Assembly: GCF_000195975.1 (NCBI RefSeq)
Contig: NC_005070.1
Span: 600,001-632,000, forward strand
Length of the DNA stretch: 32,000 bases
Direction: 5' to 3'
DNA from: Parasynechococcus marenigrum WH 8102
Lineage (GTDB): Bacteria; Cyanobacteriota; Cyanobacteriia; PCC-6307; Cyanobiaceae
Positions 1 through 32,000 of this stretch are shown here, one piece after another. The stretch's first letter is position 1; each line of letters starts with the position of its first letter. A program made the position numbers and the translations under genes. Below the pieces are notes generated by a model. That model made no database searches, was not told the origin of the DNA, and worked only from the letters and a program-made list of their open reading frames with translations.

Positions 1-1812
<1,812 letters not shown>

Positions 1813-1847
1813 TCACCGCCTCCTGTCATTCCATCGCCGAATCACCG

Positions 1848-2000
1848 ATGCTTGAGCCCACTGACATCCCCCAGCGTCGTCTGCCGCGGTTTGGCTTCCA
1901 CGGTCACACCGAGAAGCTCAATGGACGTGCCGCCATGCTTGGTTTCATCGCCCTGCTGGCGGTGGAGATCAAGCTTGGCCATGGTCTGCTGATCTGGTGA
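1848..2000 (+). CDS. hli: High-light-inducible protein (HLIP, one-helix CAB/ELIP/HLIP family), 50 aa
   Basis: Hand-translated ORF absent from the track (<60 aa): [50 protein letters not shown]. It contains the chlorophyll-binding helix motif E-x-x-N-G-R-x-A-M-x-G-F. Its TGA stop (1998-2000) overlaps the GTG at 1997 of rlmN. Confidence 0.8.
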
Positions 2001-3040
2001 GCCAGATGTTGCTCGGTCGCAGCGCGGCCGAGCTGGAGAGCTGGGCGGTTGCTCAGGGGCAGAAGCCCTTTCGTGGGAGGCAGCTGCACGACTGGCTCTA
2101 CGCCAAGGGAGCCCGATCCCTGTCGGAGATCACCGTTCTGCCGAAGGCTTGGCGGGAGTCTCTCAAGGAAGACGGTGTTGAGGTCGGTCGCCTGAAGGAG
2201 GTGCATCGTTCGGTTGCTGCAGACGCGACCACCAAATTGCTGTTGTCCACCGATGACGGCGAGACGATCGAGACCGTTGGCATCCCCACTGATCAGCGGC
2301 TGACGGTCTGTGTGTCCAGCCAGGTGGGCTGTCCGATGGCCTGCCGTTTCTGCGCCACCGGTAAAGGAGGCCTGCAGCGCTCGCTGCGCACCCACGAGAT
2401 CGTTGATCAGGTGCTCAGTGTGCGAGAGGTGATGGATCGCCGGCCCTCCCACATCGTGTTCATGGGCATGGGGGAACCTCTCCTAAACAGCCAGGCGGTT
2501 CTCGATGCCATCCGCTGCCTGAACGACGACCTCGGGATTGGTCAACGTCGGATCACGGTGAGCACCGTTGGTGTTCCGAAAACCCTGCCACAGCTGGCCG
2601 AGCTGGCTCTGGCGACCCTCGGTCGGGCCCAGTTCACCCTTGCGGTGAGCCTTCATGCCCCCAACCAAGCGCTGCGGGAAGAGCTCATCCCCACGGCTCA
2701 TGCCTATCCCTACGAGGCCTTGCTGGAAGACTGTCGTCACTATCTGGCCGTGACCGGCCGTCGCGTCAGCTTCGAATACATCCTTCTGGGTGGTTTGAAC
2801 GATGCCCCCGAACACGCCGCAGAACTGGCCGATCGGGTGGGAGGGTTCCAGAGCCACGTGAACCTGATTGCCTACAACCCGATTGAAGAGGAGGAGTTTC
2901 AACGTCCCACCCGCGCCCGGATTGAGGGCTTCCAGCGTGTGCTCGAGCGTCGTGGTGTGGCCGTCAGTCTGCGCGCAAGTCGCGGCTTGGATCAGAACGC
3001 TGCCTGCGGTCAGTTACGACGTCGACGTCAGGGTAGCTGA
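1997..3040 (+). CDS. rlmN: 23S rRNA/tRNA (adenine-C2)-methyltransferase RlmN, radical SAM
   Basis: Radical-SAM cluster motif [12 protein letters not shown]-terminal [11 protein letters not shown] block and C-terminal ACGQL. The start is either GTG 1997 or ATG 2006. Confidence 0.93.
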
Positions 3041-3765
3041 GCTGCAATGAGCTTTTGATAGAGCTGAATGTCGTGTCCATAGGTCAGCTCAAATTGGTGT
3101 CGCACCCGATCGGGAAGCCGACCCGGTTCTGGTTGATCAGTTTGTAGGGCCTGACTCCTGTTGAGATGAGGTAGTTGTTGGCTAAAAGGGATGCCACGTT
3201 GCTCCATTAGCTCACTGAGTCGCTCCCAGTCTGTCTTTAGATTTTCGAGGCAGCCGATGTAATCAGGGAGCCTTCCTTTTGAGTCGCTGATCAGAAACGT
3301 TTGAGGTTGTGTATGAACATCCATCGAGTCAAGGCTCAGTTCACAAGTTAATTCGACAAACTCACTGAAGGTCATTGCCTTCGTGTAGCCGAGGCGCTGC
3401 ATAGCAGGGAAGATCGATGGTCGAAGGATTTTCTCTCGATAGCAAGAGAAAAGCCTTTGTAATGGCTCCCGTATGAAGGTGAAAGTAAATACTTTCTTGC
3501 GAATAGCAGTATATCTGTCTGGTTTTAAAAACATTGCCTCTGTTGTGCAAAGTTTCCAGAAGCGGTCGTTTGTTGGCTCTAGATTTCTTGCTGTGCGGGG
3601 GTTCTTGGCTGCGCTTGTTTTTACTAATTCTGATAAAATTGTTTTGATTGAAGTGTTCGCACACTTCGGGATCCGCGCATAAACGAGCTTGTGCTTGGGG
3701 ATGTAAAGGAAGCCCTTCCCTTTCACGGTCTGTTCGTTCTGCTTGAGCCGGACTTTACGAACCAC
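3028..3765 (-). CDS. Sulfotransferase, family-2 (carbohydrate sulfotransferase-like)
   Basis: 245-aa ORF in a lower-GC patch. It has a 5'-PAPS-binding-like motif RIPKCANTS, the block [18 protein letters not shown] and DVHTQPQ. The last 4 codons plus stop lie antisense inside the rlmN 3' end (13-nt convergent overlap). Confidence 0.8.
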
Positions 3766-3794
3766 ATCAGACTGTCGCCCAATGTTGATGATCT

Positions 3795-5558
3795 ATGGCG
3801 CCGATCGATTGGGCTCTGCTCGGGGGCTATCTGGTCCTAACCCTTGTGCTGGGGCTGTGGCTGGCCCGTCGCAACAGTGGTGAGGAGGACTATTTCGTCG
3901 CAGGCCGTCGTCTCAGCGGCTGGCTTGCTGGTGCATCCATGGCTGCGACGACGTTTTCCATCGACACCCCCCTCTACGTCGCTGGCCTGATCGGCAGCCG
4001 TGGATTGGCTGGGAACTGGGAGTGGTGGAGCTTTGGCCTGGCCCACGTGGCCATGGCCGTGGTGTTTGCGCCGTTGTGGCGCCGCAGTGGCGTGCTCACT
4101 GATGCGGCGTTCACCGAACTTCGTTATGGCGGTCCGGCCGCGGCCTGGTTGCGGGGGATCAAGGCATTCTTGCTGGCCCTGCCGGTGAACTGCATCGGCA
4201 TCGGTTACGCCTTTCTGGCCTTGCGCAAGGTGGTGGAAGCGCTGGGCATCGTCTCCGGAAGTCCGGCGGCCTTCGGTGTGCCCGACACGCTGTGGCTTCT
4301 GGCTGTGGTGGCTCTGATGGTGCTGGCTTACACCGTGGCCGGGGGGCTCTGGGCCGTGGTGGTCACCGATCTGGTTCAGTTGATACTTGCTTTGCTCGGA
4401 GCTCTTGCTGTCGCTGTCGCGGCACTGCATGCTGCCGGCGGCATGGGAGGACTCCTCGAGCAGCTCGAGGGCATGAATCGCCCGGAGTTGTTGTCTCTGG
4501 TCCCCTGGACCATCGAGGACGGGGGCGTGCATTGGTTGGAGGGGGCCGGCATTTCGGTGCCGATGTTCCTGGCTTACATCGCCGTTCAATGGTGGAGTTT
4601 CCGACGGAGCGACGGCGGTGGTGAATTCATTCAGCGCATGCTGGCCACCCGGGATGAGCAGCAGGCGCGGTTGGCGGGCTGGGTGTTCTTGGTGGTGAAC
4701 TATCTGGTACGCAGTTGGCTCTGGGTGGTGGTGGCCCTGGCGGCTCTGGTGCTGCTGCCCGATCAGGGGGATTGGGAGCTGAGCTATCCCGCCCTGGCGG
4801 TGCAGCTGCTGCCTCCGGTGGCTTTGGGGTTGGTGGTGGTGTCGCTGGTGGCGGCCTTCATGAGCACGGTAAGCACATCAGTGAACTGGGGCGCCAGTTA
4901 CCTCACCCACGACCTCTACCAACGCTTCATCCGCCCCAATGCCGGATCTGGGGAACTGTTGCTGGTGGGGCAACTCACCACGGTGTTGCTGCTTGGGCTT
5001 GGAGTGGTCACGGCATTGATCAGTGACAGCATTGGCACTGTTTTCCGTCTTGTGATCGCCATCGGCTCCGGGCCTGGCGTTGTTCTGGTTCTGCGTTGGT
5101 TCTGGTGGCGGGTGAATGCAGCGGCCGAGTTGGCGGCCATGCTCTGCGGTTTCATCGTCGGTTTGCTCACCACGGTGCTGCCCCTCGTAAGAATTGAGGA
5201 TTACGGCCTGCGGCTGGCAGTGATCACCGGTGTTTCAGCCGTGGTGTGGCTGAGTGCCATGTTGTTGAGTCCACCGGAATCAGAGGCGGTTCTGGAAACC
5301 TTCATCCGGCAGGTGCAGCCTCCCGGCCCCGGTTGGGCGCGCCTGCGGCAACGATTCCAGGTGGAGCCGCAGGAGCGCCTGTCGACGCTGCTGGCCCGTT
5401 TTGTTTGCTCCTGTGGGATGTTGTTTGGCGGGCTGATCGGCATCGGAGGTTTCTTGCTGCATCAGCAGTTCAGTGGTTGGGGAGGCCTTGTGGTCTTTGT
5501 GGGCTCATGGCTGCTGATGCGTCGCCTTCCACAGCAGAATGGCGCTCGAATGGTTTGA
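3795..5558 (+). CDS. Sodium:solute symporter family (SSF) transporter
   Basis: 587-aa polytopic membrane protein. The N-terminal block YFVAGRRLSGWLAGASMAATTFSIDTPLYVAG is typical of SSF proteins. High-GC host-like composition. Confidence 0.85.
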   Translation: MAPIDWALLGGYLVLTLVLGLWLARRNSGEEDYFVAGRRLSGWLAGASMAATTFSIDTPLYVAGLIGSRGLAGNWEWWSFGLAHVAMAVVFAPLWRRSGVLTDAAFTELRYGGPAAAWLRGIKAFLLALPVNCIGIGYAFLALRKVVEALGIVSGSPAAFGVPDTLWLLAVVALMVLAYTVAGGLWAVVVTDLVQLILALLGALAVAVAALHAAGGMGGLLEQLEGMNRPELLSLVPWTIEDGGVHWLEGAGISVPMFLAYIAVQWWSFRRSDGGGEFIQRMLATRDEQQARLAGWVFLVVNYLVRSWLWVVVALAALVLLPDQGDWELSYPALAVQLLPPVALGLVVVSLVAAFMSTVSTSVNWGASYLTHDLYQRFIRPNAGSGELLLVGQLTTVLLLGLGVVTALISDSIGTVFRLVIAIGSGPGVVLVLRWFWWRVNAAAELAAMLCGFIVGLLTTVLPLVRIEDYGLRLAVITGVSAVVWLSAMLLSPPESEAVLETFIRQVQPPGPGWARLRQRFQVEPQERLSTLLARFVCSCGMLFGGLIGIGGFLLHQQFSGWGGLVVFVGSWLLMRRLPQQNGARMV

Positions 5559-5564
5559 CCACCC

Positions 5565-5690
5565 TTGTCTTTTTTTCGAACAACTCTGTTGCCAGCCCTG
5601 ATCGTGGTGCTTTTCGCACTGGCACTGGTGGCCGTCAGCGCCAGGATCTGGCTGCCAGGAGACATGCTGGCTCCCGCTCCTATCGGATGA
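5565..5690 (+). CDS. Possible 41-aa single-TM peptide (TTG start), in the same frame as the symporter directly after its TGA
   Basis: Hand translation after TGA 5556-5558: PP-L(TTG 5565)SFFRTTL-L(TTG 5589)PALIVVLFALALVAVSARIWLPGDMLAPAPIG-TGA(5688-5690). It has a 20-residue hydrophobic helix and G/C-rich third positions. No ATG start and no recognisable RBS. Confidence 0.2.
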   Translation: MSFFRTTLLPALIVVLFALALVAVSARIWLPGDMLAPAPIG

Positions 5691-5707
5691 CATGGGGTGA
5701 TTCATCA

Positions 5708-5747
5708 ACAATGCAGCACTTTGATGGTTACCAAAGTGCTGCATTGT
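5708..5747. terminator. Perfect 15-bp stem / 10-nt loop hairpin between convergent genes (terminator or RNA-stability element)
   Basis: acaatgcagcacttt (5708-5722) pairs perfectly with aaagtgctgcattgt (5733-5747). The loop gatggttacc contains the TAA stop (5728-5730, minus strand) of the KpsT-like gene. No flanking U-tract on either strand, so it is not a canonical intrinsic terminator. Confidence 0.35.
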
Positions 5748-6576
5748 CACCGTCGTCCGGGTCGTCATTCTCCGGCAACGAAGAACTTTCGTACTCTATT
5801 TCATTGTCAATAGAATCGTCTATTGGGGCATCCTTGATGTTGCTCAAATACCATTGATGACATTCATCGATTTTGCCTTCATAGACGATGCTTCCCTTGT
5901 GGAGTACGATTCCGTCCTCGCAATATTGCTGTAATATACTAAAATCTTTATTCGCCATGATCAAGGGCTTGTCTTCGGTGCGGCTATTAAGTGCATTTTG
6001 GAATCTCAAGAATCGCTCCGACTTTTCGTTGGCCTTCAATGCGAAGATCTGAGGGATAATGTAAGCATCGAAATCGAACGCAAGCGAAACCGCTAGGTAA
6101 AACCTTGTCCGCATGAATTTATGGTAGACCCGCAGGGGTTTGTCGAAGAAACCGTCTTCTAGGCTTGCAATGGTTTGAATGACGTCTAAGTCATGGTTCC
6201 GTTGTCCGGCGTGGCCATAAATGCCTTGAAGAAATGCTGCATTCTGTCGGCCTGTTAGCGAGTTCAGTAACCCACCTCGTGCACCAAGCGGCCAGCTCGC
6301 ATTGCAATGAATGGTGACCTGTCCGTTCTGCACAGGAACAACGCCCGCTGCGCAATCGAGAAAGGCATGTGCTTCGCGAATGGAAGGTGAGATCACGCCA
6401 ACTCTTTGCCCTTGTTGCAATTGCCAGCTGACGTTATTGAGTAAGCGATTAGTTGTTTCTTTGGCGCCACTGACGTCACGTACAACACCCTGAAGTTCAA
6501 TCAAGGGCTGATTCGAGATGGAGAAGGGGGGCGTGTTCGAATTCTTGCCTGTCAACGTTGATGTTGCTATTCCCAT
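5728..6576 (-). CDS. KpsT-like ABC-transporter nucleotide-binding-domain homologue with degenerate catalytic motifs
   Basis: 282-aa ORF in a lower-GC patch. It aligns by eye along the whole length of capsule-export KpsT (SWPLG..GG...SLTGRQN, Y..FM.TRF.LAVSLAFDFDAYII, IMAN...L.QYC...IVL). Walker A, ABC signature, Walker B D-E and the H-loop His are all substituted. It has an acidic C-terminal tail. Confidence 0.8.
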   Translation of the reverse strand: MGIATSTLTGKNSNTPPFSISNQPLIELQGVVRDVSGAKETTNRLLNNVSWQLQQGQRVGVISPSIREAHAFLDCAAGVVPVQNGQVTIHCNASWPLGARGGLLNSLTGRQNAAFLQGIYGHAGQRNHDLDVIQTIASLEDGFFDKPLRVYHKFMRTRFYLAVSLAFDFDAYIIPQIFALKANEKSERFLRFQNALNSRTEDKPLIMANKDFSILQQYCEDGIVLHKGSIVYEGKIDECHQWYLSNIKDAPIDDSIDNEIEYESSSLPENDDPDDGDNAALW

Positions 6577-6869
6577 CTTTTTGTAGTGATTTGCGGTTGA
6601 TTTGGCTGCGTCCTAAGCAGGGATTTTTAATCAATTCTATTCAGTGGTCGTTTCGTGAGATGGGTCTGTTCCAGCAGCAGCGTCGCTGTCTCAGCATTTC
6701 ATGGGTTGTCGGAGTCGCTTCTGAATCCACGCCAGCCCGTCCTGTCCTTGTCTTTCTTCACAACCGAGGTCCGTTCGAGGGGTGATGGGCTCACAGAACC
6801 ATCCAAATTGGTGTGGATCCTCTCCGATCGACCTGTTCTTGCGGTGGTTTGTCGACTTACGATCCGGGA

Positions 6870-7679
6870 ATGAGCGACAGCGACGCCAGAAAACGCGATC
6901 AGAGTTTGTCCAGCCTGTCACTGGATCCAGATTTGCTGGCGGAAGAGCTGGCCGCTGAACAGGACATCGACCCCCTTGATGCGATCGAGCCCGACGAGTC
7001 ACAGATCGACTCCCAGGGTGTCGCCAGGGCCTGTGATCAAGGGCTGGTTTGGCTTCAGCAGGGGCATGACCAGCGACTTCAAGGGTTGAGGATCTTCTGC
7101 GAGCACCGGGATCCCCGTGCTGTTCCTCTCCTGCTCGATTTGTTGAATCGGCCCTGCCCGGTGGAACGGATGAGTGCCGTTTATGCCCTGGGTCGCAATC
7201 CGTCTCCTCCTGCCGTCGAGCCGCTGTTGGGCCTGCTCCAGTCCGATGGCAATGCATACGTCCGCAAGGCCACGGCCTGGAGCCTGGGGAATTATCCGGA
7301 TGCTCCGATCCTCAATCCGTTGATTCGAGCTCTGCAGGCCGATGTGGCGGCGGTGCGGATCTGGTGTCCGGGGTCTCTTGCTGAAGCGGGAAGCCGCTCA
7401 CCGGCTAAGGCCGATCCCGCAGCTGGTCAACTTCTGGTCAGTCTGACCATCGACAGTGAGCCGGTGGTGCGCAGCAACAGTATTTGGGCGCTTGGTCGCC
7501 TTTACGAGCAACTGGTGGCTCCCAGGAGGCTGGAGCTAGTGGAGGCACTTGTGTCTGCTCTGCTCCACGACGGTGAGGCGTCAGTCCGTGATGAGGCGCG
7601 CACAGCCCTCGAACAACTGGAAGATCCGACTGTTCTTGAACGGCTGCAGACTTTGATCGATGAAGGCTTCCTGAGCTGA
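6870..7679 (+). CDS. HEAT-repeat (PBS-lyase HEAT-like) protein
   Basis: Repeated units of the type VR..A..ALG......AV.PL...L (RMSAVYALGRNPSPPAVEPLLGLL, YVRKATAWSLGNY, VVRSNSIWALGRL, SVRDEARTALEQL). ATG 6870 is preferred over the upstream TTG 6813 of the track ORF. Confidence 0.8.
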   Translation: MSDSDARKRDQSLSSLSLDPDLLAEELAAEQDIDPLDAIEPDESQIDSQGVARACDQGLVWLQQGHDQRLQGLRIFCEHRDPRAVPLLLDLLNRPCPVERMSAVYALGRNPSPPAVEPLLGLLQSDGNAYVRKATAWSLGNYPDAPILNPLIRALQADVAAVRIWCPGSLAEAGSRSPAKADPAAGQLLVSLTIDSEPVVRSNSIWALGRLYEQLVAPRRLELVEALVSALLHDGEASVRDEARTALEQLEDPTVLERLQTLIDEGFLS

Positions 7680-7770
7680 TCCGCCGCCAGGCTTCCCGAC
7701 AACCTGTAACGGAGGTGGCGACGGTCTTCACGGACCCCGATTAGCATTCGCGCCTCAACACCCTTGTTGG

Positions 7771-7974
7771 ATGCCTCAACGCACCGTTCGTTTCACAATC
7801 CGACCCGATGGTCGGGTGGAGGAACTGGTTGAAGGGGTGTCCGGTGAGGCGTGCCAGCAGCTCACCGAGCGTCTGGAAGCTGCCCTCGGAACGGTTGAAC
7901 GGCGGGACTCCACCGCCGAGGCCTTCCATCAACTCGAGGTTCAGTCCCAGTCCCTTCCAAATCACCTGCACTGA
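7771..7974 (+). CDS. DUF2997-family small protein
   Basis: 67 aa, VRFTIRPDGRVEELVEGVSGEACQQLTERLEAALG, which I recognise as the cyanobacterial DUF2997 pattern. Its stop TGA 7972-7974 overlaps the ATG of the next gene by 1 nt. Confidence 0.75.
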   Translation: MPQRTVRFTIRPDGRVEELVEGVSGEACQQLTERLEAALGTVERRDSTAEAFHQLEVQSQSLPNHLH

Positions 7975-8366
7975 TGTCGCACTTCAGCACCGTCAAAACC
8001 GAATTGCGTCAACTCGAGCCTCTCGTTCAGGCGCTCAAAGACCTTGGTTATTTACCTGATCAAGGAGAGCGCCCTGTGCGTGGCTACCGCGGCCAGACCG
8101 TGACAGCTGATCTCGCTGTTGCGATGGACAACGGCGGTGATCTCGGATTCCGTTTGAACGAAAAGACAGGGGCTTATGAGCTGGTGACCGACCTCGATCT
8201 TTGGAAGCAAACCATTCCCGTTGAGCGCTTCCTGTCAAAGCTGACCCAGCGCTATGCCCTGAATACAGTCCTCAAAGCCAGCGGGATAGAGGGATTCCAG
8301 GTGGCTGAACAGCAGGTCAAGCAGGACGGTTCGATCGAGCTGGTTGTGACCCGCTGGGACGTCTGA
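7974..8366 (+). CDS. ycf35: Ycf35 / DUF1257 protein
   Basis: 130 aa beginning MSHFSTVKTELRQLEPLVQALKDLGY, with RGYRGQTVTADL and VTDLDLW blocks typical of DUF1257/Ycf35. Confidence 0.8.
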   Translation: MSHFSTVKTELRQLEPLVQALKDLGYLPDQGERPVRGYRGQTVTADLAVAMDNGGDLGFRLNEKTGAYELVTDLDLWKQTIPVERFLSKLTQRYALNTVLKASGIEGFQVAEQQVKQDGSIELVVTRWDV

Positions 8367-8482
8367 ACCAGTCAGATCCGATTGATCCCTCCCTGGCGTT
8401 TTCGGCTTCGGTTGATCAGCCGATTGAACGATCCGGGTGTGAGCCCCAACTCGGGGGCTCCCTTTGTGAAAGAGCGGTTTGG

Positions 8483-8725
8483 GTGGACGAATCCGTCTGC
8501 ATCGGCTGTCGTTACTGCGCTCATGTGGCCGGCAACACCTTTGTTGTGGAGCCGCACCTCGGACGCTCCAGGGCCATCCGTCAGGACGGCGACAGCACTG
8601 AATGCATTCAGGAAGCCATCGACACCTGTCCTGTCGATTGCATCCATTGGGTTCCGTTTGAGGATCTCCATACGCTGCAAAGCGATCTGATTCGCCAGGA
8701 TCTGCAGCCACGCCCACGGGGTTGA
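8483..8725 (+). CDS. 4Fe-4S ferredoxin-like protein
   Basis: CIGCRYCAHV plus distal CPVDCIHW cysteine motif. GTG 8483 is the first canonical start in the frame, but the frame stays open and protein-like upstream (see findings). Confidence 0.8.
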   Translation: MDESVCIGCRYCAHVAGNTFVVEPHLGRSRAIRQDGDSTECIQEAIDTCPVDCIHWVPFEDLHTLQSDLIRQDLQPRPRG

Positions 8726-9927
8726 TGCCCGACCTGCCCACCCGTCGTTTTGGCCGCACGGAGTTGCCCATTCCGTTGCTCTCCTTGGGCGGAATGCGCT
8801 TTCAGCAGAGCTGGACCGATCTGCCGGCATCGGAGATCACGTCTGACTCCCAAAACAACCTGCAGGCGACTCTCCAGCGCGCCACGCAGTTAGGCCTGCA
8901 TCACATTGAGACCGCGCGTCACTACGGCAGCTCCGAACGCCAGTTGGGCTGGGCTTTTCCCACAACGCCAGACCCGACACGGATCCTGCAAAGCAAGGTG
9001 CCGCCCCGGGAAGATCCTGATGCCTTCGAGGCCGAGCTGGCCCTCAGCTTTGAGCGGCTTGGCTGTCAGCGTCTCGACCTGCTGGCCATTCACGGCATCA
9101 ACCTGCCGGAGCATCTGGAGCAGACCCTTCGTCCCGGCGGATGCATGGAGGTGGTGCGTCGCTGGCAAGCCGATGGACGCATTGGCCATGTGGGCTTCTC
9201 CACCCACGGTCCGACAGACGTGATCGTCGCCAGCTGCAACAGCGGTGCCTTCGACTACATGAATGTCCACTGGTATTACATCCGCCAAGACAACTCGCCT
9301 GCCCTGGATGCAGCGCAGCGGCAGGACATGGGGGTGTTCATCATCAGTCCCACCGACAAAGGCGGTCACCTGCACACACCATCACAACGTCTGCTCGAGT
9401 TGTGCGACCCCGTGCATCCCATCGTCTTCAACGATCTCTTCTGTCTGCGTGACCCCCGCGTGCACACCATCAGTGTTGGGGCGGCCCGACCGTCGGATCT
9501 TGACCTGCACCTTGAGGCCGTTGGTCTCCTCGATCACGCCGATGCGCTGATTGCGCCGGTGCATGCGCGGCTGCGGCAGGCGGCTATGGAAACCCTGGGA
9601 GAGGCCTGGCTGAACAGCTGGCGGACAGGGCTTCCTACTTGGCAGGACACGCCGGGAGACATCAATCTTCCGGTGCTGCTGTGGCTGCACAACCTGCTTG
9701 AAGCCTGGGATCTTGAGAGTTATGCCAGGGCCCGTTACCGGTTGCTGGGCAGTGGTGGCCATTGGTTCGCGGGCTCCAATGCCGATGCCCTCGATGCGGG
9801 GGTCTCGATCGCCGAGCTGGATGTGGTATTGCATGCCAGTCCATGGCGTCAGCAGATTCCCGACATCCTGCGCTCGCTCAAGACCAGGCTGGCGGGGGAG
9901 GCGCAGATGCGTCTCAGCAGCGTTTGA
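8725..9927 (+). CDS. Aldo/keto reductase family oxidoreductase
   Basis: RRFGRTELPIPLLSLGGMRF and HIETARHYGSSE blocks typical of AKRs. ATG 8725 overlaps the ferredoxin TGA by 1 nt (the track starts at TTG 8722). Confidence 0.85.
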   Translation: MPDLPTRRFGRTELPIPLLSLGGMRFQQSWTDLPASEITSDSQNNLQATLQRATQLGLHHIETARHYGSSERQLGWAFPTTPDPTRILQSKVPPREDPDAFEAELALSFERLGCQRLDLLAIHGINLPEHLEQTLRPGGCMEVVRRWQADGRIGHVGFSTHGPTDVIVASCNSGAFDYMNVHWYYIRQDNSPALDAAQRQDMGVFIISPTDKGGHLHTPSQRLLELCDPVHPIVFNDLFCLRDPRVHTISVGAARPSDLDLHLEAVGLLDHADALIAPVHARLRQAAMETLGEAWLNSWRTGLPTWQDTPGDINLPVLLWLHNLLEAWDLESYARARYRLLGSGGHWFAGSNADALDAGVSIAELDVVLHASPWRQQIPDILRSLKTRLAGEAQMRLSSV

Positions 9928-10674
9928 TTACCCCCCCAGCGGTTGCCGGCTGGGAACACCGACAGCGCGCGGAAACTGTCTGGGACAGGGGCTGACCGGC
10001 TGGAGTCTGATCAGGTGGCGCACGCCGCGCTCCGCTGGCAGCTGGCAGTGCTGGCTGGAGCTCAGTTGTGCGTTCAGGGGGACCAGGGCCCGTTTCAGCT
10101 GACGTAGATCCGTATCCCCCCACTGGCCGCGGTACAGCAAGGCGTTCCCATCGGGTTTCAGCAGCGGTACGAGGTATTCCGCCACCACCGGTGCAGCCGC
10201 CACTGCCCGCGCCATCGCCAGATCGAAGCCTCCTCGCAGCGTCCTGTCATGGCCTGCGCTTTCGATGCGATCGGTTCGCACGCTGACCCGGTCACTCAGT
10301 CCCAGGTCGTTAACCATGGCCTGGACTGCAGCGGTCTTGCGGCCGACGGAATCCAGCAACGTCATCCGGGCGCCGGGCATGGCGATGGCCACAGCCAGTC
10401 CTGGAAATCCGCCCCCGGTGCCCACATCAATGGCAAGCCGGCTCTGATGAGGACTGCGCAGTTCCGTCTGCAGCGGCCAGAGGCTGTCGAACACCTGGTT
10501 GATCCAGTAGTCGTCCCCCTCCACCAGACGCGTCAGGTTGACCCGGCTGTTCCAGCTGCGCAGCAGATCCTGAAGGGCTTTCAGCTGCCCCAGTTGCGCA
10601 GGCTCTGGAGTCCAGCCGAGCGCCTCCCAGAACGCGGCTCCCGGCAAGGAGTCGGGCATGGGGTGCTGCTGCAA
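9928..10674 (-). CDS. rsmG: 16S rRNA (guanine527-N7)-methyltransferase RsmG (GidB)
   Basis: NLTRL block, SAM motif [16 protein letters not shown] and the overall RsmG layout. Its stop abuts the AKR stop (convergent, 0-nt gap). Confidence 0.9.
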
Positions 10675-10685
10675 CTCTTCCTAGG

Positions 10686-11225
10686 ATGAATGACCGGCAG
10701 ACCCCTGTGTCCGAGCCCGACCTCAGTCACTACGAGCGGTTGGGGGTGTCCACTCAGGCGTCCCAGGCCAGTCTTCGGCAGGCTTTTCGCCGTCGCAGCA
10801 AGGCGTTGCATCCAGACACCACCACACTCCCGGTGGCTGAGGCGGCCAAGAATTTCCAGCAGCTCAAGGAGTCCTACGAATTCTTGGCAGATCCCGAGCG
10901 CCGTCGTCATTACGACGAGCAATTGCGGCAACGCTTGCAACCGCAACGACCTGCTGCCCCGCAGCCCACCGACACCGTTGACCAATGGGATGGCATCGGA
11001 GAGCGCCGGCCCCTGTCTGGTGGAGAGTGGACAGCGTTGTTGTTGCTGGGCCTGGCACTGCTGCTCAGCCTCGTTGTGGGGCTTGGTGTTGCAGGTGTTC
11101 AGGGGCGAGCCTGGCAGGTGTCACCCGATTGGTTGTCCGATGTCTCTTCAGCCCCCATCGAACACCCCGCTGAATCAGCATTCCATCAGGGCGCTGGAGG
11201 ATTGGCTCATCAGCCTCAACGCTGA
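10686..11225 (+). CDS. J-domain (DnaJ-like) membrane-anchored protein
   Basis: J-domain YERLGV....S...LRQAFRRRSKALHPDT with the HPD tripeptide, followed by one TM helix (WTALLLLGLALLLSLVVGLGVAGV). Confidence 0.8.
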   Translation: MNDRQTPVSEPDLSHYERLGVSTQASQASLRQAFRRRSKALHPDTTTLPVAEAAKNFQQLKESYEFLADPERRRHYDEQLRQRLQPQRPAAPQPTDTVDQWDGIGERRPLSGGEWTALLLLGLALLLSLVVGLGVAGVQGRAWQVSPDWLSDVSSAPIEHPAESAFHQGAGGLAHQPQR

Positions 11226-11409
11226 GCGGATCGATGGGGATCCCTGCCGTTGGGCCCTCACCAGGCCCGACTGGTCTGCCGAGATCCTGCTAGCGCGCGA
11301 AGACGTAGTGGTGATCTGGCAGCAGCCTGGTGCTGAGGAGAGTCGCTGCTCGTTGCCCTACGGCCTCTCCCGTGCCGATGTGACGGCGGCCATTCAGGCC
11401 GGCCCGTAA
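11140..11409 (+). CDS. DUF3143-family protein
   Basis: Only the C-terminal 89 aa of track ORF 10690..11409 look real: MSLQPPSNTPLNQHSIRALEDWLISL...RPDWSAEILL...LPYGLSRADVTAAIQAGP, matching my recollection of DUF3143. It overlaps the J-domain gene 3' end by 86 nt in another frame. Confidence 0.7.
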   Translation: MSLQPPSNTPLNQHSIRALEDWLISLNAERIDGDPCRWALTRPDWSAEILLAREDVVVIWQQPGAEESRCSLPYGLSRADVTAAIQAGP

Positions 11410-11437
11410 GCAGCTTCAACCTGCAGGCCGATGGTCG

Positions 11438-12748
11438 TTAGATTTGATCCAGAGCCGTGGCGATGGCCTTGTAGCACTGGCCCAGCTGATCGTTGCTGAT
11501 GCACAGCGGTGGCAGCAGGTACACCACCTGTCCCAGGGGGCGCAGGAACACCCCATGCTCCAGGGCGATCCGTTTGATGGTGGGCCCGGCTGGATTGAGA
11601 TAGCCGGCATCGCCGCTGACGCTCAGGTCGAAGGCCGCCACCGTGCCGGTCAGCCGGCAGCGCGTCACGTTCGGATGGGCCCGCAGTTGTTCCAGATGGG
11701 GGCGATGCCGTGCTTCGAACCCTCGGAACTGGTCGGGGTCCTGCTGCAGCAGATCAAGGCTGGCGTTGGCCGCTGCGCAACCCAGCGGATTGGCGGTGAA
11801 ACTGTGGCCGTGCCAGAGGGTCAGGCTGGGGTCTGCCCCAACAAAAGCTGAGAAGACCCGTTCACTGGCCATGGTCACGCCCATGGGCAGACAACCGCCG
11901 GTCAGGCCTTTTGAGAGGGCCATCAGATCTGGCTGAATCCCGGCTCGGTGGCAGGCGAACCAGTCGCCGCAACGGCCGAATCCGGTCAACACTTCATCGG
12001 CGATCAGCAGGGCGCCTGCCTGCCGTACCAACATCTCCACCTGCCTGAGGAAGGTGCCACGCACCATCGCCATCCCGCCGGCACCCTGGAGCAACGGCTC
12101 CAGGATCACCGCGGCGGTCGGTTGCTGCAGCGTGGTCTCCAGCACGGCCAGGGCCGCCTGTTCCCTGGCGTCCACATCGGGGTCATCCCACCAGGTGGCG
12201 GGCCATGGACAACGGGCAACGGGGAACAGCTTGTCGTCGAAGGGTTCGCTGAACAGGTTGCGTTCGCCCACGGCCATGGCACCGAAAGTGTCGCCGTGAT
12301 AAGCGCCGTCAAAGGCCACGATCTGGTGCCGCGGTTCGCCACGGTTCACCCACCACTGACAGGCGATCTTCAGCGCCACCTCCACAGCTGTGGAACCGTT
12401 GTCGGAGAAAAACAGCCGATCAAGTCCCGTGAGCTTGCTGAGCCGCTCCCCCAGACGTTCCGCCGGTTCATGGGTGAAATCAGCAAAAATCACCTGTTCG
12501 AGGCGGGCGGCCTGATCGGCAATGGCCTTGGCCATCACCGGGTGACCATGGCCGTGCAGCGTCACCCACCAGCTGCTGATGGCATCGATCAGGGGAATGC
12601 CCTGTTCCCGCAGCAACAGGGCTCCATCCCCGGCGATGACCCGTTGCGGCAGCGGTGCCGATTCGATTTGCGTGAACGGCGGCCAGAGGTTGGGATGTCG
12701 TGACTGATCAGCCGTTGTCCTCATGGCGGCCTGGGCATCTTTTGTCAT
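11438..12748 (-). CDS. bioA: Adenosylmethionine-8-amino-7-oxononanoate aminotransferase
   Basis: LWPPFTQ, IDAISSWWVTLHGHGHP, FFSDNGSTAVEVALK, DEVLTGFGR blocks of BioA. The start is placed at ATG 12748 (MTKDAQ) or 12724. The track extension to 13114 is low-complexity R/P/S/A and was rejected. Confidence 0.92.
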   Translation of the reverse strand: MTKDAQAAMRTTADQSRHPNLWPPFTQIESAPLPQRVIAGDGALLLREQGIPLIDAISSWWVTLHGHGHPVMAKAIADQAARLEQVIFADFTHEPAERLGERLSKLTGLDRLFFSDNGSTAVEVALKIACQWWVNRGEPRHQIVAFDGAYHGDTFGAMAVGERNLFSEPFDDKLFPVARCPWPATWWDDPDVDAREQAALAVLETTLQQPTAAVILEPLLQGAGGMAMVRGTFLRQVEMLVRQAGALLIADEVLTGFGRCGDWFACHRAGIQPDLMALSKGLTGGCLPMGVTMASERVFSAFVGADPSLTLWHGHSFTANPLGCAAANASLDLLQQDPDQFRGFEARHRPHLEQLRAHPNVTRCRLTGTVAAFDLSVSGDAGYLNPAGPTIKRIALEHGVFLRPLGQVVYLLPPLCISNDQLGQCYKAIATALDQI

Positions 12749-12777
12749 ATTGGACCTCGGAGCCGCAGCGCCACTCC

Positions 12778-13053
12778 ATGGCCATGACGCGAACTCGAGG
12801 GCTGTCCAAGCGATTTGTTCCTGCGGCTGGGGCTGGAACGGCGGCCGTCGGCCTTGATGGACAGCGGAGTGAGGTGTTTGCAGAGGGCGGCTGGCCCTCC
12901 ATTCGCGTGTTTCTGGAGATGCGTGGGTGGTCTCCCCTGCAGATCGATCAGATTCACGAGCAGTTGCGACAAGGCTGGCCGCTGTCCCAGGCCGTTCGTC
13001 AGGTATCGATCCGGATGGGAACGTGCCCTCTGCGTTCGAAATCCCTCGGCTGA
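12778..13053 (+). CDS. Hypothetical 91-aa protein, opposite strand between the bioD-distal small ORF and bioA
   Basis: The plus frame (MAMTRTRGLSKRF...GGWPSIRVFLEMRGWSPLQIDQIHEQLRQGWPLSQAVRQV...) is the only protein-like frame in this 305-nt gap. No family recognised. Confidence 0.3.
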   Translation: MAMTRTRGLSKRFVPAAGAGTAAVGLDGQRSEVFAEGGWPSIRVFLEMRGWSPLQIDQIHEQLRQGWPLSQAVRQVSIRMGTCPLRSKSLG

Positions 13054-13209
13054 TCAGCGGCAGATTTGGCTGCTTTTCTGTGCATCTGTGGCGATCGGAC
13101 CGCAGTTGACCCAACGCACCAGCATCTGTTCAACATCGGTGAACAACACCAGAATTCCTCCGCAGAGGATCACCAGCACCAAGCTGATCAGGGATTGGGG
13201 TGGCTTCAT
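13054..13209 (-). CDS. Hypothetical 51-aa single-TM peptide translationally coupled to bioD
   Basis: Hand-translated: MKPPQSLISLVLVILCGGILVLFTDVEQMLVRWVNCGPIATDAQKSSQICR. Its ATG overlaps the bioD TGA as ATGA (13206-13209), the same junction type as the three preceding operon junctions. Confidence 0.4.
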   Translation of the reverse strand: MKPPQSLISLVLVILCGGILVLFTDVEQMLVRWVNCGPIATDAQKSSQICR

Positions 13210-13865
13210 TGCTGCTGGATGGCGAGCAGATCCTGGAACTTAGAGCTCAATCCCTGGTGTTGCCATTCCCTGGCGAGGGACTCAGCCGTCAGTGGGGACA
13301 GTGTCGGCAGATGGGCCAGAACCGGCACACCACCGAACTGTTCGAGGGTGCCGGGATTGTCGGCATGGGCCGGCCCGTTGAGGATCAGTCCCAGCACCGT
13401 CAGCTGACGACGGTTGAGGGCCTCCAGGCTCAGCAGTGTGTGGTTCAGGGTGCCGAGTCCGCTGCGGGCCACCAGGACGATCGGTCGATCCCAGCGCTGC
13501 AGCTGATCGATCTGCAGCCATCGCCGCGTTAACGGCACCATCAATCCGCCTGCGGTCTCCACCACCAAGGGCGCCGTGCAATGGGGAACGACCAGGTCAT
13601 CCGGGTTGAGGGGGATACCGTCCAGCTCAGCGGCCCAATGGGGTGAAACCGGCTGGTGAAAGGCATAGGCCTCGGGCAACATGCGATCGGGTGGAAGGTT
13701 GAGCAGGGACTGCACCCGTCCGCGATCGCCGCCGTCCTCTAGGCCGCTTTGAACCGGCTTCCAATAGTGAGCATTCAGGCCCTGCACCAGCCAGGCACTG
13801 ACGACCGTTTTGCCGACATCGGTGTCGGTGCCGCAGACCACGATCTGGGGAGATGGATGATTCAT
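13206..13865 (-). CDS. bioD: Dethiobiotin synthetase
   Basis: P-loop VCGTDTDVGKT and the general BioD layout. ATG 13865 overlaps the bioC stop (ATGA); the upstream track extension was rejected. Confidence 0.9.
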   Translation of the reverse strand: MNHPSPQIVVCGTDTDVGKTVVSAWLVQGLNAHYWKPVQSGLEDGGDRGRVQSLLNLPPDRMLPEAYAFHQPVSPHWAAELDGIPLNPDDLVVPHCTAPLVVETAGGLMVPLTRRWLQIDQLQRWDRPIVLVARSGLGTLNHTLLSLEALNRRQLTVLGLILNGPAHADNPGTLEQFGGVPVLAHLPTLSPLTAESLAREWQHQGLSSKFQDLLAIQQQ

Positions 13866-14608
13866 CGCTGCAGCATCAGGCTCAGTACGTGCCAGGTGAG
13901 GCTCGGGGTCTCCGCATCCGGCCAGGCACGCGCCAGACGGCGCCACTGACTGGGCCCCAGACCAGGGTGGGTGCTGGAGCTGGCCCCGATGGTGCGCATC
14001 GGACGCAGCAGCTCAAGAGGCCGTTGCGCTCGGCGGCTGAAGCAATGCAGTCGTTGATGTCGCACGGCAGAGCGAGGAACAACGTTCAGGAGATCATCGA
14101 CTTCAGGGAAGCGCAGGGCTGTGCAGGGCAGTTGGGCCCGTTCGGCGGCCTGATGCCATTGCTGAAAACTGCCGGCAACGGGAACGGCAACAACCAGCCA
14201 GCCCCCTTCGGCCAGACGTTCATACCAGTGCTGCAGGAAGGTTGCTGGGCTGGTCAGCCAGTGCAGAACGAAGCTGGAACTCAGCAGCACCGGCGCTGAA
14301 CTCCAGTTGGGCAGCGGCTGATTCAGATCAAGGCAGCAGGTTCTGGCGGTTGGGTGATGACGGCGCAGCATGGCGTCGCTGCCGTCGACTCGCAGCACCG
14401 TCTGACCCGGATGCAGACGTTCCAGATCATCCGCCAGCAGACCCGTTCCACTGCCCAGATCCACCCAGAACCCCCGGGGAATGCTCTGACGGCGGCACCG
14501 TTCAGCCAGTTGTCTGGCCATGGATTGCTGGAGGTTGGCGGCACCGTCGTAACGATCAGCGGATCGACCGAAGCGCTCCACAACCCGTTGGCTCCAGGTG
14601 TTCGTCAT
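13862..14608 (-). CDS. bioC: Malonyl-ACP O-methyltransferase
   Basis: FGRSADRYDGAANLQQ N-terminus, SAM motif VDLGSGTG and LRPMRTIGA block, parallel to E. coli BioC. Confidence 0.85.
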   Translation of the reverse strand: MTNTWSQRVVERFGRSADRYDGAANLQQSMARQLAERCRRQSIPRGFWVDLGSGTGLLADDLERLHPGQTVLRVDGSDAMLRRHHPTARTCCLDLNQPLPNWSSAPVLLSSSFVLHWLTSPATFLQHWYERLAEGGWLVVAVPVAGSFQQWHQAAERAQLPCTALRFPEVDDLLNVVPRSAVRHQRLHCFSRRAQRPLELLRPMRTIGASSSTHPGLGPSQWRRLARAWPDAETPSLTWHVLSLMLQR

Positions 14609-15294
14609 GGATTGCCTGCCCAGCGCACCACCAGATCCAGCACCGCCGGTGTCACCACGGCATGACCCTCATCAGGGCGGAGCCGGTGGTCTGTGCGCGA
14701 CGGGGGCAGGGCCTGCAGCAGTTGCGTGCGGCTGTCCGGGCAGACAATGGCGTCCTGCTCCCCCTGCACCACCAGCACCGATGCTCCCTCAGGCCAGCCG
14801 TCTGGCAGGCTCTGGCACTGCTGAAGCAGCACCAAATCATCCTGAAGCCGCTGGCGGCCAGAAGGATGCATGCCGCGCAGCAGCGGATTGTTCGGCAGGG
14901 CCGAGAGCGGCAGAGGCGAGGCGCAGCGGCTCAGGAATTTCCGCAGCATCGCTGGTTCGTCCGACGTCCCCAGGCAGGAGGCCATGCCCTTCAGCGCCAC
15001 CCCCAGGGCCCGTCCGGCCGCTCCTGCTGGAACAAAGGCTGCAAAGCCCGCCAGGCTCACCACGGCATCCGCTTGTTGAAGCACCTTCTCCGGCAGCAGA
15101 TGGAGTCCCAGGGAGTGGGCGATCACGAGGCGCTGACCCGGCAGCTCTGCCCAGCTGGGCTGGTGGGGCTCACGCTGTCCATAGCCCCGTTCAATGGCAT
15201 CCCAGTGCCAGCCTCGGGCCTCAAACCGCTGCTGCCAGGCCCGCCAGACCGTTGCATCCCCAGCCCAACCATGGGCGGCGATCACCTGATTCAT
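14605..15294 (-). CDS. Alpha/beta-hydrolase, probable pimeloyl-ACP methyl ester esterase (BioH-replacing, BioK-like)
   Basis: 229 aa with nucleophile elbow AHSLG and candidate acid/His residues (GEQD, DEGH). It sits between bioF and bioC with ATGA overlaps on both sides. Function is inferred from operon context. Confidence 0.75.
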   Translation of the reverse strand: MNQVIAAHGWAGDATVWRAWQQRFEARGWHWDAIERGYGQREPHQPSWAELPGQRLVIAHSLGLHLLPEKVLQQADAVVSLAGFAAFVPAGAAGRALGVALKGMASCLGTSDEPAMLRKFLSRCASPLPLSALPNNPLLRGMHPSGRQRLQDDLVLLQQCQSLPDGWPEGASVLVVQGEQDAIVCPDSRTQLLQALPPSRTDHRLRPDEGHAVVTPAVLDLVVRWAGNP

Positions 15295-16439
15295 GGGGAG
15301 GGGAGGGCCTTGAGCAGCTGTTCCACCGTCTCATTAGGCAGGTCCCGGCGCAGCACCAGCCGCAGCCGAGCCGTCCCCTCCGGAACGGAGGGCGGCCGGA
15401 TCGCCACACTCAGCAACCCGTGCTCTTCCAGAACCGCCTGAGCGGCGAGGGCCGCGGTATCGCTGCCCAGCAGCAAGGGCAGCACGGGTCCCACCCCCGC
15501 AGGTCGTGACCAGCCTTGGCCCTCCAGGGCATCCCGCCAGTGGCTCGCCCGCTGCTGCAGCTGTTGACTCCAGTGCGGATGGGATCGGATCAGGTCCAGT
15601 GCCGTCTGTGCACCGGCCACCAGGGGTGGGGCCAAGGCAGTGGTGTAACGGAAGGCGCCACTGGTCTGCAGCAAGGCGTCGCCGAGATCGGCATCACAGG
15701 CCAGGAAGGCGCCGCCGCTGCCGAAGGCTTTGCCGAAGGTCCCACTGATCAGTCGCACCGGTTCGATGCCAAAGCAGAGGCCGCGACCCTCCGCTCCCAG
15801 TACCCCGAGGGCATGGGCTTCATCCATCAGCAGATCGGCCCCAAATCGTTGGCACACTGCAGCCAGAGCTGCCACATCCGGGCTGGTGCCCTCCATGCTG
15901 AACAGGCTTTCGCTGAGCACCACCAGGGATCCCGGCTGCCCTGCCATGGCCTGCAACCGCCGCTCGAGATCCGTCAGATCGTTGTGCTGGAAGCGCTGCA
16001 GACGGGCACCGCTGGCCCGCACGCCCACCAGAAGCGAGTGGTGAATCAGTCGATCGGCCAGAACCGTGGTGTGCCGGTCAGCCAGGATGCAGACGGCAGC
16101 GAGGTTCGCCTGGAAGCCACTGGGAAACAGCAAGACGCAGCTTCGTCCAAGCCAGTCGGCCAGGTCTGCCTCGAAACGCGCGTGACACGGCCGGCTGCCG
16201 GTGACCAGCCGTGACGCACCAGCCCCAACGCCGTCGCGATGGAGGGCTTCGGTAGCGGCGTCGATCACCGCCGGATGACGGCTGAGACCGAGGTAATCAT
16301 TGCTGGCCAGATCCAGCAGGGGTTGTTGCTCGGTCTCGGCCCGCTGCAGAGTCCAGGGAAGATCAGCGCTGCTCCAGGTGTGCAGCGTGCGGCGGCGTGC
16401 TGGATCCTGAGATGCCATGGCATCAGTCTGGGCGGTCAC
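15291..16439 (-). CDS. bioF: 8-amino-7-oxononanoate synthase
   Basis: LDLASNDYLGLSRHP, DEAHALG and PLP-lysine block SGTFGKAFGSGGA. Confidence 0.92.
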   Translation of the reverse strand: MTAQTDAMASQDPARRRTLHTWSSADLPWTLQRAETEQQPLLDLASNDYLGLSRHPAVIDAATEALHRDGVGAGASRLVTGSRPCHARFEADLADWLGRSCVLLFPSGFQANLAAVCILADRHTTVLADRLIHHSLLVGVRASGARLQRFQHNDLTDLERRLQAMAGQPGSLVVLSESLFSMEGTSPDVAALAAVCQRFGADLLMDEAHALGVLGAEGRGLCFGIEPVRLISGTFGKAFGSGGAFLACDADLGDALLQTSGAFRYTTALAPPLVAGAQTALDLIRSHPHWSQQLQQRASHWRDALEGQGWSRPAGVGPVLPLLLGSDTAALAAQAVLEEHGLLSVAIRPPSVPEGTARLRLVLRRDLPNETVEQLLKALPSP

Positions 16440-16472
16440 CGGCGATCAGGATGGGTGTTTCGTTGGCCGGTG

Positions 16473-17420
16473 ATGTCCCTCGAGCGATTCACCACGCTGT
16501 TTCCGCTCTGGACGCTGCTTGGATCTCTGCTGGCGTTGCTGCACCCTCCATTGTTCGTCTGGTTTCGTGGACCACTGATCACCATCGGCTTGGGGGTGAT
16601 CATGTTGGGGATGGGCCTGGGCCTGACACCGCGAGACTTTCTGCGGGTCAGCCGACAGCCTCGAGCTGTGATCCTGGGGGTGGCGGCCCAGTTTCTGGTG
16701 ATGCCCAGCTTGGCTGCTGCGATTGCCGTGTTGCTGCAGCTGCCGGCACCCTTGGCTGTCGGTTTGATCCTTGTGGGCTGCTGTCCGGGGGGGACCGCCA
16801 GCAATGTGGTGACGCTGATCGCCAAGGGGGATGTGGCCTTGTCGGTGGTGATGACCAGCATCAGCACCATGGCGGCTGTGGTGCTGACGCCACGGCTCAC
16901 GGAACTTCTGGCCAGCCAGTACGTGCCGGTGGATGGTTGGTTGCTGCTGCTGAGGGTGCTGCAGGTGGTGCTGGTGCCCGTGGCCTGCGGGGTGCTGCTG
17001 AAACAGGGGGTGCCCAGGCTGGCCAATCGCGTTGAGCCGGTCATGCCTCCGATTGCTGTGGTGGCCATCGTGCTGATCGTGGCCAGCGTGGTGGGAAGTC
17101 AGCGCCAGCTGCTGCTGGAGCAGGGGGCGCTGTTGCTGCTGGCCTGTCTGCTGCTCCATGGCGGAGGCTTCCTGCTGGGCTTTCTGATGGCTCGTTTGGT
17201 CGGTGCCTCCAGCCAGGCCCAGTGCACCATCAGCATTGAGGTGGGCATGCAGAACTCTGGTCTGGCGGTTGTTCTGGCTCGTACGGGCGGCTTCTCCAGT
17301 CCGCTGACGGCTCTGCCTGGAGCAATCTCAGCTGTGGTCCACTGCCTGCTGGGCAGCGCCCTGGCCGCCGTTTGGCGTCGATCCGACCATGCAGAGGTCC
17401 TCAACAGCTCACATCCCTAG
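16473..17420 (+). CDS. Bile acid:sodium symporter (BASS) family transporter
   Basis: LGMGLGLTPRDF, FLVMP, GCCPGGTASNV, EVGMQNSGLA blocks. ATG 16473 (MSLERF) is preferred over the track start 16239, which runs antisense into bioF. Confidence 0.88.
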   Translation: MSLERFTTLFPLWTLLGSLLALLHPPLFVWFRGPLITIGLGVIMLGMGLGLTPRDFLRVSRQPRAVILGVAAQFLVMPSLAAAIAVLLQLPAPLAVGLILVGCCPGGTASNVVTLIAKGDVALSVVMTSISTMAAVVLTPRLTELLASQYVPVDGWLLLLRVLQVVLVPVACGVLLKQGVPRLANRVEPVMPPIAVVAIVLIVASVVGSQRQLLLEQGALLLLACLLLHGGGFLLGFLMARLVGASSQAQCTISIEVGMQNSGLAVVLARTGGFSSPLTALPGAISAVVHCLLGSALAAVWRRSDHAEVLNSSHP

Positions 17421-17447
17421 GATTCGTCTAGGTGTTCAGGGCCCGTG

Positions 17448-20177
17448 ATGGCTGCGTCCGGCCTCGACCCATCGAAGATCTTTCCGTTCCCACTGGATGA
17501 CTTCCAGTTGGAGGCGATTGATGCGTTGAATCAGGGCCACTCGGTGGTGGTCAGTGCACCGACGGGATCCGGCAAGACCCTGGTGGGGGAGTACGCCATC
17601 CATCGGGCCCTCGCCCATGGCCAGAAGGTGTTTTACACAACGCCACTCAAGGCGCTGTCCAACCAGAAGCTGCGTGATTTCCGCGAGGCCTACGGCGACG
17701 ACAACGTCGGTCTGATGACCGGTGACCTCAGCGTCAACCGTGAGGCGTCAATCGTGGTGATGACTACGGAGATCTTCCGCAACATGCTCTATGCGGAAGC
17801 CAGCGAACAGGACGACCCACTGGCGGATGTGGAAGCCGTGGTGCTGGATGAGTGCCATTACATGAACGACTCCCAGCGCGGCACGGTCTGGGAGGAGTCG
17901 ATCATTCACTGCCCGCCTTCGGTGCAGCTGGTGGCCCTGTCGGCAACGGTCGCCAATGCCGGGCAGCTCACCGATTGGATCCAGAAGGTGCATGGTCCAA
18001 CCACCCTGGTGCTCAGTGACTATCGGCCTGTGCCGCTGCAGTTCAGCTTCTGCAGTGCCAAGGGATTGCATCCGCTTCTGAATGATGCCGGAACCGGACT
18101 GCATCCCAACTGCAAGGTCTGGCGGGCGCCGAAGGGGCACAAACGCAAGGGACGCTCCGCTAAACCTCCTCAGCCGGAGCCGCCGCCGATCAGTTTTGTG
18201 GTGGCGCAGATGGCGGAACGGGACATGCTCCCCGCCATCTATTTCATCTTCAGTCGCCGCGGTTGCGACAAGGCTGTTCGCGATCTCGGCATTCAGTGCC
18301 TGGTCAACAAAGAGGAACAGGCCCGGATCCGCGCGCGGCTTAAGGCCTACAGCAGTGAGAACCCTGAGGCGGTGCGGGATGGCATCCATGCTGATGCTCT
18401 GCTCAGGGGCATCGCGGCGCACCATGCCGGTGTGCTTCCGGCTTGGAAGGAGTTGATCGAAGAGCTGTTCCAGCAGGGCCTGGTCAAGGTGGTCTTCGCC
18501 ACGGAGACCCTGGCCGCCGGTATCAACATGCCGGCTCGCACCACCGTGATTGCGGCCCTGTCCAAGCGCACGGAACGGGGTCATCGTCCGCTGATGGGCA
18601 GCGAGTTTCTGCAGATGGCCGGTCGCGCTGGGCGTCGCGGCCTTGATTCAAGGGGCTATGTCGTCACCGTTCAGAGCCGGTTTGAGGGCGTTCGGGAAGC
18701 CGGTCAGCTGGCCACCAGCCCGGCTGATCCGTTGGTCAGCCAGTTCACGCCCAGTTACGGCATGGTGCTCAACCTGCTGCAACGCCATGACCTCAACAAG
18801 GCACGGGAGTTGGTGGAGCGCAGCTTCGGGCGCTATCTCGCCAGCCTGGATCTGGTGGAGGAGGAGGACGTGCTGTCCCAGCTGAGGCTGCAGCTCGGAC
18901 AGCTCGAGGGGGTGGCCGGGGACATCCCTTGGGAAGACTTCGAGGAGTACGAAAAGCTCAGAGGACGCCTGCGGGAGGAGCGGCGCCTGCTGCGGATTCT
19001 TCAACAGCAGGCTGAAGAGACCCTGGCCAACGAACTCACCCTGGCTCTTCAGTTCGCCAGCACTGGAACGCTGGTGAGCCTCAAGTCACCGCAGCTGCGC
19101 GGACGGGTTACTCCTGCGGTGATTGTCGACAAGATTGAGGGCCCAGGCCAGTTCCCTCTGCTGCTCTGCTTGAGCGATGAGAACCTCTGGCTGTTGTTGC
19201 CATGCCAGTCCGTCGTCAGCATCCATGCTGAATTGAGCTGTCTGCAGGTGGATGGGGTCACGGCCCCTGATTTGCACAAGGCAGGCGAACTCCGCCATGG
19301 CGATCAGGCCAGTGGAGGACTGGCCCTGGCGGTGGCGCACGTGGCCCGGCGCCACGACATGACAATGCCTCAATACGACCTGGCGGGGGAAGTGCTGACC
19401 CAGGCCAGGACGGTGCAGGCCCTGGAACAGGAGCAGGAAGCCCATCCCGCCCATCGCTGGGGTGATCGCAAGCAGCTGAAGAAGCATCGGCGCCGGATGG
19501 AGGAGTTGGAGCAGGAGATTGAGGAGCGGCAGCGGTTGCTGCACCATCGCTCCAACCGCCACTGGGAAACTTTCCTGGCCCTGCTCGAGATTCTTCAGCA
19601 GTTCGGCTGCCTTGATGAGCTGACACCCACGGAGATCGGGCGGACCGTGGCGGCCTTACGTGGTGACAACGAGCTTTGGCTTGGACTGGCCTTGATGAGT
19701 GGACATCTCGATGACCTCTCAGCGCCGGATCTGGCGGCGGTGTTTGAAGCGATCAGTACCGAGGTCAACCGGCCTGATCTCTGGAGTGGCTTCCCTCCCC
19801 CTCCCGCAGCGGAGGAGGCACTGCATGATCTCTCTGGATTACGCAGGGAGTTGTTGCGGGCCCAGGAGCGTCTCGGTGTGGTGTTGCCGGCCTGGTGGGA
19901 GCCTGAGCTGATGGGGCTGGTGGAGTCATGGGCCAGAGGCACTGACTGGTCCGATCTGATCGCCAACACCTCGCTGGATGAAGGGGATGTGGTGCGGATC
20001 ATGCGCCGCACGGTGGATCTGCTGGCCCAGGTGCCTTATTGCGAAGCGATCAGTGAGCAGTTGCGCAGCCATGCCCGTCAGGCCCTGCGAGCGATCAACC
20101 GCTTCCCGGTGGCGGAGGCTGAAGACTTGCTCAAACAGGCTGGCGATCAGAACCCTGCCACCGAACGGGCGGCCTGA
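17448..20177 (+). CDS. Superfamily-2 DEAD/DEAH-box helicase, Ski2/HelY-like with C-terminal DSHCT-like region
   Basis: Motif I APTGSGKT, motif II DECH, motif III SAT, motif VI QMAGRAGRRG, and a long helical C-terminal half. The start is ATG 17448 (or GTG 17445). Confidence 0.9.
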   Translation: MAASGLDPSKIFPFPLDDFQLEAIDALNQGHSVVVSAPTGSGKTLVGEYAIHRALAHGQKVFYTTPLKALSNQKLRDFREAYGDDNVGLMTGDLSVNREASIVVMTTEIFRNMLYAEASEQDDPLADVEAVVLDECHYMNDSQRGTVWEESIIHCPPSVQLVALSATVANAGQLTDWIQKVHGPTTLVLSDYRPVPLQFSFCSAKGLHPLLNDAGTGLHPNCKVWRAPKGHKRKGRSAKPPQPEPPPISFVVAQMAERDMLPAIYFIFSRRGCDKAVRDLGIQCLVNKEEQARIRARLKAYSSENPEAVRDGIHADALLRGIAAHHAGVLPAWKELIEELFQQGLVKVVFATETLAAGINMPARTTVIAALSKRTERGHRPLMGSEFLQMAGRAGRRGLDSRGYVVTVQSRFEGVREAGQLATSPADPLVSQFTPSYGMVLNLLQRHDLNKARELVERSFGRYLASLDLVEEEDVLSQLRLQLGQLEGVAGDIPWEDFEEYEKLRGRLREERRLLRILQQQAEETLANELTLALQFASTGTLVSLKSPQLRGRVTPAVIVDKIEGPGQFPLLLCLSDENLWLLLPCQSVVSIHAELSCLQVDGVTAPDLHKAGELRHGDQASGGLALAVAHVARRHDMTMPQYDLAGEVLTQARTVQALEQEQEAHPAHRWGDRKQLKKHRRRMEELEQEIEERQRLLHHRSNRHWETFLALLEILQQFGCLDELTPTEIGRTVAALRGDNELWLGLALMSGHLDDLSAPDLAAVFEAISTEVNRPDLWSGFPPPPAAEEALHDLSGLRRELLRAQERLGVVLPAWWEPELMGLVESWARGTDWSDLIANTSLDEGDVVRIMRRTVDLLAQVPYCEAISEQLRSHARQALRAINRFPVAEAEDLLKQAGDQNPATERAA

Positions 20178-20179
20178 GG

Positions 20180-21577
20180 TCAGCGGTGGGGTGAGGCCAT
20201 CGCGGCTGGATCGATCAACTGGTCAAAGCGTTCGTCTGTGATCGCTCCGGATTGCATGGCGGCCTCTCGAAGCGTCAGTCCGTCTCGGTGGGCGTGCTGG
20301 GCGATCGCACAGGCTTTTTCGTAGCCGATCTCCGGCGTCAAAGCCGTCACCAGCATCAGGGATCGCTCCACGTAAAATGCGATCCGGTCACGGTCTGCTT
20401 CCATCCCGGTCAACAGATTCAGCCGGAAACAGCGGCAGGCGTCTTGCAGCAGACGGATGCCCTCGATCAGGTTGTAGCCGATCAGGGGTTTATACACGTT
20501 CATCTGGAGATGCCCCCCAGCACCAGCTGCCGCGACGGCTGCATCCATGCCGATCACCTGGGTGCAGACCATCGCCATGGCCTCGCACTGGGTGGGATTC
20601 ACCTTTCCTGGCATGATCGAGCTGCCCGGTTCATTGGCCGGCAACAGCAGTTCCCCCAGCCCAGCCCTGGGTCCGCAAGCCAGCAGGCGGATGTCATTAG
20701 CGATGGTGAGCAGCGTCACGGCCAGGCGCCGCAGCTGAGCCATGGTCTGCACCAGGGAGTCATGGCCCGCCATGACAGCAAACAGGTTGTCCGCCGGCTG
20801 AAAGTCGGATCCCGTTCGGCTGGCGAGTTCAGCACAAACCTCGTGGGCAAATCGGTCCGGCGTGTTCAATCCACTGCCGACGGCTGTGCCTCCGAGCGGC
20901 AGAGCCAGTAGGTCTTGATGGGCTGTGGTCAGCCAATGGGCGCCGTCGCTGAGTCGGTCGCGCCAGGCGCTGACTTCATCTCCAAGGCGAAGCGGCACTG
21001 CGTCCTGCAGATGGGTCCGCCCGATCTTGATGATGTCCTGCCAGGCAACGGCCTTGGCATCGAGACTCGCGATCAGCCGCTTCAGCTCTGGCAGCAGCTC
21101 CTGCTGCAGCTGCAGAGCCGCAGCTACATGGATCGCTGCCGGGAAAACGTCATTTGTGGACTGAGACCGGTTGATGTGGTCGTTGGGGTGGAGGGGACGG
21201 TGCGAGCCGAGGTTCTCTCCGGATTCCTGAGCAGCGAGGTTGCTGATCACCTCATTCACGTTCATGTTCGTCTGCGTGCCGCTGCCGGTTTGCCAGACAC
21301 TCAGAGGAAAGTGATCATCTTGCTGGCCTGTTTGGATTGCCTGGCCCGCCCGTTCGATCAAGGCCACCTGTTGGTCGTTCAACAGACCATGGCGACCGTT
21401 CACCGCGGCGCAGCACTGTTTGATCCGTGCCAGGGCATGAATCAGCTCCGCTGGAATCTTTTGATGACCAATGGCGAAGTTGTTGAGAGATCGCTGGGTT
21501 TGGGCTCCCCAGAGCGCTGCAGCGGGGACGTCGACACCTCCAATGCTGTCGTGCTCCTGCCTCATCGGTTGGCCCAT
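20180..21577 (-). CDS. fumC: Class II fumarate hydratase
   Basis: Signature GSSIMPGKVNPTQCEA, and N-terminus DSIGGVDVPAAALWGAQTQRS parallel to E. coli FumC. The start is ATG 21577 or 21565; the track start 21613 is probably too long. Confidence 0.95.
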   Translation of the reverse strand: MGQPMRQEHDSIGGVDVPAAALWGAQTQRSLNNFAIGHQKIPAELIHALARIKQCCAAVNGRHGLLNDQQVALIERAGQAIQTGQQDDHFPLSVWQTGSGTQTNMNVNEVISNLAAQESGENLGSHRPLHPNDHINRSQSTNDVFPAAIHVAAALQLQQELLPELKRLIASLDAKAVAWQDIIKIGRTHLQDAVPLRLGDEVSAWRDRLSDGAHWLTTAHQDLLALPLGGTAVGSGLNTPDRFAHEVCAELASRTGSDFQPADNLFAVMAGHDSLVQTMAQLRRLAVTLLTIANDIRLLACGPRAGLGELLLPANEPGSSIMPGKVNPTQCEAMAMVCTQVIGMDAAVAAAGAGGHLQMNVYKPLIGYNLIEGIRLLQDACRCFRLNLLTGMEADRDRIAFYVERSLMLVTALTPEIGYEKACAIAQHAHRDGLTLREAAMQSGAITDERFDQLIDPAAMASPHR

Positions 21578-21611
21578 CTGAGAATGCCGATCCCAATCGA
21601 CAATCGTATGC

Positions 21612-22175
21612 ATGCCCTTCGCCTGCCTCGCTGAGGCCAGTCATTGCTGCACGGTTGCGCTGCCCGGTGGCGAGAAGGCTGTGCTGCGGCGGTTTTTCCA
21701 GCGCCCGAAGCGATCAATGGCCGCCCTGCTCACCCGACAGCGGATGGACTGCAAGGGCGATGGTCGCTTCCTCTACGCATCGCGGCCGTTCCAGATCCTG
21801 CGTTTTGAGATCAGGCCAGAGGTGCTGTTTGCCGCGCATTGGTCGGATCAATCCCAGGGACTTGAGATTGCCTTTGAAGACTGCTGGATTCATGGCCTCG
21901 GCGCTATGCAGAACGCCATCCGCTTCGAGTGCACGGCGTTGCTTGTCCCCAAGCAGGAGGGTGTGGAGGCTCAGGCTCGAGCGGCAGTTGTGCTGTCATC
22001 GGACAGTCCGTTGATCGCGCTGCCGAATGGCCTGCGCCGACGTTTGGCTGAGCGGGCGTTGCAGCTGGTGTTTGCGCGGCTGGAGCGACGCTGCCAGGGC
22101 GGGCTGAAACGGGCCTTGCTGAATTGGATCGCGGAAGATGCAATGGGGTGTATTGATCGCAATCGTGAGAGTTAA
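21612..22175 (+). CDS. DUF1997-family protein
   Basis: GDGRFLYASRPFQILRFEIRPEV ... LVFARLERRCQGGLKRALLNW matches the DUF1997 pattern as I recall it. This is the last host-composition gene before the GC drop. Confidence 0.7.
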   Translation: MPFACLAEASHCCTVALPGGEKAVLRRFFQRPKRSMAALLTRQRMDCKGDGRFLYASRPFQILRFEIRPEVLFAAHWSDQSQGLEIAFEDCWIHGLGAMQNAIRFECTALLVPKQEGVEAQARAAVVLSSDSPLIALPNGLRRRLAERALQLVFARLERRCQGGLKRALLNWIAEDAMGCIDRNRES

Positions 22176-22198
22176 AGTCTTGCGACGCATCCGGTGAC

Positions 22199-23020
22199 AT
22201 GATCAAAATGCGAGCCGGACTTGTCGAACAGATCAAGTTGACGCTTGATCGTCTTTGGTTGCAAATCAGAATCGTTCTCGCGCTTTCTGAAACGGAGTTC
22301 GTCCTCAGAGCTGAAAAGGGATCCTTTGGTGCTTGGGGTGTTCTGTTTGAACCCCTGGCATTGATATTGACACTACTGGCTTTAAGAATTTTTATTCGGT
22401 TGAAGTCTACGGATTTCTTGAATCCTGTGCTCTGGCTGACGTGTGGAATCGCGCTCCTTTATATGTTCAGGAAAATTGGAATCAAGGCGCTGACGGGGGT
22501 TTCAAAGCGTCAGAAATTCTTTTTCTATCGTCGTATCCGTCCACTGGATACTTTGCTGGCGTCAGCGCTGATTGAAGCGAGAATTCATGGGGCAATTTTA
22601 GTCTTCGTCTTCATCGGCGTTTCATTTTGGAGTTGGCAGATCAAGTTGGACGATCCGGCTCTAGTACTAATCGATTTCCTTTTGACCGTTGCCCTGGGAT
22701 TGGGTATTGGTATCAGTGCTTTGGTGATCGGTCATCGCATCCCGATTGTCAAGGTCTTGACAAAATTTGGAATCAATCGCTTGCTTCTCTGGACGTCTGG
22801 AATTTTTTATGCCGTATACACACTTCCAGGCCCAGTTCGTCCGTTCGTGACTTGGAATCCATTGCTGCACTCTGTTGAATTGCTACGCCATGGCATCAAT
22901 GTGGCCTATCCCATACCTGGTATCAGCTTGCAGTACTTGCTTGTGTGCAGTTCTCTGAGCTGTGGATTTGGACTACTGTTTTATTTCCTCAATGAGGCTC
23001 TGCTTCTTGCCGATGACTGA
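22199..23020 (+). CDS. kpsM: ABC-2 type polysaccharide export permease, KpsM-like
   Basis: 273 aa with about 6 TM segments. The C-terminal block WNPLLHSVELLRHGI parallels E. coli KpsM WNPLVHVVELSREAV, and the overall layout matches. Confidence 0.85.
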   Translation: MIKMRAGLVEQIKLTLDRLWLQIRIVLALSETEFVLRAEKGSFGAWGVLFEPLALILTLLALRIFIRLKSTDFLNPVLWLTCGIALLYMFRKIGIKALTGVSKRQKFFFYRRIRPLDTLLASALIEARIHGAILVFVFIGVSFWSWQIKLDDPALVLIDFLLTVALGLGIGISALVIGHRIPIVKVLTKFGINRLLLWTSGIFYAVYTLPGPVRPFVTWNPLLHSVELLRHGINVAYPIPGISLQYLLVCSSLSCGFGLLFYFLNEALLLADD

Positions 23021-24236
23021 ACAGCCCCGCGTAACACCAACGGCTGCCCCGCGACTGAGGCTGGGTGACGGTGTTCGTCGTATCGAATCCTTTACAGGCG
23101 TCCAAACCAGTTCGCTCCTGCCGAGGCTTCGCTCTGGGCTTCAGGGAACATGGGGGAATCTGTTTAATGTTGGGACTTTAGCGGTCGCTTTCGTTGCCAT
23201 CTCGGGGGTGTATTGCTTCGGGATTGGCCGTGATCGCTATCAAGCGACATCTGAATTCGTAATCAAGCAGCCGATGCCGCCGGCGACGGCAACAACAACA
23301 GTTTTGGGTTCAATGCTCAGCTCCAGTGTTCTTTCATCGCTTGAGGATGGACGCTACTTGCAGGTTTATTTGAAATCCAATGCTGTGAAACAGGCTGTCT
23401 TCCCTGATTCTTCAGCCTTCAAGTCGACCTATGCGCCTCAGGCTCCTGATCGATGGAGTGGCCTGCGTGATGATGCCAATGAGCAAGAGCAGCTTGCATT
23501 TTTCCAACGGCAGCTCGAGGTGACCCCACAAGAGCTTTCAGGAACCATTCTACTGTCAACCAGTGCCTTTACTGCTGATGCTGCTTACCAACTTAATAAC
23601 AATCTTCTCAAACAAGCGCAACGCTTTGTCAACGAAGTGAATCAGTCAATCAGTGCTGATCAGCAGAGCTTTGCTGAGGAACAGGTGGCCTTAGCTAAAA
23701 CGCGCTTGAAAAAAGCCGGTGATGCACTGGAAGACTTTCAGGATCGTTATGGCCAATTGGATCCGCAGGGTGAACAGAATGCCACAACTGGTTTCATCAC
23801 TGGCTTGGAATCTCGGCTAGTCGATCTAAAGGTCGAGGAGGCCAGTCTTCGTCGCCAGTTTCGTGATCCCAATGCACCTGAGGTGGCTCTTGTTAGCGAT
23901 CAAGTGCGAGAACTGGAGCGTCAGATTCAGGAAGAGCGACAAAAAGCAGTTGGGTCAGGTGGACGCGACCTAAATAAACTGGCCCGTCAAGCTTCTGGTT
24001 TGCAATCAGATGTGAATTTTGCGAGTGAATCTCTAAGCTCGGCTATGCGTGCAGCTGAAAACAGTAGGATGGAGAGTCAGCGTCAGCTGAAATTCATTGT
24101 GATGCTAAGCAAGCCGCAAATGCCCTCTGGACCTGAGACATCGTGGCGTTGGAAGGCTTTCCTATCGTGCCTTGGTGTTTTGATCGTGGTCTGGGGTGTA
24201 GGAGGATTTATGCTGACGGCATTGCGGCGTGATTAA
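23013..24236 (+). CDS. kpsE: Capsule-export periplasmic adaptor / polysaccharide co-polymerase, KpsE/CtrB-like (PCP-3)
   Basis: N-terminal TM followed by DRYQATSEFVIK (the KpsE-type motif DRY.S...F.V), a long coiled-coil periplasmic region and a C-terminal TM. ATG 23013 overlaps the kpsM stop (ATGACTGA, 8 nt). Confidence 0.75.
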   Translation: MTEQPRVTPTAAPRLRLGDGVRRIESFTGVQTSSLLPRLRSGLQGTWGNLFNVGTLAVAFVAISGVYCFGIGRDRYQATSEFVIKQPMPPATATTTVLGSMLSSSVLSSLEDGRYLQVYLKSNAVKQAVFPDSSAFKSTYAPQAPDRWSGLRDDANEQEQLAFFQRQLEVTPQELSGTILLSTSAFTADAAYQLNNNLLKQAQRFVNEVNQSISADQQSFAEEQVALAKTRLKKAGDALEDFQDRYGQLDPQGEQNATTGFITGLESRLVDLKVEEASLRRQFRDPNAPEVALVSDQVRELERQIQEERQKAVGSGGRDLNKLARQASGLQSDVNFASESLSSAMRAAENSRMESQRQLKFIVMLSKPQMPSGPETSWRWKAFLSCLGVLIVVWGVGGFMLTALRRD

Positions 24237-24406
24237 AGATTAGTGTAATCAATACTTTTTATATCGATCGGTTGTGATTTTGTTTTTAGAGATCAATTGA
24301 AAAGGCCTATTGGGAGTTTGGATGAGAATGATTCGTTCCGAGCTTATAGATTAAATTGTTTTCCTGAATGTTATTGGTTTCGTCTGGAAAGTTGTGTTTT
24401 CATTGT

Positions 24407-27349
24407 TCAATTATCCTGCTGCACTCGTTTTACTTCTTCCAGGTAATTTTCTATTTGTCGCGCTAATCGACGATTGCCGCGACGGATGGTTTCCTTCCAG
24501 TCTTTAATGTCTACCTCATGAGGGTTGTCTCGAAGCAAGCTAACCTTGATGAAGGGGAACTCATGATCCTCAATGAGTGATTTCCATTCAGCATGAAGAA
24601 TATTGCCATTTGCATTCTTTGAATAAAGGCTTTCAAGAGTCATCCCATTCTCTTTGAGAAGAACAGAGAGTCCGACCTCATAGTTTTTGACAATGCTGCG
24701 TTTTTCATCCCAACACATTATGTTGTCCCAGAACTGCCAGAATGACGGACAAGAAACAGCGCGACGTTTAAACATTAGAAATGCAGATTGTAGATGGGGT
24801 TCGTACATGAGATTGTCCGTTAAACCAATCACATCCGCTTGGCTATTGGCAAGGCGATTGATCATGCCTGTTAGGGGACGAATCGGACCCCAAAAACTAT
24901 CGTTACTGAGCAATACAGATTGTCTTTGATCGATCAGATCTCGACAAAACCTTAGACCAGTCATCCAGCTTCCAAAGTCATATCCTTCATTACGTCGAAT
25001 AATGAGTCCATCACAAACGCTCCTGAGCGTAGTTAATTCACGGGGGTGGTGTAGTAAGGATGGTGTTGCGGCAACAACTTGGACGTAAAAATAACGCCGA
25101 TACTTCCTTAAAAGATCAAGAATGTCAGAGCGAATTGGTTTGTCGTTATTGGAGGCATATTGCGCAAAGATCAGTGGTATACGTTTGTCATTCTTTCTTG
25201 CCGGACGCCTCCAAGTCAACAATACTTCTTCTCGTGCTGGCCTGAGAGGAACCACTTGCTTCAGGATTGGTTCGTATCTTGTTGAATGATGATGAAGGAG
25301 GGGGCTGGTTAATGGATCACCTTGTGCATAAATTTTTTTATGCTTTAGGCGCAGACGTCCTGATTCACGTTGATGTCGTGCCCAAGCTAATCCAACTTGA
25401 TCTTTACCGCGGCTAATTGACTCGTAGTGAGTGATCGTTGCATGTGGCGTCACAACAACGCTACCCCCTGCATCCCTGAGTCTGAGGCAAAGGTCGACAT
25501 CATTGAATACAACGGCGAGTTTTTCATCAAATCCACCCACCATGTCAAACCGCTCGGCTTTCACCATCAAGCAGGCTGCAGAGGCTGCGGAAAACTCCTC
25601 TTGTGTTCTGAGAGGCAAAAGGCTGGCAATCACTTCTTGCTCAATAAGATGCTTGCCAGGTTCAAGAACGCAACGACGCTCACCAGGAATAATGAGAACT
25701 CCTTGATGTTGGATGCTGCCATCGGGGTAATTAAGCCTCGAACCAACGGCTACAGTTTTGGGATGTGCAAAGGGATCTAGAAGTACATCAAGAACACTTT
25801 CGGAGATAAACTTGATATCATTGTTTAGGAAAAGTAGAAAATCTCCTCTGCATAACTGGCGGGCTTTGTTATTTAGTCGCGAGTAATTAAATTTTTCGTC
25901 GAGGCGTATGCATTGAATATTGTCTTCCTTGATGGCTTCTCTGATCCATTCTTTTGTGGCATCTTCGACACTTCCGTTGTCAATTAAAACGATTTCATAG
26001 GTGCATTCTTTACCGGCATTAAGCTTGATCGAGTCAACACATACTCTTGTTAGTTCTACTTGATCTCTAAATGGAATCAATATGGATACCAAGGATGATT
26101 TATCTGTAGGACGAGACAAGTCATGGCATCCTGCCTGTAACGGGTTGGGCTTGAGCCCACTCTCTATTCCAAAATATTGTTTGGCATGCTGACTTCTGAT
26201 ACGACCGATCTCATCTAAATGCTGATCACTCAATGGGCATCGCTCTCTGGGCCAGCCTTGTTCAGGTATTGAAGGATTCTGAGAGCTTTGATGCTTGACG
26301 AGCGCTTGATGACAGTGGGTTGTCTTGATCGGATTGCGAGTTATCTGTAGGAGTACGTCCAGACGCAATGCCTCTAGGCAGGTATAACTAGGAGCAAATT
26401 TACACCGCTTTAATAATAGATCATAGGGTAGCGTTAGCAGCCCTCCAATGCCTCCGCGGGTACACAGACGAATGGCTGATACTGGGCTTCGGTATTGCCG
26501 ATGTTCATATCCGAGCCCATCATTCCAAAGTTGGTAAACAATAATGTCATCGCAGGTCAACACAGTGTCCACTTTTGTTTGTTGGAGTTGTCCCGCTAAA
26601 GCATGTAGGGCTCCATTGGCCAACATATCGCTGGCATGACAAATAGTGATCCACTCTGCAGAGTTCTCTCTTAGCAGATTTGGCAAAGAATTCATATTTG
26701 CCAAAGAGCAAGAAACCACATCGTTCCAACCACCTACAACAGCTAGTGATTGTGCTTGGTGTGTTGTTCCATCAATGACTAAAAGTAGATGCTTTGTTGT
26801 TAAAACGGAGGAATTTATTGCGGGTAACTTTGTTGGATGATATCGATCAAGGCCTGTCGCAACAGATTCTTGCCGACGGAAATGATCCCACCCCTCCGTC
26901 GCGAGATGTTCGAGCAAAGAGATTTTATTAGTGCGTGTAATTTGTCTCTGTGTTTTGTTCAGGCCTGCCTCATAGGCTCCAATGGGTATTGGCGGTAGAT
27001 CTCCGTAAAGAGACAGATGACCATTTAAAATCTGATTAAGCGTCCCACTCACTAGTAACTCATTGATTGATAAGAGGTGCCGATGTTGAAGTAGTAAGGG
27101 AATTTTTTGAATTCCATCTTCCAGTGGGTTCCATGTTGTTGGCTCCAACAGCAGGGAAATGGGTAAATATCTTGGGTTAAGTAGATGACAGTCTAAATAA
27201 TCATGCAAGCTTGCAAGATCTGATTTGATTAAATCAAGATCTATGCCGATACGTTTGAATAGTTTGAGTTGTTTTTGTATAGAGCCAATAGAGATTTTTC
27301 CATTTCTCCAATCTTGAAAAGATTTTGACCAGTGATCGTTGGGATTCAT
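24407..27349 (-). CDS. Multidomain glycosyltransferase: degenerate GT-like N-region + GT2 domain + rhamnan-synthesis-F (RgpF-like) domain
   Basis: 980 aa. The GT2 core is about aa 419-650 (VSILIPFRD, LIDNGS, FNYSRLNN, FLLFLNNDI, FNDVDLCLR; nt about 25400-26095). The RgpF-like region is about aa 722-945 (IFAQY, RRNEGYDFGSW, LSNDSFWGP, HLQSAFLMF; nt about 24515-25186). Confidence 0.9.
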   Translation of the reverse strand: MNPNDHWSKSFQDWRNGKISIGSIQKQLKLFKRIGIDLDLIKSDLASLHDYLDCHLLNPRYLPISLLLEPTTWNPLEDGIQKIPLLLQHRHLLSINELLVSGTLNQILNGHLSLYGDLPPIPIGAYEAGLNKTQRQITRTNKISLLEHLATEGWDHFRRQESVATGLDRYHPTKLPAINSSVLTTKHLLLVIDGTTHQAQSLAVVGGWNDVVSCSLANMNSLPNLLRENSAEWITICHASDMLANGALHALAGQLQQTKVDTVLTCDDIIVYQLWNDGLGYEHRQYRSPVSAIRLCTRGGIGGLLTLPYDLLLKRCKFAPSYTCLEALRLDVLLQITRNPIKTTHCHQALVKHQSSQNPSIPEQGWPRERCPLSDQHLDEIGRIRSQHAKQYFGIESGLKPNPLQAGCHDLSRPTDKSSLVSILIPFRDQVELTRVCVDSIKLNAGKECTYEIVLIDNGSVEDATKEWIREAIKEDNIQCIRLDEKFNYSRLNNKARQLCRGDFLLFLNNDIKFISESVLDVLLDPFAHPKTVAVGSRLNYPDGSIQHQGVLIIPGERRCVLEPGKHLIEQEVIASLLPLRTQEEFSAASAACLMVKAERFDMVGGFDEKLAVVFNDVDLCLRLRDAGGSVVVTPHATITHYESISRGKDQVGLAWARHQRESGRLRLKHKKIYAQGDPLTSPLLHHHSTRYEPILKQVVPLRPAREEVLLTWRRPARKNDKRIPLIFAQYASNNDKPIRSDILDLLRKYRRYFYVQVVAATPSLLHHPRELTTLRSVCDGLIIRRNEGYDFGSWMTGLRFCRDLIDQRQSVLLSNDSFWGPIRPLTGMINRLANSQADVIGLTDNLMYEPHLQSAFLMFKRRAVSCPSFWQFWDNIMCWDEKRSIVKNYEVGLSVLLKENGMTLESLYSKNANGNILHAEWKSLIEDHEFPFIKVSLLRDNPHEVDIKDWKETIRRGNRRLARQIENYLEEVKRVQQDN

Positions 27350-28254
27350 TGATTGTTCTTGCTTGCCAGTTTGAGAAGTTGTCGTACTAGTGCAGGGAAT
27401 AGCCCCCCTTTGTCAGAAGTTATGACCTCTAATTGTCTTTCTGTCTCGCTCATGTTCGTTCCTGACTCTTGACTCACTACCTCATCATGATCCCCTCTTA
27501 GATTATGATCTTCTATCTCTGGCTTATTAGATATCGGTTGATCCGATAAGGATTCTTTTAACTCTTTGTTCTCTTCTACAAGGAGTGCATATTTAGCTCT
27601 TTGTTTTCTTAGAGATTTTTGCAGTCGTTCGTTTTCCCGCACAAGGCAATCATAGTTACTTTGCATCTGCGTTAATTGATTTAAACTATTTTCAACTTCT
27701 TCAAAACTTGCTTCGCGGTCTAGGTTGACCTCCCACCAGTCCATGAGTGCGAGATCAATCAATGAGCCTTGGCTCAACCTTTGTAGATAGTTGCTGTCAG
27801 CTTCCAGGCCAAATAAGTGTGATTTTAGTTCTAGATCAAGGTAAATATCAATAATTCTTGGTTCTTTTCTCGCAATCTCTAGGCTTAGTAAGCTTGAAAG
27901 GGACTTGGGGCTGGGAAAGTTAATACTTTTATCTAGCAGTGGATTCTCACCATTACAAAGTCTTATGATTGATGTACTGTCAAGTGAATTCAGGCGCCAA
28001 CTTGACGAGATATTTTTGTATTTTGCAGATAACAAGGATAACTCTTCATAATATGCGCGAATTTCATTGCATGTTGTTGCGGTGCTTTCTTCGAGTCGTT
28101 TTTGTTCAAGCACTTGATTGGGAGCCGAATAAATTAATAGCACATTTTGAGGTTCATTATCAGAATTGATCGATGTAAGTGGTTTAAGTCCTGCTTTGGC
28201 TAGTTTGTCTCTTAGCGATGAAAGAATATTTGTTGTCGAATACCAGTACTGCAT
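27346..28254 (-). CDS. Hypothetical protein with C-terminal coiled coil, translationally coupled to the 980-aa glycosyltransferase
   Basis: 302 aa from ATG 28254, which is preceded by AGGA about 7-10 nt upstream; the track uses GTG 28308. Heptad-like region EEVENSLNQLTQMQSNYDCLVRENERLQKSLRKQRAKYALLVEENKELKESL. Its stop overlaps the GT start as ATGA (27346-27349). No family recognised. Confidence 0.6.
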   Translation of the reverse strand: MQYWYSTTNILSSLRDKLAKAGLKPLTSINSDNEPQNVLLIYSAPNQVLEQKRLEESTATTCNEIRAYYEELSLLSAKYKNISSSWRLNSLDSTSIIRLCNGENPLLDKSINFPSPKSLSSLLSLEIARKEPRIIDIYLDLELKSHLFGLEADSNYLQRLSQGSLIDLALMDWWEVNLDREASFEEVENSLNQLTQMQSNYDCLVRENERLQKSLRKQRAKYALLVEENKELKESLSDQPISNKPEIEDHNLRGDHDEVVSQESGTNMSETERQLEVITSDKGGLFPALVRQLLKLASKNNQ

Positions 28255-28280
28255 TTGATTCCTGATCCTTACACGCAGTC

Positions 28281-28286
28281 TATAAT
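28281..28286 (+). promoter_or_regulatory. Consensus -10 hexamer TATAAT in the divergent control region
   Basis: Exact TATAAT at 28281-28286, 22 nt upstream of ATG 28309. No good -35 at 17-bp spacing (attcct); TTGATT lies at 20-bp spacing. It overlaps the alternative ATG 28285. Confidence 0.2.
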
Positions 28287-29415
28287 GCAGAAAGCTCTCG
28301 AAGCTCACATGACGTCCAGTCTATGCCTAAGTGTATTAATAGGCTGTCCCGCCTCACCAACGCTTCTCCCTGAAAACCCTTGTTTGATTATTAATGCCGA
28401 GTCAATCGATAGGAAAGAATTGATTGCTCAGGAATCTTTTTGTGCACATTATCGTGAATTGTCGGCCGACGATGTAGTACTCCTCAATCAGACGGTGATA
28501 TCAGAACTTGATCATCAGATTGTTGAATGGCATAGTTTCTCAGACAGGCGATTTAATGGGCCTTCTCAATTATCAGAATTTTCCGAACAATATCCAAACT
28601 TAAGATTAGTTGAGAGCAGGAAGATTGAAGGGATCACTCTTTCTACTGTATTGGTGGATCAAAAAAGTCTTTCAGATCCACTTTCAACCTTTGAGCTTAT
28701 TTTACGTGAGGGTGATCCGTTAGTTGTTCTTCAAAGTGCAAAGGAGTGGTTGGCCCGATGTACTCGCATCACTTTGCGTGGTTTAGTCACTAGCTCTAAA
28801 TCTCGTGAGGCTGCTGAGGCATTTTTGGGGGCATCGGGCTTTTGCAAATCATCGGTTGATTCTTGTGTATGGACTCCTGAGCTTGAGGTGTCGTCACTGC
28901 ATCTATCCTTAATCAGATGTGGTTTGTTGGCCTTATTTAATGCTGATGTCTATCGAGAACTATATCCTCAGACGCAGGAAATGACAGATGTTGAACTGAT
29001 TGACCACTGGTTATCACAGCCTGATTTTCGAGATGTATCTAAAATAATGAAAGATGCTACTCAACGTAATCCAACTCCTCTCGCTGAATTGACGGACCAA
29101 GATCCCGCACTTCAGTTGTTGCAGAACATTTTTCCTTTTGATTTTTATCGTTCTCAAAGAACAGATCTCTCACAGATCCCTAACAGAGAGTTGATCAATC
29201 ACTATTGGACACATGGGCAATATGAGGGAATTGATCTCTCGGAATCAAATGTCAAAAATGTTCTCGGTAAAGATCAATCTTTGCAAGTCAACCGACTGAA
29301 TACTCGTATTCATGAACTAGAGCATCTTTTATCGTGCGCTAACGCACAGATTAGTGCAATGCAGAAATTGATTGTTAGTTCACGAGATTCGGGAGCTACC
29401 AATGAACAATACTGA
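28285..29415 (+). CDS. Hypothetical protein with two copies of a glycan-enzyme-associated F-x-x-x-Y...ELI-x-H motif and a coiled-coil tail
   Basis: The start is ambiguous (TTG 28255, ATG 28285, ATG 28309). From ATG 28285 the N-terminus MQKALEAHMTSSLCLSVLIGC carries a lipobox-like LIGC. The middle region weakly resembles the C-terminal half of FkbM-type methyltransferases (ITLSTVL..., FELILREGDPLVVLQSAKEWL) without a SAM-binding glycine motif. Confidence 0.6.
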   Translation: MQKALEAHMTSSLCLSVLIGCPASPTLLPENPCLIINAESIDRKELIAQESFCAHYRELSADDVVLLNQTVISELDHQIVEWHSFSDRRFNGPSQLSEFSEQYPNLRLVESRKIEGITLSTVLVDQKSLSDPLSTFELILREGDPLVVLQSAKEWLARCTRITLRGLVTSSKSREAAEAFLGASGFCKSSVDSCVWTPELEVSSLHLSLIRCGLLALFNADVYRELYPQTQEMTDVELIDHWLSQPDFRDVSKIMKDATQRNPTPLAELTDQDPALQLLQNIFPFDFYRSQRTDLSQIPNRELINHYWTHGQYEGIDLSESNVKNVLGKDQSLQVNRLNTRIHELEHLLSCANAQISAMQKLIVSSRDSGATNEQY

Positions 29416-30703
29416 TCAGATACTTGCCTGTCGCGTCTTGGCGAATGATTATTTATCAGGAAGATGGCAGAAAGTTACCAATACAGTACGTTCTCTGAAC
29501 GATTCAGCTGAATGTCGTAATTGTTCCACTTTCAGTGACTTCGCGCGATTTCTTTTAAGTTTATCTCCTTCTGAAATTTTGAAGGAGGATTGGAAGCCTG
29601 CTTTAGTGCCACAACGTACCTCTTTTACTGAGGCACGTCTTCGGTACTGCGCAACTCATTTGCTTGGTGCTTGTAATAATTTTGCGTGCAGAAATGATCA
29701 ACAATATCGCTATAGGCTTCAATTATTTTGCCTTAGCTTAAGTGACTTGCTCAAATCTGATGCTGATTTTATACTCATTTCTGATATATTTTCATTTTCC
29801 GACTCTTTCATATCACTTAGTCAGAGTATCCGTATATTCTATTTGGCTTATAGGCGTCGTTTGCATGAGTCATTTCCTCAACAGATGACGGTTGTTTTAG
29901 GGATGCACCGTAGTGGAACATCAGCGTTAACTGGACTGCTTGGTAATTTTGGTATTTCAGGACCTAATGATCCATTAGGTGCCACCGAAAATAATCTGTT
30001 GGGCTATTGGGAATCTACTTCTTTAGTCACTTCTTCTGATCAATTTTTGTTGTCTCAACATAGCCATTGGTCGCAACTTTACCACTGGTCTTTTGGTTGG
30101 TGGAAATCAGCGGCGGCTCTAGACTGGATTGATTCTTATTGGCACGATTTGCAAAATGCTTACAATACGAATGAACACTTTGTCTTGAAAGATCCTCGCC
30201 TTTGTATTCTGTTCGAGGGCATGATTCCATGTCTAGTTGAGTCTCTAGTGCAGTTAGATTTTTTGTTGATATTACGTTCTCCTGTTGAGGTTGTTATTTC
30301 TTTGTGCAAGGCAGAAAAAATCTCTCCATACGACGCTCTTAATTTGTGGATTGGCTCAGTATTTCGCGCAGAATGTATGTCACGTCCGTATTCTCGCAAT
30401 ATTCTCACGTACTACCAGCTCCTTAATAGTCCACAAGCTATTGTGGATTCATTGGGCCTGAGCTGGAATCCAAGCCTTATGGAATCAAGGCTTGATCAAG
30501 CAACATCTTTTTTAAGACCCTCATTGTACCGAACCAAGGTTGATAACGTAAGGGAATCGTTTGTGGCTACAAATCCTGAGTTGACTAGTCTTCTTGTTTT
30601 GGCTGAACAGATTTTTGATTGTTTTCAATATCCAACCCCAGATATTGCTCTTACATCAGAGAAATTAAAGTACCAGTGGCTCGAAATCTTGGCAGATCGT
30701 TAG
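29402..30703 (+). CDS. Sulfotransferase (P-loop-type GMHRSGTS family) fused to an unknown ~165-aa N-terminal domain
   Basis: PAPS-binding-like motif VVLGMHRSGTSALTGLL (nt about 29901-29924 encodes GMHRSGTS), followed by LGYWES. ATG 29402 overlaps the upstream gene by 14 nt. Confidence 0.8.
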   Translation: MNNTDQILACRVLANDYLSGRWQKVTNTVRSLNDSAECRNCSTFSDFARFLLSLSPSEILKEDWKPALVPQRTSFTEARLRYCATHLLGACNNFACRNDQQYRYRLQLFCLSLSDLLKSDADFILISDIFSFSDSFISLSQSIRIFYLAYRRRLHESFPQQMTVVLGMHRSGTSALTGLLGNFGISGPNDPLGATENNLLGYWESTSLVTSSDQFLLSQHSHWSQLYHWSFGWWKSAAALDWIDSYWHDLQNAYNTNEHFVLKDPRLCILFEGMIPCLVESLVQLDFLLILRSPVEVVISLCKAEKISPYDALNLWIGSVFRAECMSRPYSRNILTYYQLLNSPQAIVDSLGLSWNPSLMESRLDQATSFLRPSLYRTKVDNVRESFVATNPELTSLLVLAEQIFDCFQYPTPDIALTSEKLKYQWLEILADR

Positions 30704-30731
30704 CAAACGCTTCTGTAAATAACTTTGCAGC

Positions 30732-32000
30732 CTACTGTCGCAGATAGTAATCTTTCATCCTCCTGAAATTGGACCTCAGTTCAATTCCTTGCTTGACGCT
30801 TTCTGGTGAAGTGTTAATACTAAAGTCTTCATGAATCTTTGTTAGATTTGGATTGTAAAATAAATCACTTGGTAGCTCCCCATTGCTTTGAATGTCGTAT
30901 TGATTTAGCATGAAGTTTATCTCTCTCTTGAAACGTTCTTTCTTTTCGGGAGAATCTTCAGTTCCGCGGGATATTGATTCGTGGTGAAACAGCTCAGCAT
31001 ACGGGGTGAAAATATTTCGATATCCTCTTGCGTGAACCCTCATGCAAAAGTCGACATCGTTAAATGCGATTGTGAGGTCTTGTTCATTGAGGCCGCCTAC
31101 CTCGTTGAAAATTTCTCTGCGAATTGCGAGACATGCTGCAGTTACTGCTGTCATCTGTTGAACATATTGAAGTCTGTCGACATAACCCGGACTATCTCCC
31201 GGAAAGTACTTATGGGCATGACCGGCGACTTGGCCAATTCCAATAACTACACCTCCATGCTGAATAGTCCTATTTGAATAGTATAACTTTGCACCGACAC
31301 ATCCAACATCTGGCCTTGAAGTGTGGGAAACAATTTCTTGGAGCCATTTGCTAGAGATGACCTCGACATCATTGTTTACCAGGACAACAATATCTGCTGT
31401 TGATTTTCTGACTGCATAATTATTGATGGCCGAGTAGTTGAACTTCTTGTTGTATTTTATGATGTTTATTTTTTCGCCGTGCACCCTCTTCAGATTCTTG
31501 AATAGATTCTTTGTGGCGACTTCTTCGCTCTGATTGTCAACTACGGTGATTGTATAGTTCGTGTAGGTCGTCTTGGTAATGATTGAATCCACTGCGAGAT
31601 TTAATACCTCTGCTTGATCTCGAGTGGGGATAATGAGCTCAACAGAGGGTGACTTATCTGGTATGTGCCACTGGCAGGTGAATCGGTTCTTGGCCTTGAT
31701 TCGGGCTGTCGCCCTTACGCCTCCACGTCGATGCTGCTCGTCCAGGAAATGCTGGACTGCCTTATGACCGCTTTCAGTTGTGTAATCCTTGCTGTCTGGG
31801 TTGCTGGCGGTTGATTCGGAATGTGCTCGCCAGTGGTACAAGACTCTAGGGATGTGAATAATTTGGTCCGGGGAAGATTCCAGGACAGTCCTGAGTGCAA
31901 GATCGTGATCTTGGCTTCCCTCGAAGCCAACTCGGAAGCCACCAATTTGTTTGAGGATCTCCCTTCTGTAAACACCCAAGTGTGAGATGAAATTGTAAGA
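30732..32000 (-). CDS. Tandem GT2-family glycosyltransferase, N-terminus outside the window
   Basis: The frame is open to base 32000 (SYNFISH precedes the track TTG at 31979). The tail of a first GT2 domain is GVYRREILKQIGGFRVGFEGSQDHDLALR. A complete second GT2 domain follows (VELIIPTRD, VVDNQS, FNYSAINN, VVLVNNDVEV, FNDVDFCMR). Confidence 0.9.
   Translation of the reverse strand, partial: SYNFISHLGVYRREILKQIGGFRVGFEGSQDHDLALRTVLESSPDQIIHIPRVLYHWRAHSESTASNPDSKDYTTESGHKAVQHFLDEQHRRGGVRATARIKAKNRFTCQWHIPDKSPSVELIIPTRDQAEVLNLAVDSIITKTTYTNYTITVVDNQSEEVATKNLFKNLKRVHGEKINIIKYNKKFNYSAINNYAVRKSTADIVVLVNNDVEVISSKWLQEIVSHTSRPDVGCVGAKLYYSNRTIQHGGVVIGIGQVAGHAHKYFPGDSPGYVDRLQYVQQMTAVTAACLAIRREIFNEVGGLNEQDLTIAFNDVDFCMRVHARGYRNIFTPYAELFHHESISRGTEDSPEKKERFKREINFMLNQYDIQSNGELPSDLFYNPNLTKIHEDFSINTSPESVKQGIELRSNFRRMKDYYLRQ

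What the first reader, a model, noticed from the sequence alone, without database searches (positions are those of the whole stretch)
5728..6576. Intact KpsT-like ABC ATPase homologue in which every catalytic motif is replaced
The 282-aa product aligns by eye with capsule-export KpsT over its whole core, including the Q-loop region (SWPLGARGGLLNSLTGRQNAAF), the block around the ABC signature and the hydrophobic strand of Walker B. The residues that do chemistry are all gone. Walker A GxxGxGK[ST] is VISPSIREAH (nt about 6367-6396). Signature SSGM is HKFM. Walker B hhhhDE is AYIIPQ. The H-loop MVSHS position is MANKD. Despite this the ORF is uninterrupted, has a ~25-aa N-terminal extension and has a strongly acidic tail (DAPIDDSIDNEIEYESSSLPENDDPDDGDNAALW). 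It sits alone in its own lower-GC patch, 16 kb from a kpsM-kpsE pair that has no ATPase next to it. A pseudo-NBD kept intact suggests a regulatory, scaffolding or plug role for a KpsM-type exporter rather than an energising one. I am not aware of that being described for capsule-type ABC exporters.
Basis: partly seen in the sequence, partly recalled or inferred. Interest (0 to 1): 0.75.

Follow-up and report, generated by a model that had tools for sequence, protein, structure and literature searches.

The report
Motif-less KpsT subunit of polysaccharide exporter
A marine Synechococcus gene encodes a conserved copy of KpsT, the ATP-burning motor of capsule-type polysaccharide exporters, that has lost every ATP-handling motif; selection keeps it, and in relatives it shares an operon with the KpsM/KpsE export channel, so this exporter's motor subunit probably no longer uses ATP.

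Summary
ORF 5728-6576 (-) encodes a 282-aa protein. Its best solved relative, by sequence (E 4e-19) and by predicted fold, is KpsT of the KpsMT-KpsE capsule exporter. Pfam ABC_tran does not detect it. Walker A, Q-loop Gln, signature, Walker B and H-loop are all replaced.

It is not a decaying pseudogene. All 13 full-length orthologues are intact. dN/dS is 0.07-0.18. The replaced Walker A stretch is among the most conserved parts of the family.

It belongs with KpsM/KpsE. In several relatives the same degenerate gene lies beside, or overlaps by 4 nt, kpsM-kpsE. No canonical ABC ATPase occurs in any of these operons, in the window, or 10 kb beyond it. It shares its low GC3 (about 0.5, core about 0.7) with kpsM, kpsE and a nearby sulfotransferase.

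Two new points. The gene plus its promoter is a swapped cassette (69% identity inside 98-99% identical flanks). Fully degenerate KpsT-like proteins are widespread (47 of the 150 top KpsT-like sequences analysed), with probably two or three origins.

Best reading: a non-catalytic, KpsM-docking subunit. Its actual role and the energy source are untested. I could not rule out a canonical KpsT elsewhere in the genome. Databases label it an ATPase.

The parts
5728..6576 (-). pKpsT: 282-aa KpsT-like pseudo-nucleotide-binding domain (stop codon at 5728-5730)
   Evidence: ORF. KpsT homology E 3.8e-19. NBD fold. No Pfam ABC_tran hit. dN/dS 0.07-0.18.
6367..6396 (-). Former Walker A / P-loop position, residues 61-70 VISPSIREAH (canonical G-x-x-G-x-G-K-S/T)
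   Evidence: Alignments. Family consensus GVISxSxxEAHAF. This stretch is among the most conserved in the family (mean 0.77).
6232..6297 (-). Q-loop / start of helical subdomain, residues 94-115 SWPLGARGGLLNSLTGRQNAAF. It is the block best shared with canonical KpsT, but the Q-loop Gln itself is Leu.
   Evidence: 9 of 20 consensus positions are shared with canonical KpsT in residues 101-120, the highest of any 20-residue block. S94, W95, G98, L107 and R110 are invariant.
6112..6126 (-). Former ABC signature position, residues 151-155 YHKFM (canonical YSSGM)
   Evidence: K153 is conserved in at least 90% of the family.
6049..6066 (-). Former Walker B, residues 171-176 AYIIPQ (canonical hhhhDE). 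P175 is invariant in the family.
   Evidence: In S. thermodepolymerans KpsT the single change E151Q at this Glu abolishes secretion (PMC11041684).
5944..5961 (-). Former H-loop, residues 206-211 IMANKD (canonical IMVSH; His becomes K210)
5731..5835 (-). Disordered polyacidic C-terminal tail, residues 248-282, ending in L-W
   Evidence: pLDDT below 50 for 257-282. Net charge is -8 to -15 over the last 35 residues in 14 of 14 marine family members, all ending LW or MW. W282 is conserved in at least 90%.
5680..6830 (.). Swapped allelic cassette: the pKpsT gene plus its upstream (promoter) region
   Evidence: Window against L012 DNA: 94-100% identity outside, 58-78% across 5700-6500, unalignable 6500-6800. 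Flank dS is 0.10-0.20, while pKpsT pS is 0.77, i.e. saturated.
22199..23020 (+). kpsM: ABC-2 type permease, the presumed membrane partner
   Evidence: PDB 8tsh_C E 1.4e-18. NCBIfam KpsM E 7e-29. 57% identical to the L008 KpsM whose gene overlaps pKpsT. GC3 0.50.
22962..24236 (+). kpsE: PCP-3 co-polymerase / cage subunit (gene callers start it at 23013)
   Evidence: PDB 8tsh_E E 4e-35. TIGR01010 BexC/CtrB/KpsE E 9e-54. Called as 407 aa in L019.
3028..3765 (-). Sulfotransferase (Sulfotransfer_2). It is the second low-GC, fast-evolving gene of the same conserved neighbourhood and is possibly part of the same pathway.
   Evidence: Pfam E 1.6e-24. GC3 0.50. 53-73% identity in strains whose flanks are 83-97% identical. 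Sulfotransferase genes flank the degenerate kps operon in L015/L016.
24407..31979 (.). Low-GC glycan-synthesis island next to kpsM-kpsE: 980-aa GT2+RgpF protein, three ORFs without family hits, and a GT2. It continues beyond the window with a GT and rmlBDCA.

Best explanation
pKpsT is the dedicated cytoplasmic subunit of a KpsM-KpsE-type polysaccharide export apparatus of picocyanobacteria. It keeps the ABC nucleotide-binding-domain fold and the surface that docks on the permease, but it can no longer bind or hydrolyse ATP.

Shown: it is a KpsT homologue with an NBD fold. All ATP-site motifs are replaced by other residues that are themselves conserved. It is under purifying selection. In several related lineages it is encoded in one operon with kpsM and kpsE, with no canonical ABC ATPase in those operons. 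In this genome it shares the atypical base composition of kpsM and kpsE.

Inferred: it binds the KpsM dimer through the retained Q-loop / helical-subdomain region and acts as a non-catalytic structural or gating subunit. Transport of the glycolipid, probably a sulfated rhamnose-containing glycan, is then either ATP-independent or controlled rather than powered by this subunit. ATP-independent transport could mean facilitated flipping in the KpsM canyon pulled by downstream steps, or another energy source.

More speculative: the disordered polyanionic tail ending in Leu-Trp is a linear motif. It either mimics the polyanionic substrate at the electropositive KpsM entrance (a plug or gate) or recruits a partner.
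For: Homology and fold.

Motif loss in the correct register. No Pfam ABC_tran hit.

Selection: all 13 full-length orthologues are intact and dN/dS is 0.07-0.18 in unsaturated pairs. The former Walker A stretch is among the most conserved segments in the family (0.77), and P175, K153 and D211 are conserved.

Retained permease-facing block: residues 94-115 and 141-180 hold most positions shared with canonical KpsT.

Operon linkage:
- L008: pKpsT stop overlaps the kpsM start by 4 nt.
- P0036/P0037 contigs: pT, then 269 aa, then 390 aa.
- L017, L018, L021: DUF1997-(340 aa)-pT-KpsM-KpsE.
- L020: pT overlaps a KpsM N-terminus.
- L015/L016: KpsD-KpsM-pT-KpsE-like plus four sulfotransferase genes.

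No canonical NBD: none in the window, in L019 (10 kb beyond the window) or in these operon contigs L008, L015-L018 and L021.

Co-divergence with partners: identity to the window for pT/KpsM/KpsE is 46/57/-, 29/43/46, 34/39/44 and 26/21/22.

Shared composition: GC3 is 0.52 (pKpsT), 0.50 (KpsM), 0.47 (KpsE) and 0.50 (sulfotransferase), against 0.63-0.76 in core genes.

Literature: E151Q alone abolishes secretion by canonical KpsMT, and the glycolipid can enter and move within the KpsM canyon without ATP (PMC11041684). kpsE, kpsM and kpsT are listed together as differentially expressed in an oceanic Synechococcus (PMC12274634).
Against: I could not search a complete genome, so a canonical KpsT/Wzt-type ATPase encoded elsewhere remains possible. 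In this genome pKpsT is 15.6 kb from kpsM-kpsE, so co-expression and physical interaction are inferred from other lineages. Loss of ATP binding is inferred from sequence, not measured; the P-loop-equivalent loop has the same length as in KpsT. No ATP-independent KpsM-type exporter is known, and canonical KpsMT strictly needs ATP hydrolysis. No KpsD (outer-membrane) or KpsC/KpsS (Kdo linker) homologue is in the window. KpsM has Lys at the position of StKpsM Arg94, where Lys was not tolerated.
Confidence: 0.55

Rival explanations
1. Brake or regulator of an ATP-driven exporter. A canonical KpsT/Wzt-type ATPase encoded elsewhere powers KpsM. pKpsT competes with it for the KpsM docking site or heterodimerises with it, giving inactive or throttled complexes that set export rate or chain length.
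For: The docking-side residues are retained. The gene has its own promoter region and is swapped as a separate cassette. Heterodimeric ABC exporters with one degenerate site are well known (PMC7756269, listed). The whole genome was not searched.
Against: Five independent operon contexts contain pKpsT as the only NBD-like gene, two of them with 4-nt overlaps with kpsM that suggest stoichiometric co-production. A pKpsT:KpsT heterodimer would have no intact composite ATP site, because pKpsT lacks both Walker A and the signature.
Confidence: 0.2
2. Remodelled ligand sensor. The former ATP pocket, whose new residues (S-x-S-x-x-E-A-H-A, K153, P175, D211) are conserved, binds another small molecule, such as PAPS/PAP or a nucleotide sugar. 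It couples export to precursor supply or sulfation state.
For: The substituted motif residues are conserved, not random. There is a recurrent association with sulfotransferase genes.
Against: No known binding motif was recognised. Other degenerate subgroups carry quite different residues at the same positions, which argues against one shared new ligand.
Confidence: 0.1
3. Function detached from KpsM in marine Synechococcus. After relocation away from the kps operon, the protein works through its acidic LW tail with another partner, for example the divergently transcribed HEAT-repeat protein.
For: The gene is 15.6 kb from kpsM. The location next to the HEAT-repeat gene is conserved in all marine loci. 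The LW tail is specific to the relocated marine group and is absent from the operon-encoded L008/P0036 type.
Against: The KpsM-facing block is still the best conserved. Composition is shared with kpsM/kpsE. L017/L018-type operon-encoded members also have acidic tails. The HEAT gene is a slow-evolving core gene (98.9% identity where pKpsT is 69%), so it does not co-vary with pKpsT alleles.
Confidence: 0.1
4. Decaying pseudogene, or chance ORF, that happens to be intact here.
For: It evolves faster than its neighbours (dN 2-10 times higher) and lacks all catalytic motifs.
Against: Orthologues are intact in all 13 full-length loci. dN/dS is 0.07-0.18. There are hundreds of database members of 263-282 aa. 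The fold prediction is confident.
Confidence: 0.02

Closest known systems
KpsT, the NBD of the KpsMT-KpsE(-KpsD) capsular polysaccharide ABC exporter (S. thermodepolymerans 8tsh/8tsi/8tsl; E. coli group 2 capsules)
   Same: Best sequence and fold match. Similar core length. Partners KpsM and KpsE are both present and also best-match the same cryo-EM complex. Operon adjacency to kpsM/kpsE in relatives. Shared SWPxG...LTGRxN and FDxP...MRxR...AFDFD blocks.
   Different: Walker A, Q-loop Gln, signature, Walker B and H-loop are all replaced. Pfam ABC_tran fails to detect it. It has an extra disordered N-terminus and a polyacidic LW tail. It is encoded away from kpsM in marine Synechococcus. No KpsD, KpsC or KpsS was found nearby.
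Wzt / TagH / TarH, the NBDs of O-antigen and teichoic-acid ABC-2 (type V) exporters
   Same: Next-best sequence and fold matches. Same exporter class with an ABC-2 permease.
   Different: Those are active ATPases, often with a C-terminal carbohydrate-binding domain. Here there is no ATP site and the C-terminus is a disordered acidic tail.
Degenerate nucleotide-binding sites of heterodimeric type I ABC exporters (TM287/288, TAP1/2, CFTR class; review PMC7756269)
   Same: Precedent that ABC transporters keep NBDs with non-consensus motifs for regulatory or structural purposes.
   Different: In those, only one of two composite sites is degenerate, it still binds ATP, and Walker A is intact. Here every motif, including the P-loop, is gone from the only NBD-like gene of the operon, which implies that both sites would be dead.
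Current database annotations of this very protein
   Same: The 90%-identity cluster that holds the window's exact protein includes QNI50407.1 'ABC-type polysaccharide efflux transporter/ATPase component [Synechococcus sp. RS9915]', and IMG calls family members 'capsular polysaccharide transport system ATP-binding protein'.
   Different: These names assert an ATPase or ATP-binding function that the sequence does not support. PGAP calls a relative 'hypothetical protein'. The full-text searches found no paper noting the degeneracy.

Membership tests
ABC transporter ATP-binding domain (Pfam PF00005 ABC_tran) | Match to the family profile | tested here: not met
   No Pfam hit at E<=10. None of P0001-P0037 carries a precomputed PF00005 hit, whereas canonical hits P0038 and beyond do.
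ABC transporter ATP-binding domain (Pfam PF00005 ABC_tran) | Walker A G-x-x-G-x-G-K-[ST] | tested here: not met
   SPSIREAH at the aligned position.
ABC transporter ATP-binding domain (Pfam PF00005 ABC_tran) | ABC signature (LSGGQ; YSSGM in KpsT) | tested here: not met
   YHKFM.
ABC transporter ATP-binding domain (Pfam PF00005 ABC_tran) | Walker B hhhhD-E with the catalytic Glu | tested here: not met
   AYIIPQ; P175 is invariant in the family.
ABC transporter ATP-binding domain (Pfam PF00005 ABC_tran) | H-loop His and Q-loop Gln | tested here: not met
   His becomes K210. The Q-loop Gln of canonical GGLQGSLTGR aligns with L104.
ABC transporter ATP-binding domain (Pfam PF00005 ABC_tran) | RecA-like plus helical-subdomain NBD fold | tested here: met
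   AF2 model with pLDDT 79.7. Foldseek top hits are KpsT, TagH and Wzt, with more than 1000 NBD chains at E<=1e-3.
ABC transporter ATP-binding domain (Pfam PF00005 ABC_tran) | ATP binding and hydrolysis | not testable with these tools
   Needs biochemistry. Absence is inferred from the motif loss.
KpsT (capsule export NBD) as an evolutionary lineage | Closest homologues are KpsT-type NBDs | tested here: met
   PDB KpsT E 3.8e-19, ahead of TarH and Wzt. A profile of the family retrieves KpsT-like NBDs.
KpsT (capsule export NBD) as an evolutionary lineage | Encoded with kpsM and kpsE | tested here: met
   Adjacent or overlapping in L008, L017, L018, L020, L021, L015/L016 and the P0036/P0037 contigs. 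In the window it lies 15.6 kb away in the same 32-kb region.
KpsT (capsule export NBD) as an evolutionary lineage | Reaches the curated cut-off of an NCBIfam equivalog model | tested here: not met
   Best 39.6 bits against a cut-off of 400.
KpsMT-KpsE-KpsD ABC-transporter-dependent capsule system | KpsM permease and KpsE PCP-3 present | tested here: met
   Both are below the equivalog cut-offs (101.6 of 300 and 183 of 437 bits), so they are diverged relatives.
KpsMT-KpsE-KpsD ABC-transporter-dependent capsule system | KpsD/OPX outer-membrane component and KpsC/KpsS Kdo-linker enzymes | tested here: not met
   No Poly_export or Capsule_synth hit among the window ORFs scanned or among the genes called in L019. 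The rest of the genome was not searched. L015/L016 do have a Poly_export gene.
KpsMT-KpsE-KpsD ABC-transporter-dependent capsule system | ATP-hydrolysing NBD that powers export | tested here: not met
   No canonical NBD in the window, in L019 or in the related operons. A genome-wide search was not possible.

The most novel reading that the evidence does not exclude
A distinct and widespread class of KpsM-KpsE(-KpsD) polysaccharide export machines exists in which the only NBD subunit has been converted into an ATP-blind pseudo-enzyme. It has arisen two or three times, is often linked to sulfotransferases, and is carried by marine Synechococcus. Export through an ABC-2 permease would then proceed without ATP hydrolysis at the transporter, with the pseudo-NBD and its polyanionic LW tail acting as gate or adaptor. 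Its cassette-like allele swapping may track the hypervariable surface-glycan island.
Probability: 0.35. Interest if true: 0.85.

Novelty: new variant of a known kind. Interest (0 to 1): 0.7.

Why it matters
KpsMT-type ABC exporters are the standard example of ATP-driven capsule secretion, and one Walker B point mutation stops them (PMC11041684). Here a whole, selected family pairs the permease and its periplasmic cage with a subunit that has no ATP site. There are two possibilities. ABC-2 permeases may move lipid-linked glycans without ATP, which would be a new transport mode. Alternatively, bacteria may use pseudo-NBDs as dedicated regulators of glycan export, which has not been described for this class. 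The organisms matter, because marine Synechococcus are among the most abundant phototrophs. Their surface glycans shape phage adsorption, grazing and aggregation, and the gene sits in a swapped, fast-evolving cassette. There is also a practical consequence. Cyanorak-derived GenBank records, IMG and a transcriptome paper (PMC12274634) treat this gene as a kpsT-type ATP-binding or ATPase component, so counts of 'ABC polysaccharide exporters' in picocyanobacteria may be misread.

Tried and rejected
- Pfam on pKpsT gave nothing at E<=10. PADLOC defence models gave nothing for pKpsT or the sulfotransferase, so a defence-system reading of the hypervariable cassette has no support.
- The promoter/terminator consensus scan of 5450-6900 found no sites.
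- Six full-text literature searches for a described degenerate KpsT, or for kps genes in picocyanobacteria, found no description.
- I could not test for a canonical kpsT elsewhere in the genome. I could only show absence in the window, in the next 10 kb (L019) and in six related kps operon contigs.
- I tried to name the organism of the L015/L016 operon through exact-sequence cluster look-ups of its housekeeping proteins. No member carried a name.
- I suspected that window ORFs 29402-30703 (motif GMHRSGTS) and L008:3585-4745 (GMHKTASTY) are sulfotransferases. Pfam and NCBIfam gave no support, so this remains a lead only.
- The pseudogene hypothesis is rejected by dN/dS and ORF integrity.
- One script call was empty by mistake.
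Full report
**1.

The window carries an uninterrupted 282-codon ORF at 5728..6576 on the minus strand. phmmer against all PDB chains puts KpsT of the Schlegelella thermodepolymerans KpsMT-KpsE complex first (8tsh_A/8tsi_A, E 3.8e-19, residues 46-247). TarH, Wzt and TagH follow.

- Walker A GRNGAGKS aligns with SPSIREAH.
- Signature YSSGM aligns with YHKFM.
- Walker B D-E aligns with P175-Q176.
- The H-loop His aligns with K210.
- The Q-loop Gln aligns with L104.

Pfam ABC_tran does not detect the protein even at E<=10. NCBIfam Wzt/TagH/VexC models reach only 35-40 bits against cut-offs of 313-538.

An AlphaFold2 model built on alignment A1 is confident for residues 20-256 (mean pLDDT 79.7) and disordered for 1-19 and 257-282. 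Its best PDB fold match is KpsT 8tsl_A (E 5e-18, TM 0.81 normalised on the target), followed by TagH and Wzt. So this is a genuine KpsT-type NBD fold without any ATP-site motif.

The other details are also confirmed: the acidic tail (net -12 over the last 35 residues), the roughly 24-aa N-terminal extension relative to canonical KpsT, and the low-GC patch (gene GC 0.48 and GC3 0.52 against core 0.60-0.66 and 0.63-0.76).

**2. It is a conserved family under purifying selection**

The word-indexed search of 5.8 billion proteins returned 37 cluster representatives of 244-282 aa at 42-99% identity. None has a Pfam hit. Canonical PF00005-bearing KpsT proteins appear only below about 34% identity.

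Within the family the replacements are themselves conserved. The consensus is GVISxSxxEAHAF at the former P-loop, YNKxM at the signature and IIPK at Walker B. P175 is invariant, and K153 and D211 are conserved in at least 90%. The former Walker A stretch is among the most conserved 20-residue blocks (0.77).

I extracted orthologous genes from 13 further loci (L001-L013). All are intact ORFs. Nei-Gojobori dN/dS for pairs with unsaturated dS is 0.07-0.18. Examples are L003-L007 at 0.016/0.10, L002-L005 at 0.099/0.57 and L011-L012 at 0.105/1.03. The gene does evolve faster than its neighbours, with dN 2-10 times higher at comparable dS.

**3. Genomic setting**

Seven marine Synechococcus genomes or MAGs and several ocean metagenome contigs show the same order: rpoC2 - rlmN - sulfotransferase - SSF symporter - pKpsT - HEAT-repeat protein - DUF2997 - DUF1257 - aldo/keto reductase - gidB.

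The window's exact protein belongs to a 185-member cluster that includes QNI50407.1 from Synechococcus sp. RS9915. The window therefore comes from that strain or a close relative.

Neighbours are 80-99% identical across these loci. pKpsT is only 52-69% identical, and the sulfotransferase 53-73%.

The most striking case is L012. SSF, HEAT and DUF1257 are 98-99% identical to the window (dS 0.10-0.20), but pKpsT is 69% identical with saturated synonymous sites (pS 0.77). A DNA alignment places the divergent block at about 5680-6830, which is the gene plus its upstream region. Identity is 94-100% on both sides. pKpsT is therefore an allelic cassette exchanged by recombination within a nearly clonal backbone.

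**4. It belongs with KpsM and KpsE**

In the window, 22199-23020 encodes a KpsM homologue (8tsh_C E 1.4e-18; NCBIfam KpsM E 7e-29). The next gene, running to 24236, encodes a KpsE homologue (8tsh_E E 4e-35; TIGR01010 E 9e-54). All three proteins thus best-match the three chains of one solved complex.

In relatives the degenerate gene is inside the operon:
- **L008:** at the same helicase-DUF1997 locus, the pKpsT stop overlaps the kpsM start by 4 nt. That KpsM is 57% identical to the window's.
- **P0036/P0037 contigs:** pKpsT is followed by a 269-aa gene and then a gene of about 390 aa.
- **L017, L018, L021:** the order is DUF1997-(340 aa)-pKpsT-KpsM-KpsE, with KpsM 39-43% and KpsE 44-46% identical to the window's.
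- **L020:** a P0060-type degenerate gene overlaps by 4 nt an ORF that begins like KpsM.
- **L015/L016:** an unrelated lineage of unknown taxon has KpsD-KpsM-degenerate KpsT-KpsE-like followed by four sulfotransferase genes.

None of these contigs, nor the whole window, nor the 10 kb beyond its right end (L019: GT, rmlBDCA and others), contains an ORF combining a P-loop, an ABC signature and Walker B.

Identity of pKpsT to the window falls in step with that of KpsM and KpsE. In the window, pKpsT, KpsM, KpsE and the sulfotransferase share GC3 of 0.47-0.52, against 0.63-0.76 for core genes.

The simplest history is an ancestral pKpsT-kpsM-kpsE operon at the DUF1997 locus, from which pKpsT was moved 16 kb away in the marine lineage.

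**5. What is retained and what is new**

Positions whose consensus is shared between the degenerate family and canonical KpsT concentrate in two places:
- Residues 94-115 (SWPxG..GGL..LTGRxN.xF). This is the Q-loop and the start of the helical subdomain, which in ABC transporters generally forms the groove for the permease coupling helix (established knowledge of the fold, not tested here).
- Residues 141-180 (FDxP...Y...MRxR......AFDFD), the signature helix and the Walker B strand.

The catalytic residues themselves are replaced.

The marine group has added a disordered tail of net charge -8 to -15 that always ends in L-W or M-W. The operon-encoded L008/P0036 type lacks it. The L017/L018 type has acidic tails without the LW end.

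In canonical StKpsT, E151Q alone abolishes secretion. KpsM recognises its polyanionic glycolipid in an electropositive canyon, where it can bind and shift without ATP (PMC11041684).

Of the canyon residues tested in that paper:
- The window KpsM keeps the equivalents of Arg35 and Arg89.
- It has Lys at the position of Arg94.
- Its Trp is offset by one position from Trp45 (read).

It is therefore a diverged KpsM.

**6. The phenomenon is broader than this genome**

A profile of the family searched against 1.84 billion representatives found 21,584 NBD relatives. I analysed 150 KpsT-like sequences of 195-400 aa drawn from that search, the two indexed searches and the loci. Of these, 47 score 0 of 4 on Walker A, signature, Walker B and H-loop, 13 score 1-3, and 90 are canonical. 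The intermediates include forms with a Lys-to-Arg Walker A.

In a neighbour-joining tree built with the motif columns masked, 39 fully degenerate sequences form one clade. It contains the picocyanobacterial groups, the P0054-59 group and the P0058-type group. The L015 type forms a separate clade of six among canonical KpsTs, and P0122/P0194 a third group. This suggests two or three independent losses. The tree has no support values, and long-branch attraction could inflate the large clade.

**7. Mechanism**

Shown: a KpsT-derived NBD fold with no ATP-site motifs, under selection, and genetically coupled to KpsM/KpsE without a canonical ATPase nearby.

Inferred: it docks on KpsM and serves as a non-catalytic structural or gating subunit (confidence 0.55). 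The exporter is then either ATP-independent or controlled by this subunit.

Speculative: the polyanionic LW tail mimics the substrate at the canyon entrance or recruits a partner.

The main rival (0.2) is a brake on an ATPase encoded elsewhere. A heterodimer with pKpsT would have no intact composite site, so this would be inhibition, not asymmetric catalysis. Other rivals are a remodelled ligand sensor (0.1), a function detached from KpsM in the marine lineage (0.1) and a pseudogene (0.02, refuted).

**8. Comparison with what is known, and novelty**

It works like, and descends from, KpsT. It fails every catalytic membership criterion of the ABC ATPase family. It should not be filed as an ATP-binding protein, although the GenBank record from RS9915 and IMG do so. 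A 2025 transcriptome paper lists kpsE, kpsM and kpsT together in an oceanic Synechococcus.

Degenerate single sites in heterodimeric type I exporters are the nearest precedent, but they keep Walker A and bind ATP. Six full-text searches found no description of motif-less KpsT-like subunits. Absence from that library is not proof of novelty.

I rate it a new variant of a known kind, with interest 0.7. The main open point is the untested possibility of a canonical KpsT elsewhere in the genome.

Noticed in passing
window 5680-6830; L012 (whole contig), L014: pKpsT plus its upstream region is a discrete swapped cassette. Against L012 the DNA is 94-100% identical on both sides, 58-78% inside the gene and unalignable across 6500-6800. 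Flank dS is 0.10-0.20 while the gene's synonymous sites are saturated.
   Followed up: yes
window 3028-3765 (-): A Sulfotransfer_2 gene (E 1.6e-24) forms a second low-GC patch (GC3 0.50). It is as fast-evolving as pKpsT (53-73% identity where flanks are 83-97%) and gave no match in L011, where the rlmN and SSF matches lie about 45 nt apart. It may be a variable accessory of the same glycan pathway.
   Followed up: partly
L015:7805-16002 and L016:2353-10550: An unrelated lineage of unknown taxon has a KpsD-KpsM-degenerate KpsT-KpsE-like operon directly followed by four sulfotransferase genes. This hints at a general link between motif-less KpsT and sulfated polysaccharides.
   Followed up: partly
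proteins P0076, P0084, P0108, P0118, P0122, P0141, P0151, P0176, P0184, P0194: These are partially degenerate KpsT-like NBDs. Examples are a Walker A with Lys replaced by Arg (GxSGSGRS), and an intact Walker A with a lost signature, Walker B and H-loop. They are possible intermediates on the way to full loss.
   Followed up: no
window 24407-31979 and L019:11331-21302: The low-GC island (GC3 0.35-0.47) next to kpsM-kpsE holds a 980-aa GT2+RgpF (rhamnan synthesis) protein, three ORFs without family hits and a two-domain GT2 protein (792 aa in L019; only a 415-aa ORF lies within the window). Beyond the window come rmlB, rmlD, rmlC, rmlA, a PEMT-family protein and a 670-aa cellulose-synthase-like GT. 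This suggests a rhamnose-containing surface glycan.
   Followed up: partly
window 29402-30703 (+); L008:3585-4745 (+): Both ORFs carry a P-loop-like motif reminiscent of the PAPS-binding 5'-PSB motif of sulfotransferases (GMHRSGTS and GMHKTASTY). Pfam and NCBIfam give no hit, so this is unverified.
   Followed up: partly
window 11438-16439 (-): An apparent biotin-synthesis gene run: class III aminotransferase (bioA-like), AAA_26 (bioD-like), methyltransferase (bioC-like), a weak alpha/beta-hydrolase hit and a class I/II aminotransferase (bioF-like). It is followed at 16239-17420 (+) by an SBF-family transporter. It is core-genome composition and unrelated to the finding.
   Followed up: no
window 6813-7679 (+): The divergently transcribed HEAT-repeat protein (phycobilin-lyase-like repeats, weak CpcE/CpcF hits) is a slow-evolving core gene (98.9% identity in L012). 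It gives weak PADLOC hits only through its HEAT repeats. There is no evidence that it co-varies with pKpsT.
   Followed up: partly
window 22962-23020: The longest kpsE ORF (GTG at 22962) overlaps kpsM by 59 nt. Gene callers on identical contigs start kpsE at 23013 (407 aa), overlapping kpsM by 8 nt.
   Followed up: no
window 3837-5857, both strands: Many long ORFs overlap the SSF gene on other frames or the opposite strand (for example 3837-4589 -, 5246-5857 +). They are the usual spurious ORFs of high-GC DNA. The one at 5246-5857 runs into the 3' end of pKpsT and should not be annotated.
   Followed up: no

What the first reader, a model, noticed from the sequence alone, without database searches (positions are those of the whole stretch)
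22180..32000. Low-GC island: candidate sulfated surface-glycan biosynthesis/export system with unassigned components
Composition drops sharply right after the DUF1997 stop and stays low to the window end. The gene set is coherent. It holds a KpsM-like permease, a KpsE-like adaptor, a GT2+RgpF enzyme, a tandem-GT2 enzyme and a sulfotransferase fusion. It also holds two proteins I cannot assign (27346-28254 and 28285-29415). Four short operons alternate in orientation with coupled starts and stops. Together with the second sulfotransferase at 3028-3765 this points to a sulfated extracellular polysaccharide or glycoconjugate. Canonical group-2 capsule parts are not visible in the window: no KpsT with working motifs, no KpsD/Wza-type outer-membrane export protein and no KpsC/KpsS lipid-linker enzymes. 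The machinery is therefore either split across the genome or mechanistically different. Islands of this kind in marine picocyanobacteria are generally linked to phage and grazer interactions.
Basis: partly seen in the sequence, partly recalled or inferred. Interest (0 to 1): 0.75.

Follow-up and report, generated by a model that had tools for sequence, protein, structure and literature searches.

The report
Conserved low-GC rhamnose-glycan locus in Synechococcus
The low-GC block is real, but it is a surface-sugar assembly and export locus conserved at the same chromosomal site in every related marine Synechococcus locus examined, not a strain-specific island, and its core is an uncharacterised trio of two coiled-coil proteins and a sulfotransferase.

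Summary
GC falls from ~0.62 to ~0.44 right after DUF1997, and the KpsM-like, KpsE-like, GT2+RgpF, tandem-GT2 and sulfotransferase calls are supported. The window comes from Synechococcus WH8102, genes SYNW0639-0645.

Three corrections are needed.
1. The low-GC block ends about 1.1 kb past the window. There the tandem-GT2 gene overlaps rmlB, the last gene of a host-GC rmlA-C-D-B operon, so the product is a rhamnose-containing glycan.
2. It is not an accessory island. The same genes, in the same order, at the same site and with the same low GC, occur in every relative examined. What varies is the allele, not the gene content: divergence peaks in the centre, segments form a recombination mosaic, and one protein carries a 54-aa copy-number repeat.
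3. The two "unassignable" proteins both contain coiled coils. With the sulfotransferase they form a module that recurs beside rml/RgpF genes in distant picocyanobacteria. The P5 N-domain is fused elsewhere to glycan methyltransferases and glycosyltransferases.

Best model: ABC-transporter-dependent glycan assembly with a sulfating, coiled-coil scaffold or terminator module similar to WbdD. This part is inferred. The transporter ATPase and outer-membrane component are encoded elsewhere. I rate it a new variant of a known kind, of moderate interest.

The parts
21612..22175 (+). DUF1997 gene. This is the conserved left flank at host GC; the composition break follows its stop codon.
   Evidence: Pfam DUF1997 4.5e-11. 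GC3 0.707. It anchors the locus in all 19 related loci.
22199..23020 (+). KpsM-like ABC-2 permease (SYNW0639 by inference). A divergent family member.
   Evidence: NCBIfam KpsM E=7e-29 (101.6 bits, cut-off 300) and Pfam ABC2_membrane 25.7 bits (cut-off 26.9). It stays 75-99% identical across all related loci, better conserved than DUF1997.
23013..24236 (+). KpsE-like PCP-3 adaptor (SYNW0640 by inference). Its start overlaps the kpsM stop by 8 nt.
   Evidence: TIGR01010 BexC/CtrB/KpsE E=1e-53, below the curated cut-off. Called as 407 aa on public contigs.
24407..27349 (-). 980-aa glycosyltransferase (SYNW0641): an unassigned ~415-aa N-terminal region, then a GT2 domain, then an RgpF (rhamnan synthesis F) domain.
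   Evidence: Pfam RgpF 1.8e-22 (residues 773-942) and GT2 2.7e-16 (residues 422-545). The N-terminal 416 aa have no Pfam hit at E<=10. Tag taken from PMC2874817.
27346..28254 (-). P4 (SYNW0642 by inference), 302 aa. It has a small alpha/beta N-domain (residues 1-145), one long helix predicted as a coiled coil (166-237), a disordered linker, and a basic C-terminal helix (289-298). Its stop overlaps the start of the GT2+RgpF gene by 4 nt.
   Evidence: AF2 model: N-domain pLDDT 70-93, helix ~90. No Pfam or NCBIfam family. No PDB fold match with E<0.1. Coiled-coil length varies among homologs. Family members sit beside P6-like genes in L010 and L012.
27544..27759 (-). The P4 long helix / predicted coiled coil (residues 166-237).
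28285..29415 (+). P5 (SYNW0643), 376 aa. It has a ~200-aa N-domain (P5N), one 54-aa repeat unit, a related FPFDFY..HYW..G.YEG unit, and a C-terminal predicted coiled coil. Its stop overlaps the P6 start by 14 nt.
   Evidence: 100% match to 84588.SYNW0643. Domain and repeat layout. The P5N family has 71 representatives, with the domain at or near the N-terminus and followed by coiled coil. P5N is fused elsewhere to GT2+GT1, WbsX+RgpF, FkbM, Methyltransf_24 and RMNT_CmcI domains.
28924..29085 (+). The single copy in WH8102 of the 54-aa (162-bp) repeat unit. Other strains carry 2, 3 or 4 copies.
   Evidence: Protein variants of 376/430/484/530 aa. A 162-bp tandem array, 3.7 copies at 99% identity, in strain A15-24.
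29402..30703 (+). P6 (SYNW0644 by inference), 433 aa: a helical N-domain (~1-160) followed by a divergent PAPS-type sulfotransferase domain (~160-400).
   Evidence: The family has more than 1730 members. 18 of 36 sampled members hit Sulfotransfer_3 (best 1.6e-7). GMHRSGTS, R292-x-P-x5-S300 and E204 are invariant. P6 itself has no Pfam hit. The domain is 29% identical to a protein in the M. avium glycopeptidolipid cluster.
30732..32000 (-). C-terminal 422 aa of the 792-aa tandem-GT2 glycosyltransferase (SYNW0645). The gene starts off-window at equivalent position 33110, where it overlaps the rmlB stop.
   Evidence: Pfam GT2 families. Full gene and the rmlB/D/C/A genes upstream are seen on contig L003.

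Best explanation
This is the surface-glycan locus SYNW0639-0645 of Synechococcus (Parasynechococcus) WH8102. It is functionally continuous with the adjacent rmlA-C-D-B operon.

Shown:
- dTDP-L-rhamnose synthesis genes are translationally coupled to a tandem-GT2 enzyme.
- A second large enzyme carries GT2 and RgpF domains.
- A KpsM-like ABC-2 permease and a KpsE-like adaptor open the locus.
- P6 belongs to a large family with the PAPS-binding motifs of sulfotransferases.
- P4 and P5 contain coiled coils, and they travel with P6-family genes next to rml/RgpF genes in distant genomes.

Inferred mechanism: a rhamnose-containing polysaccharide is built on a lipid carrier at the cytoplasmic face of the inner membrane by the two multi-domain glycosyltransferases. 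P6 sulfates it using PAPS. P4 and P5 act as coiled-coil scaffolds that hold the enzymes together and may set or terminate chain length, as WbdD- and WbbB-type terminators do. The finished chain is exported by KpsM, an ATPase encoded elsewhere, and KpsE.

The low GC is a long-standing property of the locus and not a mark of recent transfer. Variation among strains lies in old, recombining alleles and in the P5 repeat number.
For: Identity: P5 is a 100% match to 84588.SYNW0643, and taxid 84588 is WH 8102.

Rhamnose: rmlA, rmlC, rmlD and rmlB all score above the NCBIfam equivalog cut-offs. The rmlB stop overlaps the tandem-GT2 start. An RgpF domain is present.

Export: KpsM-like and KpsE-like hits.

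Sulfation: family-level Sulfotransfer_3 hits and invariant PAPS motifs. A related domain occurs in the M. avium rhamnose/6-deoxyhexose glycopeptidolipid cluster.

Module: homologs of P4, P5 and P6 co-occur next to rmlACDB and RgpF enzymes, at host GC, in contig L010. P4-like and P6-like proteins plus further coiled-coil proteins co-occur in L012.

Scaffold or terminator reading:
- P4 has a confident 72-residue helix, a variable-length coiled coil and a basic C-terminal helix.
- P5N sits N-terminal to a coiled coil and is fused elsewhere to a rhamnosyl O-methyltransferase, FkbM and Methyltransf_24 methyltransferases, and GT2/GT1/WbsX/RgpF enzymes.
- P5 and P6 are translationally coupled.
- In characterised ABC-dependent systems the terminator lies in a protein with a coiled-coil molecular ruler (PMC11231755, PMC3482155).

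Conservation: synteny and low GC in all examined relatives.

Old alleles and mosaicism: fourfold-site identity between WH8102 and A15-24 is 0.85-0.94 in the flanks and 0.44-0.51 in kpsM/kpsE. Against L008 the whole island is at 0.43-0.54.
Against: - No ATPase, outer-membrane exporter, initiating transferase or ligase lies within ~37 kb, so the pathway is incomplete as seen.
- P6 itself fails Pfam.
- KpsM and KpsE score far below the curated family cut-offs.
- The published WH8102 LPS is described as an alpha-1,4-glucose chain with a single rhamnose, and the review mentions neither a rhamnan nor sulfate (PMC4515613 citing Snyder 2009). The predicted polymer has therefore never been observed.
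- The P5 structure model is unusable (pLDDT 42).
- P4 has no structural match.
- The methyltransferase-like reading of P5N is inconclusive (hhalign 5.5%).
- No interaction or activity data exist. The ruler/terminator role rests on analogy of architecture only.
- No paper in the searchable library links a sulfotransferase to chain termination.
Confidence: 0.55

Rival explanations
1. One reading: a horizontally acquired, strain-variable accessory island from a low-GC donor, kept because it changes the cell surface seen by phages and grazers.
For: GC 0.44 against 0.62, with a sharp left boundary. Surface-glycan content. A phylum-wide survey says marine picocyanobacteria have lost most EPS export genes, so this locus stands out (PMC4594306).
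Against: The same gene order, site and composition are present in every relative examined, down to flank identities of ~72-79%. No tRNA lies in the window and no integrase is called in the Synechococcus loci. The operon crosses the composition boundary into host-GC rml genes. Low GC3 is kept in lineages whose fourfold sites are near saturation, so it is not an unameliorated recent import. A single ancient acquisition before these lineages split cannot be excluded.
Confidence: 0.1
2. The locus makes or decorates lipopolysaccharide. It would supply the rhamnose residue reported in WH8102 LPS or a short O-chain, with KpsM acting as a Wzm-type permease.
For: WH8102 LPS is reported to contain rhamnose (PMC4515613). 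ABC-2 permeases serve both O-antigen and capsule pathways, as established for Wzm and KpsM. Multi-domain GTs with coiled-coil partners are typical of O-polysaccharide systems (PMC11231755).
Against: Four glycosyltransferase domains, a sulfotransferase and a KpsE-type (PCP-3) adaptor are far more than a single rhamnose needs. KpsE is a capsule-type component. No ligase or Wzt lies in the locus. The review of the reported LPS composition mentions no sulfate.
Confidence: 0.2
3. The locus builds the glycan attached to cell-surface or S-layer proteins (SwmA/SwmB) of motile clade III Synechococcus. This would resemble the ABC-dependent, capped poly-rhamnan S-layer glycans of Geobacillus.
For: All named genomes carrying P4/P5 homologs (WH8102, WH8103, A15-24, A15-28, A18-40, A18-46.1, BOUM118, RS9915) are, from memory, clade III, which is the motile clade. 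SwmA is a glycoprotein (own knowledge). S-layer rhamnans are made by the same type of pathway (own knowledge; the topic of PMC2943079, listed but not read).
Against: The same architecture occurs in lineages with fumC only 72-79% identical, probably outside clade III. No oligosaccharyltransferase lies in the locus. As far as I recall, published motility transposon screens hit other regions.
Confidence: 0.1
4. P5 is a secreted protein or lipoprotein, as annotated in several genomes ('putative conserved secreted protein'). It would act in the periplasm or outer membrane and perhaps replace the missing KpsD/Wza exporter.
For: The N-terminus MTSSLCLSVLIGC resembles a lipobox. NCBI records carry the 'secreted' annotation. 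An outer-membrane component is missing from the locus.
Against: The cysteine is not conserved outside the marine Synechococcus group, where the motif reads VGAP, IGSS or VGVP. The hydrophobic stretch is short and uncharged. The same domain sits at the N-terminus of SAM- and NDP-sugar-dependent enzymes, which must be cytoplasmic. P5 is translationally coupled to a PAPS-dependent enzyme. The C-terminal helix is polar.
Confidence: 0.05

Closest known systems
ABC-transporter-dependent O-polysaccharide assembly with coiled-coil terminators (E. coli O8/O9a WbdA-WbdD-Wzm/Wzt; Klebsiella O12 WbbB, O4 and O7)
   Same: Multi-domain polymerising glycosyltransferases, including dTDP-Rha-dependent modules in Klebsiella O7. 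An ABC-2 permease. Partner proteins built as a catalytic or other domain plus a long coiled coil plus a C-terminal interaction or membrane region. Chain modification at the cytoplasmic face (PMC3482155, PMC11231755).
   Different: No Wzt with a carbohydrate-binding module is visible. The adaptor is KpsE-type. The candidate modifying enzyme is a sulfotransferase rather than a methyltransferase, kinase or Kdo transferase. The coiled coils sit on separate proteins (P4, P5) with new N-domains. One of them has a copy-number-variable 54-aa repeat. None of this has been tested experimentally.
E. coli group 2 capsule export (KpsM, KpsT, KpsE, KpsD with KpsC/S/F/U)
   Same: The KpsM-like permease and KpsE-like adaptor are adjacent and translationally coupled.
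   Different: KpsT, KpsD and KpsC/S/F/U are absent from ~37 kb. Both hits fall well below the curated cut-offs. WH8102 LPS lacks Kdo (PMC4515613), so a Kdo linker is unlikely.
Rhamnan pathways (streptococcal Rgp/Gac; Pseudomonas aeruginosa common polysaccharide antigen)
   Same: rmlABCD together with an RgpF-family domain and ABC-2 export (PMC3560663 listed; other pathway details are own knowledge).
   Different: The RgpF match covers only profile positions 15-200 of 503 and is fused to GT2. No RgpA/B/G equivalents were identified. A sulfotransferase and coiled-coil proteins are added.
Bacterial polysaccharide and glycolipid sulfotransferases (Pfam Sulfotransfer_3; rhizobial LpsS/KpsS; mycobacterial Stf enzymes; Synechocystis synechan xss sulfotransferases). 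The named enzymes are from memory.
   Same: The 5'-PSB and 3'-PB PAPS-binding motifs, and a location inside a glycan gene cluster.
   Different: P6 carries an extra ~160-aa helical N-domain conserved across its family. P6 itself is too divergent for Pfam. Synechan is made by a Wzx/Wzy-type pathway rather than an ABC-dependent one (own knowledge).
Low-GC O-antigen and capsule loci of enterobacteria and pneumococci
   Same: A fixed chromosomal site between conserved flanks, low GC, deep allelic divergence, and mosaic recombination.
   Different: Here the gene content and order are the same in all lineages examined. Only sequence and repeat number vary.

Membership tests
Group 2 capsule (Kps) export system | KpsM ABC-2 permease | tested here: inconclusive
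   NCBIfam KpsM equivalog E=7e-29 but 101.6 bits against a cut-off of 300. Pfam ABC2_membrane 25.7 bits against 26.9.
Group 2 capsule (Kps) export system | KpsT ATPase next to KpsM | tested here: not met
   No ABC signature and no Walker A motif in any long ORF of the window, L003, L005, L014 or L015. No ABC_tran gene is called in ~37 kb. The rest of the genome could not be searched.
Group 2 capsule (Kps) export system | KpsE (PCP-3) adaptor | tested here: inconclusive
   TIGR01010 E=1e-53 with near full-length coverage, but 182.7 bits against a cut-off of 437.5.
Group 2 capsule (Kps) export system | KpsD/Wza outer-membrane exporter and KpsC/KpsS Kdo-linker enzymes | tested here: not met
   None are among the called genes or Pfam hits of the locus in WH8102, A15-24 or A15-28.
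ABC-transporter-dependent O-polysaccharide pathway with a terminator/ruler | Multi-domain polymerising glycosyltransferases beside an ABC-2 permease | tested here: met
   GT2+RgpF (980 aa) and GT2+GT2 (792 aa) sit with the KpsM-like permease. This is met by domain content only; activity was not tested.
ABC-transporter-dependent O-polysaccharide pathway with a terminator/ruler | Chain-terminating enzyme carried on a coiled-coil protein | tested here: inconclusive
   Coiled coils are present in P4 (confident AF2 helix 166-237) and P5. The candidate modifying enzyme P6 is a separate protein coupled to P5. P5N is fused to methyltransferases in other organisms. There are no activity or interaction data.
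ABC-transporter-dependent O-polysaccharide pathway with a terminator/ruler | Wzt ATPase with a carbohydrate-binding domain that recognises the cap; an initiating transferase; an O-antigen ligase | not testable with these tools
   None are in the locus. The WH8102 genome outside the window and loci could not be scanned.
PAPS-dependent sulfotransferases (Pfam Sulfotransfer_3, PF13469) | Match to the family model | tested here: inconclusive
   P6 itself has no hit at E<=10. 18 of 36 aligned homologs hit PF13469, best 1.6e-7.
PAPS-dependent sulfotransferases (Pfam Sulfotransfer_3, PF13469) | 5'-phosphosulfate loop and 3'-phosphate motif | tested here: met
   L166-GMHRSGTSA-175 and R292/P294/S300 are invariant in 36 sequences down to 22% identity. 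Assigning these to the PAPS-binding motifs rests on established knowledge of the family.
dTDP-L-rhamnose pathway (RmlA, B, C, D) | All four enzymes above the curated equivalog cut-offs | tested here: met
   rmlA 499 bits (cut-off 361), rmlC 228 (156), rmlD 270 (224), rmlB 416 (365), on contig L003 immediately beyond the window.
Horizontally acquired genomic island | Atypical base composition | tested here: met
   GC 0.44 against 0.62, and GC3 0.34-0.50 against 0.69-0.76.
Horizontally acquired genomic island | Variable presence among close relatives | tested here: not met
   The locus is present, with the same order and composition, in every related locus recovered.
Horizontally acquired genomic island | Mobility hallmarks (flanking tRNA, integrase, direct repeats) | tested here: not met
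   No tRNA or tmRNA in the window. No integrase or transposase among the called genes of the Synechococcus loci. Flanking direct repeats were not searched.

The most novel reading that the evidence does not exclude
P4, P5 and P6 form a new kind of split chain-length ruler and terminator for ABC-dependent glycan assembly. In this reading sulfate, rather than methyl, methyl-phosphate or Kdo, caps or marks the finished rhamnose-containing chain. The spacing element is tuned between strains by expansion and contraction of a 162-bp repeat in P5 and by the P4 coiled-coil length. The result would be strain-specific glycan lengths that change susceptibility to phages and grazers without any gene gain or loss.
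Probability: 0.15. Interest if true: 0.8.

Novelty: new variant of a known kind. Interest (0 to 1): 0.5.

Why it matters
Marine Synechococcus is a major ocean primary producer, and its cell surface decides which phages and grazers can attack it. The group is thought to have lost most polysaccharide-export genes (PMC4594306), and the only WH8102 surface glycan described chemically is a very simple LPS (PMC4515613). A conserved locus that encodes a rhamnose-based, probably sulfated polymer with its own export components points to an undescribed surface layer.

Two further results matter. First, low GC at a glycan locus can be an old, maintained feature with conserved gene content, so composition alone is a poor proxy for "accessory island". 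Second, the P4-P5-P6 module gives concrete, testable candidates for how chain length and modification are controlled outside the enterobacterial models. Natural variants with 1 to 4 P5 repeats are ready for comparison.

Tried and rejected
- A genome-collection scan with DUF1997 found one relative only, and the source genome itself was not returned.
- The P5 structure prediction failed (pLDDT 42), so no fold search was possible for it.
- The idea that the P5 N-domain is an FkbM-type methyltransferase got probability 0.1% with a low-diversity profile. With a 72-sequence profile it got 5.5%, aligned in the expected register. I left this as inconclusive.
- PDB profile searches for the P6 family and the P5N family returned only helical or coiled-coil noise.
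- P4N, P5N and P6 are not related to each other (hhalign <1%). No P4N- or P5N-like domain hides in the N-terminal regions of the glycosyltransferases.
- Promoter and terminator scans were at chance level.
- The cluster-member look-up gave no organism names for distant homologs.
- Literature searches for the locus tags found one incidental mention. Searches for phage-resistance work on these genes found nothing specific.
- Neither P5 nor P6 has a homolog in sequenced phages. The single hit for P6 is a mis-filed M. avium gene cluster.
- The lipoprotein or secreted reading of P5 was considered and rejected.

Full report
**1. Observation.** The composition break is real. One-kb windows run at GC 0.60-0.68 between 7000 and 22000 and at 0.39-0.52 from 22000 to the window end. 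Per gene, GC3 is 0.69-0.76 in the flanking genes. It is 0.50 in kpsM, 0.47 in kpsE, 0.385 in GT2+RgpF, 0.34-0.35 in P4, P5 and P6, and 0.47 in the tandem GT2. The left edge is sharp, between the DUF1997 stop at 22175 and the kpsM start at 22199.

The KpsM-like and KpsE-like proteins give strong E-values but score well below the curated family cut-offs. GT2+RgpF and the tandem GT2 are clear. The upstream Sulfotransfer_2 gene at 3028-3765 is clear. The 'sulfotransferase fusion' P6 has no Pfam hit of its own. The four alternating transcription units with overlapping stops and starts follow from the coordinates on public contigs.

**2. Source and true extent.** P5 matches '84588.SYNW0643' at 100%, and taxid 84588 is Parasynechococcus marenigrum (Synechococcus) WH 8102. 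A paper names SYNW0641 and SYNW0645 as glycosyltransferases, so the block is SYNW0639-0645.

Identical public contigs extend past the window (zero mismatches over 17.6 kb). The tandem-GT2 gene is 792 aa and starts at window-equivalent 33110. There it overlaps the stop of rmlB. Upstream of rmlB, on the same strand, lie rmlD, rmlC and rmlA, all above the NCBIfam equivalog cut-offs. These four genes sit at host GC (0.58-0.65). The low-GC block therefore ends at about 33.1-33.4 kb, and one operon crosses the composition boundary.

**3. Not an accessory island.**
- In the complete genomes of strains A15-24 and A15-28 the whole series is present in the same order. The series runs helicase, fumC, DUF1997, kpsM, kpsE, GT2+RgpF, P4, P5, P6, GT2-GT2, rmlBDCA, PEMT. 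Island GC is 0.44 against 0.62-0.63 in the flanks.
- The same architecture appears in a single-cell genome (L004) and in metagenome contigs L007, L008, L014 and L015. In the last two, P6 is only 39-41% identical.
- A metagenome scan with a DUF1997 alignment returned 13 loci. In all 12 that extend downstream, kpsM follows DUF1997 directly, and kpsE follows it wherever the contig continues (11 of the 12). GC drops at the same point. This holds even where DUF1997 is only 51% identical and fumC about 72%.
- No tRNA, tmRNA or Rfam element lies in the window.

**4. What does vary.** Divergence is graded. Where the flanks are about 80% identical (fumC 79%, rmlB 81-83%), KpsM is 82% and KpsE 72%. The two glycosyltransferases are 56-60%, and P4, P5 and P6 are 34-41%.

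Identity at fourfold sites is a crude proxy for synonymous divergence. It shows a mosaic:
- WH8102 against A15-24: flanks and most island genes are at 0.84-0.94, but kpsM is 0.51 and kpsE 0.44.
- WH8102 against L008: flanks are at 0.67-0.82 and the whole island is at 0.43-0.54.
- L016 and L019 share WH8102's kpsM/kpsE allele (0.91-1.00), yet L016 has only 86% amino-acid identity in P4.

Old alleles are therefore exchanged in segments by homologous recombination while gene content stays fixed. Low GC3 persists in lineages whose fourfold sites are near saturation. It is a maintained property, and I cannot explain it.

**5. P6.** The protein belongs to a family of more than 1730 proteins, mostly 430-445 aa long. 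In a 36-sequence alignment reaching down to 22% identity, several positions are invariant: L166-GMHRSGTSA-175, G201, W203-E-S205, K263-D-P-R266, R292, P294 and S300. By established knowledge of sulfotransferases, these correspond to the 5'-phosphosulfate loop and the 3'-phosphate motif. Eighteen of the 36 members hit Pfam Sulfotransfer_3. The first ~160 residues form a conserved, unassigned helical domain. The catalytic domain is 29% identical to a protein at the head of the Mycobacterium avium glycopeptidolipid cluster, beside a TDP-glucose dehydratase, methyltransferases and rhamnosyltransferase RtfA. A sulfotransferase role is well supported by sequence but untested.

**6. P4.** The family is small, with 96 clusters. 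The AlphaFold model is confident for a small alpha/beta N-domain (pLDDT 70-93) and for a single 72-residue helix (pLDDT about 90). A disordered linker and a short basic C-terminal helix follow. In homologs the helical segment varies in length through 'ENKDLKSKIDL'-type repeats. Foldseek finds no solved structure below E=0.14. P4-family domains occur next to P6-family genes in two unrelated contexts, L010 (E=9e-17) and L012 (E=3e-14).

**7. P5.**
- The family has 136 clusters.
- The protein consists of a ~200-aa N-domain (P5N), a 54-aa unit, a related unit and a C-terminal predicted coiled coil. The 54-aa unit is present once in WH8102 and 2, 3 or 4 times in other strains, giving variants of 376, 430, 484 and 530 aa.
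- In A15-24 the repeat is a 162-bp DNA tandem array, 3.7 copies at 99% identity, so the expansion is recent.
- An exhaustive profile search found 171 representatives. Seventy-one carry P5N, nearly all at or within ~60 residues of the N-terminus, and the family consensus continues into coiled coil.
- In other organisms P5N is fused to GT2+GT1, to WbsX+RgpF, to an FkbM methyltransferase and to Methyltransf_24. In P0409 a full-length P5-like region is fused to a rhamnosyl O-methyltransferase domain. These partners use SAM or nucleotide sugars, so P5N works in the cytoplasm.
- The 'secreted protein' annotation in some genomes is probably an artefact. The lipobox-like cysteine is not conserved in distant members.
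- P5N keeps a motif series (LxVxVGxP, LVVEADP, W..FND.RLNGP, PNL, QGDPL..L.G.G.WL, WL...GF) that resembles the layout of FkbM-type methyltransferases. Profile comparison gives only 5.5% probability, so this is unresolved.
- The P5 structure model was unusable.

**8. The module.** Contig L010 is a high-GC picocyanobacterium-like contig. It carries rmlACDB, then a WbsX+RgpF enzyme, then an 801-aa coiled-coil protein with a P4-type N-domain. After these come a P5-like protein, a P6-like protein, a second P5-like/P6-like pair, and an RgpF enzyme, all at host GC. P4, P5 and P6 are therefore a conserved functional set tied to rhamnose and RgpF chemistry. They are not cargo of this particular low-GC region. 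The three are unrelated to each other in sequence.

**9. Mechanism.** The closest characterised systems are the ABC-transporter-dependent O-polysaccharide pathways. [quoted passage not shown] By analogy I propose the following steps:
- The two large enzymes polymerise a rhamnose-containing chain on a lipid carrier.
- P6 sulfates it.
- P4 and P5 scaffold the complex and may set or end chain length.
- KpsM, with an ATPase encoded elsewhere, and KpsE export the product.

Shown: gene content, coupling, domain families, conservation and co-occurrence. Inferred: the polymer itself, sulfation, every protein interaction, and any ruler or terminator role.

Several facts count against completeness. No ATPase, outer-membrane exporter, initiating transferase or ligase lies within ~37 kb. 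The described WH8102 LPS is a glucose chain with a single rhamnose, and the review mentions no sulfate (PMC4515613). If the polymer exists, it has not yet been seen.

**10. Comparison and novelty.**
- It is not a member of the group 2 capsule system, because KpsT, KpsD and KpsC/S are absent and the KpsM and KpsE scores fall below the family cut-offs.
- It works most like an ABC-dependent O-polysaccharide or rhamnan pathway. It differs in three ways: a KpsE-type adaptor, a sulfotransferase as the candidate modifying enzyme, and coiled coils carried on two separate proteins with new N-domains, one with a variable repeat.
- No paper in the searchable library links a sulfotransferase to chain termination.
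- The genes are already annotated in a model genome, but only as hypothetical proteins or as 'possible'/'putative' glycosyltransferases, and they are essentially unstudied.

I rate it a new variant of a known kind.

**11. Verdict.** The accessory-island reading is refuted. Interest is moderate at 0.5. A specialist would not be surprised by a low-GC glycan locus. Three things are useful and testable: the conserved P4-P5-P6 module, the natural repeat-number variants, and the demonstration that low GC here is ancient and maintained.

Noticed in passing
window 3028-3765 (-) and 5728-6576 (-): Two further small low-GC islets lie inside host-GC core genes. One is a Sulfotransfer_2-family gene (GC 0.474, GC3 0.50; Pfam 1.6e-24). 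The other is a 282-aa ORF with no Pfam hit even at E<=10 (GC 0.478, GC3 0.52). Whether they are conserved among relatives, or linked in function to the glycan locus 19 kb away, was not tested.
   Followed up: partly
L005 10619-11211 (strain A15-24); window 28924-29085: The P5 repeat is a 162-bp DNA tandem array, 3.7 copies at 99% identity, in A15-24 and a single copy in WH8102. It is a recent length polymorphism inside a coding gene.
   Followed up: yes
window 22199-24236 compared with L005, L006, L008, L016, L019: kpsM-kpsE exists as at least two deeply diverged allele classes among close relatives. Fourfold-site identity is 0.44-0.52 against 0.85-0.94 in the adjacent genes, while protein identity stays at 77-90%. 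This implies segmental allele replacement under strong purifying selection.
   Followed up: partly
window 22199 to window-equivalent ~33400, and all related loci: Low GC3 is kept at this locus in lineages whose fourfold sites are near saturation relative to WH8102, and the GC3 trough is centred on P4-P6. No explanation (donor signature, expression, reduced biased gene conversion) was tested.
   Followed up: no
window 28255-28284: Only 30 bp separate the divergent starts of P4 and P5, so their promoters must lie inside coding sequence or overlap. Consensus promoter scans were at chance level.
   Followed up: partly
L014 4258-5049 (+): One divergent version of the locus carries an extra 263-aa gene, with no Pfam hit, between kpsE and the GT2+RgpF gene. 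It is the only gene-content difference seen.
   Followed up: no
L008 8216-9019 and 8805-9962 (-): In this metagenome contig the P5 homolog is split into two overlapping ORFs. This may be a frameshift, an assembly error in the repeat, or a pseudogene.
   Followed up: no
L010 5837-6184 and 9066-13464: The distant module copy has a tandem duplication of the P5-like/P6-like pair (two identical 439-aa P6-like genes). An rve_3 integrase fragment lies nearby.
   Followed up: no
L029 5791-6876 (M. avium AF143772.2, protein AAD44204.1): A protein annotated 'A-protein-like' at the head of the M. avium glycopeptidolipid cluster matches the P6 sulfotransferase domain (29% identity, E=4e-13). It may be an unrecognised glycolipid sulfotransferase. 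The record sits in the phage collection although it is a bacterial gene cluster.
   Followed up: partly
L002 (estuary metagenome ERZ922678, 110-kb contig); A contig carrying kpsM and flanking genes identical to the open-ocean strain WH8102 appears in an estuary metagenome assembly. The exact KpsM protein is listed in 101 blocks of the collection. The genome-collection scan, however, did not return WH8102 itself. Possible causes are repeated sequencing of the lab strain, contamination, or masking.
   Followed up: no
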